Part shown: positions 1 through 64,000 of the stretch, piece after piece | Layout: the number at the start of each line of letters is the position of its first letter | How positions within the stretch are numbered: position 1 is the first letter of the stretch | Virus record (IMG/VR): IMGVR_UViG_3300021387_000076 | Direction: 5' to 3' (one strand) | Length of the DNA stretch: 64,000 nt | Origin: a virus | Taxonomy: Duplodnaviria; Heunggongvirae; Uroviricota; Caudoviricetes | The notes under the pieces: generated by a model | Seen by the model: the letters and a program-made list of their open reading frames with translations, nothing else | Database searches by the model: none | What the model was told of the DNA's origin: nothing | Position numbers and translations under genes: made by a program

Positions 1-3000
1 CCAGATGTTTCCTCAGTATTCATATGGTATTCGTGGCAACATTTCTGATATCGAACTTCAGGATCTCAGAGCTTTGAGAAGTAAAGCAATAGCTTCTGTT
101 GACAGAAAGATAGCAGAAAGAAGAGCAAAAGAAGGTCTCTCCGAAACGGCTGCTTACTTTAAGGGTCCAAACGGTGAAAATATTGCGAAGTATCGCAGTG
201 AGATGTTGGGTAAATACTACATCGATGACGATCCAAAACATCCATCAATTAACGTTGTGGATAACATTGGTGACTTTGGTTTCACTACAAGGAACCTTGA
301 AAACGCACTGAAGGAAGATGCCCTTCATAATTTCTATAACGATCCCAATGTTTACCTCGTAGGCCGTAATCAGACGATGATGCAGCAGATGAGAGAAACA
401 AAACGAATTGCAGAAGATGCAATGGCGAACTCTGAACAGGAAGATCTTCAGGCAATAGAGGCATTTGATTCACAACCTGTAGATAACAGTGCTGCTCAGA
501 AAGCAAATAAAGAGGCAAACAAGGCTGAAACCGAAGCAGTCAAAGCTGAGGTGGAAGCCGCTAATGCAAGAAAAGAAGCAGCTGAAGCAAGGAAGCAGGC
601 AGCTGAAGCTCAGAAAGCTACGGAACAAACTGCTGAACAAGCTGTAGCCAAAGCTGAAAAAGCTACAGAACAACAGGCACGTCATGCATTGGACTATGCC
701 GAATATACGGTTACAAGAACAATGCCGTGGATGGATACCGATACCGTTGACGAACATGGAAATCCTGCTGTTGGTCTTGAAAACATTTATGTTACCAAGA
801 AGAATGGAAAGACCGAAAAAGGTAATCTTCCTGTAAGTCTTGCTCCTTATACCCCCAGAGGCCAGAAGAAAAGGACTATGGAAGAGGGCAGAAAAGAACA
901 GGCTTCTAATGAAAAATATGGTTCGTCTTCTTCAGGTGCTGATGCTTTAATTGGCAGCTCTATCAGTCATGTTATGGATCAGCTTGGTCCGACTGCGTTG
1001 ACGAAAACCATATATGGTGAAGGCTTGCACGGCATTGAAAAGCTTGCTTATCAAGGTCTTAAAGAGTATTACACAAATCACGAAGAAGAAATGAAACAGC
1101 TTGGAATCACATTCAATGATGCAGACATGTCTGCTTTCGATCCAAGCAAAACTAATTTCAGTTATTCAGGTAAAGATGCAAAAATACTTGATAAGCTCAA
1201 TGCTTTAACTCCTGCAAAACTTGCAAGATATTTTGTTGATGATATTGTCCACCAAGACAGAGATCGCAACGGAGTACTTTCTGCTAAAGATGATGCCAGA
1301 ACTATTATTTCTACTGAAGGCAAGATCTATGATCCTATCATGGGTAATGTGCTCAATGAAAGCACAATGGTTTCAGGTCCTTCTGGCGGAGAAAAGGAAA
1401 TTGGATACACACTCAAAGGAATCAAGAATTCCAAAGGTGAAGATGTTGTTACCAGATTTGCTCCTGACTATATTGTAAGAGACGGCAAAACTGGCAAAAT
1501 AGTTATAGGCGACCACAAGTCAAGTCCGCATGGCGCAGACAAGGGCATCATACAGGGGTCTGTATATGCTGCATGGCTCGATGATCTCGCTGAAGAATAT
1601 TATAAAACAACAGATGAGAACAGGAAAAGAGAACTTGATCCATATAAAATATTTGGTCAGCTGAATGACAAAGGCGAGTATGAATCAAATATCGTTGGCA
1701 TTGAAACAAGAGACTTTTTCACAGGGACTACTGACAGGAGAGAATATAATCAGGAAATAAGACGTCTTGAATCAGAGCGCATAAGAAAAGCTCAGGAGAA
1801 AAAATACGCTGAAGCTCAAGGAAACTTTGGTAAATATGGTCTTAATGATATTCCTGTTGTTACTACGGCAGGTGAAGAACCTCCTGCCGGCAGCAATCCT
1901 CCTTCTTCGCCTAATAGTAATCCTCCGGTAAATGCACAGGCAGCTGCAGCGGATAAGCGAAGAGAAGGTTTCTTCCAGGAATATCAGTTGCTTATCAACA
2001 GATATTCCAAACTGAACGAGTCTTTCGGCAACTTCACCTCTGGAATGACAGGTGAACTGTATAAAGATCGTGAAGGAACATATGCTGATAATTACTTCAG
2101 AAGAAGTCGTCATTCCAGAGATAATGTAGTTAGCGACACCAATCTTCTCAAAAATAGCTTTATAGATCTTTATGATAGAGCAGGTTGGCCAGACACAAAC
2201 GATCTTATTAACACGTTAGAGGCAAACAAGACTGCAGCCATTAACGCTTACGATGTCGGCACGAGAGCCTGGGCTCAAAACAGATCAAAACGTCTTCTTG
2301 AAAATGCTGAAAATTTCAGCCTTCGTAAGCAGGATCCGTTCTACAAACAGAGAGAAGAAATAGAGAATCAAAAGAATAATGTCAAAGAAATGGAATCTAC
2401 GCTTGACAATTTTATTCTTTCAAGGTTCGAAAAATCGGAGATAAGCAGAGACGAAAACACTGGTGCGATAAATGGTATTTTGCAGGATGGAAAAATTGTT
2501 GCCATTAGAGACGCTGTACTGAACGGAAAAGAAAACAATGATACTGTTGAATTGATGAAGACGCGTCTCGAATCATTAAAGACTGCATCCGATGAGAACA
2601 TTAAACTTATCAATGAGCAGATAGAACGCGATGTTGACAGGGAAATTGCTGACATGCAGGAAGCAAGCGATGCTGTTACAAAAACACATCAGACATCTGG
2701 TCAGCAAAGAGAGAATTACTGGAATAAAAAAAGAAGAAAACTGAGTGAATCAATAGAAGACAGAATTGTTGCACGCGATGCTTTAGACAAAATGCTGGAA
2801 GATACTGAGACGTACAAAGAAGACAATCCAAAGAGAAAACAATTGGAGCGTCTGCGTGATCAGTATAACAAATCTATAGATCAGGAATCTGAATATCTCA
2901 ACAATGGCGGCTTTGACAAAGACAGTCAGGATGATCTTCAGGCTCTAAGGACGAGCAGGTTAAATCAGCTTAGACATTATTTCAGTGGAACAAGAGAAAG

Positions 3001-6000
3001 CCCTATTGCTCAAATGGTTTCCAATGGAATGCTGTCACTGAAAGATCTTGACAACAATGGTGACATTTTAAACGCCGGAAGTCAATTCTATCAGGGCATG
3101 TTGGGAATGCTTGATGAAAGCATAAGCGGACAAAAAGCCAGGTATACAAACTTTGTTGACGATCTTTCAAGAACAGGCAACATGTCTGTTACGGAGAGAA
3201 TAAACAGAAGTTATCAAAGCAAGCGTATGCAGTCTCTTGCATCTATAAAGCAGATGCAGCAGGAAGCTATCGATCTTGATAAGATGCTGACGACCGGAAA
3301 AGATCTTGACGGTCGTGAGATGTTTGATGTTAACGATACTTCTGAAACAACTCAGGGCATAAAAAACAGAATCGAAAAATATAGAGACTTTTTAAAAGAT
3401 ATTTCAAAGCAGGCGCAAGATGCTCTTGACAAAACTCTTCCTGATCAAGAAAGCAAAGAAATTGCCAGAACTCTCGAAGATGTAAAAACGCAGAGCGAGA
3501 TCCAGACGGATAAATATCAATATGGCGCTAATCAGATTCAGAGATCTGAAGCTGCTCGCAGACGTCAGCTTGATATGCATTCGCGTGGTTATCGAAGTGC
3601 ATTCGGACAGGAACTTGAATGGAGAAGAAATCAGTACGATAATGCTGTTTCTCGTGAAGAAAGTTATTCTTTAAGAAGAAAGCAATTGAATGCTGAAAGA
3701 ACAAGACTGCAACGTCAGCTTGATGACGATGACGCTAATGAAGAAAAACTTAGCTCCGAAGAGAGAAGTGGCATCGAAGGTCAGCTTGCAGCTGCGACCA
3801 ACGAATACGAAGCTCTTGGTGAAGCAATCGTCAAAGCAAGGCAGGAGCAGACAGAGTTTGGGGCATCAGGCCAGGCAGTTGCTGCTGCATTGACTGTTAT
3901 TGGCGGGGCAGTTTCAAAAGTCGCCAAGCAGTTTGGCACCCGCATTTGGCATATGGCTATGCAGGAAACGATGCAGTTTGTTAAATCGTATGATGCAGCT
4001 ATGACTGAAATTCAGATGGTTACACTTAAAACAGACACCCAAATATCAAACATCGGTAAAGGTTTAATTGATTCGGCTATTCAGCTCAAAGCTCCAATTG
4101 CTGACGTTACAGCGGCGGCTACCGCGCTGTACCGTCAAGGTCTCGGAGACGAAGATGTTCAAACGAGACTTCAGGATGTTATAAAATTCTCTACTACTGC
4201 AGGTGTTAAAGCTGCAGATGCAGTAAAACTTATTACAGTTTCTCTCAACTCTGGTTTAGTTAGCAGCTCCCAAGAGGCGATGGATGTTATATCGGCTCTT
4301 GGTGATTCAGCCGCAACCACAGCGGCTGAGATCACCAAAGGTCTTCAGAAGTCTGTTTATGCAGCAAAAGATGTCGGTGTAAGTTATAACGAACTTGTTT
4401 CAATGCTTACCGCAATTACTGCCGGCACTCAGCTTGGTGGCAACATAGCAGGTACTGCAATGCAGACATTTATGAGCCGCTTCTCCAAAATCGGAACAAA
4501 CGAACTCGTCTATGATGAGAATGGAAATCAGATGAGTGGATCCGCACTTGCAAGTGTTCTCCAATCTGTTGGTATAAAAACATATGAAGGCGGAGAACGT
4601 AGAAGGTTTACAGATGTGCTCAGTGAGCTTGCTGGACAATGGGATAGCTTATCAGATGCAAGAAAGAGTCAGATCTCTTATGCGTTTGGTGGAACACGTC
4701 AGTACTCAAACCTTAACGCGTTGCTTACTGCATTTGGCGAGGTTGATGAAAACGGACAGACAGCAATAGAGAAGTATCTTGGTATTGCTAAAGGCTCGGA
4801 AGGTATGACTGATGCAAAATATCAAAGCTACACCGAAAGCCTTGCTGCGTCTATCAATACATTAAAAAATAGCTTTGATGGCCTTGTTGAGTCGCTTACA
4901 AATACTAATGTGTTAACTGGTTTTATTGACTTTATATCAAATGCTATTACAGGAATAACAGAATTGAACACGGCTCTCAGTGGTGTTCCGGCTATACTTG
5001 TAGCGATAGGTGCAGCATTAACAGTTTTAACGTCTTCGAATCCGATATTGTTAGGAATTGCTGCAGCAATTGCTGGAGTGGCAGCGGTTGGCAATATTGC
5101 CCACAATATTGCAACATCTTCTAAAGTAAACTCAGATCCTCTCCATAATTTGAATTCATCAAAGAGTTCAATTGAAAAAGATAACGCAGCAAGAGTATCA
5201 CAAGTAAAAGAAAATCTGGGCATTGCAAGACAGCTTAATAAGAAAAGACTGTCTGGTCAGGAGTTGTCACAGGATGAAAGCAGCAGACTTGTTGAATCTT
5301 TAAGCAAACTGCAAAATCTTGGAGTCGATAGCATCAAAGCATCGACTGATATTAATGCCCTTGCGGCAAGCGCTCAGGCTACAGCTAAAGCGTTAGACGG
5401 AGTAACTACAGCTGCTACTGCTTTAAGCGACAGACAGGTTAAAGAACTTCTTAATGCATTCCTTACTGATGTAGATAACAATAAAGAACGTTTTCAGGAA
5501 GACAAAGATAAAATAAGTTTGTCTGATGAGGAACGCGAAACTGCTAGAAATGCAATAGATAAAGCAAAGAATAAACAATATGGCAGTGCGCTTGAATTTT
5601 ATGAAGATATTATTCCTGTTTTAAATGCTATGGATTTGTCTGGGCTTGACCGCATAACAGTCAATAGAAAAACAAATACTCCAAGTAAATTTTCTCCGCA
5701 GGAGTTGGCAGGTGTTTTATATACTGCTTACTCAAACACCCAAGAAGATCTTGAAGACTTAGGCATTGATGACTTTAACATAAGTGAATACTCTCAGTTA
5801 ATGGATGTCATTGAGTCTGTTCTGAGTAACGGTGACAGCTTGAATCGTTTAAAGAATACATTTATGTTCGGTGAAAGCAATAGAGCTGGAATAACAGAAC
5901 TTGTAAAACAAAGTCTTGCAGGTACAGCACATCAGGATATTACTGACGCTATCATCGAATCAATAATAGCGGATGCAAATCAAGCAGAAAATTTTGACTT

Positions 6001-9000
6001 CCTCAATGGTGATGTTCGAGGATACGCATCATTATATGCCGCACGTAATAAAAAAAACGTTGTCACCAACAGATCTAAAAATGGTAATTTGCTTGGATCT
6101 GCTGCATCTGCTTTGGTATTAAGCGGGGATTTAACTGGAAGTTTTGATAGTCTTTATGAGTGGCTTGGAAGCCGTAGAGGCAAAGCAAAGAATGATGTAC
6201 TGATAAGAGCATTGAATAGACAGTTGCAACTTGGAGCTGAAGGTTCTTTTCCTATGCTTGAAAGCATGTTGCAGGATCCAGACTTTGCAAAAGCATTATT
6301 ACGCTTTGGTACATTAAATGAAGACGGTACATACACATTTAATGAATATGATGAAACAGATGAAAACAATAACGGTATTCCAGATGTCGAAGAGACAGGA
6401 AAAGTTAATGGTGTTTCTGATGAAGATCTCGATTACCTTATGCGAATCATTGCATCCAAAGGCAAAAAATACAAACTTGCAAGTTACAGAAGCAATGCCG
6501 ATATACTTTCTTCTGCACAGAATGCAATTACTTCACTTGGTCAGGGAACAAAATGGAAAGATCTTACAGATGATGCCTTACAAGATGTTGCTGCTGTACT
6601 TGGTGAAGAATATTATTCAAAACTTGCAAACGGACAAACCTTGGATGATGCGCTTCTGAATAATTTGTATTCTAGATATTTAAACAATGTTTCTTCTTAT
6701 TCTCAGACAGGCTATGCAAAACTAGGACAAAACCTGTTATCAAGCATTGGTACTTCTGGTTACACTTTAAAGGGATGGCAGGATGAGAATAATCTTACTC
6801 AAGCTGATATGGATTCAATATTCCAGCTTTATGATGGACTCAAAGAGGTAGCGTCAATGACGGACGCGGAACTCGAAGCTGGTGGTTATAATCCAGAAGA
6901 AATCAAAAAAGGTGCAGAGAAGACTTTAAATCTTATCACTACTCTTGCTAACATTGGAGAATCAGATTGGTCTGATATGTCCAAGAATGCAATAACAAAA
7001 TTCAACGGTACATATGCCGAACAACTTTCTGAATATAGTGATCTTATTTCTCAAAATGATAGGTTTAATGAAGCAAAGAAAGCTATTGAAAGAGTGAAAG
7101 AAGGCGAGTGGCTTGAAACAGATCTGAGTACATTACAAAGTCTTACCGGAATCAAGATAGACTTCAAGAATGTTGACACTGCAATTGATGATGTTGAATC
7201 TGTTTACAATACGCTTGTGACAAATTTCAGTAATGGTTTGAATGAAACATTAATGAATGTTGTATCCGAAGAAACAATAAGCGATATAAAGATAGAAAAG
7301 CCAACACTGAATACTTCAGAGTTAGTTGGATATCTTGGAAATTCTGTTGAAGAATGGGTAAAGCGTGCAATAGAAGATCTGGGTATCGCAATGCAGAACG
7401 GTGAGTTTGTTTATGATGTAGAAAACCTTAATCAAGTTACTGCAACAACTGTTGCTGGAATAATGAGCGGTTATAACAACAATCAGACAAGCAAAAATAT
7501 TAACATTCTTTCAGGAATCAGAAATGCTCTCAAAGATGAAGGAAACACATCTTTAGATGAAGAGCTTTCTGGTTTCAGTGCTGATGATTTAATGGAATGG
7601 TTTAAAAACAATCCAGTCGCTTCTGAGCTTGCGAACAGAGTTGGTTCTGAATATTCGGGTTTCTATTCAAGACTGATTGATGGCATGATAAATCCTCAGG
7701 AAAACAAAGGCGTTGCATATAATCAGGACTTGCTTAGACATTACATTGACAGAATGAATAAAGGTCAATCGTTCGATATTGTTAATGATGCTGTTGATAA
7801 ATTCATTTACGATGAACTTACTTCTGCGTATGGTGCAGACTTTACCAACATGTTCAGAAACGGATATAACGAAACAATTGCCAACAACCTGCTCACTGGA
7901 GTAAGTTCGTTTAGAACGAGACAGCAAGCTGTCGATAATGTAAGAACTATTGTTAGTGATATTATTGGTGGGAGAAAAGACTTTGCATCTCTTAGTGAAA
8001 ACAGTACCGATCTTAATGATCTTAATGCTATTATCCCGGAGAACATAAGAGGCGGATTGTTTGGAGAGGGTAGTGTTTATACAGCGGAAAATAGAGACGC
8101 TATACTTGAGCGCCTGTATTCTCAATATCTCACTGGTCAAGGTATGAATAATTATGATATCGCAAACTATGCCAAGACAATGCTGGATGACTATGAGAAT
8201 ATCAGAACAAACGGATTGCAGCAATGGGGCATTGACAATGGTTTGCTCGACAGTGAAATTGATACCATATTAAACGCGTACCAGGGCCTCAGAGAATTTG
8301 TTACTGGCCCGGCTTCAAATATTAATGATGCAATAACAAAGAGAGCTCTTACTTCGCAGATGCTTTCGAACATGGTTTCAGAATCTGACTACAGTGATCT
8401 CACGAAAGCGTACATTTCTTCGCTTAACGGAAGTGAAAGCGAAAAAGATGCATTGCTTGCCGAAAGACAGGTAGAAATGGAAACCTACGATGAAGTGGAT
8501 GAAGCCATTAAAAGAATAGAATCTGGAAATTACAGTGACACTGATCTTGCAACAGTAAACAAACTGTCTCCTTATGCTCTTACGATGGATAATGTTGGGT
8601 CATATCTCGGCCTTGCTAAATCATCAATTACCCGCACGAGAACAAATAAACAGTCTGCATTAATTGAAGCCCTTAATACTTTATATCCAAATGCTAATGT
8701 TACAGATGAAACTATTCTGAATAACCTTAAAGCACTTGGGATAAAAATAGTAGATGGCAAATTTGTAACAGATGAAGCAATACAGAATCCTTCTATTTCT
8801 TCTCTTAGTTCACGGTCAAGCGCACAATACAACAAAGAAGCTGTTGACAGAAACAGTATACTGAGTCAGATTTCAACGCTTGTTAATCAGTCTTTCTTTA
8901 AAGAAGACTACGAAGGATCTCTCTTTGATCTTCTTCCTGATAACAGTCAGTTCAGAGACTTCTTTAAAAATCAACAGGCCAACGGACTCATTAATGAACT

Positions 9001-12000
9001 GTTGGTTGCTGCAAATAATAAAACAATTGATCAGGGACAGTTCAATAATCTGTTCGAAGGTTTTATTAATCCTAATGGCAAAAAATCTGCTGATTACTAT
9101 GCCTCTGCTTTTAAATACTACAGAGATCAGATAGCTAATCAGGAAACTGTACTTGAAGGAAGTTTCAACGACTACATTGTTGATATGCTTACCGGAACCT
9201 TTGGCGAAACTTTCACAAAAGGTAGAACGGACAGCAAGCTTACAGCAGAGGATACATTCTTTGATATGTATCTTGAAATAGCGAAGAAACGCATGGATAA
9301 GTATTCAAATAAAACTGCCTATAGCAAAGCTATGAGTCTGCTTGACAGTTATGCGAATGCTCCAGAAACTTTACTTCAAAGTGATATTGAAGATCTGACA
9401 AGGCCTATTGCCAGAGCCAAAGAAGAATTCAATAATTATGATGCACGACAAAACACGAGTGCAATTGCTTCTGTTCTTGGATGGAGTCAGGATACGGTTA
9501 AAGAAAAAATGCAAACAGATAAAGGTCGCGCCGAAGTAGAAGAAGCAATTAAGAAAACAGAAGAGACTACAACGGAAGCCATAACTATGCTGATCGACAC
9601 GTTGAGAAGCAGCATAGCATCTGCTTTCAACGTATCTGGGGACAGTGTTGAAGAAGTTGACGGCAAGATAGCTGAAGTTGCCGGAGAAATAGGACAACTG
9701 TTTTCTCAGCTTGTTGAAAAATATGGTCACCTCGTCATTACTCCAGAAGCCGATCAGACATATTCAGAGTTGTATGATAATTTTATTAACAGCCGCAATA
9801 CAGGAAGTCAGCGCGATATCTTTGGTTTTGCAAAACGAATGAAAGAAAATGGTCAGACTTTCAGTAATGTTACTGCAACAGCAGGTACAAACGAAGATGC
9901 ATATATAAGAGCTCTTCTTGGCGACAAAGCTTACATGAATATGTTTGAAGCCAATCAGCGTAACATTTTATCTGACAGCGCATTTGATACTTATTTATCG
10001 AATCGGCAAAACGGTACTGACAATCAATACTCTGTGTATAGCAATATCCTTGATAACTTACTTGGTGGCGGAGTTGAAGGTGGTTTCCTTGGAAGTCTTG
10101 AAAATGGAACCATAAGTGCAGACACAATAACAAATACTCTTTCTGCACCTGATAATACGTGGATCAGAGACTATATTGAATCGCTCAATGGCGGCAAAGA
10201 AGCGCTTGAAGACATTAGCAAAGGCGGGGAAAATGCCAAGAATGGTATTGATCAGTTGGCTGCTGCAATGAGAAATGCAGGTGCCAGTGCTGCTAGTGAT
10301 TACAGAAACGATCTTACCGAAATGACGAACATTCTGAACAATCTTAAAAAAGGCGGGCAGGATGCTGGCAAAGCGATGGGTCAGCTTTCGAAAAAACTTT
10401 ACGATGCCTACGATAATGTGCTTGCTTCTAATAGAATCCGTGGAAAGTCTGGCAAGCAGGTTGACAAAACAACCAGAGGTATTGTCGGAGAATTTCTTGG
10501 TATAAGTGATGACAAGCAGATTCAGAAGATGACAAAAAAACAAATGGACCACGTTGCTGATCTTATGGAGTCATCTGGTAAAGATGCCATAGACAATGGT
10601 TTTGTTAATTCTTTTGAAGAAGAATTAAAGAATGCTCTTAATGCACTGCAGCCCGGAAGCGAACAGTACAAATTAGTTAATAGTATTCTACTCAAAGCAG
10701 TTGCTGATGGCGAAGTTGATACCTCTGAACTTGATGCCGTCATTGCCGCACTGCAGAACGATGTTCTAAGCTCAATGAATGCTGCTATTGGTCCGATTGG
10801 CACTCTCATGTTGAGCATTTTTGCAGCAGGAAATTCTATTACGGCTGCATTAACAGGTGGGGCACAGCTGGGTACTGCTCTTTTATCTGGTGCAAAAGCT
10901 AACGTAAATCTTAACACAGGCAACAAAGCAAAATACCAAAGCCACGGCGGTGGTGGAGGTGGCGGAGGCGGTAAATCCGAATCTGCTGCTGAGAAGCTTG
11001 TCAACCGTGTTAAGAAAGGCAGCGAGCTTTATAACCACCAGCTTAAGATGATCCAGTATCAGGAGACAAAACATCAGAACGCTGGAGAACTTACCATGTA
11101 TGGCAACGAACTCCAGAGAGAGATTGATCTTGAGAAGGCATATCAACCTGCACTTCAAGAAAATATCAAAGCTCTGAAATCTCAACTTAACAGTGTGTCT
11201 AAAGGTTCTGAAGACTGGTATAAACTTCGCGAAGCTTTATTCAGCGCCGAAGAACAATACGACGATATTACGAATACCATCGAAGAGAATGAAAGAAAGC
11301 TGAAAGAAAACCGTGAGGCTATTCGTCAGACCAGAACTGCTCTTGAAGATCTTCTCACTTCTCAAATAGAAGAAAGAATCAAGAAGCAGCGTGACATGCT
11401 TGCTGGCACTGTAGACATGCAGTCCATTATTCTTGATGCTATCAGGCAAAGATACCAGGATGAATGGGATCTTATAAAGAAAGATATCGAGAAGAAAAAA
11501 CAGGCGCTTGAGCAGGAGAAGTCTCTTATTGACGAGCGTCTCAATCTTCGTAAGAACGCTGCAGACGAAGCGAAGAAATATGAAGAACTTGCTGAACTCA
11601 AGTCTCAGCTTGCCCGTGTTTCCATGGACAGCACCCGTACAAAGGATGCTGCGGCTCTTCGTGAGCAGATTGCAAAGATTGAAGAAGAGATCGGCTGGGA
11701 TATTGCTGATCAACAGGCTGAATCTGAAAAGCAGCAGATTGATGACCAGATCAAAGGTTATGACGAGTTTGTTGCTCAGGGTGACGAGGATCTTTCCAAG
11801 TTCCTCGAGGACACAAACAACTTTGCTCAAGAGATTACTACAGTTCTCGGCATGAGCCATGATGAGCTCTTCGCGTGGCTCAAGAATAACGTGACAGACT
11901 TCAAGAATAGTCTCGACGAAGTCCAGCAACAGATGATAGACAGCTGGGAAGATACCTACAAACAGATGTTTGGTATCACGGATACTTATTGGGAACAGGT

Positions 12001-12994
12001 TAACGCAATTCTCAGTGATAAAGATACCTTCCTTAACTTCATGCGCGAAAGCGATGAATATGTCAATGCTTCTGAAACTGAGAAGCAGTCTCTTATTTAC
12101 GAATGGGAGAAACTGTATGACGACTACGTCAAAGCTCGTCTAAATGGGCCAGTAGGTTCTCATAGTGACGAAGGCTATGGTGACTGGTACGGTTCCGAAT
12201 ACACCGGCGCTGATGGCGGTGGCGGTGGAGGCGGAGGATCTGGTGGATCCAGCGGTGGCCCTGGTACTTCAACAAGCAATGAAGATGAATGGCTTTGGTA
12301 TGCTGTTGATCAGCGTGGCAAAGTTATATCTGCTGGATATGCGAAAAAAGAAGATGCTGAAGCAATAGCAAAAAGAGAACAAGGCGGAAGAGTAATGCGG
12401 CTGCATAAATCCAACGCATCGACAGAAGCTAAAGTTAATACTGCTGTATATTCTGTCACAGATCCAATCAAGTCTACAGTCAATTCTGTGGCAAATTCTG
12501 CTATTGGCTCAACAATTGGAAGTATCGCAAAAACAGTAGGCAACGCTACGTCGAATGCATTAAGTGCAATAACAAATTCAATTGGAAAACTTTTTAAACC
12601 TGCAAAAGCTGACACAGGTGCATATACTGGCAATCAGGAAGGTTTAATCTACGTTCATAAAAAAGAACGTATCCTGAATCCTCAGCAGACTGAATCATTC
12701 GAACGTTTGACTCGTGTTGCTGAATCTATGGACAGAACAAATGCTTTTGATGGTATTGTTTCCAAGATGAATGACTGGTCCAGCAATACTGTTGTTCCTA
12801 TCGACATGCCTTCGTTCAGTCCTTCTGACTTTAAGAACTCTACCACTACGACCATTGGTGATATCATCATTACTCTCAATGAAGCCAAGCTCGAGAACGA
12901 TGCTGATTACGAAGCGGTTGCTCAGAGAGTTGGCGAGAAGTTCGTCAAGGAACTTACCAAACAGGGACTTGGTGTTTCTGCTTTTGGCTTCTAA
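1..12994 (+). CDS. Tail tape-measure protein, 5'-truncated by the window edge (at least 4329 aa). It has a TP901-family TMP core domain at about nt 4000-4750, long coiled-coil Ala/Glu/Lys-rich regions and two poly-Gly linkers.
   Basis: Single uninterrupted ORF. The frame is open back to position 2. The stretch AIQLKAPIADVTAAATALYRQG...GTAMQTFMSRFSKIG...ISYAFGGTRQYSNL matches the conserved TP901-family phage tape-measure core. It lies immediately upstream of Dit-like and Tal-like genes. Confidence 0.8.
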   Translation, partial: QMFPQYSYGIRGNISDIELQDLRALRSKAIASVDRKIAERRAKEGLSETAAYFKGPNGENIAKYRSEMLGKYYIDDDPKHPSINVVDNIGDFGFTTRNLENALKEDALHNFYNDPNVYLVGRNQTMMQQMRETKRIAEDAMANSEQEDLQAIEAFDSQPVDNSAAQKANKEANKAETEAVKAEVEAANARKEAAEARKQAAEAQKATEQTAEQAVAKAEKATEQQARHALDYAEYTVTRTMPWMDTDTVDEHGNPAVGLENIYVTKKNGKTEKGNLPVSLAPYTPRGQKKRTMEEGRKEQASNEKYGSSSSGADALIGSSISHVMDQLGPTALTKTIYGEGLHGIEKLAYQGLKEYYTNHEEEMKQLGITFNDADMSAFDPSKTNFSYSGKDAKILDKLNALTPAKLARYFVDDIVHQDRDRNGVLSAKDDARTIISTEGKIYDPIMGNVLNESTMVSGPSGGEKEIGYTLKGIKNSKGEDVVTRFAPDYIVRDGKTGKIVIGDHKSSPHGADKGIIQGSVYAAWLDDLAEEYYKTTDENRKRELDPYKIFGQLNDKGEYESNIVGIETRDFFTGTTDRREYNQEIRRLESERIRKAQEKKYAEAQGNFGKYGLNDIPVVTTAGEEPPAGSNPPSSPNSNPPVNAQAAAADKRREGFFQEYQLLINRYSKLNESFGNFTSGMTGELYKDREGTYADNYFRRSRHSRDNVVSDTNLLKNSFIDLYDRAGWPDTNDLINTLEANKTAAINAYDVGTRAWAQNRSKRLLENAENFSLRKQDPFYKQREEIENQKNNVKEMESTLDNFILSRFEKSEISRDENTGAINGILQDGKIVAIRDAVLNGKENNDTVELMKTRLESLKTASDENIKLINEQIERDVDREIADMQEASDAVTKTHQTSGQQRENYWNKKRRKLSESIEDRIVARDALDKMLEDTETYKEDNPKRKQLERLRDQYNKSIDQESEYLNNGGFDKDSQDDLQALRTSRLNQLRHYFSGTRESPIAQMVSNGMLSLKDLDNNGDILNAGSQFYQGMLGMLDESISGQKARYTNFVDDLSRTGNMSVTERINRSYQSKRMQSLASIKQMQQEAIDLDKMLTTGKDLDGREMFDVNDTSETTQGIKNRIEKYRDFLKDISKQAQDALDKTLPDQESKEIARTLEDVKTQSEIQTDKYQYGANQIQRSEAARRRQLDMHSRGYRSAFGQELEWRRNQYDNAVSREESYSLRRKQLNAERTRLQRQLDDDDANEEKLSSEERSGIEGQLAAATNEYEALGEAIVKARQEQTEFGASGQAVAAALTVIGGAVSKVAKQFGTRIWHMAMQETMQFVKSYDAAMTEIQMVTLKTDTQISNIGKGLIDSAIQLKAPIADVTAAATALYRQGLGDEDVQTRLQDVIKFSTTAGVKAADAVKLITVSLNSGLVSSSQEAMDVISALGDSAATTAAEITKGLQKSVYAAKDVGVSYNELVSMLTAITAGTQLGGNIAGTAMQTFMSRFSKIGTNELVYDENGNQMSGSALASVLQSVGIKTYEGGERRRFTDVLSELAGQWDSLSDARKSQISYAFGGTRQYSNLNALLTAFGEVDENGQTAIEKYLGIAKGSEGMTDAKYQSYTESLAASINTLKNSFDGLVESLTNTNVLTGFIDFISNAITGITELNTALSGVPAILVAIGAALTVLTSSNPILLGIAAAIAGVAAVGNIAHNIATSSKVNSDPLHNLNSSKSSIEKDNAARVSQVKENLGIARQLNKKRLSGQELSQDESSRLVESLSKLQNLGVDSIKASTDINALAASAQATAKALDGVTTAATALSDRQVKELLNAFLTDVDNNKERFQEDKDKISLSDEERETARNAIDKAKNKQYGSALEFYEDIIPVLNAMDLSGLDRITVNRKTNTPSKFSPQELAGVLYTAYSNTQEDLEDLGIDDFNISEYSQLMDVIESVLSNGDSLNRLKNTFMFGESNRAGITELVKQSLAGTAHQDITDAIIESIIADANQAENFDFLNGDVRGYASLYAARNKKNVVTNRSKNGNLLGSAASALVLSGDLTGSFDSLYEWLGSRRGKAKNDVLIRALNRQLQLGAEGSFPMLESMLQDPDFAKALLRFGTLNEDGTYTFNEYDETDENNNGIPDVEETGKVNGVSDEDLDYLMRIIASKGKKYKLASYRSNADILSSAQNAITSLGQGTKWKDLTDDALQDVAAVLGEEYYSKLANGQTLDDALLNNLYSRYLNNVSSYSQTGYAKLGQNLLSSIGTSGYTLKGWQDENNLTQADMDSIFQLYDGLKEVASMTDAELEAGGYNPEEIKKGAEKTLNLITTLANIGESDWSDMSKNAITKFNGTYAEQLSEYSDLISQNDRFNEAKKAIERVKEGEWLETDLSTLQSLTGIKIDFKNVDTAIDDVESVYNTLVTNFSNGLNETLMNVVSEETISDIKIEKPTLNTSELVGYLGNSVEEWVKRAIEDLGIAMQNGEFVYDVENLNQVTATTVAGIMSGYNNNQTSKNINILSGIRNALKDEGNTSLDEELSGFSADDLMEWFKNNPVASELANRVGSEYSGFYSRLIDGMINPQENKGVAYNQDLLRHYIDRMNKGQSFDIVNDAVDKFIYDELTSAYGADFTNMFRNGYNETIANNLLTGVSSFRTRQQAVDNVRTIVSDIIGGRKDFASLSENSTDLNDLNAIIPENIRGGLFGEGSVYTAENRDAILERLYSQYLTGQGMNNYDIANYAKTMLDDYENIRTNGLQQWGIDNGLLDSEIDTILNAYQGLREFVTGPASNINDAITKRALTSQMLSNMVSESDYSDLTKAYISSLNGSESEKDALLAERQVEMETYDEVDEAIKRIESGNYSDTDLATVNKLSPYALTMDNVGSYLGLAKSSITRTRTNKQSALIEALNTLYPNANVTDETILNNLKALGIKIVDGKFVTDEAIQNPSISSLSSRSSAQYNKEAVDRNSILSQISTLVNQSFFKEDYEGSLFDLLPDNSQFRDFFKNQQANGLINELLVAANNKTIDQGQFNNLFEGFINPNGKKSADYYASAFKYYRDQIANQETVLEGSFNDYIVDMLTGTFGETFTKGRTDSKLTAEDTFFDMYLEIAKKRMDKYSNKTAYSKAMSLLDSYANAPETLLQSDIEDLTRPIARAKEEFNNYDARQNTSAIASVLGWSQDTVKEKMQTDKGRAEVEEAIKKTEETTTEAITMLIDTLRSSIASAFNVSGDSVEEVDGKIAEVAGEIGQLFSQLVEKYGHLVITPEADQTYSELYDNFINSRNTGSQRDIFGFAKRMKENGQTFSNVTATAGTNEDAYIRALLGDKAYMNMFEANQRNILSDSAFDTYLSNRQNGTDNQYSVYSNILDNLLGGGVEGGFLGSLENGTISADTITNTLSAPDNTWIRDYIESLNGGKEALEDISKGGENAKNGIDQLAAAMRNAGASAASDYRNDLTEMTNILNNLKKGGQDAGKAMGQLSKKLYDAYDNVLASNRIRGKSGKQVDKTTRGIVGEFLGISDDKQIQKMTKKQMDHVADLMESSGKDAIDNGFVNSFEEELKNALNALQPGSEQYKLVNSILLKAVADGEVDTSELDAVIAALQNDVLSSMNAAIGPIGTLMLSIFAAGNSITAALTGGAQLGTALLSGAKANVNLNTGNKAKYQSHGGGGGGGGGKSESAAEKLVNRVKKGSELYNHQLKMIQYQETKHQNAGELTMYGNELQREIDLEKAYQPALQENIKALKSQLNSVSKGSEDWYKLREALFSAEEQYDDITNTIEENERKLKENREAIRQTRTALEDLLTSQIEERIKKQRDMLAGTVDMQSIILDAIRQRYQDEWDLIKKDIEKKKQALEQEKSLIDERLNLRKNAADEAKKYEELAELKSQLARVSMDSTRTKDAAALREQIAKIEEEIGWDIADQQAESEKQQIDDQIKGYDEFVAQGDEDLSKFLEDTNNFAQEITTVLGMSHDELFAWLKNNVTDFKNSLDEVQQQMIDSWEDTYKQMFGITDTYWEQVNAILSDKDTFLNFMRESDEYVNASETEKQSLIYEWEKLYDDYVKARLNGPVGSHSDEGYGDWYGSEYTGADGGGGGGGGSGGSSGGPGTSTSNEDEWLWYAVDQRGKVISAGYAKKEDAEAIAKREQGGRVMRLHKSNASTEAKVNTAVYSVTDPIKSTVNSVANSAIGSTIGSIAKTVGNATSNALSAITNSIGKLFKPAKADTGAYTGNQEGLIYVHKKERILNPQQTESFERLTRVAESMDRTNAFDGIVSKMNDWSSNTVVPIDMPSFSPSDFKNSTTTTIGDIIITLNEAKLENDADYEAVAQRVGEKFVKELTKQGLGVSAFGF

Positions 12995-13003
12995 TACTTT
13001 TAC

Positions 13004-13040
13004 GCGACGCGGGCTTTTACCGGCCCGCGTCGCTTCTTTA
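13004..13040 (+). terminator. GC-rich hairpin (11 bp stem GCGACGCGGGC/GCCCGCGTCGC) followed by TTCTTTA, between the tape-measure and Dit genes. Candidate partial terminator or attenuator.
   Basis: Perfect inverted repeat read directly from the sequence, with a T-rich tract 3' of it. Confidence 0.4.
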
Positions 13041-13053
13041 AGGCGGTGACTTT

Positions 13054-14124
13054 ATGCAAGGTGGCTTTAGCTTTTGCGGTGTTGATATTGCAGAGTTTGG
13101 CATGGAATATGTGCCGCCATTGCAGTCAACTTACGTATTTGGAAATGGTGGCTATCAGATAAACGAACAATTATATGAAGGCCATCATGGCGGCTATTTC
13201 TATGGAGCTACAGTGCCGCCAAAACAATTTACATTGCGATGTATGTTTGAAGACAGTGAAATAATTCGAGGCAATATCACACGCCTCGAAGGCTTTTTTT
13301 ATGTCGGCAGAACAGGCAGGCTTGTCTTCAACAACAGAGACTGGCTGTATTACACAGCAACCGTAGTTTCTGTATCGCCTCCTGAACTTACGAACAGAAA
13401 GAATGGTTTCATCACAATAGGGTTAAAGGCATATTACCCATTCGGCAGATGTGAGAAATTATATCTGACTGATGACGGTCTGTATGATTACTGGCTTGCG
13501 GATAACAGCGGCATGATGGAAGAGGAATATACCCCTGTGATGTCGTTTGCTGATGTTGATGAAAGTAAAAACATTCTTCTGTATAACGGCGGCACAGCGC
13601 CAGCTGAAGTGGCTGTCGCTGTTGCCGGCGATGCCGGTGAAGGAGTAACAATAAAGAACAACTCAAATAAAACAGAAATGAAACTTGTGGTATTCGATAA
13701 AGCCGGCACGACTGACGCTGGCAAATATGTTTTATGTGACAGTTTGAATCATAAGACAATTCTTACTGACGGAACCGATGACAGCAAACTTTATTTTGTT
13801 GCTCACGATCATGGCTTCCTCAGGCTTGAACCGTCATGTCCTATCAGGCGCGACGTATATGTTGATACCACACTTAATTCAAAAGAAGTGTACGGCTTCA
13901 ACCTTTTTAATGAAGGTATGATAGGTCACTATATTTATCTCGAAGGCTCATGGCAGAAGATAGTTGGACTGAAAGACAACAGCACAGCCATTCTTGAAAA
14001 GCCGATGCAGCTTACGAATTATTGCATGACAAACATTGTCAGAATGAATGAGATAAGTATTGAGCTTGGCGTAGGATGTAAACTAGACAAGCTTGACTTT
14101 ATATATAAGCCTACGTTTATCTAA
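13054..14124 (+). CDS. Distal tail protein (Dit)-like / phage tail family protein
   Basis: 356 aa ORF with RBS AAGGCGGTGA. Position directly after the tape-measure gene and before the Tal-like gene is typical for siphovirus Dit. Function assigned mainly by synteny. Confidence 0.5.
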   Translation: MQGGFSFCGVDIAEFGMEYVPPLQSTYVFGNGGYQINEQLYEGHHGGYFYGATVPPKQFTLRCMFEDSEIIRGNITRLEGFFYVGRTGRLVFNNRDWLYYTATVVSVSPPELTNRKNGFITIGLKAYYPFGRCEKLYLTDDGLYDYWLADNSGMMEEEYTPVMSFADVDESKNILLYNGGTAPAEVAVAVAGDAGEGVTIKNNSNKTEMKLVVFDKAGTTDAGKYVLCDSLNHKTILTDGTDDSKLYFVAHDHGFLRLEPSCPIRRDVYVDTTLNSKEVYGFNLFNEGMIGHYIYLEGSWQKIVGLKDNSTAILEKPMQLTNYCMTNIVRMNEISIELGVGCKLDKLDFIYKPTFI

Positions 14125-14136
14125 GGAAGTGACGTT

Positions 14137-17100
14137 ATGGCTGACAACAGAGTATTACATTTAGACTTATATGATTACTCGGGCAATAAAATATGTCCGA
14201 TATACGATAACTATACACCGGTGCTCGGAGAAGCTGTTAACGTTTACATTCAGGATGAACGGAACGGATGGAGAGAACTGTACTTCGATATGCCAACTGT
14301 TATCCAGAGCGAAGAAGGTAACCTTGAGAACTTCAGGATAGACCTTCTGAAGGCTGAATACCTTATCGAGGCTACAGAAACAAAAGGCAAGGACTGGTTC
14401 TTTATTTCCGAACCAAAGATAGTACATAATGCCTTCAACAAATCCTTGTCAATTACTGCTCCTCATGTATCACAGTGGCTTAAATACAAGAACCTTGGAA
14501 TGGAATTCTCAGACAACGAAGGCAATAACATCGGCACAGCAGAAGAACTTCTTCGTACCATACTCGAAGGAACAGGCTGGAAAGTTGGCAATGTATATCC
14601 GTTTGCAGAAAAGGATGGCTCAACTAAATACAGATCATTGAAGGCTTCCGCAAAAACGGGAGCCTTCAAGCTTATCACTTCGATGTGTGAACTGTTCGAT
14701 GCCCGCCCTGTATTTCATGGAGATACAAGAGAAATAGACATCGTTCCTCTTAACCCATTCTCTGAAGTGGCGCCGGGTGAAGTTCCAGCATATGCCAAAG
14801 AGAATGGAGTTATTGAACTTAACTACGGTTCTTCTTTAAAGAATGTTACCCGTGTCATCAATACAGACAACATAGTTACAAAGCTTTATGCTTACGGTGC
14901 ATACGGCGACAAGACATATGGATATTGTGCAATTGATGAATGTGTACACACTGAGTATGTTTTTACTACGAATCAGAGACTTGAATCAGGACATGAGTAT
15001 TTCTTCGAGGTTAATGATACATCCGGTACTTTAACAAGTTTTTCATTCACAGTTACAGAAGATCTGGAAGCTGGAGAGACTCTTATTTACTCGTTGCTTG
15101 ATCCGTGCTCAATGAGCTACATCTGGAGAGAACCAAACGGAAAAGCTTACTTTGTCAAACAGGGCAAGCGAGGCGAGCAGTTGGACGCTTCGATTGAAAC
15201 CAAAGAAGAAGTTCCTAATTGGTTTGGTTTTCTGCTTGACTTCAACTACTATATTACCATTGGCTTGTTTGACGACGAGATGCTCCAGCAGGTGGCAAGG
15301 TATCAGCGTGAAGCCCCGGCTCTGTATGAAAGAATATCTCAGGCCTCTCTTGCAATGTCTGAGGCTGTTACCGAACTGAGCAAAACGGCAGGTGTTTTTC
15401 CTTACTGTAAGCTTGCAGTAAAAGAAAAGCTTGACGGTTTTGCTGACGGTTATTTGACTCTTAGGCTTGACTATGAGAATTATGACCAGGGTGTTATCTA
15501 TCGTACAGATTACGACAGCACAAAGGATACCTATTTTAAATGGGTCGTAACAGATGAAGTTGACCCAAAAGGTGACCCAATTAATACAGGCTGTTCGAGG
15601 CTTTACATTATGCATCCCGCTGATGCAAGTAAACCTATAACGTGGGATGTGTTGTGCCTCAAGAAGGTCTATGATGATCTCGTCAACCCAAAAGCTATTA
15701 CGCTGTGGGCAAACGAGAACGATATAAAGATAGACTTTGAAAAGGATCAATTCTTCCTGCTGCAGAGTCTCAGTACTGCAGGCTATCTCGGTTATCTTGA
15801 ATCAAGGGATGAAGCGGCAGTCGAGTCACTCGACGACGCTACGACAATAGCTACAAATACACACAAGGTTATTTTCATTGATGAAGATCCTCATTACGTT
15901 CAGACACCCGGAGGACAGACACCTTTCCCGGGTATAGATGTGCAGACATATGACTGGATGAAAGTAAATTCATATGGCTGGCTATGGAGGTATTATCCTG
16001 TAGAGCGTGACGGAGCTTTTACCGAATCTGACTTCTACTTCTGCAATAAAGCTTACGACACTGAAGATGGAAAAGTATCATGGAAGCGTGTGGCTTTCAC
16101 CGACAAGATGCCAACTGATGCCCGTGCCGATTACTGGTATAACTGGAGAACGAATACGCTGTCCAGAAGCAATGGAACTGTATGGAATTCACTTGACTCA
16201 TACACAGATGAAAACATTGCCAGTTACTTTGGCACTGTATATTACTTCGGAAAGATAAGAGACATGCTTTATCAGGGTGTAAAGAGAAAACAGATATACA
16301 CTCTTGGCGATGACTCTTCTCTGACTGAAAAAGTTATTCCTGCAGGCAACTATTATTTCGAGAATGGCTATGGCAGCTTCTGGGCTTTTACTCTCAATGA
16401 ACCTGTTGAAGGATCCAATTCTTCAATAACATATGACGTCTATAACAACTGGATTACAGTGAGACGCAACGGAGTGGACGAGTCCATCAAAGGAAAAACA
16501 TATCGTTTTGACGGAGTCAAGTATCACCCAAGTGATATCATCACTGTAAGGAATGCAACGCCTGGACTTATAGACATAACAAACGGAAACGTATATGACG
16601 AATACGACGCAAGCGTATACACGAACTGTAAATACAATGACGTATATCTTCCCGTACTGCCAGACACAACATATCAGTTTTCCAAGCTTGTCTATAATAC
16701 TTATATCCTTTATTACAACGACAAGAAACGGTGGATATCTTCCGGACCGGCATCATCCACCTACTTCACCACACCTGCAAACTGTTTTTATATCAGGCTC
16801 TTGGGTTACGGCTTGAGCGGCGCTGCCAACACTTCTTCTCTTATCGATGAGTTCGAAGAAGGATACAGCGGCGAAAGAACGACAATTTCTGTAACCCAGC
16901 CTTTTGGATCTGAACTTATAGGCACATGTGACAACACAATTATCTTGAGTGACATGACGTATCTCAAGCTGAACGTCACCTCAACTGACGGAGAAACAAT
17001 TGGTCTGCTTGCGTGCATGCAGAAGTTTGTCGATGACTCCAACTATATCTATACAGATCTCTATGCGAATCTGAAGTCTGCACAGGATGCCGTAAAAGAA

Positions 17101-19101
17101 CTTGAAAATGCGCTGACTGATAAATGCGGTGACATTTACAGGGAAGGTTACTGGCAGGATTCCAGCTACGTAGACGGCGACGAGAAGAAACTTTACGAAG
17201 ACGCCTGGGAGAACCTTGAAGAAATATCCAAGCCTGAGACGACATATAATATTTCTTTCCTTGACCTGTATACTTCGAATGACGAGAACAAAGATTTCGG
17301 AAATACAGAACAGTCTGCAGCCATATCTTGGCCTAACATAGACATCTCTTCTGCGGTTCATTTAATAGACCAAGAGCTTGACATTAACTGCTGGGCCTAT
17401 GTAGACAAAATAAAGAAGTGTTATGACAAGCCGTGGCTCACCACTCTTGCAATCAACACGAAGCTTTCCACAATTGGTCAGCATACCTTTACGGATGTTA
17501 TGACGCATATAGCCGATGTTGCAAGCGAGATGAAAGGGAAGGCTTCCAAGTATGATAACGCAGCAAACAAAGCAATTGCCGCGCTGAACATGAACCTGAC
17601 AGGAGCAAACGTCTCTATAACTGAACAGGCTCTGACTTCTGTCTACAACAAGATGGATGTTATAGACAACAAGCTTATCTCACATGAGTCAAGTATTACA
17701 CAGACGGCTGAAGAGATAACCACAGAAGTAGCGAGGTCTATTGAATCTGACAGACAGTTGACTACCAGAATCAAGCAGACAGCAGACAGTATTCGTACTG
17801 ATCTCTTTGGCAAGAATGGATCCGGTAACATCATCCAGAATGCAGATGAATTCTCTTCTACGTATCAGAATAACTATACTGCAGCAATCGAAACGAAGCA
17901 GCAGATAGCAAGGGCTCACACCATAAATGAAAACAGACCAGACGGTGTTAACTTTGCAAGCGAAGAAGAACGCACAGAACTTGTTAACCTGATCACAGCT
18001 CTGCAGAATAAAGGATATATCAACAGCACTTACAACCCTGAGACGCTTGTCAATGACAAGACGGGTATTACTTATGTTCTCAATCAGATACCTGAATTAA
18101 AAGAAGACAACTTAATGTCGAACCTGAAACAAACAATGTACGGCCTGTACCTCAGCATTTATGGCACTGACAGCAACGGTCATGTCATAACAAGTGCTGA
18201 CGAGTTCAGGTCTGTTTTTGCGTCTGCCGACGCACAGAAACAGACCGAGATGACACAGACCATGTATGGCATAACGAACATCGTTGAATCTAAAGACGGC
18301 AAGTCTTTGATCACTCAAGATGATCGTTCTATTATGGCACAGGTTCGCAGTGCCAATGCTGATCCCAATGGCGGCAACGCATTCAATACGAGCAGCATTA
18401 ATATCACTGATGACAACATCCATGTATCAAGCACTGGTTCTATCAATATCGATGCCGGTGGTAAGTTTACAGTAGACTCTGATAACTTTGACGTCGACGA
18501 GAACGGTATCATGACGACAAACGAAGCTGTTCTCACAAACGCTACGGTCGTCGGAAATATTTACAAGAACGGTTATCCGGTGCTTGCAATAGGTGATGAC
18601 ATTATCGTGTCGACTACAGAGCCTGCTGGCGTGGCTGGACGTATATGGATTAAACCTGGTACAGGTGAAGGCGGCGGTTCTTCAACGCCTGGATCTACAG
18701 GTACTGTGACATACACAGGATCCTACGCATTCAGTATCAGGTCTTATGAAAACCTGCATAACTTCTCTACTTCTCTTACAGGAAATGGCTTTGCTTCCAG
18801 TTCTACTAACTGTACATACAGAATACAGTTTAATTTCTTTATGCCTTCTTCTGAGGGAAAACAGAAGCCTGGTGGAGGCAAGATCAGAGTTGTGCTTGGC
18901 AATTATCTTGCCGCAGAAACTGGGCTTTATACAGGATCAGGTAACAAGAGTGTTGATATTACTTTCAGTGCAGAGACATGGCTTGGCAATTCAAATTCTC
19001 TTTCTTTTACCATTCAGGTTATCGGTGTGTCTGGATACAATGGCACATATTTGAACAATGCTTCTTCTTCGAGCATTACTGTTACATGTACAGCTAACTA
19101 A
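14137..19101 (+). CDS. Tail-associated lysin / prophage tail endopeptidase (Tal)-like protein with a long fiber/receptor-binding extension (1654 aa)
   Basis: RBS AAGGAAGTGA. N-terminal MADNRVLHLDLYDYSGNKICPIYDNY... resembles the siphovirus Tal/prophage-tail N-domain. Size and position after Dit fit Tal. The C-terminus is beta-rich and lectin-like. Confidence 0.55.
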   Translation: MADNRVLHLDLYDYSGNKICPIYDNYTPVLGEAVNVYIQDERNGWRELYFDMPTVIQSEEGNLENFRIDLLKAEYLIEATETKGKDWFFISEPKIVHNAFNKSLSITAPHVSQWLKYKNLGMEFSDNEGNNIGTAEELLRTILEGTGWKVGNVYPFAEKDGSTKYRSLKASAKTGAFKLITSMCELFDARPVFHGDTREIDIVPLNPFSEVAPGEVPAYAKENGVIELNYGSSLKNVTRVINTDNIVTKLYAYGAYGDKTYGYCAIDECVHTEYVFTTNQRLESGHEYFFEVNDTSGTLTSFSFTVTEDLEAGETLIYSLLDPCSMSYIWREPNGKAYFVKQGKRGEQLDASIETKEEVPNWFGFLLDFNYYITIGLFDDEMLQQVARYQREAPALYERISQASLAMSEAVTELSKTAGVFPYCKLAVKEKLDGFADGYLTLRLDYENYDQGVIYRTDYDSTKDTYFKWVVTDEVDPKGDPINTGCSRLYIMHPADASKPITWDVLCLKKVYDDLVNPKAITLWANENDIKIDFEKDQFFLLQSLSTAGYLGYLESRDEAAVESLDDATTIATNTHKVIFIDEDPHYVQTPGGQTPFPGIDVQTYDWMKVNSYGWLWRYYPVERDGAFTESDFYFCNKAYDTEDGKVSWKRVAFTDKMPTDARADYWYNWRTNTLSRSNGTVWNSLDSYTDENIASYFGTVYYFGKIRDMLYQGVKRKQIYTLGDDSSLTEKVIPAGNYYFENGYGSFWAFTLNEPVEGSNSSITYDVYNNWITVRRNGVDESIKGKTYRFDGVKYHPSDIITVRNATPGLIDITNGNVYDEYDASVYTNCKYNDVYLPVLPDTTYQFSKLVYNTYILYYNDKKRWISSGPASSTYFTTPANCFYIRLLGYGLSGAANTSSLIDEFEEGYSGERTTISVTQPFGSELIGTCDNTIILSDMTYLKLNVTSTDGETIGLLACMQKFVDDSNYIYTDLYANLKSAQDAVKELENALTDKCGDIYREGYWQDSSYVDGDEKKLYEDAWENLEEISKPETTYNISFLDLYTSNDENKDFGNTEQSAAISWPNIDISSAVHLIDQELDINCWAYVDKIKKCYDKPWLTTLAINTKLSTIGQHTFTDVMTHIADVASEMKGKASKYDNAANKAIAALNMNLTGANVSITEQALTSVYNKMDVIDNKLISHESSITQTAEEITTEVARSIESDRQLTTRIKQTADSIRTDLFGKNGSGNIIQNADEFSSTYQNNYTAAIETKQQIARAHTINENRPDGVNFASEEERTELVNLITALQNKGYINSTYNPETLVNDKTGITYVLNQIPELKEDNLMSNLKQTMYGLYLSIYGTDSNGHVITSADEFRSVFASADAQKQTEMTQTMYGITNIVESKDGKSLITQDDRSIMAQVRSANADPNGGNAFNTSSINITDDNIHVSSTGSINIDAGGKFTVDSDNFDVDENGIMTTNEAVLTNATVVGNIYKNGYPVLAIGDDIIVSTTEPAGVAGRIWIKPGTGEGGGSSTPGSTGTVTYTGSYAFSIRSYENLHNFSTSLTGNGFASSSTNCTYRIQFNFFMPSSEGKQKPGGGKIRVVLGNYLAAETGLYTGSGNKSVDITFSAETWLGNSNSLSFTIQVIGVSGYNGTYLNNASSSSITVTCTAN

Positions 19102-19104
19102 GGA

Positions 19105-19536
19105 GTGTTTGTAATGAACATTTATGAAATAATTTTTGTCAGCATTATTGCTGTTCTCTTTGCTGTTTTCCTGATTGATATCTTCACGAAGCATGCTATC
19201 ACGAGGAAGATCTTCCAGTGGAAACCTGCACTTGCAGCGGCTACTGCGCTGGCAAGTGCGGTTGCAAAGGTGCTTCCGTCTTCCAAGTTTGCAATAGTTG
19301 CTACCGTGCTTCAGGCCGCAAGCGATGCAACGCAGCGGGCCGAAGCACTCTATATTGATGCTATGCTCGATAAGGAAGACCGCAATGCGTATGCAAAGGA
19401 TCTTATTAAGATAGCTTTGGAAAATGCACACATTGACATGACTCCTCAGATTCAGGAAGTTGTCAACGGCTGTATCGCAGTTATATGTATGCTTATGCCG
19501 CATGATGTAGTGGTCAATGAGATGACAAACGAATAA
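19105..19536 (+). CDS. Small membrane protein (143 aa, N-terminal transmembrane helix). Function unknown.
   Basis: RBS AAGGAGTG. Hydrophobic N-terminus IIFVSIIAVLFAVFLIDIF. Confidence 0.4.
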   Translation: MFVMNIYEIIFVSIIAVLFAVFLIDIFTKHAITRKIFQWKPALAAATALASAVAKVLPSSKFAIVATVLQAASDATQRAEALYIDAMLDKEDRNAYAKDLIKIALENAHIDMTPQIQEVVNGCIAVICMLMPHDVVVNEMTNE

Positions 19537-19587
19537 AACGCACTTTGTCAACATGGCAAAATATTGACAATACGCACGAATAAAAAA

Positions 19588-19618
19588 GGGGCCTGTCTTT
19601 TTTCGGACAGGCCCCTTT
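19588..19618 (+). terminator. Rho-independent terminator (GGGGCCTGTC...GACAGGCCCC plus TTTAATT), bidirectional in form
   Basis: 10 bp perfect GC-rich stem with A-run upstream and T-run downstream. Lies between the structural block and the integrase. Confidence 0.6.
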
Positions 19619-19635
19619 AATTATAGGAGATAAAT

Positions 19636-20802
19636 ATGTTTGACAATGATAATTTAATTTCGTACACTGAGAATGATATCGTGAAGCTTGACAACTGTAT
19701 AGATAAGTGCAACGGAGAAGATATGAGATACAGTGAAGTTTACACGTATGTGAATAGAAATGGTGTAAAAGAAAAGATAAGACTGTTTGGACCAGATAAA
19801 GATGCAACTGACTACAAGTTCCAGATGTTTCTTCTGCATGTGAACGATGCGCCGACATTAACTTTGGAAGAGTTTATAAACTCTGTATATTACAAAGGTT
19901 TTTTACCGAAAAAGGCATCTGCAGTTACGAGCTATAAGTTCTTCCTGAGTAAGTATATCCTGCCTAATATAGGTAAAAAACTACTCACAGATATAACAGT
20001 TTTTGATATTCAAAACCTTCTTGACTGGATGGCTAACGGATCAAAGAATGGACTGAGAAAAGATATTGCCGAAGGTACGATCAGCAGAGTCAAAGGTTTG
20101 ATATCACATATATTTAATATCGCTGTGGATATGAAGTATGTTGAAGACAACCCTGTAAAGAGCACGCTGCTTAAGAACAACGGTGCTGAATCTGAACATC
20201 ATGAGGCTTTATCCGACGAAGATATAGCTTTGGTTAAGAGCAAGATACCGAAGCTTAGGAAAGAAACAGACATGGTTTGTATTGGGATCATTGCCTATAC
20301 TGGCATGAGACCTGAAGAAGTTCGTGGACTTATGTGGGATAACATTCACTTGGACCAGCAATATATAGAGGTCAAGCGTGCTGTCACTTATGTTGGAAGT
20401 GACAGGCACGCGAACATAGATACTCCAAAGACAAAGAAGTCTATCAGGACTGTATACATGCCGAAGCCGCTGTGTGATATTCTGACTGCAGTAAAAGAAA
20501 AAGAAGGATACCTTGTTCACGGAAGAGATCCTTCGAAGCCTATAGCCTGCGCATCATGGACAAAATTAATCAGTAGAATATTTAAAGAGCTCGGAATAGA
20601 AGGAAAGTATGTTCCTTATGACTTCCGCGCTACGTATGCAACTCAGTTTAAGGAAAGCGGAATGAGCAGTGCTCTGGTCGCTGACCTTATGGGACACGCC
20701 GATACCAGAATGGTTGAAACAATTTATGCTAGAACCAGGCATCAGAGTATCATGAAGCAGGCTGACAAAATTGAAGAATTAAACAGGATGTATGTGCACT
20801 AA
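19636..20802 (+). CDS. int: Tyrosine-type site-specific integrase
   Basis: RBS TAGGAGATAAAT before ATG. C-terminal catalytic region PYDFRATYAT...GHADTRMVETIYARTRH fits the R..HxxR..Y motif set of phage integrases. Confidence 0.85.
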   Translation: MFDNDNLISYTENDIVKLDNCIDKCNGEDMRYSEVYTYVNRNGVKEKIRLFGPDKDATDYKFQMFLLHVNDAPTLTLEEFINSVYYKGFLPKKASAVTSYKFFLSKYILPNIGKKLLTDITVFDIQNLLDWMANGSKNGLRKDIAEGTISRVKGLISHIFNIAVDMKYVEDNPVKSTLLKNNGAESEHHEALSDEDIALVKSKIPKLRKETDMVCIGIIAYTGMRPEEVRGLMWDNIHLDQQYIEVKRAVTYVGSDRHANIDTPKTKKSIRTVYMPKPLCDILTAVKEKEGYLVHGRDPSKPIACASWTKLISRIFKELGIEGKYVPYDFRATYATQFKESGMSSALVADLMGHADTRMVETIYARTRHQSIMKQADKIEELNRMYVH

Positions 20803-20904
20803 AACAGCCTTTTGTCTGTTGGGCCGCAACAGGTTGAGTGAAAATGCGTGTGCACTTTTCCCGGTTTTGAGTGCTTCAGCCTCATGAAAACAAAAAGAAA
20901 AAGT

Positions 20905-20940
20905 CGTCGCAACCTCTTACACCGCAACGACTTTTGGAGA
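20905..20940 (+). terminator. Terminator hairpin AAGTCGTCGC...GCAACGACTT followed by TTTGG, downstream of int
   Basis: 10 bp inverted repeat with one G-U wobble and a 13 nt loop. Confidence 0.45.
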
Positions 20941-21012
20941 AGTGGGGTTTAATGGACTCGAACCATCGACCTTCACGATGTCAACTTTAATACAGGGCAC
21001 TTATCTATCAGT
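20935..21012 (-). other. tRNA 3'-end-like segment (T-arm GATGG-TTCGAGT-CCATT plus acceptor 3' strand) with no matching 5' acceptor strand. Putative attP core / integration target identity segment.
   Basis: Reverse complement reads ...GGTCGATGGTTCGAGTCCATTAAACCCCA with a canonical T-loop. The 5' acceptor complement GGGGTTT is absent. The segment lies just downstream of int. Confidence 0.35.
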
Positions 21013-21067
21013 TGTTTATAAAAGAATTTATACGGTAAGTTTTTCTATAAGCATCTGCGAAAATAAA

Positions 21068-21101
21068 AGGGGATTACCTTCAATAGGTAATCCCCTTTTT
21101 T
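21068..21101 (-). terminator. Bidirectional rho-independent terminator (GGGGATTACC...GGTAATCCCC, flanked by A-run and T-run). Ends the long minus-strand transcription block.
   Basis: Perfect 10 bp stem with TTTTTT on the + side and AAAA on the other. Confidence 0.6.
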
Positions 21102-21117
21102 ATTCTACCACTTGTAA

Positions 21118-21372
21118 TCATATTAAGTTCTCCCAGTCAATATCTTTAGGACTTTTATCTGGTTGATTCATTATCCATCTCACGCTGGCATAGACACGTT
21201 CGCCGCACTTTGGACAGTGTTCCCGTACGTTGTTTTTAAAGTCAGTTTGAAAACTTCTGATGCCCGGATTGTACCAGCCAGTCTCGTCGCCGCAGTACGG
21301 GCATTTTGTATAACAAAATCCGTAATGAGAAACATCCTGCCAGCGCCTTGGTTCTTTATCTATATCATTCAT
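21118..21372 (-). CDS. Small zinc-ribbon protein (CPYCG...CPKCG)
   Basis: 84 aa ORF with two CxxC pairs. Confidence 0.4.
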   Translation of the reverse strand: MNDIDKEPRRWQDVSHYGFCYTKCPYCGDETGWYNPGIRSFQTDFKNNVREHCPKCGERVYASVRWIMNQPDKSPKDIDWENLI

Positions 21373-21373
21373 T

Positions 21374-21538
21374 CTTTTACCTCAACAGTACATGCTTCGA
21401 TCCTGACTTCTGCATGCAGTGCTTTGCTTATTGTCTGTTGTAACCACCTGATATATTCAGCTGTTTCGACCAGATCATCGGTTAATACATCACAAGGTAA
21501 ACAAGCTGACAATGTGAACCTGACTTGAACTTTCATAT
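21374..21538 (-). CDS. Small ORF (55 aa) whose SD GGAGGTGG lies inside a 14 bp perfect hairpin
   Basis: ATG at 21538 is preceded by GGAGGTGGAAAT. Not in the supplied ORF track because it is under 60 aa. Confidence 0.3.
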
Positions 21539-21542
21539 TTCC

Positions 21543-21583
21543 ACCTCCATGGATACTTTACACCATGGAGGTGGAAAAACAGT
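21543..21583 (-). promoter_or_regulatory. Perfect 14 bp inverted repeat TTCCACCTCCATGG-N11-CCATGGAGGTGGAA that sequesters the SD of the downstream small ORF. It could also act as an intergenic terminator.
   Basis: Read directly from the sequence. Confidence 0.35.
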
Positions 21584-21615
21584 ATACGCCAGTAAACTTT
21601 ATAGTTATTTTTATG

Positions 21616-21888
21616 TCAGTTTTCTCCATCGATGATAGCTTGTAGTGCACGGCACAACTCTCTGCACGGGAAGTCAGGACACTGTTCACATTCTTCAAAT
21701 GATTTGATGATCATACCTATTTCATTATGACATTCGTCTCGCATTCTTTTTCTTTCTCCTTTAAGATGTCGTTTAATCAACCATGGAACGAGAAACGGAC
21801 AAACTAGCTCAAAGATTACCACGGCTAGCAAAAACATACCAACTGTAGAATAAACGATAAGGCAATTAATAAAATACAAAATGTCCAT
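21616..21888 (-). CDS. Small membrane plus Cys-rich protein (90 aa)
   Basis: N-terminal transmembrane helix and C-terminal CxxC motifs. Upstream TTAAATAACA motif and GGAGAT SD. Confidence 0.35.
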   Translation of the reverse strand: MDILYFINCLIVYSTVGMFLLAVVIFELVCPFLVPWLIKRHLKGERKRMRDECHNEIGMIIKSFEECEQCPDFPCRELCRALQAIIDGEN

Positions 21889-22176
21889 TTGATCTCCATT
21901 TTTCAGAATGTGTTATTTAAGTTACACTTTGCTTTTTCTTCTGGATTGTTATGCAGGCTGCATCAAGATATGACCACATTACAGGACAGTTGTCATGCCA
22001 TTTACATTCTGAGCATTTGATAAAGTCATTTTCTTCCATATTTAATGACCTCATGTTATTTAAAATATATGGTGGCGAGTGCCTATACCGTCATCTTGCA
22101 TATCTGTTTCGCTCATCTTCTGCCGTACTCCGGAATACAAACAGAGTTCAGCTTAACGGCTCACCTAATGTGTTAT

Positions 22177-22395
22177 TTAAGTTACTTCGACATCCGTAAT
22201 TATATAATCATAGTTCCAGCCAATCTGATTCTCTGCTATCCGCAAATCTTTTTCAATTTCTTCTGCGGTAAGATCATATGGACTTGATAACTCCAATTCG
22301 ACTGTGATCTTCATGGCTTCACCTCGTGTTTTTTTTAACTTAAAATCCATCTTTTTCAGCAAGCACCAAAAGCACAACGATGCCACCAAATCCAA
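22177..22395 (-). CDS. Hypothetical protein (72 aa)
   Basis: ORF in the minus-strand early-like block. Confidence 0.3.
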   Translation of the reverse strand: MDLVASLCFWCLLKKMDFKLKKTRGEAMKITVELELSSPYDLTAEEIEKDLRIAENQIGWNYDYIITDVEVT

Positions 22396-22491
22396 CAGTA
22401 ATAAGCAATGGGACTATCCACATATCTAAACTCCTAATTAACTCATTTTTTTAAAATACAACTCAACTGTTCATTTATTATGGGTTTGGAT

Positions 22492-22707
22492 TCACAGCAC
22501 AATACAGTTTGGATTGAGCCCATTACTGTAAGTAATTTCCACATCATTGCTATACGGAATACTCGTCCCTTTGAACGATGCCATTATCGGGCTATCAATC
22601 ATTTCACCACCAAAATATGAACCACCGCTATCACGATATTGAACTACACATTGCATATCTTGTGCATTATGCTCCATGATCCAGTTAATAAGTTCTTGCC
22701 CTGTCAT
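22492..22707 (-). CDS. Hypothetical protein (71 aa)
   Basis: ORF with GAAGGAG SD and the upstream TTAAATAAC motif. Confidence 0.35.
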   Translation of the reverse strand: MTGQELINWIMEHNAQDMQCVVQYRDSGGSYFGGEMIDSPIMASFKGTSIPYSNDVEITYSNGLNPNCIVL

Positions 22708-23186
22708 TATGTTCTCCTTCTAAGATGTTATTGCGTTATTTAACTTACTTTGTTTCTCGTTCATCAAAGCAGTTATGGACTTCTCTCGCATCGACTTCAC
22801 AATTCCATTTTGTGCATTTGTCCCAGTACCATTTAAAACACTTGCAATTATCACAGCACTTCCCGGTCATTGATATCGCCTCCTTAAATGTTATTTAAGC
22901 ATAAAATCAATGACAGCTTTGATATAAAATATTGTACCAAGCAGCGCCCATCCACCGAAGAAAATACAGCCAAAAAACTTTGTTATTCTGTTCATGGTGT
23001 CTCCTTTACAGTCCTGTTCTTTTTTTTGTGTTAATTAAGGTGTAGAATACATCTCGCCTATGATAGACAAAAGCATGGTTTTTACCGTATCTTTATCGAT
23101 ATCATCACTAGATATTTCTTCAAGCTGTGACAGCAACCACTTAATATACTCCGTCAAATTTTCTTTATCCATATTACACCTCAGCG

Positions 23187-23729
23187 TTATTTGATGATTG
23201 CGTAAATATCGCAGTACGTGGAGTCAAATGGATCGTCAACCTTTTCGATAAACCACGGCTGGTATTTAACTTCTGCTCCATAATAGGACCAGTTTCCTCC
23301 GCCTATACGTGCATGGATGTACAGAATATTTGTTTGACCGCAGTATTTATTGAATGTTTCGTAATTATTAAGCACTCTTTTTCTGGCTGACTTCATAATG
23401 TACTTGAACAATTTGCGTTTCTTTCCATGAACTTTGTCCCATCGAACACCTGTGGGTATTCCTTTATTGTCATATACAATATACTTACGCCTCAGTTTGT
23501 CAGTCGCATCGCACATTATGTACCCAGTCGGATGATATTCAAAGTTTGATTGGCACGCACGTTCGCATCTATCGAGAGCAAGATCTATTGTTGCTTGTTC
23601 GATCTCTTCTGCAGAAATACGTTCTTCTTCTGACATCAATCTGATTCCGCGAAGCCTCGGAACATAGATATTATTTTCAGTCATTATTTGCTGCAGAGTA
23701 TCTATTTGTGCATAAGCTCCAAGATCCAT
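23187..23729 (-). CDS. Hypothetical protein (180 aa)
   Basis: Compact ORF. No recognisable motif. Confidence 0.4.
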   Translation of the reverse strand: MDLGAYAQIDTLQQIMTENNIYVPRLRGIRLMSEEERISAEEIEQATIDLALDRCERACQSNFEYHPTGYIMCDATDKLRRKYIVYDNKGIPTGVRWDKVHGKKRKLFKYIMKSARKRVLNNYETFNKYCGQTNILYIHARIGGGNWSYYGAEVKYQPWFIEKVDDPFDSTYCDIYAIIK

Positions 23730-23855
23730 ATTGTTAGTTTCCTTTCATTTATCATCATATGCATATTAATTTGTGCAGGAAGGTAAGTCCCTATTACATC
23801 GTTCCGACTTGCATACGGTTAGGACGCTCCGCTGCGTATGCCGAAAACCAGCATG

Positions 23856-24068
23856 TTATGCTGTGTGATATCCAACCCATCCGCAGTCACATTCATACTG
23901 GTACTGACACGGATAAGAAGTAAGAATAATATCCATGCGCTTCCATATTCTTTTGCCGCATATCGGACATTCAATATCTGTTTCAATCCGAGAAACAGTA
24001 TTATTAATAGGAAGCTCGCGCTTAATGTAGTCATTCCACTTCATTACTTTCACCTCTGTGGTACACAA
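23856..24068 (-). CDS. Small zinc-finger protein
   Basis: CPICG...CDCGW motifs. Confidence 0.3.
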   Translation of the reverse strand: MCTTEVKVMKWNDYIKRELPINNTVSRIETDIECPICGKRIWKRMDIILTSYPCQYQYECDCGWVGYHTA

Positions 24069-24795
24069 GATCTTCTATATATTCAGGCTGATCATGGAAC
24101 GATGGGATCTGATAATCAATGAACCATTTGCGGTCTTCACCTTTTTTGACACATATACCAAGTCTGTTTTCAGCCAATACATTGTCCCAGTCTATTCCTT
24201 TAGCCAGAAGCATTTCTTTGATATTGTTGCCTTTCTTTGCATACAATTCCTTTTGTGTGAAATGCATTCTTGCTAAAGTCTGAATTGAATTCTTTTCACA
24301 GTCTCTCTGCCGCCAGAGAAAATAGTTAAGTACTTCTTCGCGAGGCAGAGTAAATGCACGGGAGTCGAATATCGCCGGCCTGAAAGTTTCAAATGCTTTT
24401 GCGAGTCCGTTGCTTGCAAACCCACATTCAACTGCGATCTTCATCGCGTGATTGAAGTGCAGTGTAGCCATCGCAGCGGAGACACTTGTAATTTTCTGGA
24501 GGTTTTTATCAAACCATGGTTGTGTCTCATAGGTATCGTCGTCCATAACAAGCAGGCTTATTTCATCCGACTGAGTGTATGCAAGCTTTGCTCCCATGAT
24601 ATCTCTGCAGAGCTGCCTTGCCGTGTCAGCCATACAACTGCTGAGCGACATATCAAATGGACGGTCAAAGTCTTTTGTAAAAGTATGGAAGTGACATCCG
24701 TCAATGCGGATGATCATCGGAGTTCTTTTGGTAAGGTATTTTCTTTCGATGTTTTCGTAACCTTTCATCCTGTCACCAAGAGAGGTTTTATCCAT
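24031..24795 (-). CDS. Thg1-like protein (tRNA-His guanylyltransferase-like 3'-5' nucleotidyltransferase)
   Basis: Strong SD AAGGAG 9 nt before the ATG at 24795. Motifs IIRIDGCHFHTFTK, AYTQSDEISLL and FDSRAFTLP line up with Thg1 family motifs (RIDGxxFHxFS, ESDEYSF, FDSR) recalled from yeast Thg1. Confidence 0.65.
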   Translation of the reverse strand: MDKTSLGDRMKGYENIERKYLTKRTPMIIRIDGCHFHTFTKDFDRPFDMSLSSCMADTARQLCRDIMGAKLAYTQSDEISLLVMDDDTYETQPWFDKNLQKITSVSAAMATLHFNHAMKIAVECGFASNGLAKAFETFRPAIFDSRAFTLPREEVLNYFLWRQRDCEKNSIQTLARMHFTQKELYAKKGNNIKEMLLAKGIDWDNVLAENRLGICVKKGEDRKWFIDYQIPSFHDQPEYIEDLVYHRGESNEVE

Positions 24796-24994
24796 TGTTA
24801 ATATCTCCTTGCAGAAACTCATATGTTATGACAGGCGATGCTGTCGCTGCTGTCGCAAGTCTTATTGTCTTAAGTGCATCAACAGCCATCATGAGAGCCT
24901 GTCTGTATTTTCCACTGAGATAGTCATGATGAAGTTTCATGTCATTCTCAATCATCGCAATTGCTTCGTCGATAGTCATTTTCTGCTGATACAC
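24788..24994 (-). CDS. Hypothetical protein (68 aa)
   Basis: ORF only. Confidence 0.3.
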   Translation of the reverse strand: MYQQKMTIDEAIAMIENDMKLHHDYLSGKYRQALMMAVDALKTIRLATAATASPVITYEFLQGDINNG

Positions 24995-25221
24995 CTGTTC
25001 TCAAATTTCTTATAGGCGTCAAGATACCATTCGTTCTTGTCGCCGTTGAAAGTCATTTCATAATACATTCCGTCAGGCAATGTGGAACTGATCAGATATT
25101 TCCAATTCTGTAAAGCCTTGCATTTCCACACAATGAATGTTTCGAAAGACTGTACGGGATCCGTTTTATCAAGATGTTCTTTGATATAACTTGTTACAAC
25201 CATTAAAGCTTCGTTATCCAT
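24976..25221 (-). CDS. Hypothetical protein (81 aa)
   Basis: ORF only. Confidence 0.35.
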   Translation of the reverse strand: MDNEALMVVTSYIKEHLDKTDPVQSFETFIVWKCKALQNWKYLISSTLPDGMYYEMTFNGDKNEWYLDAYKKFENRCISRK

Positions 25222-25237
25222 ATGTTTTCACCCTTTA

Positions 25238-25274
25238 TCAAATAAAAATAGGAGCGGCGCCGGAACGTCGCTCC
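25238..25274 (-). terminator. Terminator hairpin GGAGCG-N12-CGCTCC followed by TATTTTTATTTG on the minus strand, downstream of the tRNA region
   Basis: Inverted repeat plus T-run. Confidence 0.4.
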
Positions 25275-25448
25275 CTAAAACCAAATAAGGTTTTGCACTC
25301 TCCTGCTAGCTGGAACATTCGGATGCCATCCACGACTTGTTCTTACGACCTCGGAGCATGTAAGAAGCGCAGGCTTGTCCGATGAAGTTATCTGTTGGCT
25401 TCAGATATACCACTCGGACTCCCTTGGTACGCTGTACGGTCTGATACG

Positions 25449-25519
25449 CTGAGATGGCAGGAATTGAACCTGCAATAGGGGAGTCAAAGTCCCCTGTTAT
25501 TCCACTTAACTACACCTCA
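25449..25519 (-). tRNA. tRNA-Gln (anticodon UUG), 71 nt, CCA not encoded
   Basis: Hand-folded cloverleaf. Acceptor TGAGGTG/CATCTCA with U1:A72 and one G-U. D-arm GTTA-AGTGGAA-TAAC. Anticodon arm GGGGA-CTTTGAC-TCCCC with U33 and A37. T-arm GCAGG-TTCAATT-CCTGC. Confidence 0.8.
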
Positions 25520-25714
25520 TCGCCATAGCAATCCAACAATAGTTGGAAGAGTAACAACCATAAATGTTGCCGTCATTCCTTCTTTGAGTGATACGGCAAG
25601 ATGTTCTTTACCATACTTCTTGCAGTTCTGCCGCCAAGAGAAGTATTGCCAGATGTATGCAGCTGCGTTTAACACTACAGCAAAGATAATAACGTATATC
25701 ATTTTGTTCTCCTA

Positions 25715-25933
25715 TTACCAATCGACAGTCTTCGTTACTTTTATCGTAGGTTCATGCGGGCCCCAATCAAATAGGATACCGCAGTGCACACAACCGCTCT
25801 CGGCTGCATATGCCCGAAGCGGTCTGTGGCACTGCGGGCAAAAGTATTTTATAGTGTCCCAGCAGCGGTACCCATCATCGTTATATTGCTCCTGAATTGT
25901 AGCTATTGGTCTTACCAGTTCCATTGGCATCAC
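25715..25933 (-). CDS. Small zinc-ribbon protein
   Basis: CPQCH...CVHCG. Confidence 0.3.
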   Translation of the reverse strand: MMPMELVRPIATIQEQYNDDGYRCWDTIKYFCPQCHRPLRAYAAESGCVHCGILFDWGPHEPTIKVTKTVDW

Positions 25934-26123
25934 CGTCTATAGACATAATATCTTCAGGAAGGTTTTCGAAAACTGATATGAGCAGCGTATAGAACTCTTC
26001 CAGCTCGTTGTCTTCCTGAACAAGACTGCACCTTCCGCAATCTCTGTTACATTCATTGTGTGAATTTCTTCTCACACATTCACGTTCAGTTTTTAGTAGT
26101 TCGATCATCCTGTTGTTTGTCAT
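25881..26123 (-). CDS. Small Cys-rich protein
   Basis: ORF only. Confidence 0.3.
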   Translation of the reverse strand: MTNNRMIELLKTERECVRRNSHNECNRDCGRCSLVQEDNELEEFYTLLISVFENLPEDIMSIDGDANGTGKTNSYNSGAI

Positions 26124-26423
26124 TATGTTTGGCTTCTTTCCATCTTATTATCGCAGGTACAATCAGCGACGGCAAAATGTCGAAGACTACAATGACCAAT
26201 ATGAATGTCAGAAAAAGATACATTTTAACCACCTCTGTTAATAAACCTTTGCGCCTGTTGGGGAGAAGTCAGGCTCCTCATCTTTGTGACTGTCATCTTT
26301 ATGTGTGTATTCATAACAGGCATTGAGATACCCGGCTTTCCATTCTTTTGACATACATGCTCGAAAAGGTTTGTGTTCCACAAAAGCATTGAAGCCTTCT
26401 CTATATTCACTGTTCTTCATATG

Positions 26424-26723
26424 TTACTCCCACTTCACCGCCGCCCCGCAATGTTCACAATATTTTGGATAATCGAATTTCATATTCAGTTTTTTATTGT
26501 CCATCGTAAGATATTTTTTACAATTACCGCAAAAGTATTCTGTCCATCCATCGTTATCCAGTCTTGATATTGGACGGAATGTCTGCCTGGAAGACTGAAA
26601 GATGGAATATCCTTCGTTTACATATTCAAGGATCCCGCGATAATCATCTCTTGGCAATTGTAATTCATTGACAAATGCTTCGAAGTTATCTTTCCATTTA
26701 GTCATCTTTTTATTGTAATCCAT
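26424..26723 (-). CDS. Small zinc-ribbon protein (99 aa)
   Basis: CGNC...CEHCG. Confidence 0.35.
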   Translation of the reverse strand: MDYNKKMTKWKDNFEAFVNELQLPRDDYRGILEYVNEGYSIFQSSRQTFRPISRLDNDGWTEYFCGNCKKYLTMDNKKLNMKFDYPKYCEHCGAAVKWE

Positions 26724-26738
26724 TTTTTCACCTGTTTT

Positions 26739-26921
26739 TTACAAGTAGTTCAGCTGCCATTTACTTGGCTGGTTCATTCCGTCGTCTTCATCTTTTACAA
26801 TCGGCTTCCAATAACTGATGAACTCTGAATATGCCTGTTTCGTATATTCTTTCGGAAGCTCTACACACATTCGCTTCGCTAAATACTTTGCATATTCTTC
26901 CTGTTTCTGTGTGGGAGTCAT
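26739..26921 (-). CDS. Hypothetical protein (60 aa)
   Basis: ORF only. Confidence 0.3.
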   Translation of the reverse strand: MTPTQKQEEYAKYLAKRMCVELPKEYTKQAYSEFISYWKPIVKDEDDGMNQPSKWQLNYL

Positions 26922-26922
26922 A

Positions 26923-27183
26923 TCAGGATCTCCTTGTATATTTCTTTTTATTGTACAGTTTGCAAAAGCGGCGCCATTTGCGGATGGCGCCGCTTACAGT
27001 AAAGGCTCGGTTGGCAGCACTATAGCAATTCGTACAAGCCATCAAGTAGCGTTTAAATTTTCTGTTACGTGACTTCCAGAGAAATATTCTCTTGGCACCG
27101 CACCATGGACATTTAAACGCTTTTTGTTTTGACTTGTCCCAATACATTCTAACAACCTTATCGTCAATATTCTGCAACATTGT
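26923..27183 (-). CDS. Basic zinc-ribbon protein. The true start is probably the internal Met at 27183.
   Basis: CPWCG...CTNC motifs. The N-terminal extension of the 133 aa ORF would translate through a tRNA-like hairpin. Confidence 0.35.
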   Translation of the reverse strand, partial: TMLQNIDDKVVRMYWDKSKQKAFKCPWCGAKRIFLWKSRNRKFKRYLMACTNCYSAANRAFTVSGAIRKWRRFCKLYNKKKYTRRS

Positions 27184-27197
27184 TTTCACTTCACTTG

Positions 27198-27383
27198 AAT
27201 ATGTGGGTAAGGATTTGCACCTTACATAATGTCCTCTGTCTTTTGACACCGTAGGAGCGCGAAACCTACGAATGGGGACATCGAAGTTTGTCTCTACGTC
27301 TACTGTTACTGAGCGTCTCGCCACAGTTTTACCATCCTTTCGCCGTAGCCATTGGGATGTCTATTCCGCCACCACAAAATTGG
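27198..27383 (-). ncRNA. tRNA-like unit 1, degenerate (D-arm motif damaged, long insert). Possibly a pseudogene.
   Basis: T-arm hairpin GTAAGG-ATTTGCA-CCTTAC at 27207-27225. D-like motif at 27359-27373 lacks a pairing stem. Confidence 0.25.
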
Positions 27384-27480
27384 TATTTGCCTTTACTCAC
27401 GCATGAGTGTTTGCTGCTGCCGATACCTCGATGGAAGTGGTTTTCATCCTTCCTGCTCTCCGAAGAAAGCAGCCGCTATT

Positions 27481-27612
27481 AATATGTGGGTAGGGATCTG
27501 CACCCTACATGAACGCTTGCAATTAATGCTATCTATCTGTGGAATCAATTGCTGTGCAATATCTTCGTGCGTTCGTATTGTTAACTGTGTCTATCTATTC
27601 CACCACCACATG
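27481..27612 (-). ncRNA. tRNA-like unit 2
   Basis: Acceptor CATGTGG/CCACATA (6 of 7 bp, position 1 mismatched). D-arm GTG-GAATAGATAGA-CAC. T-arm GTAGGG-TGCAGAT-CCCTAC. Insert between D-arm and T-arm of about 80 nt. Confidence 0.4.
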
Positions 27613-27613
27613 A

Positions 27614-27730
27614 ATATGCGGGTCAGGATTTGCACCTGACATAGGCAGGATTGCTGTTTTTGCATGCTCGGATGGATGCGTCTGCCGCCCTACCGATACT
27701 GGCTGTGTTTACCTATTCCACTACCGCATA
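27614..27730 (-). ncRNA. tRNA-like unit 3
   Basis: Perfect 7 bp acceptor TATGCGG/CCGCATA. D-arm GTG-GAATAGGTAAA-CAC. T-arm GTCAGG-TGCAAAT-CCTGAC. 64 nt between D-arm and T-arm. Confidence 0.45.
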
Positions 27731-27897
27731 AAAAAACACATGGCCCAACCGAATCGAACGGCAGGATTAAGCCCTGTAGTGCTGTCCATAAGGATGACTT
27801 TGCAGAGAACCAGGCACCATGTAATTGTGATCTAAGGCGTCACAAGACCTCACTCTTGAACCTCAGGAACTCCGAGTGAATCAGTTTCATACGATGT

Positions 27898-28009
27898 GAT
27901 CTCTGGCGAGGATTTGCACCTCACATGAATACCGTTGCCGCTTTTCCTCATATACGTTTCGGAAATCGTATTCTTACAGTGTAGCGTCTACCTATTTCGC
28001 CACAGAGAT
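27898..28009 (-). ncRNA. tRNA-like unit 4
   Basis: Perfect acceptor ATCTCTG/CAGAGAT. D-arm GCG-AAATAGGTAGA-CGC. T-arm GTGAGG-TGCAAAT-CCTCGC with one G-U. 60 nt insert. Confidence 0.45.
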
Positions 28010-28011
28010 CA

Positions 28012-28130
28012 TTATACGGGTCAGGATTTGCACCTGACATGTCGGTTTTGCCGAACACCGTAGCTCCGACAACCGTTAGCCATGTATTGGCATCTTAATT
28101 TTTTGCGTCTACCTATTCCGCCACCGTATA
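28012..28130 (-). ncRNA. tRNA-like unit 5
   Basis: Perfect acceptor TATACGG/CCGTATA. D-arm GCG-GAATAGGTAGA-CGC, which differs by 1 nt from E. coli tRNA-Leu. T-arm GTCAGG-TGCAAAT-CCTGAC. 65 nt insert. Only 2 nt from unit 4. Confidence 0.45.
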
Positions 28131-28290
28131 TTTAATTGCCGTCTAACTAGCGCCTAAAAGATGTCAACCTTCTCGGAGCTTACAACCACGACAATCGCCT
28201 GAAGCCCGGGTCGATCTGTTTATGCTCGGTCTTGGGTGTTGACAGCACCCGCCGCCTAGCCGTCTCCCAAGTGTGCTGTGCGGTTAATGA

Positions 28291-28392
28291 AGATGCGGGT
28301 CGGGATTTGCACCCGACATAACGCATACAGGAATATGCGTTCAGCGATATGGCCAGTATCTTACCTGTGTCTACCTATTCCACCACCACATG
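28291..28392 (-). ncRNA. tRNA-like unit 6
   Basis: Acceptor CATGTGG/CCGCATC (6 of 7 bp with a G-U, position 1 mismatched). D-arm GTG/CAC. T-arm GTCGGG-TGCAAAT-CCCGAC. 49 nt insert that includes an 8 bp hairpin. Confidence 0.4.
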
Positions 28393-28501
28393 TACGGGTG
28401 AGGATTTGCACCTCACATAAGTACGTTAATCTCCGTATGCCAGCGGCTCTTCCCGTACTCTTTTGCTGGCTTCCAGCGTCTACCTATTCCGCCACCGTAT
28501 C
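28390..28501 (-). ncRNA. tRNA-like unit 7, overlapping unit 6 by 3 nt
   Basis: Acceptor GATACGG/CCGTACA (5 of 7 bp, positions 1-2 mismatched). D-arm GCG-GAATAGGTAGA-CGC. T-arm GTGAGG-TGCAAAT-CCTCAC. Confidence 0.4.
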
Positions 28502-28785
28502 TGACAGACCAAGCCTTCTCCCAACAGTCTGCCGTGAGCCACGCCTTCCGTTATTTAGCCACGGACCAGGGCTTTAACAAGGTGGCTCGTCCCCAATTAA
28601 ACTACTGAGGTATAGTCCATCGTTCATTAAAATTATAAGCAGAGGTCATTCGGCATCACCTTCTTGCTTTGCTATAGCGGCAAGGTCTTTCTCTATCTTT
28701 TCCAATGTGGAATAAATATTAGAAAGAGAAACACCAAGGCTAAAATTTATCAGACCAAGCAGGATGGCTATAATGTTAAGTTCCG

Positions 28786-28974
28786 TCATTCTTGTTCCTC
28801 ATCTTTTATTTTGTGACATTTATTTCCGTTGTTCATCATGCAGTATAAACATTGAGTACTGCATCCCGAATAAAAGTCAGGACATATCTTTGGTCTGCCT
28901 TGACAATTCCAGAATTTATCATGATAGTAACTACAGAGTTCTTTACATTCTTTGCAAACATCTGAAGTATTCAT
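28786..28974 (-). CDS. Small Cys-rich protein (62 aa)
   Basis: Multiple CxxC motifs. Confidence 0.3.
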   Translation of the reverse strand: MNTSDVCKECKELCSYYHDKFWNCQGRPKICPDFYSGCSTQCLYCMMNNGNKCHKIKDEEQE

Positions 28975-29640
28975 TGTTATTCCTCGTCATCTTTATGTCT
29001 GTCGTCGTAATAATTGAAGAGAAAACGCCACAGAATAGGGGAGATGATAAACAGATACCATCCAACAGCGGCGAACAATTCAATACTCATGTTACCACCA
29101 TCTTTTGACATAGTCTTTGCCAAGTATCATTCTTGTCTTGTTGTAATTGTCTGAAAGCCTGTTGACTATTTGTCTGTCGTGGATTTCTGTGGGGTTCATA
29201 GTGTACAACATAAGTTCACTTAAAGCTGAAAGCATTATTTCCTGATTCTCAAGGATCTGTCGTTCGATATCTGTCATTATCTTATCTCCTAGAATACCCA
29301 GTTATTTTTGACGGCTTTCATTGTGTCATACGGTATGGCGACAGCATTCATAGATCGTCTGCTGATGTAATACCTGCCATTCGCTTCGAAAAACCAGAGC
29401 TTGTATTCTTCACCGGTACGAAAGCCCATCGAACCATTTGTACCTATGAATATTGCAGTAATTGTTTTCATCATTACTTCTCATCGCCGCAAAGAAATGG
29501 ATCATACGGACAAGTTAATTCAAAAGAACGTTTGTAGCACTTGCCGTTCAATCTGTAACGGCAAGTGCCGCTATTGATATAGCTGCAGTCTAAGCCGAGG
29601 TCACGCATGATATATTTACGATATAAAACTTTTAATTTGA

Positions 29641-29865
29641 TCATGTTTGTATCAGTTCAAAATGTGTGCTGTAATGTGAACCACACATTTCACATGTCCC
29701 TTCACCATATTTCAGCTTTAGTGGATGACCACAATTCTTGCATTTGATCTCTTTGACTTCTACGATACATGCTTGTAAGCCATAGACCTTACCATTAGGC
29801 ATTTGTATCTTATGGACAAATCCGTCAACGTACTCTTCGCCCTTCAACGTCTTAATATATGGCAT
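29641..29865 (-). CDS. Small zinc-ribbon protein (74 aa)
   Basis: CKNCGH...CEMCG. Confidence 0.35.
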   Translation of the reverse strand: MPYIKTLKGEEYVDGFVHKIQMPNGKVYGLQACIVEVKEIKCKNCGHPLKLKYGEGTCEMCGSHYSTHFELIQT

Positions 29866-30838
29866 TCATATTTACCTCTTTTTGTAATTCTTCATACCAT
29901 TTTCCAGAGCCTGTGTTGCTTCTGAATGAATCTTACTCTTATAGAGTTCAATCCATCTTCGCTCCACACCACGGACAATATACATACAGCGGACGCTTTG
30001 AAAGCCAATCTGTTTCAACAAATTCATTGCATTCAGAACATTTAAACATACAGGCATAGCCATATTGATTGGGGTCTTCGGCTATCCATTGTCCATGCTT
30101 TTCTTCAGCCATGGCATTTACCTCTTGTTAATCGTAGTCTTTGAGAGTTTCCAGAATGTTGTTTTTCAGTTGTTCAAACTGGTCACAAGATAGCTCATTT
30201 AAAGCTGAATCCATTAATTCTATAAACTCTGCATTGTAATCATAGAAATTTTTATTCATGATATATACTCCTCAAGTGGTACTTGCTTCACAAAGAGTCT
30301 TCATATGGTTTCCGTGTATGTTGCAATAATTGTCTTCGCCTACGAAGGCTATCTTTGTTACATTGTTTGTCTTATCATAAAAGAATTCAGTTATCAGGTC
30401 CATGTTGATATATTTCCCGTTGAGTTCTATAAACTTCATTTCTTCTTAGGCTCCCGCTTTCCGCAATTCTTGCAGATGCCATTTTCATATTCGTGTCCAA
30501 CAACAGCTCCGCATTTTATGTGTTTTATGCCGCGATAGAGCCATCCGTTATATCTCAGACGACATACTTCCACTTCGGCGAACAACCATATTATGATTGG
30601 AATGGCAACAACGACCAGGCACACAACAATCATTATAAAATTAATTATCATAAGACTCCTCTTTATCATCGTCGAGAATTTTAGGATGTGCGTTGACATA
30701 TTGTTCGAACAAACTTTTTACAAACTGCTGCCGGCTTGTCTTGCACGGCTTTCTGCAGTATGGTTGGCGGCGACACTTGTTGCAGTCGCCGCCGTATTTC
30801 CACTGTTCATTTTCTTTGATATTCATAATGTGTCTCCA

Positions 30839-31246
30839 TTATTGCGAGAACTTCATTTTGATCGTATACTTCTTAGCCTTACCGCTAAGGTCGAAACGAT
30901 ATTTGGATGTGCCAATATAAGCTTCGACCCATGCGTGATACTGCCCGTCGGCGTATCCTATGCATACATATGATCTGACTCCAACAGCTTTCAGCATATT
31001 ATGAACCAAAGCTGCTGTGTCCATACAGACCCCCATATGCTTAGCCCAGCATCCTTTTATGTCTGGACGCTGGCCTTTAAGCTTTGCAATTTTTATTGCT
31101 CTGATATAGTCATAGCAGAATGTACGGGAAATATAGTTTGTAATAAGACTATATTTCTCAAGCTGCGTTTTTGCATTCTTACACAGCTCTTTAGCAAACT
31201 TTGCCGACTCTTCATGATATGGTGTATATATACTCATATCAATCAC
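30839..31246 (-). CDS. Transglutaminase-like cysteine peptidase domain protein
   Basis: Apparent Cys...His...Asp core: GCWAKHMGVCMDTAAL ... GYADGQYHAWVEAY. Confidence 0.5.
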   Translation of the reverse strand: MIDMSIYTPYHEESAKFAKELCKNAKTQLEKYSLITNYISRTFCYDYIRAIKIAKLKGQRPDIKGCWAKHMGVCMDTAALVHNMLKAVGVRSYVCIGYADGQYHAWVEAYIGTSKYRFDLSGKAKKYTIKMKFSQ

Positions 31247-31255
31247 TCCTTTGCT

Positions 31256-31510
31256 TTATCGGTCTTCTATGTAACCAATTACCGCTATGGAAGTACCGAG
31301 AATTACAAATGACAACAGTGTTGCTATCAGTATCCATGTACTGCTGATCGTATCAGAACAGTAATTTGCAAAGTACAGGTTCGTCAAAAGAATTCCTGTC
31401 AGGATAGCCGAAACAATTTCCACAGCCCTGAGCGTAGAGAAGAATAACTTCTCGTCATGCGTCCAGAACAGACTGTGTCTCATTTCTATAATGTATCGAA
31501 TGATATTCAT
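31256..31510 (-). CDS. Small membrane protein (2 transmembrane helices) overlapping the SPFH gene end
   Basis: Hydrophobic segments. Possible NfeD-like partner of the SPFH protein. Start is uncertain (31510 or 31615). Confidence 0.3.
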   Translation of the reverse strand: MNIIRYIIEMRHSLFWTHDEKLFFSTLRAVEIVSAILTGILLTNLYFANYCSDTISSTWILIATLLSFVILGTSIAVIGYIEDR

Positions 31511-31523
31511 TCCAATTACTCCA

Positions 31524-32462
31524 TTACTTAAGCGTCTGCTCAAGCATGAAACCGGAACCTGCAGATACAGTTGTCGGCAGAACTCCATTCCATTTGCTGA
31601 TCTTTTCATATTCAAGCATCAGTTCGTTCAGGCTTTCTGCAATCAGCTTGTTTGCCTTCGCCTGCGCCTCCGCTGTGATGCGGATGCGCTCGGCTTCGGC
31701 TTCAGCGGCGATCTTTGTCTGCTGCGCCTTTGTCTGAGTGTTTATCTTTTCGAGCTCTGCATCTGCTTCCGTCCGCTTGCGCTTTGCTTCAATTTCTTTT
31801 TCTGTTTCAATTGCAGCAATTTTCTTTTCTGCTTCTGCTTTTTCGATTGCTACCTGGTTTGCAATTTTCTCCTGTTCGGCCTGCTGTGACGCGATAGACT
31901 TAGCCTGAATAGCCTGGTTGTATGCGTCTTCGAAGTCCATCTGATCAATGGTAACTTTCTTGACGATAACTACACCTTCGCCATACTTGTCATTGAGGGA
32001 CTCAGCGAGCTTTTGTTTCACAAGCGGCTCAATCTTTGCTCTGTTTGTTGAGTCTTTTGGAGACAGTTCAACAAGTGCAGACTTGGTTGCCGAAGCAACA
32101 ACTCCGAATGAAATCAGGTTCTTGTTGTAGTCGGCAACATTCGTATAAATCCATACGGACTTATCTGCCGGAATCTGATATGTTACATTGACGCCTTCTG
32201 CGTACACTGGTGTGGCATCATTTGTTTCACCCCAAATTCTTTCGGTAGCTTTGATGTCACGCTGCCTGTTGTCAACAAAAGCAACATCGTCGACAAGAAG
32301 CTGATGGAAGATAAGTTTGCCGCTCTCCACTGGTTCCTGTTGGACTTTACCGTAATGAATCAATATACCAGTATGTCCTGTAGGCACTGTATCAATGCAG
32401 CACGCTGCGATAACTCCACCAACTACCATAATAATTGCAATAATTACTGCTGCTACTCTCAT
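31524..32462 (-). CDS. SPFH/Band-7 (prohibitin/HflK-like) domain protein with N-terminal transmembrane anchor and coiled-coil C-terminus
   Basis: N-terminal transmembrane helix, the stretch PTGHTGILIHYGKV..., and an Ala/Glu/Lys-rich heptad tail. Confidence 0.65.
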   Translation of the reverse strand: MRVAAVIIAIIMVVGGVIAACCIDTVPTGHTGILIHYGKVQQEPVESGKLIFHQLLVDDVAFVDNRQRDIKATERIWGETNDATPVYAEGVNVTYQIPADKSVWIYTNVADYNKNLISFGVVASATKSALVELSPKDSTNRAKIEPLVKQKLAESLNDKYGEGVVIVKKVTIDQMDFEDAYNQAIQAKSIASQQAEQEKIANQVAIEKAEAEKKIAAIETEKEIEAKRKRTEADAELEKINTQTKAQQTKIAAEAEAERIRITAEAQAKANKLIAESLNELMLEYEKISKWNGVLPTTVSAGSGFMLEQTLK

Positions 32463-32467
32463 AAGCC

Positions 32468-32800
32468 TTACTCCTTAAGGTCATATAATTGATCGACGTT
32501 ATCCTGAAGGAACTGATAGAAACCACGGGAGAATAATTCACACAGAGTTTCCTCGTCTTTCGGGATCCTTGAATCATACCCGAGTCCTTTGATGTCATTC
32601 TCATAAAGAATGGCATGGCAGACTTCGTGCAGCATTGTTCTGCACTGGTTCTGAAACTCCTGATTGTGTGTATTAATTTTTATCGTTTCTTCCTGGTCAT
32701 CGAACAGTCCATAGAGAATATTCTCGCCGTCATTCAGACCGCTAACCTTTTCAATTTTGTAGTCAATACCATTAATTTTCACTGACTTGGGTATCTTCAT
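32468..32800 (-). CDS. Small protein with HExxH zinc-metallopeptidase motif (MLHEVCHAIL), ImmA/SprT-like
   Basis: HEVCH motif with a downstream Glu. Confidence 0.35.
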   Translation of the reverse strand: MKIPKSVKINGIDYKIEKVSGLNDGENILYGLFDDQEETIKINTHNQEFQNQCRTMLHEVCHAILYENDIKGLGYDSRIPKDEETLCELFSRGFYQFLQDNVDQLYDLKE

Positions 32801-33275
32801 TTGATAACTCCTCGTCTGTCAGAACATAGAATGTGCTCCAACTTCCATAGTCAAAATAATAAGAGCCATCTGGAAATGGCCCGTTAATTCTGATGTAGTG
32901 TTGCTGCTCTCTTTTTACAATGATTGCAAACGCAGCATCTACATCCATGTTGTCGGCTATAAACTCAGCCTTCTTGGGATACAAGCCGACAGCGCAAACG
33001 CCTTTATACAGCTTCATTCTTTTTCTCCCTCGCGGATCGCAGCGCTTCCGCAAGCGCTGCTTTCCGCTCGTCGCTGATCTTCTTTGGTGGTTTGATCTTT
33101 ATCCAGCTGACAGGAACAGTCATATACAGGCATCCCCAGTTTTCGTTCGGAGATTTGATGATCTTCACATCATCTGGATATTCTTCAGCGTATTTCAATA
33201 AACGGTTTCGAACTGCAACTTCATCAGTTGAAACCCACGCTGTCTTTTTGTCTGTGTATTCAATTGTGGTTTCCA

Positions 33276-33479
33276 TTAAGAATCTCCAACTCTATTCTTG
33301 AAAATGTTCAGGTAGATGTCCAGTGTTGCATTGCACTGCGGACATGAAATGTAGTATGTCTGTGAGCCTGTGTATTCATATCTGTTGATACGAACATCAT
33401 TCTTCTCAAAGCTGAACTTGCATCCGCATTTCGGACATGTCTTGATTGCTTTGGGACCGCGCTGAATAATTTCAATCAT
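33276..33479 (-). CDS. Small zinc-ribbon protein
   Basis: CPKCGC...CPQCN. Confidence 0.35.
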   Translation of the reverse strand: MIEIIQRGPKAIKTCPKCGCKFSFEKNDVRINRYEYTGSQTYYISCPQCNATLDIYLNIFKNRVGDS

Positions 33480-33886
33480 GCATGTGTCTCCTTTGACAGG
33501 CTGAGCATCTGGTTCAGTCTCTCTGTAAGCGCATTGACATTAGCCTGGAATTGTTCGACGCTGACCCATTCATCAGTCTTGGGATCATATATAATTGTTG
33601 TGTTCGGCTTGATCTTAGTTGTGTCAACGCTTGAATCCACCCAGCCATATATCATATCTGCAGCGTTGTCAAGATCTTCTTCGTTTGAATCGCCCGCAAC
33701 AATACAATAAACATTGGAATATGTGTTGCTCGAGTAATTATCTTTTGTGATCTCATGCATATCTATGTCGAAGATCCTGATATTTGCTTTCTTCAGCGCA
33801 TACTCTGTTTCGTAGTTGTATGCATCTTCTTCATACTCAAAAGTGCTTCCATCACTGGTCTTATATAAAGATACTTCTTCAATCAT
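33476..33886 (-). CDS. Hypothetical protein (136 aa)
   Basis: ORF only. Confidence 0.35.
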   Translation of the reverse strand: MIEEVSLYKTSDGSTFEYEEDAYNYETEYALKKANIRIFDIDMHEITKDNYSSNTYSNVYCIVAGDSNEEDLDNAADMIYGWVDSSVDTTKIKPNTTIIYDPKTDEWVSVEQFQANVNALTERLNQMLSLSKETHA

Positions 33887-34297
33887 TTAATGATCTCCAT
33901 TCATGTATTCCGTAGTTGATAAGGTCTTCCGGGGTGGCCCACTCCTCGACGCGAACTATGAGTTCAAAGAATTCATCTTTGCTTGACTTTTTCCGAACGA
34001 CAACCGACATGTCAACAGGAGGCATTACATCCTTAACTTTTTTCCACATTTCAATAGCTCCAAAAAGGAGCCAGCGCAATGCTGGCTCCCACCTCGTTTA
34101 GATACCCAATGCCACACGGTCAGTGTCAACAATGAGATCGGGATCAATCGGTTCAGAGCTGACACTCATGCCTTCATGTGTCACAGGGTCGCCTGCCACA
34201 AAGTCAGGCACAGGTTCGGTAAAGAAGAATTCATCATTTTGGGTCATAATAACCCCTCCAATAAATAAGATATATCATCCGCGACAAGCAGTTGATA

Positions 34298-34675
34298 TCA
34301 ATAGTTTACACACTGTGCTTCGTTTCTGGCACAGTCGTATGCGAACATTGTACGCATGATAGCGTGGGCAAGATGATCGTCTGATTCATCGCCGGCAAGA
34401 TACGCATACAGGTGTGCAATTGCATGGTTTACATGTTCAATTGCGCTGATCTTGGTATAGTTTCTGTTGTTAAAGTCTTCACCGTATTTATCAGCGCCAT
34501 ATTTTGCTGTTTCTGCAGCGGCGAACATAGCACTTATCGGAAGCAGGTGGAAAGCATACGGCGAAGACGACTGCTTTCCACCAAGTTCATTCTCTTCAAT
34601 AGGCTGATCTGGATCCATACCTTTTACAAGATGCAATTCCTTTTCCATAATATACTCCTTATATGTGACAGTCAA
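34298..34675 (-). CDS. dATP/dGTP diphosphohydrolase-like domain protein (tentative)
   Basis: ETAKYGADKYGED...W and DESDDHLAHA motifs resemble the phage dATP/dGTP pyrophosphohydrolase N-domain. Confidence 0.3.
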   Translation of the reverse strand: MTVTYKEYIMEKELHLVKGMDPDQPIEENELGGKQSSSPYAFHLLPISAMFAAAETAKYGADKYGEDFNNRNYTKISAIEHVNHAIAHLYAYLAGDESDDHLAHAIMRTMFAYDCARNEAQCVNY

Positions 34676-35342
34676 TTGAAATAATTAAGTCTTCAGGATC
34701 GGCTTCTCTCAGGATGCGTTTGCATTCTCTCATCCATGCACCGGCTGAGTACGAATCATCAGAGCATCCAAACCAGCCCATTTCTCCCTGTGCGTGCCAT
34801 TCGCCATCTGAAGTAACGATGGCGTATGGCACTTGTGAAGAGCAATATGATGCGAAGGTTTGTTTGTTCTTATATCTTTCAAGATAATATTCTTTTTTGT
34901 AGAAAGCAATAAAGTCTTTTTCAGTCTCACCAGGCTTTAAAGGCTGCCCTTCTATTGCAACGTCCCAAAACCTGATCGAATGCTTATAACGTTCTTTATT
35001 TTCTTTCAGTTTGAAGTCCTTGACTTTGATCTCTTGTTCATCATCAGATATCGAACCAAACCTTCCGCCTTCTTCATACCAGTCCCATTTTGAGTCTGGG
35101 TTATAGGTGGTGTATATATTGCCATCGTCGTCTGTTATTGTGTAGTCCTCGGCTATATAATTCCAGCATTCATCGTCGGATTTATCCTGCATGCCATCAA
35201 AGTTTCTTCTGGCATATTCGATGGCCTGCTGTCTTGTATATTCAATGCGTGGTTCTGTTTCGAGGTTTTCATCGTATCTCGCAAGGAGATCTTCGTAATT
35301 CTGTTCAGGTTTGTGAATTACAAATACTCTGAAATGACTCAT
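34659..35342 (-). CDS. Hypothetical protein (227 aa)
   Basis: ORF only. Confidence 0.4.
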   Translation of the reverse strand: MSHFRVFVIHKPEQNYEDLLARYDENLETEPRIEYTRQQAIEYARRNFDGMQDKSDDECWNYIAEDYTITDDDGNIYTTYNPDSKWDWYEEGGRFGSISDDEQEIKVKDFKLKENKERYKHSIRFWDVAIEGQPLKPGETEKDFIAFYKKEYYLERYKNKQTFASYCSSQVPYAIVTSDGEWHAQGEMGWFGCSDDSYSAGAWMRECKRILREADPEDLIISIDCHI

Positions 35343-35344
35343 CT

Positions 35345-35836
35345 TTACGTTTCCTTTCTTTGAAACCTGTATGTTATATTTGATATGCTCATTCCGTCAT
35401 CGTATCTTTCGATATGAAACATCTGCTGGTTTGTTTCAGGACTATCAAGTCCACCAAGGTCTTTAATGTATGGCCCGGCTTTGAAGTAATCGAAGCTTGA
35501 TGTTACCATGTCGAATGATTCAAGAATGGAATAGAACAGCATGCCTGTATATAGTGCGGTATTCAAATTGTGTTTATCTTTTATGTATTTTGCAAAGTCG
35601 CATGCCTCAGCGAGGCTTTCGCCTTCACCCATGAAACATACACAGGTTATTGCATCTCGATACCTGTTGACGAGATCGTCAATATATTCCTTTGTGATGA
35701 CTTCACCTGTCTTCTCCCAGAGTTCGGGTGAATGACATCCTTTGCATTTATGTTTACAGTCAGACACAAGAAGTACCAGACTTACCTCGTCTGGTACTTC
35801 TTGGAATGATACTGTATAGCCGGCACAATAAAGCAT
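35345..35836 (-). CDS. nrdG: Anaerobic ribonucleotide reductase activating protein (radical SAM)
   Basis: SD GAAGGA. CKHKCKGCHSPELW fits the CxxxCxxC cluster. Size about 160 aa. Adjacent to nrdD. Confidence 0.7.
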   Translation of the reverse strand: MLYCAGYTVSFQEVPDEVSLVLLVSDCKHKCKGCHSPELWEKTGEVITKEYIDDLVNRYRDAITCVCFMGEGESLAEACDFAKYIKDKHNLNTALYTGMLFYSILESFDMVTSSFDYFKAGPYIKDLGGLDSPETNQQMFHIERYDDGMSISNITYRFQRKET

Positions 35837-35856
35837 TTATTACATCCTTCGTTTTA

Positions 35857-36480
35857 TTATTTAATACGATTGAGTTCAATTATGCCGACATTACGTGCAG
35901 CATAATAAGCATTCATTGTAGCTTTTCTGTCCATATATTGCAGATACGAAAGATCATCACCGAACAGTTCAAATTTTCCAGATTTATTTATCCCAGGAAT
36001 TGCACCAAAGTGATCTCCGTCAATAGTTTCGAAATTAAACTCATAAAAATTAAAAGCTTTATTTTTATCAGTAAAGTCAGTTACTACAGGGGTATACGCT
36101 CTGTTGGAAATATCTTCAATGATGTCATCTATTGTCTCGCCATCTGGAATATTTGCAACAAACAATGTCGGAGATAGTGTTGGAGGCAGAAATTCTCTAC
36201 GATCCGATGGGTATATTATTTTTGTAAGATGCTCTGCTGTTTCTTCTGTAACAACTTCAAGATTCAATGTATCTCCACTACGACCACTAACATTATGAAT
36301 GATAAAAATGTAGCGGTAACGACTGTTACCATTTTTATCTTTGTAGTATTGTCTTACTTTGGAATAATTTGTTCTGCAGCATCTTAGAAATTGCTCCCAT
36401 TGTATTTCAACAGGGCTGCAATAGGTATCATCGGTATCAATCTGATTCCATATATCTTTTCTATATCTTTTTATATTCAT
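35857..36480 (-). CDS. Hypothetical protein (207 aa)
   Basis: ORF only. Confidence 0.4.
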   Translation of the reverse strand: MNIKRYRKDIWNQIDTDDTYCSPVEIQWEQFLRCCRTNYSKVRQYYKDKNGNSRYRYIFIIHNVSGRSGDTLNLEVVTEETAEHLTKIIYPSDRREFLPPTLSPTLFVANIPDGETIDDIIEDISNRAYTPVVTDFTDKNKAFNFYEFNFETIDGDHFGAIPGINKSGKFELFGDDLSYLQYMDRKATMNAYYAARNVGIIELNRIK

Positions 36481-36501
36481 TATTTTCTCCTCGAATTGTT
36501 G

Positions 36502-37583
36502 TTAAACAACATTTGCTGGAGCGTAGAAACGTTTTTTCTGTTCAGCTTGTCTGTCTTCAGACCACTTGGATACACGGGTGAGATAACCAATGACTCTTGT
36601 TGCATAGTCAAGGTTGTCTGATCCGCATTTAGGACATTTCTGCAGCTTGTGTTTGCTAATATGCCCGCAGCTGTTGCAAATAGTATTCGGAATGTTAAAT
36701 GTAAAGTAGTTGCAGCCAGTCTTGATTGCATACTTAAGCAGCTGCTTGTACTGTGTTTTGCTCAGATGCTCTTCGAGGTTGCAATGAAGAGCGGATCCTC
36801 CGTCAAGATACTGAGTAAACTCTTTGCCGTGCAGCTGGAATTTATCTACAGGATTTGTCGTCTCGTCTTCTACAATATAGAAGTAGGAATTATAACATGG
36901 ACGAGGTACAAAGTACCCATCTTCTTTGTCCCATCTGGCATTCTTAACTCCCAGATTTTCCGCAGGCACAAATTCCGTATTAAACATTTCTTTTTCTGAT
37001 TTGTGAAGCTTGTTCATGAGATAGATCGGCTTAAGCACAGCGTTAATGTAACTGCAATATTCGTCGTTATTTCCAATTTTGATACTTAAATATTCGGCAC
37101 CTTCGACTGCGCCGTTAATACCGACAGTAAGATATTCCTTTTCAGGACTGATGAAGCCGGCATCATAGATAGGTATCATGTGATTGCGAGTCATATCAAG
37201 AAGGATCTCATTATATGCATGGAGGTACATATGAATAAGTCTTGTCTGATCCTGTACGGCTGCGCTTATCTTTTTGAGCTTGTCTTCTAATGAACATTCT
37301 TCCGCATCACGACAGGTATTCTGCACGAGACGGTTCACGTTCATTGTAATTACACATTTGCTTCCGGTAGCAATTCCACCAGCGCCAAGTGTATAACTGA
37401 ACTGGTTTTCCGTAATACCATTGCGGAGCCGGCAACAGCTTGCAAGCGAATCAACGCTGTCACTCGTGTAAGTGAAGAAACTGTGACCTTCTGCATACAT
37501 CTCTGCTGCAAAGTCAGCCCATTCCTGGTCGCAGAAATCGTTGCCATCGTTTAATAAAGATAACGTTTCACCTTTATACCCTC
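36502..37583 (-). CDS. nrdD: Anaerobic ribonucleoside-triphosphate reductase, C-terminal exon (glycyl-radical domain)
   Basis: GGSALHCNLEE, CNSCGH...CPKCGS zinc ribbon and RVIGYLTRV glycyl-radical motif align with T4 NrdD. The frame is open upstream of the first Met (LLNDGNDF...) back to a TAA near 37583, with no start or SD there. Confidence 0.7.
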
Positions 37584-38635
37584 GGTTTTCCGATATTTAT
37601 TAGGGGAGTAGACCATCTCTTCATCCAATTGTTTCTGGATGCAAGGCACTTCGCTACATGAATTTCACATGATAGCTACGTCTTTCGACTGGTCGTTACA
37701 CCTTTTTAGACGCATCGTCTAAACTTGGCACGGTATTATCATGAATGACTTGTATTATTTCATTCAGTTTTAATTCTATGTTGTCAGTATGTTTTATTTC
37801 GTACAACTTAATATCATTGGCAATGCAATATTGTTTTTTTAAAAGATCAGTGTCTTCTCTTTCTCTTTTACCAAACCACGAATCACCTATTGCATAATGT
37901 TGTTCACCTTGATATTCTAATAAACCAACTAGTTTTCCATCAATAAATAAAGCAAAGTCAAAACGCAACGGAACATTGTTCTTTGAAACAAGATCTGCAA
38001 AAGAATATTGTCTTTTATAAGCAATGTTGTTTTCTCTCAACAATGAGGCGATAATGCTTTCATATTTGCTTACAATGCAACCACAACTTCTATTGTTTCC
38101 TGAAATTAAATCACCTGTAGTTACAAAACAAACTTCTCCGCAATCGCACAAACATTTCCATGTCTGTCTTTTCTTGTTGTGACTGCCAACCTCTATGACA
38201 GGTCCACGCTCAAGCACGAATAATCGATCGAATCTTGTACCTGTTAGGTCTGGGTTATTTGATTTATTATGTTGTACGAAACCTTGATACTTTAAACATC
38301 CACAAGATGGCATTTTATTTTCTTTATTCACGTGCCATCTAGCCATAAATAATTTCTTCTGAGACATTCTTACAGTCTTACTACATGCTGAACAATAACA
38401 ATCATACTCTCTTATTTCGTTATCATTCTCATCAAAGTAATCATATTCTTTTCCAACATGAATATAACCGAATGTTTCTCCAGTGAGTGACACTTTCTTC
38501 TTGGGTCTTCTTATCATATTATTCACCCACTCCAAGTTCAATTTTAGATTTTCACCGTTAGCCGATGTTACGCATCGACACCGTATATTTATACGTTCAC
38601 CTTGTTTTCTAAACATATTACTATGTTAAGCCGCT
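37565..38635 (-). mobile_element. Intervening sequence splitting nrdD. Most likely a self-splicing (group I-like) intron that carries a homing endonuclease gene. Boundaries are approximate.
   Basis: The two nrdD halves are in different frames, separated by about 1.07 kb. The second half has no start signal. Phage nrdD genes (T4) are known intron hosts. Confidence 0.5.
37696..38616 (-). CDS. Intron-encoded homing endonuclease-like protein (Cys-rich N-terminus, Vsr/PD-(D/E)xK-like C-terminus)
   Basis: 306 aa. Many CxC/CxxC clusters. C-terminal FDFALFIDGKLVGLLEYQGEQHY resembles Vsr-like/EDxHD-type nuclease cores. Located entirely inside the nrdD interruption. Confidence 0.45.
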   Translation of the reverse strand: MFRKQGERINIRCRCVTSANGENLKLNLEWVNNMIRRPKKKVSLTGETFGYIHVGKEYDYFDENDNEIREYDCYCSACSKTVRMSQKKLFMARWHVNKENKMPSCGCLKYQGFVQHNKSNNPDLTGTRFDRLFVLERGPVIEVGSHNKKRQTWKCLCDCGEVCFVTTGDLISGNNRSCGCIVSKYESIIASLLRENNIAYKRQYSFADLVSKNNVPLRFDFALFIDGKLVGLLEYQGEQHYAIGDSWFGKREREDTDLLKKQYCIANDIKLYEIKHTDNIELKLNEIIQVIHDNTVPSLDDASKKV

Positions 38636-39462
38636 ATTTTGTTAACGGGGAAAGTTAATATTTCACGAAGTCTTTCTTTATTAAACCACTTCATGAACCT
38701 TTTCTGCAGCCAACTGACTGACTCCCACTGCATAGACGTTCCATCTGGAAATACAAAGTCTTCGAATAAAGAATTAAAGTAATATTTATCGAAGTATGAA
38801 AAATTTAGGAACACTGATTGAGATCCACGGGCAGCGGCGGGCTGATTTAAACTATAAACCACCTGCTGGAAGTGATCGGTTATCACTGTATCAATGGTTG
38901 CATGTCTCGCAGAAAGGTCTACAACCTTATCTGCATGCAGATAATAGTCATTACCATATTCTTTACGCAGGAAATAGTCCATGTATGCAAGAAATTCAGG
39001 CGTTGCCACAGCTCCTTTGAGCTGTGCGGCAACGGCAAACACAAGGTTGATGAAGCCTCCGCAGAACGAGTCAAGGTTTTTCGGCGCAATAGTTGTACCG
39101 GAAAGCTTCGTCATCCCGTCAAACAGGAACGGATACAGCGTAATCGATGCACAATAAGGCACACCTGCGAACGGGAACGTGCTCTCGTCGTGTGTATAGA
39201 TCTCATGTCTTTCAAGCTGCTCAATATACAGGTCTGCTATTTCTTCATCATACAATTCAGTCAGCTTGTCGTGCATCATCAGTCTGTTGATCTTGATGTT
39301 ATCCTTCTTGTGTACTTCGGGTGCCATTGTTGCAATGTTCTTTCCTGAAACATTCGAATTGGAGTCAACCTCACTGCCTGTAGCAGTATTCTGTGCATCA
39401 ATAAACTTGTTTATAAAGTTGATATTTTTCCTGTGAACCGTGTACTTATTTGCAAGTGCCAT
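38626..39462 (-). CDS. nrdD: Anaerobic ribonucleoside-triphosphate reductase, N-terminal exon
   Basis: FPFAGVPYCASI, GGFINLVF, LNQPAAARGSQSVFLNFSYF and TFPV align with the T4 NrdD N-half. Likely start ATG at 39462 with SD GGTGA. The ORF runs into a stop just inside the intron. Confidence 0.7.
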   Translation of the reverse strand: MALANKYTVHRKNINFINKFIDAQNTATGSEVDSNSNVSGKNIATMAPEVHKKDNIKINRLMMHDKLTELYDEEIADLYIEQLERHEIYTHDESTFPFAGVPYCASITLYPFLFDGMTKLSGTTIAPKNLDSFCGGFINLVFAVAAQLKGAVATPEFLAYMDYFLRKEYGNDYYLHADKVVDLSARHATIDTVITDHFQQVVYSLNQPAAARGSQSVFLNFSYFDKYYFNSLFEDFVFPDGTSMQWESVSWLQKRFMKWFNKERLREILTFPVNKIAA

Positions 39463-39676
39463 GATCTTCACCGCTTTCGATAGAATTAATGTATCCGATA
39501 GCGTTCTGAAGATTCATAAGCGAGCCGTCAACGCTGAGTACTGGAACATGCGAAATACCAAGGTTTTTCATCTTATTCATATCCATGCATACTTCGTAGT
39601 CTATTTTTGCACTGTCAAGTCTTCTCTTAAGCATCTTGCACATCGGACAGGTTTCTGTTGAGTACAAAACTATCAT
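39446..39676 (-). CDS. nrdH: NrdH-like glutaredoxin
   Basis: YSTETCPMCKMLK thioredoxin-fold CxxC. 76 aa. SD AAGGA. Immediately upstream of nrdD. Confidence 0.5.
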   Translation of the reverse strand: MIVLYSTETCPMCKMLKRRLDSAKIDYEVCMDMNKMKNLGISHVPVLSVDGSLMNLQNAIGYINSIESGEDHGTCK

Positions 39677-39858
39677 TGAGTATCATCCTTTATATACATG
39701 CCGCACGGACAGTCATCCCAGTCGCGGCAGCATTTATCGCATTTGTTTTTCTTGTTTCCTTTTTCGGCATAAAGACAATAACCTCCATTGTCTTTAACCC
39801 TATACTTTATATCTTTAACCATTTCTTCAATTGGATTAATTACAAAACCGGGTTTCAT
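39673..39858 (-). CDS. Small Cys-rich protein
   Basis: CDKCC...CPCG. Confidence 0.3.
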   Translation of the reverse strand: MKPGFVINPIEEMVKDIKYRVKDNGGYCLYAEKGNKKNKCDKCCRDWDDCPCGMYIKDDTQ

Positions 39859-40511
39859 GTCTCCACCTTCTCAAACAGTTCTGGAAAATACTCCTCGAAT
39901 GCAGCCTGTATCATAGCGGCAAGCTTATGCATTTCAGGATAAGCAGCATTGCTGTTCCTGAGTTTGAGTATATGAAGCCATTCTCTTATATTTGCTTTCA
40001 TCATGATCACGCATGCGGTGCTGTTGGGCAGCACCTTGCGTGCATCCTGATTGACAAGCCCATGTTCATTTTTTAAAGCATTATATTCCTGCTCGGAAGT
40101 CTCCATTGCATGAAGCCAGTATCCGTATGCGGATCCATTTTCATCAGCAAAGAGAGGTTTGATGAAAGCAATTCCATCTTCACTTACATCAATATAGCGC
40201 TGGCTTTCGATGCAGAAATTTGCGAGCCTGTGTCTGGTAAGTTCAGCCATTACATCCCGGCTTGTCACAATTCGAACAGTGACATCAAAAAATTCCATAG
40301 GGGAGTAATGTTCACGCTTCATAAGGTTATAAATAAACTTCTTGTAACTGTCTTCTGTTATCTTATCCTGAGACGCATAACAGTTCCTGCCGGCGTATTC
40401 GATGAGCTTCAGTCCTTTGACAGCTTCATCTCTTGAGGTCGGCGAAATAATAGTCACACTTTGATCAATTATTCTCATAGTAGAACTTGATCCTTTCACA
40501 CAAATTTGCAT
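39855..40511 (-). CDS. thyX: Flavin-dependent thymidylate synthase (start may be 40478)
   Basis: ThyX signature RHRLANFCIES (RHR-x7-S). Confidence 0.7.
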   Translation of the reverse strand: MQICVKGSSSTMRIIDQSVTIISPTSRDEAVKGLKLIEYAGRNCYASQDKITEDSYKKFIYNLMKREHYSPMEFFDVTVRIVTSRDVMAELTRHRLANFCIESQRYIDVSEDGIAFIKPLFADENGSAYGYWLHAMETSEQEYNALKNEHGLVNQDARKVLPNSTACVIMMKANIREWLHILKLRNSNAAYPEMHKLAAMIQAAFEEYFPELFEKVET

Positions 40512-40650
40512 ACGGCATGTTCATTTCATAGTTGACACTGCCGCATCTTTTGCAGACATACCGCAATGAATGCCTTGTGCGAAACAGTCTACTGGCAGAT
40601 AAGCAATTACAGTCCAAACAATAACAATGTTTTTGCATTACAACATCCAT
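40465..40650 (-). CDS. Small zinc-ribbon protein (61 aa from the internal Met)
   Basis: CYCLDCNC...CKRCG. SD GAGGAA. The longer ORF N-terminus would translate through the terminator hairpins. Confidence 0.3.
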   Translation of the reverse strand: MDVVMQKHCYCLDCNCLSASRLFRTRHSLRYVCKRCGSVNYEMNMPYANLCERIKFYYENN

Positions 40651-40669
40651 TGTGATATTCCTCAACTTT

Positions 40670-40790
40670 AAAATAATAAAAACCCTCCGTGCGTATAGCA
40701 CGGAGGGAAGGAGAGAAGCGGGGTGTGCCTCAGCGGAGCACACCCGCACCGCGTATCAACCCTCGCCATGCGAGGGTATCGAGCGACAAA
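40670..40790 (-). terminator. Three consecutive GC-rich hairpins. The last one (CCCTCCGTGC-TATAC-GCACGGAGGG plus TTTTTATTATTTT on the minus strand) is a strong rho-independent terminator after dut.
   Basis: Perfect 10 bp stem followed by a T-run. Two further 7-8 bp hairpins lie upstream. Confidence 0.6.
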
Positions 40791-40795
40791 GGAAA

Positions 40796-41350
40796 TTACG
40801 CACCGGTAGAACCGAATCCGCCACTGCGTTCTGTAGTTACCTCGTCTTCTTCAGCCAAATAGTAGGGAAGGAAGATACCCTGAATGAATCTGTCGCCGGC
40901 TTCAAGATTAAGATCTATTGCCGATGCCTTAACAAGAATGTGTCCTTCATTTTTTGAATTATAATAATCCGAATCAATGATACCTGTAGTATTTGCAAGC
41001 GCGAAAGCATGTTTGAATCCAAGACTGGACCTAGGATAAAGCATAAGCACGTAACCGGGTTTAATATTGCATCTGATTCCAGTAGGAATAAGCTTATAGT
41101 ATTTTTCACTAAGATAAGTGTCTTCAGGAAGGTAAAAGTCATATCCAGCAGATCCATTTGTTGCCCTTGTTGGAAGTTTTATATTGTCATACACATAAGT
41201 GCACATCGTTAAAAATAAATTGTAATTCAAGAGCTCATCATTATACATTGAGTTAACCTCTTCTTCTGTTGGAAAATGATCTGTTTCATTCCAGCAGTCT
41301 TTACAAAACTGTTCGAAGCTTACTTTTTCAAACTTTGCAATTGCTTCCAT
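40796..41350 (-). CDS. dut: dUTP diphosphatase
   Basis: dUTPase motifs PRSSLGFKH, GIIDSDY, GDRFIQGIF and RSGGFGSTG. Confidence 0.8.
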   Translation of the reverse strand: MEAIAKFEKVSFEQFCKDCWNETDHFPTEEEVNSMYNDELLNYNLFLTMCTYVYDNIKLPTRATNGSAGYDFYLPEDTYLSEKYYKLIPTGIRCNIKPGYVLMLYPRSSLGFKHAFALANTTGIIDSDYYNSKNEGHILVKASAIDLNLEAGDRFIQGIFLPYYLAEEDEVTTERSGGFGSTGA

Positions 41351-41352
41351 AG

Positions 41353-41916
41353 TTAATCATCCTTTTCATCTTTTATGTAGTTGTTTTTTAGCAACCATGT
41401 CAAAGCTACTGCAGTAGCATCAGACTCGTCATCATTCTTGAACTCAATTCCGTTCACATATTTAAATACAGCAGCGGCAACGGCCTGCTTATCGGCGCGT
41501 CCGTTGCCGCTTACTTCCTTTTTTATTGTCGAAGGATAGAATTCTTCCCATTCTTTTTTTGCTTTTTGCCAAAGCACCAGATCCATCACGCCGACCACCT
41601 CTGATAAACCAGTTCGCGTCGAAGCTGCGTTCAACGGAGAATGGGATCCGTTGTTAACGACAGCTTCGCGCACAAAATAGCACTGTTTATCTAGGTCATC
41701 TTTTACAAAATTGTAGAAAGCCTCGGCTATCTCGTTAAGTTTCTGTCCTCTGGTCTTCTTTTTTGTCTTATTATCAACACTCATCACACTGACAGAGTTT
41801 ATAGAGTATTTTTCGGCTTCTTTTTTTACCTTAATACGGCAAAAGCCAGGCCTGTTCAGGCTTAAATCCGCTCCAAAAACTATGATACTGTCTTGAAATT
41901 CATCCATATTCGTCAC
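41353..41916 (-). CDS. RuvC-like Holliday junction resolvase (phage type)
   Basis: IIVFGADLSLNRPGF and DESDATAVAL acidic catalytic motifs. Confidence 0.6.
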   Translation of the reverse strand: MTNMDEFQDSIIVFGADLSLNRPGFCRIKVKKEAEKYSINSVSVMSVDNKTKKKTRGQKLNEIAEAFYNFVKDDLDKQCYFVREAVVNNGSHSPLNAASTRTGLSEVVGVMDLVLWQKAKKEWEEFYPSTIKKEVSGNGRADKQAVAAAVFKYVNGIEFKNDDESDATAVALTWLLKNNYIKDEKDD

Positions 41917-42254
41917 CCGTTTTCGCCAGCATCCTCCACTACTTCTTCATCGCTGCTTTCGTCCTCTTTTTCGTCGGGGAAGATGACTTTTTCAACTTTC
42001 TTCTGCAATTTTTTATCATATGCGGAGTGCGCATAGTAACCACTGGAAGTTGCAATAGCGATAGCAGATGAACTGGTAATAATATTAGTTGCTAAGGACA
42101 TTAATGTCTCTGTCACATTATTTTCGATGCTGCCCATCACCCAAATAAAGACGAGACATGTTCCGGCAATCAGAGACCACTGGGCTATTCCGAATACAGC
42201 AATCCTTTTGCTGTATCTCATGTATTTACCGAGAAGATCTTCAGGTTTCTGCAT
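41913..42254 (-). CDS. Putative holin (hydrophobic core, highly acidic C-terminal tail)
   Basis: Transmembrane segments plus DEKEDESSDEEVVED tail. Adjacent to the endolysin. Confidence 0.4.
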   Translation of the reverse strand: MQKPEDLLGKYMRYSKRIAVFGIAQWSLIAGTCLVFIWVMGSIENNVTETLMSLATNIITSSSAIAIATSSGYYAHSAYDKKLQKKVEKVIFPDEKEDESSDEEVVEDAGENG

Positions 42255-42582
42255 GGTTCCTGTCCTCTATTTTTGTGGGCAGTGCATCTATTTCTCTTTT
42301 AAGAAGTTTTACCGGACCGTTGCCGCCGAGAGCAAAATACTCATCAAACAATTCATCCATAATCTTTCTGTCATGCAGTGTAATGTAGCCGTTATCAAGG
42401 TGAAGCTTGGCCTCTGCTTTGATTTGCATGCGGAGATTGCCTCGCACGCCTCCGACAAGAGCGTTAACCTGCTTGTATAAGTTTTTGATCTGCCTCCAGA
42501 GTATTCCAAAAAGCGCGATGATAATGGCAAACAATTCCTGAGTCCAGTATTTCACGGCGATATCTATTATTTTGTCGATCAT
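42241..42582 (-). CDS. Small membrane protein (N-terminal transmembrane helix). Possible second holin or antiholin.
   Basis: Transmembrane helix and position in the lysis cassette. Confidence 0.35.
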   Translation of the reverse strand: MIDKIIDIAVKYWTQELFAIIIALFGILWRQIKNLYKQVNALVGGVRGNLRMQIKAEAKLHLDNGYITLHDRKIMDELFDEYFALGGNGPVKLLKREIDALPTKIEDRNHAET

Positions 42583-42585
42583 TTG

Positions 42586-43947
42586 TTAACTCACCGCCTT
42601 GTAAACCGGCGAGCCGCCCGCTTTTTTAATTGCATCGAGTACTGTGTCGCGGATTGCTTCGTCTACAGTGACGGTGATCGAGTATTTTTGGTTCGGAATA
42701 TCTCCCAACATGACGAAATCAGCGTCTGCATATAAAGTTCTTCCTTCGTGTTTGACCTTGTACCATCCTTGACATTTATCAAGTACCTGAAGCTTTGTTC
42801 CACTTGACACACGCGTGATAATGGCGCCGCTTTTGTCAGGTTTGTTACGCAGGTTCAGCTTTCCGTTCTCTGTGCGTACAGTTCCGTACACAATATGTTC
42901 GTCTTCCTGACCTTCTTCGACATCATATATTGTGTATTTCAGTTTGCTTGCGTAGTCCCATGTGGAGATATTGCTTTCAACCACACCATATTGTGTACCC
43001 TTTGCTTCAATACACTTTCCATTGCCGATATACATACCGACATGCTTGAAGTTGCCAAGACCGTCTTTCACATATGCGTCAGGCATTTCTCCTGAGACGG
43101 CTTTCTTCCAACGGTACACAGCCATGCCTGGAACGAGTTTGATTTCGCCAATTTTACCTTTTTCTGTTGAGTACTTTCTATACATTGTATTGCTGCCGTG
43201 ATACATATAGCTTCCTGCCTGCTTATACCAGTAGGTAAAAGCACCGGAGCAGTCAACTTTGCCGTATTCAGCAGCATTCGCCACATATTTCCAGTTATTC
43301 TCTTTCATCATCTTAAACTTATCAATGAGATAACTGGCTTTAACGTTTTTGTACGCAGCCATATCGTCATCTCCTTTGATAAACCCAATATGTGTACCAG
43401 GATAATAAAAAGACAGGATCTGCTTGTAGTCATAGCCAAGGTCGGCGGCGTGCTTCGCGCCGACCTGACTCATACCTACGCCATGTCCCGTCTTCTTTCC
43501 GTGTGTTTCGGCAAAGTCCCATGGATCTTCCTGACTGATTAGCCATGCACGTTCTCCGCCCCATCTCTCTTTCGAAGAAATGGTTCTTCCTCCGTTCGAA
43601 GCAGAAAAAGAACACGGTGAACAAATATCTTTTCCGTAGTAGAGTATTTGTCCGGCAGTTTCTTTTGCGGCAAGATGTGCATTATTGTAACCAGTGAGGC
43701 GCGAGGCATTGAATGCCTGCGCCGTGGATCCACTGTCTGATATTACTTTGTTTTTCTGTACATACAAACAGGCAGTCGTCCTGGCGGCGACTGCCTGTGC
43801 TTTACATGCTTCTACCGGTGCGTTGCCTATTTCCGAGGCAACGACACCGGCAACATACTGTTCAAGCTCAACATCTACCATGTCTCCGATTGAGCAGTTA
43901 TAGTATAAAGCATTTTTATTCTTTGAGATCTTTACCTGAATGATCAT
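42586..43947 (-). CDS. Endolysin with SpoIID/LytB-like, NlpC/P60 cysteine peptidase and SH3b cell-wall-binding domains
   Basis: YVAGVVASEIGNAPVEACKAQAVAARTTA (SpoIID motif). VDCSGAFTYWY...HVGMYIGNG (NlpC/P60 Cys/His). C-terminal GTVRT..LNLRNKP...GWYKV fits SH3b. Confidence 0.75.
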   Translation of the reverse strand: MIIQVKISKNKNALYYNCSIGDMVDVELEQYVAGVVASEIGNAPVEACKAQAVAARTTACLYVQKNKVISDSGSTAQAFNASRLTGYNNAHLAAKETAGQILYYGKDICSPCSFSASNGGRTISSKERWGGERAWLISQEDPWDFAETHGKKTGHGVGMSQVGAKHAADLGYDYKQILSFYYPGTHIGFIKGDDDMAAYKNVKASYLIDKFKMMKENNWKYVANAAEYGKVDCSGAFTYWYKQAGSYMYHGSNTMYRKYSTEKGKIGEIKLVPGMAVYRWKKAVSGEMPDAYVKDGLGNFKHVGMYIGNGKCIEAKGTQYGVVESNISTWDYASKLKYTIYDVEEGQEDEHIVYGTVRTENGKLNLRNKPDKSGAIITRVSSGTKLQVLDKCQGWYKVKHEGRTLYADADFVMLGDIPNQKYSITVTVDEAIRDTVLDAIKKAGGSPVYKAVS

Positions 43948-44213
43948 TCTTCAGTGGCTGCAGTTGTAACAGGATGCACATAGCACTGACTCGTAATCAT
44001 TCTGCCATCAGACAGGAGCAGAGTTGCTGAGTGCTGAGGAAGCTTGGATACTGCGGCAGCGGCAAGCACTTCGTGATACTTTGCTTCTGCCTTGAGACTA
44101 GCCCATTCAGGGTCATCGTCGTATGCAAAATGGACAATGTGACCATATTCGCCGTTGTCGTATTTTTGGATTTCAAGAATATAGTATTGAGTAAACTGAT
44201 CCATAGGGGTCAC
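43944..44213 (-). CDS. Hypothetical protein (89 aa), start overlaps the endolysin as ATGA
   Basis: ORF only. Confidence 0.3.
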   Translation of the reverse strand: MTPMDQFTQYYILEIQKYDNGEYGHIVHFAYDDDPEWASLKAEAKYHEVLAAAAVSKLPQHSATLLLSDGRMITSQCYVHPVTTAATEE

Positions 44214-44226
44214 CCTTAATTTTTAA

Positions 44227-45993
44227 TTATGTTGCACTTGAGCTATATGATGGATATTGACCTCCACCATCGCAATACCACCATTTTCCATCAGCAGTTA
44301 ATATATATCTTTTATTATTAGCAGGAGAAAAGCCATGTCCAGTTATATAGGTAACATACATTCCAGAGCACACTGGAATAAAATTCCCAGTTGATAATGC
44401 TGCTGTTATTTCATTATAGGTTTTATTTAAAGTTTCAACATTATTTGATGTGGTAGAAGTTATGAACGTCGGATTAGTTATATTTTTTAACTGTGCTGCT
44501 GTTATTGTTGTTTCATCAGTTGTGCCAAGACCGAGCGTTAAACTGCCCGCAAGCTTTTCATTGCCGCTCCAATCAAGCGTGCGACCATTTTTGCGAGCGC
44601 TTTCTGCAGTGCCGATACCAATAATTTCTGCATAAGTATTATTGAGATCTTCGACGTTATATTTACCAGCAGCATGTTGATATTGGCCACTAGCTTTTGT
44701 GTAGCCTCCTTCTGCATGCGAATTATTACCAGCAGCAACAGTATAAGAACCTTCTGAATGAGAATAAAAACCGCTGGCAATAGTTGTAAAGCCTTCTGCA
44801 TGAGAAAAGCTGTTTTTAGCAAGCGTGCCGCAACCTTCTGCGTGAGAATTAACTCCATATGCAGAAGAAGAATTATATACATAACAGGAGTTCGAGTTGA
44901 GATTACCAAGAGAAGAAGAAACTGTAATTGTTTTGTTTGTAATATCTATAGATGTTATGATAGCTTTTGTACCAAACGACTGTATTATTTTTCCCAAATA
45001 ATAATCATATAATGCTGAACTGCTTGTATAAGTAGTACCAGAACCAGTCAAATAAATTCTAGGTGAACTATTATATCCACCTTCTGCATGGGAATAATTA
45101 CCATAAGCAACTGTATAATAACCTTCTGCATGAGAAGCGCTTCCATAGGTTATTGTGTAGCCTCCTTCTGCATGAGACGTACCGCCTTGACTTCTTGTGT
45201 AAGAACCTTCTGCATGAGAAACACCTCCGTCAGCGATTGTATTACTTCCTTCTGCGCGAGAATAATTTCCGATTGCTTTTGTATAATTTCCTTCTGCATG
45301 AGAACTGATACCAGTTGCTTGTGTATCTACGCCTTGCGCAACAGCATATTCTCCAGTTGCTATTATGGATGTATCGTTTTTAGCTTGTATTGAATATTCT
45401 CCTCCTCCTTTTACAAAAACGTTTGCTGGAAGTAAAGAAGAATCAATTTGTTTTACAGATGCTACATAACCAATAATAGTAACGTGGTCTCCGTTTGAAA
45501 TAAAAGTATCGTAAGCGCCCATATGTATTTGGTTACCACAAAGTCCAACACCATATTCAAGACCATTGTTTTCTGCGAAATCGTCCGAAAACCGTGGATT
45601 TCCAAAGTTTATTGAATTGTTAATTGGATTTGCATAAGTTATTTCAGAAGTTACATCATGGTTGTTTTCTCCGTTGATAATAAGTCTTATTTTGTTTACC
45701 GAATCAGGAGATACATTTTCTGGTAAAATTATTCTTGTATCAGACCATAGTATATTTCGACCATTTTCATCAGCAACCCAAGTTATAATTCCTTCATATA
45801 ACGTAATCCATTCGCTTTGTGTATATCCATATCCAGACTGTTCTTCATATTGTCCATCAATCGCTACGTACGCAGTGCCATCTTCTTCTTTTGTTTTCTT
45901 TGACAATTTATTGTCAATTAAATTTTTGTAATTAATTTCTTTCACAATACCAACCTCCTTTAATTGAAAGACCCTTGAACGAATACTAACCAA
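44227..45993 (-). CDS. Tail fiber protein with about 12 tandem SHAEG-type repeats (Hep_Hag/phage fibre repeat-like)
   Basis: Repeated xxSHAEGxYTxAxG units, mirrored by a DNA-level periodic repeat ccttctgcatgagaa. Confidence 0.55.
   Translation of the reverse strand: MVSIRSRVFQLKEVGIVKEINYKNLIDNKLSKKTKEEDGTAYVAIDGQYEEQSGYGYTQSEWITLYEGIITWVADENGRNILWSDTRIILPENVSPDSVNKIRLIINGENNHDVTSEITYANPINNSINFGNPRFSDDFAENNGLEYGVGLCGNQIHMGAYDTFISNGDHVTIIGYVASVKQIDSSLLPANVFVKGGGEYSIQAKNDTSIIATGEYAVAQGVDTQATGISSHAEGNYTKAIGNYSRAEGSNTIADGGVSHAEGSYTRSQGGTSHAEGGYTITYGSASHAEGYYTVAYGNYSHAEGGYNSSPRIYLTGSGTTYTSSSALYDYYLGKIIQSFGTKAIITSIDITNKTITVSSSLGNLNSNSCYVYNSSSAYGVNSHAEGCGTLAKNSFSHAEGFTTIASGFYSHSEGSYTVAAGNNSHAEGGYTKASGQYQHAAGKYNVEDLNNTYAEIIGIGTAESARKNGRTLDWSGNEKLAGSLTLGLGTTDETTITAAQLKNITNPTFITSTTSNNVETLNKTYNEITAALSTGNFIPVCSGMYVTYITGHGFSPANNKRYILTADGKWWYCDGGGQYPSYSSSAT
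44600..45330 (-). repeat. Coding tandem repeat of about 33-36 nt period (ccttctgcatgagaa...) inside the fiber gene
   Basis: Read from the sequence. Also produces the FCMR-repeat artefact ORFs on the + strand. Confidence 0.5.
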
Positions 45994-46730
45994 TACCTAG
46001 TATTACCCATAACTGTAGTATTCATTAACGCGGCGCGTCCCGCTTCTGTTGTTAATATGGAGGTTGTCGAATCGTCTGCTATATAAATTGGTATTTTGTC
46101 GCTGCCCATATCATAATAGTCTGTAATATCATATATAGATGCAATATCATTATCCCATGACTCATTTGTAATAATATCATAAAGACTTGTACCATTTGTG
46201 ACTTCAATTGTTTTTGAAGGGTCATCAGCATCTGGATCTTCATAAAACTTAACCGTAACTGTCTTTCCCGTCTTTTCCCAAACGGCATGTAAGTTTCTAT
46301 CTGATGTTATATTGTTTTGAGCATTAGCATTAACCGTTTCTGGACTTTCATCAGTTGCCCAGCCAAGGAATGTATAAGTAAAATATTCATCTTCTTTTGC
46401 AGCTGACATCTCATTCCACGTAGCATTCTGTCCGCTGGTCCATATCTCCTCAGTATGTAAAAGTTCTTCTCCATCGTAATAGTCAACGTCAAACCAGTTG
46501 TCGCCTTTCCTTACAATGAGAGAGCCTTCATCATCGATATATAATTTAAAATATTTATTACTGTTTGGTGTACATGACTTTATTTTTAAAAAGTCAAGTC
46601 CGTCCAGCGGATCTGTCCAGGTGCCATCATCTCTGAGAAAAGTATTTTCTTCATTTGTCAGAGCCGGAATGCGAGCATCTTTTAAATTATATATCGTACC
46701 ATTTACTTGAATCTTTTTTATATCAGCCAT
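45960..46730 (-). CDS. Fiber/adhesin-like protein with Listeria-Bacteroides (Flg_new) repeat-like segment
   Basis: YTFLGWATDE motif. N-terminus MADIKKIQVNGTIYNLKDARIP is shared with the neighbouring 62 aa ORF. Confidence 0.4.
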   Translation of the reverse strand: MADIKKIQVNGTIYNLKDARIPALTNEENTFLRDDGTWTDPLDGLDFLKIKSCTPNSNKYFKLYIDDEGSLIVRKGDNWFDVDYYDGEELLHTEEIWTSGQNATWNEMSAAKEDEYFTYTFLGWATDESPETVNANAQNNITSDRNLHAVWEKTGKTVTVKFYEDPDADDPSKTIEVTNGTSLYDIITNESWDNDIASIYDITDYYDMGSDKIPIYIADDSTTSILTTEAGRAALMNTTVMGNTRYWLVFVQGSFN

Positions 46731-46741
46731 ATGATCACACC

Positions 46742-46930
46742 TTATCCAGGAATAATAACAAGCAGATGATCATCGTTGTCGACAAATTGAACGCCTTCGT
46801 CAAAAGTTGGGACAGACCATTGTCTGTCCCCACGTAAAAACGTAGTTGTTGAGTTCGTCAAATTCGGAACTCTGTAGTCTTTGATGTCATAAGTTGTATT
46901 ATTCACCTTAATATGATAGATATCCGCCAT
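46742..46930 (-). pseudogene. 62 aa ORF homologous only to the N-terminus of the adjacent fiber gene. Likely a duplicated fiber N-terminal module or remnant.
   Basis: MADIYHIKVNNTTYDIKDYRVPNLTNSTTTFLRGD parallels MADIKKIQVNGTIYNLKDARIPALTNEENTFLRDD. Confidence 0.3.
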
Positions 46931-48093
46931 TAGGATACAGTAATGGTGGCAGAAGTACCGGTGAATGTCGGCTGAGAAACATCGCCGGTCGGAGTGCCAG
47001 ACACGCTGACGTTAACTTCATCACCAGTAAATGTGGGCTGAGATACGTTGCCTGTAGGAGTGAACTTGCCGGTAGAACTGAGAGCAGTGCCGGCGAACTT
47101 GAGGTTAACCCCAGTGCCGGAGAATGTCGGCTGAGAAACAGTACCTGCAGGAGTGCCAGATACGCTTATATTTCCTTCGCTGCCATTGAATTCAAGGTTG
47201 ACACCAGTACCCGTAAAGCTAGGCTGTGTGGCAGTTGCACTCTTAATGCCGGTCGCAATGACCTGACTTGCGAAAGTGGGAAGCGTGACAGCAGTAGGCC
47301 TGTTCGCAGTAAAGCTTCCTTCGGTCCACGAAAGAGTCAGCGTTTCGTTTTCGACTGTCGTGCTGAGAGTCGGCATGGTGCACGAAGCAGCAGAGCCAGC
47401 AGTCACAGCGCCGCCACCAGTCGTAGAGGAAGCAACATATTTGGTAGCAGTATTCGGCGTAACCGTGATCGTAGGTGTGCTGACTGTTCCAGCGGGAGTA
47501 TAGTTGGCAGTGCCCGTACCAACGGCGATGCCGCCAGCAGGAGTGAAGCTGCCGGTGGAAGTCAAAGCAGAACCACTGAATGTGGGCTGAGAGATCGTAC
47601 CGGCAGGAGTATAGTTTGCAGTGCCTGTACCGACACTGATGTTGCCTGCAGGAGTACCTGAAACAGTAATATTTCCTTCAGTGCCCGTGAAAGTAGGTTT
47701 GGAAACAGTACCTGTCGCTGTCACCGCACCTGTAGAAGTCATCGGATTGCCTGTAAACCCAGGTTTGGAAACAGTACCTGCAGGTTTATACGTTGTAGTA
47801 GCACTGTCTTTGTAGGCAAGTGCGCCAAGATCAGTTGTGTCACCGATCTCATGCCACTTGTTGTCAGTCGTGGAATAAATAAATTCCTTATTTCCACTGA
47901 TGACAATGCCGCCATTCACAGCATCTTTCTGTTCAGTTCCGATAGTAACCTTAGCGGTATTACCTCCGTCTGTGAGGGCCGTAGAAGTAACGCCCATAAA
48001 CGTGGTGCCGCCAGCAATAAGTTCTCGCGCTGTAGCGTCTTTCAGTTCGTATGTTATACCAGAAGGTAACGTAATTTTGCTGATTTCTGCCAT
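46930..48093 (-). CDS. Repetitive Thr/Gly/Ser-rich fiber protein (VSQPTFTG...VSGTPAG repeats)
   Basis: N-terminus MAEISKITLPSGITYELKD, followed by many short beta-rich repeats. Confidence 0.45.
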   Translation of the reverse strand: MAEISKITLPSGITYELKDATARELIAGGTTFMGVTSTALTDGGNTAKVTIGTEQKDAVNGGIVISGNKEFIYSTTDNKWHEIGDTTDLGALAYKDSATTTYKPAGTVSKPGFTGNPMTSTGAVTATGTVSKPTFTGTEGNITVSGTPAGNISVGTGTANYTPAGTISQPTFSGSALTSTGSFTPAGGIAVGTGTANYTPAGTVSTPTITVTPNTATKYVASSTTGGGAVTAGSAASCTMPTLSTTVENETLTLSWTEGSFTANRPTAVTLPTFASQVIATGIKSATATQPSFTGTGVNLEFNGSEGNISVSGTPAGTVSQPTFSGTGVNLKFAGTALSSTGKFTPTGNVSQPTFTGDEVNVSVSGTPTGDVSQPTFTGTSATITVS

Positions 48094-48114
48094 AGTAAAT
48101 CATCACCTTTAATT

Positions 48115-48480
48115 TTATGTAAATATAAGTATTTCTCCGTTTATGGTGCAATTGAGCTTTGCATTCCACGATGAACGTTCAGCCTCTGTAATGTGAATCT
48201 GTTCATTATTCACATGATCGTCGAGTCTTTCAGTAAGTCTCTGAACGTCTCTGTCTTTTATAAACGGAAGATCTGCAATCGGAGTACTTCCATCTCCAAT
48301 TTTTAAAGTATTGCTGTCAACATATAAACAGAATTCACCTTTTTTTGGTACATATTCCGGTTTATTTGCCCAGCCGCTTGATGTATTTTCAGATACGATG
48401 TCCGCCTTTTCCGAGAGCAATGCTTTTATCTTGCTCCATGTATAAAGCAGGCCATCGGAATCAAGAAATTTAGCACTCAT
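48115..48480 (-). CDS. Fiber paralog A (121 aa) with conserved N-terminus MSAKFLDSDGLLYTWSKIK
   Basis: N-terminal 30 aa nearly identical to the next gene. Confidence 0.4.
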   Translation of the reverse strand: MSAKFLDSDGLLYTWSKIKALLSEKADIVSENTSSGWANKPEYVPKKGEFCLYVDSNTLKIGDGSTPIADLPFIKDRDVQRLTERLDDHVNNEQIHITEAERSSWNAKLNCTINGEILIFT

Positions 48481-48513
48481 GATAACATCGCCTCGAAAAA
48501 TAGTTTGTTTTTA

Positions 48514-49080
48514 TCAGGTAGCAAATATTGCATCAATGTCAGAGTTCGTCATTGTGTCAACCGCAAACGAACCACCGAGTGCATCCCATGCTGTACCAGT
48601 CCATGCATAATTCATGCCGTCAGCTTCAACGTTGTACACGTCACCATTGGCAGCATTGGAAGGAAGCAGCGACATATTTGCAACGCTTCCCTTGTATACA
48701 TATGTATTAACGACATCAGACTTAAGCACATAAGAGGATGCAGAAGAGAATGCATCAAGCTTTGCTTTATCAGTGGAACTCATAAGACCCGCATCAGAAC
48801 TGGTTGCTTCTTCGTATTCAACAACATCAGCGCTCAAAACACCATCGCCGTTCACTGTAAGGTTTCTTCCGATGATGACTCCGCCAAGCGTACTGGTTGT
48901 AGCCGGCGTAAGCGTAAAGTCGCCTTCGCTTAGCGCCGCAAGTTTCTGCTTCTCCTCATTGGTATAGTCGTTTGTCGAAAGCTGCTTGCCTGCCACAGCA
49001 TCGACCTTACCGGAGAGTGCGGTCTTTATTTTGTTCCACACGTAAAGTAAACCATCCGAATCAAGAAATTTCTTGCTCAT
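48514..49080 (-). CDS. Fiber paralog B (188 aa) with conserved N-terminus MSKKFLDSDGLLYVWNKIK
   Basis: Shared N-terminus with paralog A, divergent C-terminus. Confidence 0.45.
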   Translation of the reverse strand: MSKKFLDSDGLLYVWNKIKTALSGKVDAVAGKQLSTNDYTNEEKQKLAALSEGDFTLTPATTSTLGGVIIGRNLTVNGDGVLSADVVEYEEATSSDAGLMSSTDKAKLDAFSSASSYVLKSDVVNTYVYKGSVANMSLLPSNAANGDVYNVEADGMNYAWTGTAWDALGGSFAVDTMTNSDIDAIFAT

Positions 49081-49361
49081 GTTAACATCGCCTCAATTTC
49101 TGAATTGCTTATAGTAGGAAGTCCTGCAGGATCAAAGGAACCAGAAGAAGAGGACGAATTTGCTTTTACTTCCTGCCAAACACAGTTTGTGTCCAGCACG
49201 TAGATCTTGCTTCTGTCCGCAGTATATGCAACAGAACCGCATGATAAATCTGAAACATCAAAAGAGTTTACATCCTCATTTTCTCCAAGCATAATTTCAT
49301 ACTGTCCGCTTGTAACAGGTCTTCCGTTTATTTTTATGACTTTCATAGGTATCACCACCAT
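49077..49361 (-). CDS. Hypothetical protein (94 aa)
   Basis: ORF only. Confidence 0.3.
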   Translation of the reverse strand: MVVIPMKVIKINGRPVTSGQYEIMLGENEDVNSFDVSDLSCGSVAYTADRSKIYVLDTNCVWQEVKANSSSSSGSFDPAGLPTISNSEIEAMLT

Positions 49362-49831
49362 AATTTATAACGAGGCTCTTCTTCGTCAAACAGCCGCCAT
49401 CTAAGCCAGTCGTCTAAATAGATAGCCGCCATAGATAAAGGCATCCATAGCAGTGTAAACTGCGGACAGATTTGCCCTAGTATATTCATCGGCAAATGCG
49501 AGTAATCCCATACATTAAGTCCAAGCCAGATGTTCAATATGCATCCAGATACAAACTCAACCATTGTAATTATCGCTGTACCGATAAATGTCTGCAGCCA
49601 GACAGGCACATCCCAGTCGATATATTCGTTGATGCCTCCGACTGCAAGAAATGCCGCACCGCCGACGAGCACCATGAGAGGGCTCGCCGGCTTGTGCGAA
49701 ACAAGTAATTTAAACAATAATTCACATAACATGTACGCAGAACCGCCAAACAAAAACAGCAGAATATTCTTACGCATTCTGCTGCTCCAGATAGTGCAGT
49801 ACATCAGACTGATATTCTGTTGGTATTTCAT
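49352..49831 (-). CDS. Polytopic membrane protein (159 aa) embedded in the fiber cluster
   Basis: At least 4 hydrophobic helices. Confidence 0.4.
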   Translation of the reverse strand: MKYQQNISLMYCTIWSSRMRKNILLFLFGGSAYMLCELLFKLLVSHKPASPLMVLVGGAAFLAVGGINEYIDWDVPVWLQTFIGTAIITMVEFVSGCILNIWLGLNVWDYSHLPMNILGQICPQFTLLWMPLSMAAIYLDDWLRWRLFDEEEPRYKLWW

Positions 49832-50498
49832 CGCCGTAATTGACCGCCAGTAGTTCGGCTTTTGTCTGCATTGACTTAATCCAGTTCTTCAAACTGTTGA
49901 AGTAAGTTGTGTGATATGTTTTAAATGCTGCAGCGGCCTGTAAGATACTGTTGATATCACTGATCGAATAATATGTGCATAGTTCTCCGTCTGCATGATA
50001 GGGGACAACTCCGTCTGCCTGAAAATTCTGCAGTGAAATAAGATTGATTTGATCTTCCAGTGTCAAACCGAAATGTTTTGTTGTGCCGTCAGACAGTGTG
50101 ACATCGACGCCGGCTTTTATTGCTTCATTGCATGCTCTCGACATTGCTTCGATGATAAAAGCTCGAAGCTCTTCAAGATTGACATCAGGATATACAGGTT
50201 CTTCGGCAGGCTCTTCATGAACAAGTTCATTTTCATTGTTCACTTCGCCGCCAAGATCCATGATCTTCTGTATTTCTTCGGCTTCTTCGTCGGAGATCTG
50301 AATTACAATTGTATCTTCAGCATACAGATCACTTTTTTCCATACCATTTATGTGGTATGCAATAGATCCATCAGATGAAAGAACTCCAGTCGCTTCTTCC
50401 GGTTCACATACAACAAGCATGTTGTTATACGGCATAAGCCAAAGAGGGTTATCAACAATATCAACGACCGTATTATCTTTGACTATTTTGTATTTCAT
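49770..50498 (-). CDS. Hypothetical protein (242 aa)
   Basis: ORF only. Confidence 0.4.
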   Translation of the reverse strand: MKYKIVKDNTVVDIVDNPLWLMPYNNMLVVCEPEEATGVLSSDGSIAYHINGMEKSDLYAEDTIVIQISDEEAEEIQKIMDLGGEVNNENELVHEEPAEEPVYPDVNLEELRAFIIEAMSRACNEAIKAGVDVTLSDGTTKHFGLTLEDQINLISLQNFQADGVVPYHADGELCTYYSISDINSILQAAAAFKTYHTTYFNSLKNWIKSMQTKAELLAVNYGDEIPTEYQSDVLHYLEQQNA

Positions 50499-50553
50499 AA
50501 TACGTCATTCCTTTAAAGCCAAGGCGGCTTTTGTGCGCCGCCTTGGCGTATAA

Positions 50554-53500
50554 TTAAATTGCAAAACCAAAACAAATATAGAGCAGCGTGTTGGCATACT
50601 GCGTATAGTTCGATCCATTGGAATATCCGTTGGACGTTACATAATGGAACTGGTTCGACCTGTAGTCGTAATCGCCATACGTATAGTTGCCTGGACTTCT
50701 CAGCCACCAGGAATTATTCGTATTTGTTCCGTATATATGCTTCGTGCGCGACGTCTGCGTGGTGAAGTAGGAGATCAGACCTTCGGACTCAATGGAATAG
50801 ATTGAGCCGTAGCTGCTGGAATTGCTTGTCACTTCGGAGAAAGAAGGTATAAACATATAATCGGAGCTTTCAACAGTCTGACTTGTTACACCGCTGCCGG
50901 GAAGAGACTTGACCTGTACCTGTGATATTACTGCTCTCCATGCACCGTTCATGCAGTAATACAGCCTGCTGTTCAGGAACTTTCGTACAAGCGATGCCTG
51001 CCATCCGTTCTGGTTTGTCGCAGTGGAATTCATATACAGACCTCTGGACAGAAGCTCAGAAGAATACAGGTTGATGCCGGCATAATTGTCGGATCCTGTC
51101 TTCTGATACATACGGAAGTTCGTTGAGCCAAGACCTGAAGCAATGAATGTATATGTTTCGAAAGGCCACATTGCGAGGCTTGAACACATATCATCACCGA
51201 GATCATCTTCCCAGTACTTCATCTTATAAATGGTACCGATAGCTTTATTGTTTGTATATCCATCATTGACATAATACTGACCGCCTACGGCAAGCTCAGA
51301 ATTGTTAATGATAGGTGCCTGTCTGCTAATCGTACCTTTCCGAATATCCATATTGTTTTCGTTTGTTATGCTGTGCGTATCGGACGAATAGATATACAGC
51401 GTCGGATCGCCCTTCTTGTGACGGATTACAACGACATCTCTCGTGGTGTATTCACTGGAGCTCGAAGTGTTCGTCTTCAGGTTGAACGTATCTCCGCAGT
51501 ACGCAATACGCGGTCCGTATGAGCTCTGGATCAGAGATATACCAGCCGTATCATTTGTACAGGAGACGAGAGTCGGAGTCGAATCACTGGGCTTAAGCTG
51601 ACCAAACTTGTAGTCAATCAGAAGCGTGAAGGACTTGTCCGAATCAAACAGTTTCTTTCCTGTTAAGGCGACATTGTTTCCGTCAAACTGTGTAGCGCTG
51701 TTATATAAGACAGTACTTGCGACATTCGTATAGTCGATATCATTTCCGAGCGTGATGTTGATTGTATCGCCGCTCTTGATTGTGCCGTAATATGTGGAGT
51801 TTGAATCAGCATTCTGACCACCGCTGCTTGCAAGTATGCCAGTCTTTGTCATTGCATAGATCTGCATCGGAGTCATATCAGCAAGATTTGTTCCGGCTGC
51901 AGGCACAGTACCTTCATACCATGTTGCGTATACGTCCATATCTTCGGTGACATTTGCAGTGTTTTTGTCCCATGCCTTGAACAGCCTGTAAACACCAATG
52001 GCATCTCCGCTTGTGTTTGTCGGCAAAGCTCCATTATATACTGCATTCTCACCATATCCGACTGTCTGTGTGCTTAACAGAGTAGATCCGTTATACCATC
52101 TGATGGTATAAGACTTGGTTTCCTGAGCATACACAGCTGTGTAGGATGCACCAGAGACAGTAACTCTTTCGAGTGCACGGTCCCAGCCCGTGAAAGTATA
52201 TACGGCTTCTGCAGTAGTCGGCCTTGTCGGAGTAGGAATAAGTCCAGTAGCAACAGGATCTACAGGGGTATCACCCTGAGAAACATACTGCGTGTTCAGG
52301 ACAGTGCCATTCCAGTCATAGAAGTTTACGGCAAACTCAGAAAGCGTGCTATCATATTCAATAGTCAGGTTCGGATATGCAGCCTTCAGCTGTTCATACA
52401 GAGAAGAACCGATATTCGACACATGAATTGTACCGGAGATCTCAGGATAAGCAGTCGTGCCCTGAGGCTTCTTGCCGTCAGCATCGACATACTTGCCCCT
52501 GGCTTTGTCTGTCAGTAGATCTTTGAGGATCTGCGTATCAGAGCCAATGTTCGCCGTGATGCCGACAAGCCTGATGTTCTCAAGCTGGTCAAGCTTATCC
52601 ATGAGAATACCCATCGCGTCAACGCCGGGAACATTTTCAATTATGAGAGTCTTCAGGTTATCAAGAGAGTCATAAGAGAAGTTACTGAGCTTGTTCATAT
52701 TTTTCATGACAAGAGAGACCGGCGAACCGAGTTCAAGCGTTTCAAGCGGAGAACCGTCTGCAAAGGTGAATCCTGTGATAGCAGGAGTGTTCTTCGCATA
52801 GATTTCACGGATGAACTTGTTATTTGAAAGGTTAATATTGCCACTCAGGTTGACACAGTTCTCAATGTTCAGAGATTCAAGCAGCCTATTGCCCGTAAGC
52901 GACAGGGAAGACAGGAGTGTATTTGTATACCCGGCTTCATGTGAACCTATAGTAATGCTCTTGAGTTTTGCAGCTCTGCTGAGGTCAATATTGTACGGGT
53001 AGAACTTGGATATATCTCCAAGCAGAACGATGTCAGACGCGCCATGAATGTACACAGTGTCAGTATTTCCAACATACGTGTTGTACTTGAGCGTTACGCT
53101 CTCGTTCGCGTCAAGCATATCGGAACTGACAGGTGTGCCTGAGTCACCATAAGAGACAGCCAGCTTCATGCGCTGCACAGGTGCAACCGTGATGGCAGTG
53201 TTTGCCATGGAGACCTGTCTGCCTGCACGGAAATAGATATAGTCGTTCTTGAACTGGTCACAGAAGTACTTGCTGTAAAGCATTCTGGAACGCTTATAGA
53301 TAAAGCTTTCTTTCTGTTCTGTTCTCGAACCTCTCTGCAGATACTTATACTTTGACGTATAAACAAGTGCCTCAGGAGTATTCGAAGAATAGTCATGATA
53401 ACCTTTTGTTACGGCATCCTGATACTTGTAATCCATATCCCTGTTGATGACTGCAGGACATACAAGCTCTGCATTCTCTGCGATATGGACTTTGTTCAGC

Positions 53501-56500
53501 ACGGTGTGATCCAGATATCCTGTGCCAGTGCCCGTATCCCTTGTAAGGGTACGTGCCCTGGCAGTGATCTCGGAAGCGAATGCTTCTTCAAACATCTTCC
53601 AGAAATAACTGTCATGACCGGAGAACATATACGTCCCATCCCCGCCGCCACGTTGGTAATCCCAGTCTGCGTAGTAAGGAATGCGGAGGAAGCCTACATT
53701 GTCCACGCCAAAGCAGGAGTCGAGATCATAGGGATCCGTGTACCAGATACCAAAGGAAGACTTATTCCAGTCGATAGCATCTACATTCAGACTGCCATCA
53801 GCTTTTCTGATCTGCGAAACAGATGTTGCGCCATTGGTAAACACAATGTTTTCTGCAGTAACATCTTTGCATGAAAGGAACAGGTTCTTAGCACGGTTAT
53901 CACACAGTGCTATCCATTCCATGAACAGGTAATACACGAGCGTATGTTCGAGATTGAAGTGCTTTTCAAATTCATTCTTGAAGATAGCTTTCTTTGCGGC
54001 CCTGGTTGTAGGATCAGTCGCTGCCCAGAAGTTGGCCCTCTGACACACCCATGTGTAAAGCACATGAATGTAATCATAGTTCGGTTCCAGTCCTGCATCT
54101 TCAAGGTCACCTTCATCAGGATAACATGACTCGAGTGCGTTCTTGACATTCAGGATAGAATTGCCGTCGTCATCTTCGATAGTCGAATAAAAAGCATCCG
54201 ACTTGAAGAAACAGATCGGGTTGGAGTTGTTCTTGTACTCCCACTTCTGCTGCTTGGTTACATTGCCGGAGTCGCCTTCGCTCTCAAGACCGAAACTCTT
54301 GGAGTTGCTCTTGTCGTTATTCAGACAGCCGTCGCCAGAGAATATGAATGCATCATCCGGGTAATTGGAGAAAACCTGACCGTTAACATATCTGTCAGCA
54401 GGCATATTAAAAAGCAGGCAGCGGAAACCATAAATAGTATTCTGCACAAGAGAGCCTGCTTCCTTATCATTGAAGAGCGTGTCAACAATGTTTGCATTGA
54501 AAGTATTTGCATGGTCTGTAGACATGTAGTCAATCTTGAAACAGAGAGTGGACTCGCCAATGGAAAGATCGTTTCCATTCTTATCTTTACCCTTGAGTGC
54601 ATACTTGACTTTTGATTTCTTTTCCTTGCCGTTTTCAATAATGATGGCCTGATTGTCATCTCTTGCGTACTTTGCAAGCGAAACCTTATAGTTCTTGCGG
54701 ATGTACTGCTGAGAAGATGTTCCCTGTACGTTTGTCTGGCAGGCAAACACGCCGTCATCATTCCTGTCAAGGAGCGAGAACTCAACAGTGTAGCCGCCTT
54801 TACCGTCAGGCTTTGTCAGCACTGCGCCACAGGGAAGCTTATTGCCTTTCCACTTTGACAGCTCACCTATGATAAGCAGACAGGGATACATATACAGGGC
54901 TTTCTTATAACTGATATCACGAAGAGAACTGCCGTCGAAGAGGACGTCGTTCTCTTCATTCATTGTAATACGATCCTTGATATCTGCAGGAGCATTCATA
55001 TAGTTCTGAAGAATGTCTTCGTTGGAAAGGTTTCTGTTGTACATGCGGACATCATAAAGCTTTGTAATGCAGCCATCGGATCCAAGCTCAACAGTAGCGT
55101 TTGAGTCATAGTCTGCGCCGGCATCATACAGGTAAGAGTTTGCATACTCGCCGTTGACATAAATGTTAACGCACTGAGTATTCTGCCCGCTTGCCTCGTC
55201 CACCGTTACAGGCTGGACGACAAAGCTGATACGCAGTCTTTTGTTATCCTTCAGGTATGCACACGGAATGGATTCCTCGTTGAGGATAAACCCATCGGCG
55301 TCAAGATCAAGGCTCTGACCTTTGGCTAAGAAGTAGCAAACCTGAGGTGTAATAACAAACTGCGGACCGTTCTCTGAGATACATCTCACGACACTCTTTG
55401 TTTCATCAGTCACATAATTCATCGACAGCTCGAACTCAATGGTTCGACCGGTCGATGTAACGTGAGCATTATTATTGCTGTCAAGCATGACGGTTTCTCC
55501 GTCCCTGTTCGTAAAGCTGGAATACAGGATCGGAATTTCAATGTTCATGCGTGCGTCGCCCGAAAGCGTAAGCACGCCCGTATCAACATAGCCGTCAGTG
55601 GACCAGTTAAAGCCGGTAAAGGAAGCGTAAATATTCTTCTTGCCGGTAGGACTGTCGTATTCATAGACATATGTGTCTCTGTCTGAACTGTCATTCGTTT
55701 TACCGGTCGGTCTGAAAGAGTACACAAGTCCAGTCGTTACCTGATTCACATCGTAATCATATGTTATTTCCTGTACGTTGAAGTTCATCATGGAAGTGCC
55801 GTTCATGTCGCTTGTGACAAGCCGGACAATCGCATCACCTGAGGCAGGATAGGATCCTTCTGAAAGTTCAAGCGTATTGATCACGTTATTTCTGATGTTA
55901 TTCAGCGTGCCGCTGTAATAAGTCGCCTCGAATACACCGTTTGCATTCAGGTTGCCGACAGCAATATTCAGTGTAGACATTCTTTCTTTGCCGGGAGAAT
56001 AAACCACGTATTTAACACGAAGCGTGTCTCCATATTTGATTGTGCTGTTCTCAAGATAAGCTCCAACCATTTCATAGTTGTCACCGGATCCGTTATCAAA
56101 CAGAATAGGGAAGATAACATGGTTGGATTCAGTTGCATCGGAAGCAACATAGTAAAGGTCTGCGATATGAGCGCCATATGCAAGGCCAGAAGTCTGCAGC
56201 GTGAGCTGTCTTACGACATTGTGTGCGGTTCCGATATCAGCAGACACAACAGGAGTCGGATTGTTATCAAGCCTGAGGTAAACAGTCTTGCCAATATTGT
56301 AACCGACAGGCGTAAACGAGATCGGAATATTGCCGGTATAAACAGATGTGCTGTCAAACGTAGTGGAGATACTCATCTCGACGCAGGAAATAGAGAACTC
56401 GAGAGGAGCCTCAAGGACTTTCTCTTCGCCATCCTGTGAAACAGTAGTAGACACAGTAATGCGTACCTTTGTTACAGCCCCGACAGTTAGATAATTCGAC

Positions 56501-57570
56501 ACATCGACAGCCTGTGTTTCTCCGCATGCCACTTCACGGTCGGAGATGATCGTCACGTAATCTTCAGACGAAGCAGACTTGTATGCAACAGTCATAAGAC
56601 CGGACTGGTTCTCCACAGACGTCCCGTAATACAGATAATATGCAAAGCGAAGCACGCACTGAGAATTCTGTGTGGTGTTAATGGTTCTTGATCCCATCTG
56701 GTTACTGAGTCGCACACTGTAGGTGGCGGCTCCGCCACCGCCGCCACCGGTGATCGTGATGGGAGCGGACCTCTCATTGTTGGCTGTGATAAACGTAAGC
56801 GTATGCTCCGTATCGTCATAGTCATAGCCGACGTAACTGTCGCTGACATTCGCCAGTGCATTCTGTGCGTCCATCGAAGCAGTCTCAGCTGTAGTCTTTA
56901 TCTTTTCAATGGTGTTTACTGAGCCGCTCAGACCGATGCCTTCGTTCTGAGCGAGCGTAGACAGGTCAATGTTTGCAGAAGGATCTATGTTTTCCAGATC
57001 TGAAAGTGTTGCATATGTTTCCGATGCTTCATCCTTTGTCAGATATCCTTCCGCGTCAGTCTTTGATACGTAGGAAGTCTCAGCATCTGCTTTGGACAGG
57101 TATGTATCCTGTGCAGAAGCTTTTGATACATATGTTTCGGACGCCGCTTCCTTCGTTTCATACGTGGAAGCCGCGTCCTCCTTACTGAGTGCTTCAGTTT
57201 TAGTGTAGTAATTTGTAAGATCAACAGAGTTTACCGCCTGTGCTAACTGCTCAGAGGTGACATAGGCGTTTAATTTCTGATCAATCTCCTGTTTATTGTA
57301 GAAATTTGTCAAATCAATAGTGACACTTGCACCGTTGATGGGCGTTCCGTCAGCTTTCCGAAGCTGAAGGACGCCTGTATTCGAGTCATAGGAAAAGCCA
57401 GCTGCCGTTTCATTGCACTTGGCTTCAAGCGTCTTGAGCTCTGCGTCAATGATATTCATTGCGGAAGTCTGATCTGTTCCGTTAATCAGAGTCCTCCATT
57501 CAAGGAACGTCATAACGCGTTCGTCTCTCGGTACAAGCGGCAATCTATAATTTGTAGTATACTGAGCCAT
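50554..57570 (-). CDS. Giant multidomain adhesin/fiber protein (about 2338 aa) with N-terminal fiber-like heptad repeats, LRRs, Listeria-Bacteroides repeats and lectin-like regions
   Basis: Likely start ATG at 57570 with SD AAGGGG. xTYxSKxDA repeats near the N-terminus. LRR block LLGDISKF...LSLTGNRLLESLNIENCVNLSGNINLSNNKF. PTTAEAVYTFTGWD...YTIRWYNG Flg_new-like repeats. Confidence 0.65.
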   Translation of the reverse strand: MAQYTTNYRLPLVPRDERVMTFLEWRTLINGTDQTSAMNIIDAELKTLEAKCNETAAGFSYDSNTGVLQLRKADGTPINGASVTIDLTNFYNKQEIDQKLNAYVTSEQLAQAVNSVDLTNYYTKTEALSKEDAASTYETKEAASETYVSKASAQDTYLSKADAETSYVSKTDAEGYLTKDEASETYATLSDLENIDPSANIDLSTLAQNEGIGLSGSVNTIEKIKTTAETASMDAQNALANVSDSYVGYDYDDTEHTLTFITANNERSAPITITGGGGGGAATYSVRLSNQMGSRTINTTQNSQCVLRFAYYLYYGTSVENQSGLMTVAYKSASSEDYVTIISDREVACGETQAVDVSNYLTVGAVTKVRITVSTTVSQDGEEKVLEAPLEFSISCVEMSISTTFDSTSVYTGNIPISFTPVGYNIGKTVYLRLDNNPTPVVSADIGTAHNVVRQLTLQTSGLAYGAHIADLYYVASDATESNHVIFPILFDNGSGDNYEMVGAYLENSTIKYGDTLRVKYVVYSPGKERMSTLNIAVGNLNANGVFEATYYSGTLNNIRNNVINTLELSEGSYPASGDAIVRLVTSDMNGTSMMNFNVQEITYDYDVNQVTTGLVYSFRPTGKTNDSSDRDTYVYEYDSPTGKKNIYASFTGFNWSTDGYVDTGVLTLSGDARMNIEIPILYSSFTNRDGETVMLDSNNNAHVTSTGRTIEFELSMNYVTDETKSVVRCISENGPQFVITPQVCYFLAKGQSLDLDADGFILNEESIPCAYLKDNKRLRISFVVQPVTVDEASGQNTQCVNIYVNGEYANSYLYDAGADYDSNATVELGSDGCITKLYDVRMYNRNLSNEDILQNYMNAPADIKDRITMNEENDVLFDGSSLRDISYKKALYMYPCLLIIGELSKWKGNKLPCGAVLTKPDGKGGYTVEFSLLDRNDDGVFACQTNVQGTSSQQYIRKNYKVSLAKYARDDNQAIIIENGKEKKSKVKYALKGKDKNGNDLSIGESTLCFKIDYMSTDHANTFNANIVDTLFNDKEAGSLVQNTIYGFRCLLFNMPADRYVNGQVFSNYPDDAFIFSGDGCLNNDKSNSKSFGLESEGDSGNVTKQQKWEYKNNSNPICFFKSDAFYSTIEDDDGNSILNVKNALESCYPDEGDLEDAGLEPNYDYIHVLYTWVCQRANFWAATDPTTRAAKKAIFKNEFEKHFNLEHTLVYYLFMEWIALCDNRAKNLFLSCKDVTAENIVFTNGATSVSQIRKADGSLNVDAIDWNKSSFGIWYTDPYDLDSCFGVDNVGFLRIPYYADWDYQRGGGDGTYMFSGHDSYFWKMFEEAFASEITARARTLTRDTGTGTGYLDHTVLNKVHIAENAELVCPAVINRDMDYKYQDAVTKGYHDYSSNTPEALVYTSKYKYLQRGSRTEQKESFIYKRSRMLYSKYFCDQFKNDYIYFRAGRQVSMANTAITVAPVQRMKLAVSYGDSGTPVSSDMLDANESVTLKYNTYVGNTDTVYIHGASDIVLLGDISKFYPYNIDLSRAAKLKSITIGSHEAGYTNTLLSSLSLTGNRLLESLNIENCVNLSGNINLSNNKFIREIYAKNTPAITGFTFADGSPLETLELGSPVSLVMKNMNKLSNFSYDSLDNLKTLIIENVPGVDAMGILMDKLDQLENIRLVGITANIGSDTQILKDLLTDKARGKYVDADGKKPQGTTAYPEISGTIHVSNIGSSLYEQLKAAYPNLTIEYDSTLSEFAVNFYDWNGTVLNTQYVSQGDTPVDPVATGLIPTPTRPTTAEAVYTFTGWDRALERVTVSGASYTAVYAQETKSYTIRWYNGSTLLSTQTVGYGENAVYNGALPTNTSGDAIGVYRLFKAWDKNTANVTEDMDVYATWYEGTVPAAGTNLADMTPMQIYAMTKTGILASSGGQNADSNSTYYGTIKSGDTINITLGNDIDYTNVASTVLYNSATQFDGNNVALTGKKLFDSDKSFTLLIDYKFGQLKPSDSTPTLVSCTNDTAGISLIQSSYGPRIAYCGDTFNLKTNTSSSSEYTTRDVVVIRHKKGDPTLYIYSSDTHSITNENNMDIRKGTISRQAPIINNSELAVGGQYYVNDGYTNNKAIGTIYKMKYWEDDLGDDMCSSLAMWPFETYTFIASGLGSTNFRMYQKTGSDNYAGINLYSSELLSRGLYMNSTATNQNGWQASLVRKFLNSRLYYCMNGAWRAVISQVQVKSLPGSGVTSQTVESSDYMFIPSFSEVTSNSSSYGSIYSIESEGLISYFTTQTSRTKHIYGTNTNNSWWLRSPGNYTYGDYDYRSNQFHYVTSNGYSNGSNYTQYANTLLYICFGFAI

Positions 57571-57586
57571 TTGCAATTGCCCCTTT

Positions 57587-58441
57587 TTATGTCAGAATAA
57601 AGTCCGACATGGCCATCCAATCGACATCAGGTAACAGATGACCAGTGTACGTATCTATAGATTGTGTCCTATAGTACGGTGTATAAATGTTGAATTCCTG
57701 TAACTGCATTCCGTCTATGCTGCCTTCGAACATGAACGCATTCATTTCATTGCCGTCCATATCCAGAAGCGTGTTTTCATCATACGTATACAGAACATAC
57801 GAGCTCATTGCATTCAGGGAATAGTAGTCGTAATAATACAGCGGTACAGAACTTGCCAGGCATATCTCGCTCGGTATGTTATCGACAATCGATAAAGCCG
57901 TGGCGGTTGCATAAGACTCTGTGAACTCATCAAGAGTCATGCCTTCGAATATAAAGATCTGGTTGTTGTCCATGGATCCGATTCGTCCATATATACCACC
58001 GTTTCTTGCCGGGGAAGCATAGATATACTTCTTGAATTGATCGGCTTTCGAACTGAGAGCAGCGTCTGTTTCGAGTTCAAGGTGTACCTTTTTGAGTACA
58101 TGATTGGAAAGCCAGTCGATCCTGAAATCATCAAGCCTTGAAAGCTGCATGACATCCAGTTCCCAGAGTGACTTGAATTCTCTTAAGCGCGATTGTAGGA
58201 GCATCGGCTTGTTGAACAATTCGAAGAACCTGTGAACCATATATCCTTTGACAACAAGGTTGAATTTCTGGTCATTGTTTATCGGAAAAAGATATCTTAC
58301 TTCTTTCGGTGTATCTACTGCATCATTTAAAAGGAACCTGATGTTAACAGGTTCCGGCTCTGCTGTATTGTTTTTATACAGGAATGGTATTGTGAATTCA
58401 GCATTGTCGTAATTAAAGTTTGATCTGATCACGACGCTCAC
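57587..58441 (-). CDS. Hypothetical structural protein (284 aa, GTG start coupled to the upstream stop)
   Basis: ORF in the fiber/baseplate-like cluster. Confidence 0.4.
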   Translation of the reverse strand: MSVVIRSNFNYDNAEFTIPFLYKNNTAEPEPVNIRFLLNDAVDTPKEVRYLFPINNDQKFNLVVKGYMVHRFFELFNKPMLLQSRLREFKSLWELDVMQLSRLDDFRIDWLSNHVLKKVHLELETDAALSSKADQFKKYIYASPARNGGIYGRIGSMDNNQIFIFEGMTLDEFTESYATATALSIVDNIPSEICLASSVPLYYYDYYSLNAMSSYVLYTYDENTLLDMDGNEMNAFMFEGSIDGMQLQEFNIYTPYYRTQSIDTYTGHLLPDVDWMAMSDFILT

Positions 58442-58448
58442 CTACTTG

Positions 58449-58868
58449 TCAAGCGATTGCATCGTAGTCAAGAAGTGTAATCGTCAGCAATCCTGCAGGT
58501 ATTGTTATAATTGTATTTCTCTCTATGTAGTGCGGCGTATCAAGAGATCCTCCTGATAAAGCAGTCGCCCCTTCATATTCTCCATCAAATAAAACCCAGT
58601 ACGCTGCCTGTACCTGTCCGTCCCACCACGATGCTGTGCTTTCCGGGAAGATGATGTCATCAAGATTGACAATGATACCATTTTCAGCATTGGAAAGTTC
58701 ACCGATATTAACCCGTCTGTATCCAGTCAGGTCAGTTGTCGGTTCAAGATACTTGATGGAACCGTCTTCATTCTTCTCAAGAATGGAAGACAGGCCAATA
58801 TAGAACGTCGTAGCCGGGTTATGATACACTGTATCCATTGCTCTGTTCAGCCATTGCGTTGAATTCAT
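58449..58868 (-). CDS. Hypothetical structural protein (139 aa)
   Basis: ATG with SD GGGGGTGA. Confidence 0.45.
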   Translation of the reverse strand: MNSTQWLNRAMDTVYHNPATTFYIGLSSILEKNEDGSIKYLEPTTDLTGYRRVNIGELSNAENGIIVNLDDIIFPESTASWWDGQVQAAYWVLFDGEYEGATALSGGSLDTPHYIERNTIITIPAGLLTITLLDYDAIA

Positions 58869-59570
58869 TTAATCACCCCCGGTGTTGTAGTTCTTAAGTA
58901 TGGTCAGATTGCCTTGCTGTGTTTTGCAGTACGCTTCAGACCGCATTTCGATCTGATAAATGTACTCACCTTCAAGGCTGATCGTGTCGGCATAGGCAAA
59001 TGAAAACTGCACAGTCGCGTCTTCACCCTGATTGGTAATCAGCCGTCCTGCTTTTGTCAGTACAGGTTCCGCGTCTTCGGTGCCGGCAGGCACAAGAAGA
59101 AGCGTATAGTTGAAGCTGTCAAGCTGTTCAGTCGTAAAAGGTATGTTGCGTTCTGAGAATAATACGATCTGCCATGTGGTTGTATCGCCTGCATACATCT
59201 GTAATGACGGACATGTGTAGTCGATAGAGTTTCCAAATCCATTCGGCTTAACTCTCTTGGTCACAGCAAGTGTGATATGATAGATTGTCATGCCGGAATA
59301 TGAATCTGTAATGTATACATAGCAGTGTACATCTCTGCCTCGTTCGAGTGCTTCATTCGGAATGGCTGACACCCATTTGTCAGCTTCCATATACGCAACA
59401 TTTGTAATGGTTTCTTTCATGCCGTCAACAGCATATTGTATCTGTACAATACGAGCTGTCTTAAGTCCTGAAAGACGCAGCTTTAAGCCTCTGTCATATT
59501 GGTAAATGTCGCTTACTGTTTTCTCACTGATGGAAGGACCCAATTCAACATCGACGTATTCATTTCTCAT
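58869..59570 (-). CDS. Hypothetical structural protein (233 aa from the internal Met with SD AGGAGG)
   Basis: CAGGAGGGATAACATG start context. The longer listed ORF start lacks an SD. Confidence 0.45.
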   Translation of the reverse strand: MRNEYVDVELGPSISEKTVSDIYQYDRGLKLRLSGLKTARIVQIQYAVDGMKETITNVAYMEADKWVSAIPNEALERGRDVHCYVYITDSYSGMTIYHITLAVTKRVKPNGFGNSIDYTCPSLQMYAGDTTTWQIVLFSERNIPFTTEQLDSFNYTLLLVPAGTEDAEPVLTKAGRLITNQGEDATVQFSFAYADTISLEGEYIYQIEMRSEAYCKTQQGNLTILKNYNTGGD

Positions 59571-59732
59571 GTTATCCCTCCTGTTGTCAGAGCCACCTTG
59601 TTCCATCAAAATAATGAACAGTACACGGAAGCCAGCGTTCACCGTCAAAGTAGTAAACTTCTGCTTCTTTATATGAGCCGTCATAGTAAACTTTTACTGT
59701 GCTCATAATATCACTGCCTTTCGTGGCAGATA

Positions 59733-60149
59733 TTATTCTTCTTCTTCATCTTCGGATACCTCGGCTGTCATTTCAGGAACAGGCGTATCAATATCCGGTC
59801 TCGGCTCTTCATCTGCCACATCATATACTTTCAATCGTCTGGTGTGATATGCAGTCTCTCCTTTGATATTGCTCTTTTCTATCGAAGCAACGAGCCTGTT
59901 GTGGTCAATAGGGGAGGATACAATAGCACCATTATCCATAAAAATTGCTGTCTTTGCGGCCTTCGTGCCGCATGCGTTGATCAGCGTGCCAGCTTTTCTT
60001 TCCTCTTTGAGGGTTTCTCTGGCCTGATAAGTCTTCGTGCTCATCATGACAATGATTCTTGTCGCACAAATATCTACATCTTTCGATGCCTTTATAAATC
60101 TAAGTGGTATTTGATACAAGATACCACCTCCATGTTCATCAATATACAA
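59733..60149 (-). CDS. Hypothetical acidic-tailed protein. Start codon unclear (the listed start is TTG).
   Basis: The start abuts the upstream terminator and has no SD. Confidence 0.25.
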   Translation of the reverse strand: MYIDEHGGGILYQIPLRFIKASKDVDICATRIIVMMSTKTYQARETLKEERKAGTLINACGTKAAKTAIFMDNGAIVSSPIDHNRLVASIEKSNIKGETAYHTRRLKVYDVADEEPRPDIDTPVPEMTAEVSEDEEEE

Positions 60150-60173
60150 AAGCCGGCCTCAATGGACCGGCTT
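60143..60173 (-). terminator. Rho-independent terminator (AAGCCGG-N10-CCGGCTT plus TTTTGT on the minus strand)
   Basis: Inverted repeat plus T-run, downstream of the MORN-like gene. Confidence 0.5.
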
Positions 60174-60214
60174 CCTATTATCCTTACTCATCCGCGCTGG
60201 ACAGCGGGCGGCCT

Positions 60215-60529
60215 TTAGAAGCCGCCATCGTCCAGCTCGGTGTCGTAACCGAACATACCTGTGACCGTTGTTCCCATATATCCGTCAGAGTCGTAATGGT
60301 TGAGTGTTCCAAACATACCTTCGTGTGAGCTTGCTACAAATTCATTGTGGTCATCATACGTTACACGGTCTGCAATAAAACCTCTGTCTGTGTAACCTTT
60401 GTAATTTCCGTCAGCGTCATAGATATTGTACGATCCTTCAAACAAACCGGGCCAGACTTCTCCGACCTTTTTACCGTCCTGATAGTTGATATACTGTCCA
60501 AATAAACCTCTTTCAGTTCTGATGTTCAC
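60215..60529 (-). CDS. Small MORN-like repeat protein (G[LM]FG...Y.G repeats)
   Basis: Four roughly 22 aa repeats. Confidence 0.35.
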   Translation of the reverse strand: MNIRTERGLFGQYINYQDGKKVGEVWPGLFEGSYNIYDADGNYKGYTDRGFIADRVTYDDHNEFVASSHEGMFGTLNHYDSDGYMGTTVTGMFGYDTELDDGGF

Positions 60530-60547
60530 AGATATGCTCCTTTCTTT

Positions 60548-63500
60548 TTAAGCTGCATCAGCGCATTCTTTCTTATCTTTCTTCCTGTCTGGCGGGCAGG
60601 CTATGATATCATAGTCTGCAAGCCAGCTTTCTTTTTCTTCGGAAGGTATACGCTGACCATTCACATAATTCATCTTCGGTCTCAGGTTCCATTGTTTCAA
60701 AGCAAACACAGTATTTTCTTCCAATTTCTTCTTACTGTAAGCGTTTTTGAGTACGCGCATTATCCCTGAGGTACCTCTTTGAAGAGAATATATGCTGATA
60801 TTAACTCCGTATTTATCGTCCAAATCCTTCACAATGTAATAGTTTTCCGGAGCGTCTTTGTCGTAGGAGATACAAAGACCCAGATACTCATTCTCATCCT
60901 GAACGGTTTCTTCGATAGACAAAGTTTCATCTGGTGTCTCTCTCTCGAGCTTTTTCAATTCTTCGAGGCGAGCCGGGAAGGACTTCAAGGACTTTGTTAT
61001 CCTGTTCTTCCCATTGTAGAATTCATCGGCAAGAGTCAGTAACTTCTTTGTCTTGCCAAATTGTGAGAAGTATCCGATGCGTATCAGTACTTCCACCTGG
61101 TTCTTCTTGATGCTTGTGTTCTTCAGTATATAGAACAGAAGATCAATGAAGTATTCAAACTGCATATCTTTCATGGCGGTCAGATCATTTGACACGTTCT
61201 GACCTATGCCCTTTACTGAGGCAAGGCTTTGGGATATGCGGCTGTTTTCTTTGTCGATATACCAGTCATTGTTATCATGACCGAACCTTGCGGCTTCAAG
61301 TTTTATACCTTTATATCTGTTCATCTCTTCGATGAGCAGAGACACCTTCTTCTTGTCGCCCTTTTCGGTATAGATGTTAAGGACTGTTGCATAGAATTCA
61401 TACGGGTACATATACTTCAGGTATGCTCCGTACAATGAGTCCAGTCCGTATGCATAGGCATGAGCACAGCAGAACAGATATGATGCCGAAGCAAGGATAA
61501 CTGCCCACACATCTCCTGCTGTTTTCTTTGCAAGCTCTTCATCAACGTTTTGTTTATCAATGAGGTATGCTGTAAAGCCGGGGATGAACTTCTCTTTATA
61601 GCTTTCAACCTTTGCGAGCTTCTTTTTCTTGATCGCCTTGATCAGAAGATATGCGTCACTCGGTTCAATGCCTGCTGCCTGTGCAAGGCTCAGGATCTGT
61701 TCGTCATAGAACAGATATGAACTCTTGCCAGTTACACCTGTTGCTCCGTTCAACTTCAGCATCTCATCCATTGCCGGGATCTGGTAGTTATGGAACGACC
61801 TTGATACAAAGGAATCCACAAGGCTCTTTGCACCAGGTCGAATAGCCGCCACGAACGCGGCTAATTCGACCGTGTTCTTTGGCTTAAACTGCATAGCTCT
61901 CTGTGTGGTCTTCGGTCTTTCAAACTGATTGACACATTGAGTGAAGCCATCCTTGTAGATATCATATACACCGGGATTCATTTCTGATTCGGCTATCAGT
62001 TCGTTCGCTGACAGCATCTTTTTACCGGCACGTTTGAATACCTTGTTGATGATGTCAACCACTGTTACTGTAAGCAGGTCAATCTTACAGTAGCCGTATG
62101 CGTCTGCTGTAGCTCCGTCAATGTACACCGTGTACACCGGTTCGGTGCTTCCTTTTTTCGGCTTCTGTCTGATGATGCCAAACTCCCGTCGCAGGTCCTT
62201 GTGATAGACAAGGAACGCGCACGGGTGAGGGCTCAGACTTGTGATGATCTGCATGAACTGCTTGCTGTCATTAACCAGGTCTATATACTTCGGTTCAATA
62301 AACTGTTCAAGTGTCACATAGTCATCCACGTTGTAATCAGGATCATCCTGATTGTTTTCAATCGCATGCTTTCTCTTGAGTTCATACGTTGAGATCTGTT
62401 TTGATACTTCATTTGCAATATCAAAGTCGATGTTCCTGACGCTTGCCAGCATCTTGAATGCTGACAGCGTCTGCAGTTTGCCGTATGCAAGCATTGGAAG
62501 GCATCCGTATTCTCCGAAGATCTCCTTGCCGGCTCTGGCAAACGGTTCCTGATCCGCAACGTTTGTGTCAATATCAGGCATGCTTCCTGAAGAAAGCTTT
62601 TCTGCTGAGATAAATCTCGCAGGATACATTTTGACGGGCGTCTTCAATCTGTTGATTGAAGTAAAGCCAAGCCCGTAGTTGGTAGAGAAGCTGCATGCCG
62701 AACCTCTTGAGGTTGTAGTCATTACGCCGCCGTTCTCTATTCCTTTCTGAACAAGGTCGTGTAATCCGATAAAGTAATCAGCACTGTTCGTGTCGACAAT
62801 TGTATTCATTTCCTGCCGCAGTTCCGCCGCCTCTTCAGGAGTCGGCGTTCCTGCCTGTGCTATATAGCCATCGCAGACCATCTTCTGGTACAGGTAATTT
62901 CTTTCTTCCTGTGTGAGATCAGGTCGTGATACAGGGAACTTCCTTCTTTTGTCGAATGTTACGCCTTCAAATGTACCAAGGATATGTGTATTCTCAAATG
63001 CTTCTTCAATCTGCGCCTTGGAGAAGATGTTCTGTGCGTTCATCATCCGCCACGCTTCTTCATTGGTCGGAAGATACAGATCGAAGTCGTCATCTTTTGT
63101 CTCATCTTCATCAGGTTTTGCTACTTTCTTCTTGGCCCACAGCAGTTCCTGTCTTTGAACTTTATCTTCTTTGTTAATGTAATGACTGTCTGTTGCGTAG
63201 ATCAGAGGCCATCTGTATTTCTTGTACAGTTCAAGGATCTTTGCATTGTGCTGCAGCTGAATTTTTTGCGGATGATGCTGTATTTCCAGATAGAAATTCT
63301 CCTTGAACATTTCGTGGAGCGTATTGCATATCTGGATACCCTGGTCTTCATCGGACAGCGGCCCGCCAACACAGGCGGTTGTTACAAGGAAATGGTTATA
63401 GTCCAGCTGAGAAAGCAGATCGAAGTCAACTCTTGCTTTCTTATAAAAGCCTGTTTCGTTTGCCCTTGAAAGCATGAAGTTAAGTTCTTCAAGTCCTGTG

Positions 63501-63811
63501 TTATCCTTTGCTATAACAATCAGGTGGAAGTTTCTTCCATCTTTCAGTTCCGGGTTTCTGTCCGGTACAAAGTAACACTCAGCTGCGGCTATAGGTTTCA
63601 TTTTGAAGTTTTCATCATTGTATTTATCGCACAGGTCTGCCTGTTCATAGATGTTGCTTCTGTTTCCGTGTTCGGAAAGACAGAGTACAGGTATGTTCCT
63701 GGCTTTCATCTGTTTTGCATAGTCATCTATTGAGGCAGGCGAGTCATTGCGTGTGAATATATTCGAATAATATGTGTGACAATGATATGGATAATAGATA
63801 GGAACACCCAT
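60548..63811 (-). CDS. dnaE: DNA polymerase III alpha subunit (DnaE-type, N-terminal PHP domain), 1087 aa
   Basis: SD AAAGGAGTGA. N-terminal YYPYHCHTYYS...LSEHGN fits PHP metal-binding motifs. Size and layout fit a DnaE family C polymerase. Confidence 0.75.
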   Translation of the reverse strand: MGVPIYYPYHCHTYYSNIFTRNDSPASIDDYAKQMKARNIPVLCLSEHGNRSNIYEQADLCDKYNDENFKMKPIAAAECYFVPDRNPELKDGRNFHLIVIAKDNTGLEELNFMLSRANETGFYKKARVDFDLLSQLDYNHFLVTTACVGGPLSDEDQGIQICNTLHEMFKENFYLEIQHHPQKIQLQHNAKILELYKKYRWPLIYATDSHYINKEDKVQRQELLWAKKKVAKPDEDETKDDDFDLYLPTNEEAWRMMNAQNIFSKAQIEEAFENTHILGTFEGVTFDKRRKFPVSRPDLTQEERNYLYQKMVCDGYIAQAGTPTPEEAAELRQEMNTIVDTNSADYFIGLHDLVQKGIENGGVMTTTSRGSACSFSTNYGLGFTSINRLKTPVKMYPARFISAEKLSSGSMPDIDTNVADQEPFARAGKEIFGEYGCLPMLAYGKLQTLSAFKMLASVRNIDFDIANEVSKQISTYELKRKHAIENNQDDPDYNVDDYVTLEQFIEPKYIDLVNDSKQFMQIITSLSPHPCAFLVYHKDLRREFGIIRQKPKKGSTEPVYTVYIDGATADAYGYCKIDLLTVTVVDIINKVFKRAGKKMLSANELIAESEMNPGVYDIYKDGFTQCVNQFERPKTTQRAMQFKPKNTVELAAFVAAIRPGAKSLVDSFVSRSFHNYQIPAMDEMLKLNGATGVTGKSSYLFYDEQILSLAQAAGIEPSDAYLLIKAIKKKKLAKVESYKEKFIPGFTAYLIDKQNVDEELAKKTAGDVWAVILASASYLFCCAHAYAYGLDSLYGAYLKYMYPYEFYATVLNIYTEKGDKKKVSLLIEEMNRYKGIKLEAARFGHDNNDWYIDKENSRISQSLASVKGIGQNVSNDLTAMKDMQFEYFIDLLFYILKNTSIKKNQVEVLIRIGYFSQFGKTKKLLTLADEFYNGKNRITKSLKSFPARLEELKKLERETPDETLSIEETVQDENEYLGLCISYDKDAPENYYIVKDLDDKYGVNISIYSLQRGTSGIMRVLKNAYSKKKLEENTVFALKQWNLRPKMNYVNGQRIPSEEKESWLADYDIIACPPDRKKDKKECADAA

Positions 63812-63815
63812 TTTG

Positions 63816-64000
63816 TCACTCCTTTATCTTGTTGCGTGACCATTCGGGCAGATCTTTCTGCAGCTGCAAATTTCTGTACAGAAGAAGTCTGACTTCTTGG
63901 TCTCGAAGAAATCCATTAATTCATATTTTTCGATACGTTCTATTGCGTCTGTTGCCCATGTATAAGCTTCAACAAAGTCTTCCTTCGTAAAAGGCCTTGA
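63816..64000 (-). CDS. 3' end of an upstream minus-strand gene that continues beyond the window (...CTEICSCRKICPNGHATR stop)
   Basis: Open frame across the last 185 nt, ending TAA at about 63816 just before the dnaE RBS. Confidence 0.35.

Follow-up and report, generated by a model that had tools for sequence, protein, structure and literature searches.

Evidence that a phage nrdD gene is interrupted by an IA2-like group I intron encoding a Vsr-like homing endonuclease

Introns that carry homing endonuclease genes are well-known selfish elements in the nucleotide-metabolism genes of phages. The 64,000-nt stretch of phage DNA analysed here (the window) raises the question of whether its anaerobic ribonucleotide reductase gene, nrdD, which lies in two pieces on either side of an endonuclease-like open reading frame (ORF), is rejoined by RNA splicing or is read as separate genes. 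All features discussed are on the minus strand. Three ORFs lie where a preliminary description had placed them, namely an N-terminal NrdD part (39462/39471..38626), a 306-aa ORF (38616..37696) and a C-terminal NrdD part with the glycyl-radical motif RVIGYL, and automatic gene callers report three separate genes at the interrupted nrdD, in related contigs as well. The Pfam NRDD profile matches both nrdD halves (profile positions 6-203 and 223-560 of 562). The halves had been thought to lie in different frames, but the codon starts of the first exon, the 306-aa ORF and the second exon all fall at coordinates equal to 0 mod 3, because the intervening sequence, estimated beforehand at about 1.07 kb and measured at 1,074 nt, is 358 x 3 nt long. 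Six in-frame stops separate the parts (38628-38626, 37698-37696, 37656, 37623, 37602 and 37599). The frame of the second exon is open from 37596 to its stop at 36502, with its first ATG at 37500; upstream of this Met it extends, as had been noticed, into a conserved stretch (ETLSLLNDGNDF), which can be aligned to Thermotoga NrdD and which an uninterrupted allele shares unchanged.

We conclude that nrdD is very probably interrupted by a mobile phage group I intron of IA2-like type, inserted in the conserved motif TFPV|ET after the second base of the Val codon. Exon 1 (38645..39462) starts at ATG 39462 and ends with U at 38645, in ...UUCCCCGU, and is supported by the ORF list and by a 278-aa gene call in an identical contig (L001). 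The intron (37571..38644; 5' UAACAAAAUAGCGG ... GGGUAUAAAGG 3') ends with a G at 37571, and exon 2 (36502..37570) starts UGAAACG, contains the CCRLRN active-site region, the Zn-ribbon Cys and RVIGYL, and stops at 36502-36504. Excision of 38644..37571 yields an in-frame 1,887-nt coding sequence with the predicted ligated junction ...AACUUUCCCCGU|UGAAACGUUAUC...; no other cut has a U at position -1 and a G at the intron end, and the resulting length equals that of the intron-less allele. The alignment of the flanking exons to NrdD homologues, which had been proposed for placing the splice sites, shows no gap at the junction: the spliced NrdD is ungapped across it against Thermotoga maritima NrdD (4u3e), the junction is also gapless against the uninterrupted phage protein P0121, and intact phage NrdDs are matched in a single tblastn piece. 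Inspection by eye revealed no P10 pairing of the guide region with the beginning of exon 2.

The preliminary description had favoured RNA splicing by a group I-type intron, a reading that would have been weakened by a lack of intron-like secondary structure. Such structure is present as a covarying group I fold, and the fold, the junction and the intron-less sibling described below together support that reading, in which splicing itself is predicted. RNAalifold, applied to nine ORF-trimmed homologues, recovered P1 to P9, and P7, which forms the P3/P7 pseudoknot, was added to this consensus by hand. With P7 included, 96.2% of cells were paired, compared to 35-44% for slid partners, and 48 of the 76 pairs changed on both sides, compared to 11-16 with slid partners; none of 500 shuffles reached the observed pairing and covariation values. 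The trimmed intron of the window forms the same helices on its own (z = -3.8). In a covariance-model search of the kind that had been suggested, it matched the Rfam group I model (RF00028) weakly, at 37588-37790 (15.5 bits, E 0.6; gathering score 50), because the 0.8-kb ORF splits the core, and an ORF-less homologue (L091) scored 53.1 bits against the same gathering score. At gathering thresholds Rfam yielded just a tRNA in the window, a permissive scan of the whole window gave no further intron, a permissive Rfam scan gave no group II match, and regular-expression scans of the window for the signature blocks of the intron family found this copy only.

The elements of the fold can be followed along the intron. 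P1 (38631..38648) pairs the exon-intron boundary CCGU|UA with an internal guide, UAGCGG, and places a U.G pair at the splice site. All eight sequences that have letters there show U.G, and where the host exons are different, unrelated ones (nrdD, terL and others), the guide covaries with them. The in-frame UAA that ends exon-1 translation (38626..38628; intron nt 17-19) follows directly 3' of P1. In the P2 hairpin (AACAUA-GUAA-UAUGU; 38613..38627) all six pairs change on both sides across homologues. The 5' strand of P3 (CAAGGUG; 38598..38604) forms a long-range helix with 37642-37648, in which 100% of cells are paired and four of the seven pairs change on both sides. Between P3 and J3/4-P4 lie two extra hairpins (38561..38595; hpA, 38595-38582, and hpB, 38579-38561), each with four pairs that change on both sides, and in all members of the intron family about 45 nt with two covarying hairpins separate P3 from J3/4. 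The 5' strand of P4 (ACGGUG), J4/5 and the start of P5 (38547..38558) were placed with the Rfam alignment of L091, and the endonuclease ORF occupies the loop beyond (L5). On the far side of the ORF, P5', J5/4, P4' (UACCGU) and P6/P6a (37700..37740) also encode the last ~15 endonuclease codons (HDNTVPSLDDASKKV), and this stretch is conserved in ORF-less relatives. J6/7 (G-UAA-C), which supplies the endonuclease stop codon UAA, and the P7 5' strand GACCA follow (37690..37699); P7 reads GACCA:UGGUC in the window and GACUA:UAGUC in relatives, so both sides have changed. Peripheral hairpins of the IA type, P7.1 and P7.2 (37653..37689), covary and are arranged as in T4 sunY. P3' (UGCCUUG), the P8 hairpin, J8/7 (GAAGAGA) and P7' (UGGUC) occupy 37611..37648, where J8/7-P7' reads GAAGAGAUGGUC, and P9 (CCC/GGG), built around the P9.1 hairpin UCGG-AAAA-CCGA, is followed by UAUAAAG and the terminal G (37571..37606). 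Of the traits that define subgroup IA2, P7.1/P7.2 between P7 and P3' and T4-like J6/7-P7 and J8/7-P7' sequences are present; a P3 that leads directly into J3/4 and P4 is absent from this intron family.

This fold bears directly on the possibility that the gene is split and unspliced, with a free-standing endonuclease gene between two NrdD polypeptides that assemble into an active enzyme. Such an arrangement has a precedent in phage Aeh1 (PMC3653736) and would agree with the three automatic gene calls, with the stop that ends exon 1 and with the ATG at 37500 in exon 2. We nevertheless consider it very improbable, given that a covarying group I core is present and its guide pairs exactly where NrdD homology breaks, that the break falls inside a codon, and that a start at ATG 37500 would lose 23 conserved residues (ETLSLLNDGNDFCDQEWADFAAE) found in intact homologues. 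Furthermore, ORF-less copies of the intron interrupt other genes, where there is nothing able to be a free-standing gene. An intervening element of another kind, that is, a group II intron, an intein or translational bypassing, is hardly conceivable: the three ORFs in one frame superficially resemble an in-frame insertion, and inteins do occur in relatives of this NrdD, but the six in-frame stops, the absence of Hint/intein and reverse-transcriptase domains in Pfam searches and the absence of a group II match speak against it, and the inteins of the relatives are continuous ORFs inserted elsewhere (SCC|RLRN and GTPY|CASI). The interrupted phage nrdD of MT835492 does not carry this intron; its interruption, 1,056 nt long and in frame, is at the SCC|RLRN intein site.

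An intron-less allele exists in a nearly identical sibling phage. P0121 is an uninterrupted NrdD of 628 aa (99% identical, 100% coverage), and its contig (L108) lacks the intron. The flanking genes of L108 match those of the window at 96-99% identity and follow in the same order. The spliced coding sequence of the window and that of L108 are equal in length and align ungapped, with 126 nucleotide differences but only nine amino acid differences and neither a frameshift nor a stop, which on sequence grounds indicates purifying selection on the nrdD exons. These data also weigh on the idea that the element descends from group I introns but has lost splicing, leaving nrdD a pseudogene here. Endonuclease decay is seen in related copies (L085 has a TAG within the frame, and L088 lacks an ATG where the conserved start would be), and splicing is so far a prediction; against this, every consensus helix is intact in the window, the pattern of exon changes is unexpected for a dead gene, and the endonuclease keeps all family-invariant residues. 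We therefore regard a decayed intron as very improbable and retain the reading of a functional, mobile one. Four other, divergent contigs carry homologous intron and endonuclease units at this nrdD site, and an intron-less nrdD (L106, 57% identical) contains the exact 19-nt ligated-junction sequence; the L106-type (TAACATTCCCCGTTGAAAC) and L108-type (CACATTTCCTGTTGAGACC) junctions are candidate endonuclease substrates. The presence/absence polymorphism between the window and its sibling is accompanied by a flanking tract of synonymous change: between -15 and +18 nt relative to the insertion site there are 14 synonymous differences, against an expectation of 3.7 (P about 1e-5). Around this site the window is closer to a distant intron-carrying contig (L004, 67% overall) than to the 93%-identical intron-less sibling. 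Selection for P1 pairing, or escape of the target site, could account for part of this cluster in place of co-conversion. Megablast matched the region to none of 50,697 phage records, and therefore no annotated close relative exists among them.

The endonuclease gene (37696..38517) encodes 273 aa from ATG 38517 to the UAA at 37698-37696. The preliminary description had it begin only ~10 nt past the exon-1 stop, which is an artefact: the ATG at 38616 sits in the 3' strand of P2, the same upstream frame is closed by a J3/4 UAA in homologous introns, and both homologues and database gene calls begin at the equivalent of M34 (ATG 38517). The Cys-rich N-terminal half and the Vsr-like C-terminal half reported for the 306-aa ORF were borne out; the protein consists of two Cys-rich modules, which presumably bind Zn and DNA, and a nuclease domain with a Vsr-like fold of the EDxHD type. 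D187, E201, H207 and D224 are invariant among homologues, and E153 occupies the consensus 'GE' position. I-Bth0305I is, to our knowledge, the sole characterised member of the Vsr-like homing endonucleases. The candidate catalytic residues, matched by order and spacing only, resemble those of this EDxHD enzyme (E170/D196/N208/H213/D222; PMC3239194), but the NUMOD/helix-turn-helix N-terminal region that is a trait of the EDxHD family is absent. Sequence-level comparison matched the endonuclease neither to I-Bth0305I nor to any Pfam family: searches of PDB sequences by phmmer and with a 42-sequence profile returned chance-level matches only, without 3r3p, and Pfam gave only sub-threshold CapR and DUF5889 hits on the window protein. 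DUF2726 is found in 22 of the 42 homologues, though not in the window protein, and a C-terminal tail motif (...DNTVPS...KV) in 18 of the 42. Among 80 IMG/VR loci with more distant relatives of the endonuclease, just three carry the signature blocks of the window intron; the partnership of endonuclease and intron is therefore not general to the whole protein family.

From established group I intron chemistry, we infer splicing, endonuclease activity and homing as follows. In the pre-mRNA, the guide UAGCGG and the boundary CCGU|UA would form P1, with the U.G wobble at the cleavage site, and an exogenous guanosine held in P7 would attack after U38645. G37571, the last intron base, would next take the G site and the exons would be joined as ...CCC GU|U GAA ACG..., giving an mRNA for a 628-aa NrdD. 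On unspliced RNA, ribosomes translating exon 1 would halt at the UAA 17-19 nt into the intron, and the frame of the 273-aa endonuclease gene in L5 would continue through P5', P4' and P6 to the J6/7 UAA. The endonuclease presumably cuts intron-less nrdD alleles near the insertion site in mixed infections, and repair from the intron-carrying genome would leave the recipient with the intron and, to either side of it, about 15-18 nt of exon.

More tentatively, this intron may belong to an undescribed IA2-like sub-lineage, a proposal that we hold to be possible but doubtful, characterised by the conserved two-hairpin insertion between P3 and J3/4-P4, by a long-standing association with Vsr-like endonucleases in which tandem Cys-rich beta-barrel modules replace NUMOD/HTH in recognising the target, and by an ORF whose tail is encoded by the core and whose stop lies in J6/7. 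If the tail does lie in the core, an RNA could not at the same time be translated into the endonuclease and have P4-P6 folded, and this could time endonuclease expression against splicing. No relevant report of insertions 'between P3 and P4' came up in a literature search. For annotation, the three called 'genes' here and in at least four related contigs would become one nrdD and an intron-encoded endonuclease; the ribozyme family also occurs in terminase and other essential genes, and its signature blocks would mend many fragmented gene calls in viral metagenomes. The intron-plus/intron-minus sibling pair, with its visible flanking-exon tract, is a ready system for homing in uncultured phages. 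It also provides candidate targets for Vsr-like homing endonucleases of an uncharacterised branch, enzymes of a kind that is of interest as sequence-specific nucleases. The nrdD intron does not overturn current understanding.

The closest known counterpart is the T4 nrdD (sunY) intron with I-TevII, which likewise carries a homing endonuclease gene and interrupts the large subunit of a phage anaerobic ribonucleotide reductase. Its ribozyme is of the same type (IA, with P7.1/P7.2), its P4-P6 layout is very similar, and so are its core sequences (J6/7-P7, AACGACUAU; J8/7-P7', GAAGAUAUAGUC). T4 NrdD is, however, only about 23% identical to the window NrdD (tblastn of the spliced protein against T4 nrdD gave weak C-terminal similarity only), and its intron lies near codon 181 (...FQAYE region), about 75 codons upstream of the TFPV|ET site as judged by motif correspondence (FQ..Y.....NQ/NG region), not by full alignment. 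The T4 intron also lacks the two P3-P4 hairpins, so that P3 abuts J3/4, and I-TevII is annotated as GIY-YIG and encoded after the core, whereas the window encodes a Vsr-like enzyme in L5. The T4 td intron (IA2, I-TevI) has its ORF in the P6a loop with no core overlap and encodes a GIY-YIG endonuclease. It presumably resembles the window intron in its P3-P8/P4-P6/P7.1-P7.2 core, J5/4-P4' (GACAAU-CCCGU) and J6/7-P7. A Vsr-like parallel is found in Bacillus phage 0305phi8-36, whose recA group I intron encodes I-Bth0305I of the EDxHD family (PMC3239194). In gut jumbo ('Jug') phages, nrdD and terL are fragmented by group I introns and stand-alone nucleases, and splicing of some of these introns has been confirmed by metatranscriptome reads (PMC12880540); they average about 206 nt and are mostly ORF-less, in contrast to the ORF-bearing 1,074-nt intron of the window. 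Finally, Aeromonas phage Aeh1 (nrdA-a/mobE/nrdA-b) likewise has a ribonucleotide reductase gene interrupted by an endonuclease gene, but it has no ribozyme and makes two polypeptides, whereas in the window the ORF has a complete, covarying group I core around it.

Aligning the flanking exons to NrdD homologues, a check put forward in the preliminary description, left one cut that fits. Homology to intact NrdD (anaerobic ribonucleotide reductase) breaks at TFPV|ET, and a single position allows a U to end exon 1 and a G to end the intron, so that exon 1 (38645..39462, minus strand, as is all of nrdD) ends in ...UUCCCCGU (38645), the 1,074-nt intron (38644..37571) ends in ...GGGUAUAAAGG, and exon 2 (37570..36502) begins with UGAAACG. 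After removal of the intron in silico, the ligated coding sequence is in frame, aligns gap-free across the junction with Thermotoga maritima NrdD (4u3e; TFPV-ETLSLL versus TFPV-LTASLL), and in tblastn hits the intact NrdDs of both isolated phages and assemblies as one piece (best 56%). The minus-strand ORF list reproduces the coordinates first reported for the three reading frames: the NrdD N-terminal part (39471/39462..38626; Pfam NRDD profile positions 6-203), a 306-aa ORF (38616..37696) and the NrdD C-terminal part (37500..36502; NRDD positions 223-560), which contains the Zn-ribbon cysteines and the glycyl-radical motif RVIGYL. As had also been seen, the exon 2 frame is open from 37596, well before its first ATG, and encodes conserved NrdD sequence there (ETLSLLNDGNDF...). 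The NrdD halves had been placed in different frames, but the codon starts of all three ORFs are 0 mod 3, and this common frame is parted by in-frame stops at 38628-38626, 37698-37696, 37656, 37623, 37602 and 37599.

An Infernal-type search, likewise proposed at the outset, gave a 15.5-bit Rfam group I match in the window (E 0.6) over the last ~200 nt, including P8 and GAAGAGAUGGUCU, which alone is not convincing, and one of 53.1 bits (gathering score 50, E 5e-11) in the ORF-less homologue from contig L091. Above threshold, Rfam finds just one element in the window, a tRNA-Gln gene (anticodon UUG) at 25448-25519 (minus strand). Relatives of the intron endonuclease (50-56% identity) occupy the same nrdD site in four divergent contigs, L003, L004, L085 and L088 (L086 and L087 are copies of L085 and were counted with it), and a conserved 20-nt intron block recurs in other genes of 16 more viral contigs; some of these intron copies interrupt large-terminase genes, and three lack an ORF, having 44-93 nt between the two halves. 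From an alignment of nine family members with ORF interiors trimmed, RNAalifold recovered P1, P2, a long-range P3, P4, P5, P6/P6a, P7.1, P7.2, P8 and P9/P9.1, to which the P7 pseudoknot was added before pairs were counted. Standard pairs fill 96.2% of cells, compared to 35-44% with partners slid by 1-3 columns, both sides have changed in 48 of 76 pairs (11-16 in slid controls), and none of 500 shuffles reached any observed measure. The U.G pair at the 5' splice site does not vary, the guide sequence covaries with the differing host exons, and energy minimisation alone of the window's own trimmed intron yields the same helices (z = -3.8). As far as sequence comparison goes, it is the homologues, not the window's Rfam score, that settle the group I identity. 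The initial proposal of a group I-type intron in nrdD is thus supported, with corrections to the frames and the endonuclease start, by the covarying fold, the homologues and an intron-less sibling; the interruption is real and belongs to an already known kind of element, and we infer splicing, endonuclease activity and homing.

The sibling emerged when the in-silico spliced NrdD protein was used as query against a large protein collection, which returned P0121, an uninterrupted NrdD of 628 aa (99% identity, 100% query coverage), and P0122 (96% identity). Contig L108, which encodes P0121, has the gene order of the window (RuvC, dUTPase, ThyX, small ORF, glutaredoxin, NrdD, NrdG), with flanking DNA 96-99% identical. 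The spliced and L108 coding sequences, 1,887 nt each, align without gaps and differ at 126 nucleotides but at only 9 amino acids, all of which are more than 10 codons away from the junction. Purifying selection therefore acts on the exons, an argument that the interrupted nrdD works and so is spliced. In the stretch -15..+18 nt around the insertion site there are fourteen of the nucleotide differences, every one synonymous, against an expectation of 3.7 (binomial P about 1e-5). Here the window (ATATTAACTTTCCCCGT|TGAAAC) is nearer to L004 (ATTTTAACATTCCCCGT|TGAAAC), a distant intron carrier 67% identical to it overall, than to sibling L108 (ATTCTCACATTTCCTGT|TGAGAC). Such an L004-like tract is what would be left by co-conversion of the flanking exons during homing, and selection on P1 pairing or target-site escape may have contributed further. 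The exact 19-nt ligated junction is present in L106, an intron-less, more distant nrdD (57% amino acid identity).

Two other differences separate the window from L108. A 207-aa ORF at 35857-36480 (minus strand), exactly between nrdD and nrdG, is missing from L108, where nrdD runs to 4887 and nrdG begins at 4910. This ORF has no match in Pfam and a sole family match to PHROG 21138 (unknown function); together with the intron it gives the operon two insertions that one sibling has and the other lacks, and it too may be a selfish or accessory gene. In the dUTPase gene (184 aa in the window, 189 aa in L108), a short stretch at the 5' end, 41184-41318 (minus strand), does not align to L108, with identity >96% on either side.

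The start of the endonuclease ORF had seemed atypically close to exon 1, about 10 nt past its stop. That ATG (38616) lies inside the 3' strand of P2 (AACAUA-GUAA-UAUGU), a helix in which 6/6 pairs have changed on both sides among homologues. In L003, L004 and L088 a J3/4 UAA, 87-96 nt into the intron, ends the reading frame ahead of the conserved start, whereas in the window alone that frame stays open; M34 (ATG 38517) or its counterpart is the first residue of both database call P0001 and the closest homologues (264-281 aa). The real ORF therefore starts within loop L5, 127 nt from the intron's 5' end, which removes the oddity. Across 38616-39471 (minus strand), a single UAA (38628-38626) is all that parts the spurious 306-aa ORF from exon 1; their shared frame is probably coincidental, because homologues close it again with the J3/4 UAA. 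At its 3' end the ORF runs through P5', J5/4, P4', P6 and P6a (CAUGAUAAUACCGUGCCAAG...AAGGUG, encoding HDNTVPS...KV) to a stop formed by the J6/7 UAA. Since introns with no ORF keep this core stretch, the protein tail is under constraint from the RNA; the tail recurs in 18 of 42 endonuclease homologues. ORFs that reach into the core have been recognised before (PMC3984707), and P5 is likewise interrupted by the ORF of I-Bth0305I (PMC3239194).

In the 273-aa protein, two CxCxCG...SCGC modules (homologues have two or three) precede a domain in which FDF, E-x-x-G-x-x-H and D-x-x-K are invariant. An AlphaFold model built from 42 homologues is confident (pLDDT 89.7) and points to a nuclease of Vsr-like/EDxHD type, in keeping with the Cys-rich N-terminus and Vsr-like C-terminus originally described; a whole-chain Foldseek search was uninformative. 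Residues E153, D187, E201, H207 and D224 parallel E170, D196, N208, H213 and D222 of I-Bth0305I in order and spacing only (PMC3239194), and neither phmmer nor a 42-sequence profile against PDB sequences matched that enzyme. The Cys-module region (residues 1-150 of the ORF at 37699-38517, minus strand; WxCxCDCG...L..G.T.SCGC) matches phrog_374 and phrog_559, annotated as HNH endonucleases, in their non-catalytic parts, and the modules may therefore be a portable DNA-binding unit common to several homing endonuclease families.

The same ribozyme family occurs in terL (L089, L093, L094) and in other large phage genes (L091, L092, L102, L101), with differing ORFs or none (L091, 272 nt; L094, 281 nt; L092, 343 nt). 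Because several of the contigs bear IMG isolate-genome-style identifiers, these may be prophages. The nrdD intron endonuclease has an in-frame TAG in L085 (2737-3654; called as 87 + 217 aa) and lacks an ATG at the conserved start in L088 (about 2780-3651); these copies look like stages of endonuclease decay within an intact ribozyme.

Phage ribonucleotide reductase genes that carry a group I intron with a homing endonuclease are textbook examples. One survey found nrdD to be the reductase gene most often split in phage genomes (PMC3653736), and in gut jumbo phages it is fragmented by group I introns, the splicing of some of which was confirmed (PMC12880540). Relatives of the window NrdD carry inteins at the active-site SCC|RLRN and GTPY|CASI (GTPY|CASITLYPF), the close ones being P0144, P0189, P0221, P0164 and L109 (MT835492.1, 1481-2538). 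Selfish elements thus have a hotspot in this gene, and the intron and two intein sites make at least three insertion sites in one gene lineage. In the isolated phage L110 (Nitratidesulfovibrio phage SRB7757, unannotated record PV062637.1, 79639-84342), nrdD falls into three tblastn pieces over 3.7 kb and thus has two interruptions.

Because its core closely resembles that of T4 sunY (P4-J4/5, J5/4-P4', J6/7-P7 AACGAC, P7.1/P7.2, J8/7-P7'), the intron appears to be IA2-like, with one departure: in T4 sunY P3 abuts J3/4, whereas every member of this family has ~45 nt with two covarying hairpins between P3 and J3/4-P4 (38561-38595, minus strand; same position in L003, L004, L085, L088-L094, L101 and L102). 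A literature search found no account of a hairpin insertion between P3 and P4 in group I introns; this insertion, the Cys-module region on a Vsr-like homing endonuclease and the core-encoded protein tail are possible, unproven novelties. In T4 the nrdD intron is inserted near codon 181 of an NrdD only about 23% identical, about 75 codons before the window's site, and the GIY-YIG enzyme that it encodes follows the core, compared to a Vsr-like one in L5. With site, NrdD, endonuclease and ORF placement all differing, the two insertions are independent.

Follow-up and report, generated by a model that had tools for sequence, protein, structure and literature searches.

A probable late operon of an uncultured siphovirus-type phage carries portable N-terminal modules on predicted fibre proteins

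We analysed a 64,000-nucleotide stretch of an uncultured virus record (IMGVR_UViG_3300021387_000076; the whole stretch is called the window here). Its fibre genes carry two conserved N-terminal motifs, which comparison with many phage contigs supports as portable modules (A and B) placed on very different C-termini. In our best reading, positions 43944-57576 on the minus strand are a single late operon of a ~113-kb siphovirus-type, integrase-carrying phage, probably of a gut or rumen Clostridia bacterium, and the operon would encode a multi-component fibre/adhesin apparatus with N-terminal attachment modules. The explanation that we favour, and hold to be probable, is that modules A and B attach the proteins of this apparatus to a common partner and that distal parts are swapped in register. 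The modules would be portable attachment or oligomerisation pieces, each fixing its (presumably trimeric) protein to a branching hub or to the preceding fibre segment, and the regions distal to the module would supply shaft length and receptor binding. Recombination within or beside a module could then swap entire distal parts in register because the junction is conserved. A location on the virion, docking as trimers, receptor binding and an effect on host range are thus predicted properties of these proteins.

The fibre genes adjoin the lysis genes

All cassette open reading frames were found where the first-pass annotation had placed them, on the minus strand, and the gene structure observed in the operon was as follows.

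50554-57576, minus strand: giant fibre-like protein of 2340 aa, which opens the late fibre operon and carries DUF6273 at its C-terminal end
49770-50498, minus strand: 242-aa DUF4376-like protein, candidate tail-fibre chaperone (phrog_1348 'tail fiber protein', E 8.4e-12)
49352-49777, minus strand: 141-aa polytopic membrane protein (PF06541 / phrog_20274), whose gene shares 8 nt with the 3' end of the DUF4376-like gene
49077-49346, minus strand: 89-aa small protein (ORF call)
48514-49080, minus strand: 188-aa fibre protein that begins with module A (MSKKFLDSDGLLYVWNKIK), has fibre motifs in its centre and ends in a small, conserved beta domain
48115-48480, minus strand: 121-aa protein with module A and a sub-threshold Mtd_N-like GE..D....KIGDG motif
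46930-48093, minus strand: PTFTG-repeat fibre shaft of 387 aa, its N-terminus resembling module B (MAEISKITLPSGITYELKD), without a distinct C-terminal head
46742-46930, minus strand: 62-aa stand-alone module-B mini-protein (mini-1), its start overlapping the stop of the 387-aa gene (TAATG)
45960-46730, minus strand: 256-aa chimera in which module B, up to about residue 45, is joined to the body of another protein of relatives
44227-45945, minus strand: 572-aa terminal fibre/adhesin with YadA-head-like 14-aa SHAEG repeats
43944-44204, minus strand: 86-aa small protein, separating the fibre genes from the endolysin gene

The operon lies directly upstream of the genes for the endolysin and candidate holin. 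The 86-aa gene has a dN/dS of 0.08 against the related contig L001, and the rumen Clostridiales prophage L114 has a similar gene after its fibre genes, one ORF ahead of its lysin genes. The 13 C-terminal residues of the 89-aa protein weakly resemble the C-terminal helix of the 188-aa protein (hhalign, residues 76-88 only, E 0.0045, probability 7.8%).

Two old N-terminal modules

Module A (M-S-x-K-F-L-D-x-x-G-L-L-Y-x-W-x-K-I-K) starts the 188-aa and 121-aa proteins, which in pairwise alignment are alike in 21 of 30 N-terminal residues (E 2e-11). Module B (I-x-V-N-x-x-x-Y-x-[IL]-K-D, then T-F-L-R-x-D-G-x-W-x-x-P) heads the 62-aa and 256-aa proteins, with 25 of 50 residues alike (E 7e-14). Both pairs had been pointed out in the first-pass annotation, and the similarity is significant and not of low complexity. 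The N-terminus of the 387-aa protein is a diverged module B (14/33 alike, E 0.003).

At the DNA level the shared modules are identical at 58/90 and 70/123 positions, and third codon positions are only 40% identical. As the amino acids are kept nevertheless, selection acts on the protein. Both N-termini are therefore old, protein-constrained modules. The genes are not local paralogs from a recent duplication, given this divergence and the finding that both the A-A pair and the array of PTFTG fibre, mini and module-B protein are conserved arrangements in other phages. Portability was observed directly for both modules: at least 12 other IMG/VR loci contain adjacent genes that both start with module A (proteins of 56-394 aa), and a full HMMER scan with a module-B profile gave 858 matches at E up to 1e-3. 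Among the latter are proteins of 191-499 aa that have the module at their very start (residue 1) but C-termini unrelated to one another, as well as stand-alone proteins of 62-68 aa in at least 8 clusters at 50% identity.

Module A is predicted to form an amphipathic helix (residues 8-22 in the AF2 model of the 188-aa protein; overall pLDDT 74.6, C-terminal domain about 90), and a fold search with this model gave no significant match. For the first part of module B a beta-hairpin is predicted with low confidence; the AF2 model of the 62-aa protein is all-beta with hairpins at its N- and C-terminal ends (pLDDT 57.8, low), and comparison of module B with solved structures by sequence gave no match. 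Structure prediction had been proposed in the first-pass annotation as a way to recognise a common docking module; it yielded the helix and the low-confidence hairpin, and a docking role is suggested by analogy with the systems compared below.

The module-bearing genes differ in what follows the module. In the family of the 188-aa protein (990 homologues) the N- and C-termini are both kept and the middle varies; since the C-terminus is conserved, this protein is not a swapped-tip receptor binder. The 121-aa gene is a conserved partner upstream of the PTFTG fibre, as a similar gene precedes that fibre in L107 and L114. Orthologues of the 387-aa protein occur in L001, L098, L104-L107 and L114, and in the window this protein contains eight [ST]xP[TGS][FI][TS][GV] motifs spaced 22-37 aa apart with one gap of 84 aa, confirming the repeats reported for it. 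The 62-aa gene has a dN/dS of 0.19-0.25, and its length is kept in seven of eight variants; there is also a stop-loss variant of 70 aa. The 62-aa protein, which had been described as an N-terminal-only copy, is thus a conserved stand-alone module B and not a truncated remnant, and may be a small structural connector or a site-filling subunit.

Distal parts are exchanged behind conserved N-termini

Exchange events were observed directly when the locus was compared with related genomes: it varies, and downstream parts are replaced behind conserved N-termini. The first-pass description of a modular, recombination-prone host-range locus is borne out for modularity and recombination by these swaps in relatives; the role in host range is what we infer. 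In L089 the body of the SHAEG fibre is wholly replaced from 45823 (codon ~41) to 44218 (9 nt past the stop codon), while both flanks are 96-98% identical to the window. A break at 45823 is likewise present in L091, L092 and L094.

A second exchange lies in the 256-aa gene. Relative to L001 the window lacks 3.8 kb, and at 46597/46598 the blastn alignment jumps from L001 position 13912 to 17727, joining module B to the body of the 225-aa protein of L001. The module B of the 256-aa protein is closest to mini-2 of the relatives, and its body, which has a weak Listeria-Bacteroides-repeat-like match (PF09479, E 0.01, below cut-off), corresponds to their 'MAxTTGNDYDH' protein, joined in register; the protein is thus a derived in-register fusion. 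L098 has a third architecture at the cassette.

46553-46598: recombination junction in module B of the 256-aa gene, with two independent metagenome contig ends

These two contigs, L090 and L095, stop at one and the same place, opposite window position 46553, and four more (L096, L097, L100 and L101) end within a few hundred bases past the mini gene. The dS along the cassette is a mosaic (0.14 to 1.3). In the strain L088 all cassette proteins are 97.5-100% identical to those of the window except the terminal fibre (90.7% aa), whose differences are confined to residues 1-160 (nt 45500-45999 are 81% identical), so that the variable patch lies near the N-terminus and not at the tip.

The 572-aa gene, which probably starts at GTG 45945 and not at 45993, is the most variable gene of the cassette; its counterpart in relatives is split into ORFs of 64, 107-110 and at least 487 aa. 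Its SHAEG repeats were confirmed as 10 S[HR][AS]EG motifs, one exactly every 14 aa within a block of 6 and a block of 4.

45074-45346: imperfect tandem repeats of 42 nt (14 codons) that encode the SHAEG units; 44702-44806 holds a second, shorter block

The DNA tandem repeat reported at 44600-45330 exists as these two blocks of 42-nt units and not as one array. The units are 62-86% identical to the reference copy, and TRF detects only 45206-45326 (period 42).

The membrane protein belongs with the DUF4376-like gene

The 2340-aa protein matches PF19789 (DUF6273) at residues 2184-2323 (E 2.1e-14). The 242-aa protein encoded after it scores 19.8 bits, below the cut-off of 25, against PF14301, a family that its positional counterparts in Hungatella prophage contexts (L109-L111) do carry. 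In the Alteromonas phages V22 and A5, DUF4376 proteins have the annotation of tail fibre chaperones (PMC10579305), and the 242-aa protein is likely the chaperone of the giant DUF6273-tipped fibre upstream.

The polytopic membrane protein noted earlier is real, with at least 3-4 hydrophobic segments and 46.8 bits against PF06541 (cut-off 25.9). Its likely start is M19 (49352-49777, 141 aa), on which gene callers agree in identical contigs. Homologues of the same size, about 50% identical, occur in Lachnospiraceae and other Clostridia. In the two contexts sampled, which are unrelated to each other (one a Hungatella prophage, the other a 90-kb phage), a PF06541 homologue lies directly downstream of a DUF4376 gene, and the pair is mostly close to holin/lysin genes. 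In L112 and L113 a 426-aa DUF6273 protein follows a reverse transcriptase and precedes the DUF4376 and PF06541 genes. As the membrane protein belongs to this conserved DUF6273-DUF4376-PF06541 triad, its proposed function as a superinfection-exclusion or receptor-masking factor is unsupported; nor is it an outsider within the fibre cluster, since it forms a conserved pair with the DUF4376 gene near the lysis genes. The overlap with that gene, the conserved pairing and the holin/lysin neighbours point to a possible role in late assembly or lysis.

Comparison with known fibre systems

The principle of a module with an interchangeable distal part is well established in other phages. The long tail fibre of T4 consists of gp34-gp35-gp36-gp37, with small connector proteins and a dedicated chaperone encoded nearby; the cassette resembles it in that consecutive gene products would build a fibre with small connectors and a nearby chaperone. 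However, no homology to the cassette was detected, and the T4 segments are without a common N-terminal module. Another known system, the TP901-1-type BppU/BppL baseplate, is related to the side fibre of monocin. The monocin side fibre (PDB 9j1l; monocin is a Listeria F-type tailocin, siphovirus-like and from Firmicutes) contains two distinct fibre proteins, FtbO and FtbP, whose genes are neighbours. Their N-termini form similar beta-hairpin latches, and both latches attach to a single hub, the FtbN 'treble hook' (PMC11830787). The 188-aa protein shares an AT..G.MS..DK.KLD motif with FtbO (E 0.027, marginal), which lies in the stalk and not in the latch. In contrast to the latches, module A is predicted to be helical and the module-B hairpin is of low confidence, and no FtbN/BppU-like hub or branching protein was found here.

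In Klebsiella phage KP32, RBP1 has a branching domain to which RBP2 attaches through its conserved N-terminal peptide, and the podophages KP32, K11 and KP34 share with the cassette a short conserved N-terminal peptide, differing exchangeable distal parts and adjacent fibre/spike genes (PMC13352976). This is a likeness of architecture, and homology with the KP32 peptide is not expected. Unlike in those podophages, the host is probably a Gram-positive Clostridia bacterium and the phage is of a large siphovirus type; the cassette has two different modules, 5-6 module-bearing genes and stand-alone module-only proteins, and no branching domain was identified in it.

The Alteromonas phages V22, A5 and P24 have tail fibre and DUF4376 chaperone modules shared among unrelated phages; as in the cassette, a DUF4376-type gene immediately follows a fibre gene, and a host-recognition module moves between unrelated phages (PMC10579305). 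In the cassette, however, the DUF4376 match is below the Pfam threshold, the gene follows a 2340-aa DUF6273-tipped protein, and it is always paired with a PF06541 membrane protein, a pairing not described for the Alteromonas system. Finally, the 572-aa fibre resembles the heads of YadA-type trimeric autotransporters in repeating strictly every 14 residues around a conserved core of small residues (SHAEG..T.A.G), a pattern typical of adhesin heads that form a left-handed parallel beta-roll. Its matches are below cut-off (PF05658, 22.8 bits against 25; EmaA NF033477, E 0.0016), and it differs from these adhesins in having no autotransporter anchor and a phage context.

Alternative readings

The strongest alternative, which we nevertheless consider unlikely, is that the proteins are assembled end to end in one articulated fibre like the T4 long tail fibre, the minis of 62-68 aa being joint or connector subunits and the shared module a repeated socket that receives the C-terminus of the segment before it. 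It is favoured by the order of PTFTG shaft, mini-1, (mini-2) and distal protein, which is fixed in the window, L001, L098 and L104-L107, and by the 387-aa shaft having no C-terminal head domain. The overlap of the start of the 62-aa gene with the 387-aa stop suggests coupled translation. Moreover, the window fuses ORFs that are separate in relatives (mini-2 and body into the 256-aa protein; the 64-aa, 110-aa and SHAEG ORFs into the 572-aa protein), suggesting physical adjacency. However, the 256-aa fusion swapped one N-terminal module for another and did not join two complete units, and the prophage L114 is without any mini.

Less probable still is that some or all products of the cassette belong to the capsid, as head fibres or decoration proteins, or are adhesins outside the virion. 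Many homologues of the 188-aa protein are flagged PF11133 (phi29 head fibre family), and ~25 kb and an integrase gene separate the cassette from the TMP-Dit-Tal genes, which are on the opposite strand. The 188-aa protein itself, however, matches PF11133 weakly (E 0.016, below cut-off) and only over a generic fibre motif (profile positions 213-242). The PHROG matches of the 188-, 121- and 242-aa proteins are to tail or tail-fibre families, and tblastn matches of the cassette include proteins annotated as tail fibres in Bacillus phage BCD7 and in crAss-like phages. A position just before the lysis genes, as here, is the usual one for tail fibres in Firmicutes phages, and the order 121-like gene, PTFTG fibre, further genes, lysin recurs in L114 (a prophage end in a Clostridiales MAG). 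The DUF4376 proteins of Alteromonas phages, too, are tail-fibre chaperones (PMC10579305).

We give rather little credence to the idea that the shared N-termini serve mainly as junctions for recombination or translation, i.e. linkers of ribosome-binding site and start region that promote shuffling and have no docking role. The DNA identity of the module-A genes does peak at the junction (a 12-nt GAGGCGATGTTA upstream of both, then ATGAG and AAATTTCTTGATTC), and the breakpoints 46597/46598 and 45823 lie inside or beside modules. Against this, third codon positions have diverged as described above while the amino acids are conserved, the modules are kept as peptides in very distant phages whose DNA is not alignable, and the stand-alone minis are under purifying selection.

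It is very improbable that the 62-aa ORF is left over from a truncated fibre gene and has no function, and that the membrane protein is a moron for superinfection exclusion or receptor masking. Some phages do carry late-region membrane proteins that block superinfection, and the 62-aa protein is short, without its own Shine-Dalgarno sequence and known in a stop-loss variant, but its low dN/dS and its length, kept in most variants, the homologous stand-alone minis in at least 8 clusters, the minis at the same gene position after the PTFTG fibre in L104-L107, and the overlap and conserved pairing of the membrane gene with the DUF4376 gene, mostly near holin/lysin genes, argue against it.

Gene order and phage setting of the fibre cassette

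The fibre cassette (43944-57576) is one tightly packed series of genes, all on the minus strand, as seen in the open reading frames and in the gene calls of identical contigs.

Genes of the cassette and the adjoining lysis genes
50554-57576, minus strand, 2340-aa protein with a DUF6273 domain at its C-terminus
49770-50498, minus strand, 242-aa DUF4376-like protein
49352-49777, minus strand, 141-aa membrane protein (M19 is the start chosen by gene callers; a longer 159-aa ORF overlaps the upstream gene)
49077-49346, minus strand, 89-aa protein
48514-49080, minus strand, 188-aa protein
48115-48480, minus strand, 121-aa protein
46930-48093, minus strand, 387-aa protein
46742-46930, minus strand, 62-aa protein
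45960-46730, minus strand, 256-aa protein
44227-45945, minus strand, 572-aa protein (GTG start)
43944-44204, minus strand, 86-aa protein
42586-43947, minus strand, endolysin (SpoIID, NlpC/P60 and SH3)
41913-42582, minus strand, two 113-aa candidate holins (hydrophobic segment in the second)

Metagenome contigs as long as ∼112.8 kb match the window at 100% identity, and blastn found no DNA match for the window or the cassette among 50,697 deposited phage genomes. Judging from homologues in Clostridia, the host is probably a member of this class. The plus strand encodes a Dit-like protein, a 1654-aa minor tail (Tal-like) protein and an integrase, which comes directly after the two tail genes (13054-20802, plus strand), and a DNA polymerase III alpha gene lies upstream of the 2340-aa gene on the minus strand. 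Directly upstream of the Dit-like gene is a 4329-aa ORF (5-12994, plus strand) of the tape measure family phrog_4211 (E 1.3e-34); tape measures scale at ∼0.15 nm per residue, and with 4329 aa the tail would measure several hundred nm. Both the fibre cassette and the lysis genes are found ∼25 kb from the tape measure, Dit and Tal genes, on the opposite strand and after the DNA polymerase III alpha gene, an unusual separation of the fibre genes from the tail genes.

Two N-terminal modules start proteins with different C-termini

The first-pass annotation had pointed to two pairs of genes with shared N-termini, and alignment confirmed both. The 188-aa and 121-aa proteins have module A in common (21 of 30 residues identical, E 2e-11; consensus M-S-x-K-F-L-D-x-x-G-L-L-Y-x-W-x-K-I-K). 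The 62-aa and 256-aa proteins begin with module B (25/50 identical, E 7e-14), in which I-x-V-N-x-x-x-Y-x-[IL]-K-D (beta-hairpin-like) is followed by T-F-L-R-x-D-G-x-W-x-x-P, and a diverged module B is also present in the 387-aa protein. The shared stretches are 64% identical in DNA for the module A pair and 57% for the module B pair, but third codon positions are only 40% identical, which means that the similarity has been kept at the protein level. Recent duplication or gene conversion was ruled out as its origin because the third codon positions are near saturation. Both modules are conserved and portable as protein units: each starts proteins that differ widely in length and C-terminus.

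At least 12 other IMG/VR loci have a pair of adjacent genes that both open with module A, in proteins of 56-394 aa. Scans of Pfam, PHROGs and NCBIfam gave module A weak matches only, to phrog_24103, a family of unknown function, and AF2 modelled it as a helix (residues 8-22 in a model of the 188-aa protein whose mean pLDDT is 74.6). For the 188-aa family 990 relatives were detected, most of them on Clostridia-type metagenome contigs; in this family the N-terminus and a C-terminal domain of ∼60 aa are conserved and the number of fibre motifs varies in the middle. The C-terminal domain was modelled with a pLDDT near 90. A fold search with the 188-aa model returned nothing significant, the top match being a collagen XV/XVIII trimerisation domain (E 0.22); there is a hint here, from the model, that the conserved C-terminal domain may be a trimerisation unit. 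Some of the homologues are flagged as PF11133, a head-fibre family, and the 188-aa protein itself scored 15.1 bits against this profile (phi29 gp8.5 head fibre; cut-off 24.6), over profile positions 213-242 only.

We also considered whether the 89-aa protein might copy just the C-terminal part of the 188-aa protein and rejected this, as the alignment covers only 13 residues (probability 7.8%). Both module-A genes are preceded by an identical stretch of 12 nt, GAGGCGATGTTA (48481-48497 and 49081-49097, minus strand), one copy encoding the C-terminal EAML of the 89-aa protein and the other being intergenic. The doubled 12 nt look like the trace of a duplicated gene junction.

Module B also occurs as a stand-alone protein

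A word-indexed search with module B returned 9 proteins, so that the module seemed rare. A full HMMER scan of 1.84 billion representatives with a module-B profile gave 858 hits at E up to 1e-3, which were of two classes. The first comprises giant fibre proteins in which the FLRGDGxW part occurs internally, in 5-22 copies. In the second class the entire module is found at residue 1, either of proteins 191-499 aa long with unrelated C-termini or of stand-alone proteins (62-68 aa), which make up at least 8 clusters at 50% identity. No match over module B was found for the 62-aa and 256-aa proteins in Pfam, PHROGs or NCBIfam, nor did a first GTDB scan with the module-B profile find anything. When solved structures were searched by sequence, the profile and the 256-aa and 572-aa proteins yielded nothing or Strep-tag artefacts. 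The AF2 model of the 62-aa protein is all-beta, with N- and C-terminal hairpins (hairpin E4-9/E12-15), at low confidence (mean pLDDT 57.8).

The 62-aa ORF is a gene. Its product is 79-92% identical across lineages in which the neighbouring genes have a dS of 0.8-1.3, it is under purifying selection (dN/dS 0.19-0.25 in three comparisons), and its length is held in seven of eight variants, the remaining one reading 70 aa without the stop codon. In four more distant loci (L104-L107) a homologue of 65-66 aa directly follows the gene for the PTFTG-repeat shaft, the same place as in the window; often a second small protein (66-68 aa) comes next, ahead of a protein whose N-terminus resembles module B and whose body varies. 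A programmed frameshift that would join the 387-aa and 62-aa genes was rejected, as by inspection no slippery heptamer precedes their TAATG overlap; translational coupling is the simpler reading of this overlap.

It seems improbable to us that the stand-alone 62-68-aa proteins are cargo-free attachment modules, which would fill docking sites on a fibre hub or cap the end of a fibre. If they were, they would set the number and kind of distal fibres per virion, and the apparatus would be rewired regularly by fusing such a protein with a fibre body, as in the 256-aa protein, or by splitting the two apart.

Distal parts are exchanged among relatives

The repeats reported in the first-pass annotation are present: the 387-aa protein has 8 PTFTG-type motifs, and the 572-aa terminal fibre has 10 SHAEG-type motifs spaced at exactly 14 residues, six in one block and four in another. 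At the DNA level we found 42-nt units (62-86% identity to the reference copy), but in two blocks (44702-44806 and 45074-45346) and not in the single array that had been described. The terminal fibre shows the 14-aa periodicity of the YadA head repeat PF05658, although its score of 22.8 bits is below the cut-off of 25, and it contains no anchor domain (trimeric autotransporters have a C-terminal membrane anchor). The 256-aa body gave a weak Listeria-Bacteroides-repeat match. A tblastn search of deposited phage genomes with the 387-aa protein found no match, probably because of the low-complexity filter.

The view of this locus as modular and prone to exchange was borne out by its relatives. Four related contigs (L089, L091, L092 and L094) are ∼93-96% identical to the window as far as 45823 (codon ∼41 of the terminal fibre gene), where the alignment is lost, and in L089, which reaches far enough, it resumes at 98% from 44218, 9 nt beyond the stop codon. 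Between these conserved flanks, the single 572-aa ORF of the window is replaced in L089-type variants by three ORFs, encoding 64 aa, 110 aa and a SHAEG protein of >710 aa that is broken by a scaffold gap. The number of SHAEG copies varies as well, from 10 in the window to 20 in L001 (a 113-kb IMG/VR contig) and at least 18 in L089. In the close relative L088 (96.9% identical overall), the cassette proteins are 97.5-100% identical with the exception of the terminal fibre (90.7%), in which the differences are confined to residues 1-160 (nt 45500-45999, 81% identity). Other variants have a separate ORF of 107-110 aa for residues ∼1-160 of the terminal fibre. Identity between L088 and the window drops once more, to 82%, at 41000-41499.

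The window and L001 are collinear from 50574 to 46598 (82% identity); beyond 46598, the window sequence matches L001 sequence located 3.8 kb further on. In L001 the 62-aa gene is followed by genes for two module-B proteins (of 66 and 361 aa), then by one for a product of 795 aa and one for a 225-aa protein whose N-terminus is different. The 256-aa protein of the window is an in-register fusion of the N-terminal ∼45 residues of the 66-aa type to the body of the L001 225-aa protein. A third layout is present in L098 (62, 66, 423, 452 and 246 aa) and a fourth, without the stand-alone module-B proteins, in a rumen Clostridiales prophage (L114). Along the cassette dS is a mosaic, 0.14-0.27 in the 62-aa, 89-aa and membrane protein genes versus 0.8-1.3 in their neighbours. 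Two independent metagenome contigs stop at the position matching window 46553 and four more within a few hundred bases past the 62-aa gene, as is expected when several variants coexist in a sample.

The membrane protein belongs to a conserved late module

The membrane protein in the cassette proved to be a clear member of PF06541 (ABC_trans_CmpB, an uncharacterised membrane protein; 46.8 bits, cut-off 25.9) and of phrog_20274 (E 1.6e-37). Homologues of the same size and ∼50% identity occur in Lachnospiraceae and other Clostridia, and all 120 homologues among the matches listed carry the PF06541 flag. We sampled the neighbourhood of this gene in two unrelated contexts, a myovirus-type prophage of Hungatella hathewayi (L109-L111) and a 90-kb phage (L112/L113). 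In both, the PF06541 gene comes directly after a DUF4376 gene (with a 20-nt overlap in the Hungatella loci), in the 90-kb phage the DUF4376 gene is preceded by a DUF6273 protein, and most of these loci have holin and lysin genes within ∼1.4 kb downstream. In the window, DUF6273 is the C-terminal domain of the 2340-aa protein, whose gene is followed by that for the DUF4376-like 242-aa protein and then by that for PF06541, a predicted four-helix membrane protein. The 242-aa protein scores 19.8 bits against PF14301 (DUF4376; cut-off 25) and matches phrog_1348 (E 8.4e-12); its gene directly follows a fibre gene, and the genes at the same position in the Hungatella loci bear PF14301. In Alteromonas phages, proteins with DUF4376 are annotated as tail-fibre chaperones (PMC10579305). 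The same order in the sampled contexts and in the window indicates that the membrane protein is part of a conserved late module and not an insert. No result points to the superinfection exclusion that the first-pass annotation had proposed for it, and a literature search on PF06541 yielded no functional information.

In the 90-kb phage, a reverse transcriptase gene (RVT_1) is located ahead of the DUF6273 protein, which suggests that DUF6273 can be the target of a diversity-generating retroelement. Such an Mtd-like element was rejected for the cassette: Mtd_N scored 22.3 bits (cut-off 26.3), and 43900-57600 contains no template/variable repeat or long direct repeat. The RVT_1 gene that was seen belongs to the unrelated loci L112/L113. 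In the Hungatella loci, a tyrosine recombinase gene (Phage_integrase, 339 aa) lies between the fibre gene and the DUF4376-PF06541 pair, possibly an invertible or shuffling fibre segment.

A probable arrangement of the fibre proteins

How might these proteins work together? Most probably they would assemble into a fibre complex on the virion, with each module anchoring its protein to a common partner and with the distal parts, namely the YadA-like SHAEG protein, the 256-aa body and the DUF6273 tip, binding the host surface. Against this explanation count that no hub protein was found for the cassette, the distance of ∼25 kb from the tape measure, Dit and Tal genes, the weak structure prediction for module B and the head-fibre Pfam family among the relatives of the 188-aa protein. 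The main rival is a serial, T4-like assembly in which the stand-alone module-B proteins would be connectors; it agrees about equally well with the fixed gene order and with the gene fusions.

The closest worked-out systems are the monocin and the branched receptor-binding proteins of Klebsiella KP32-type phages. In the monocin, FtbO and FtbP latch with a similar N-terminal beta-hairpin on one FtbN treble hook (PMC11830787); the 188-aa protein shares only a stalk motif with FtbO (E 0.027), and the Foldseek match of its model to 9j1l has an E of 8.6. In KP32-type phages, a conserved N-terminal peptide of RBP2 docks on the branching domain of RBP1 (PMC13352976). As with modules A and B, this peptide is found on proteins with unrelated distal domains, but homology of the KP32/K11/KP34 peptide to the modules is not expected across such distant phages.

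Overall, the observations of the first-pass annotation stood, and its reading of them is supported in part. From other phages it is already well established that fibres can be branched or segmented, can have their chaperones encoded next to them and can combine a conserved N-terminal anchor with a distal part open to exchange; the conceptual gain is therefore modest. What is new are the two modules themselves, the recurrent stand-alone module-B proteins and, in Clostridia phages, the conserved DUF6273-DUF4376-PF06541 triad. Of host recognition by Clostridia phages of the gut and rumen, next to nothing is known. The locus gives natural exchange junctions to the base, and its natural variants, from strain to lineage level, show which parts get swapped, a practical start for host-range prediction from metagenomes and for fibre engineering in this phage group.

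Other features of the phage

The NrdD gene (anaerobic ribonucleotide reductase; 36502-39471, minus strand) is apparently split, and 37696-38616 contains an ORF for an HNH or intron-type endonuclease. L088, a related contig, has NrdD as a single 628-aa ORF, whereas in L087, which is identical to the window, there are separate NRDD pieces of 278 and 332 aa. This suggests insertion of a mobile intron or homing endonuclease. A single tRNA gene, for tRNA-Gln (anticodon TTG; 25448-25519, minus strand), is located among small early genes (about 20.8-31.5 kb).
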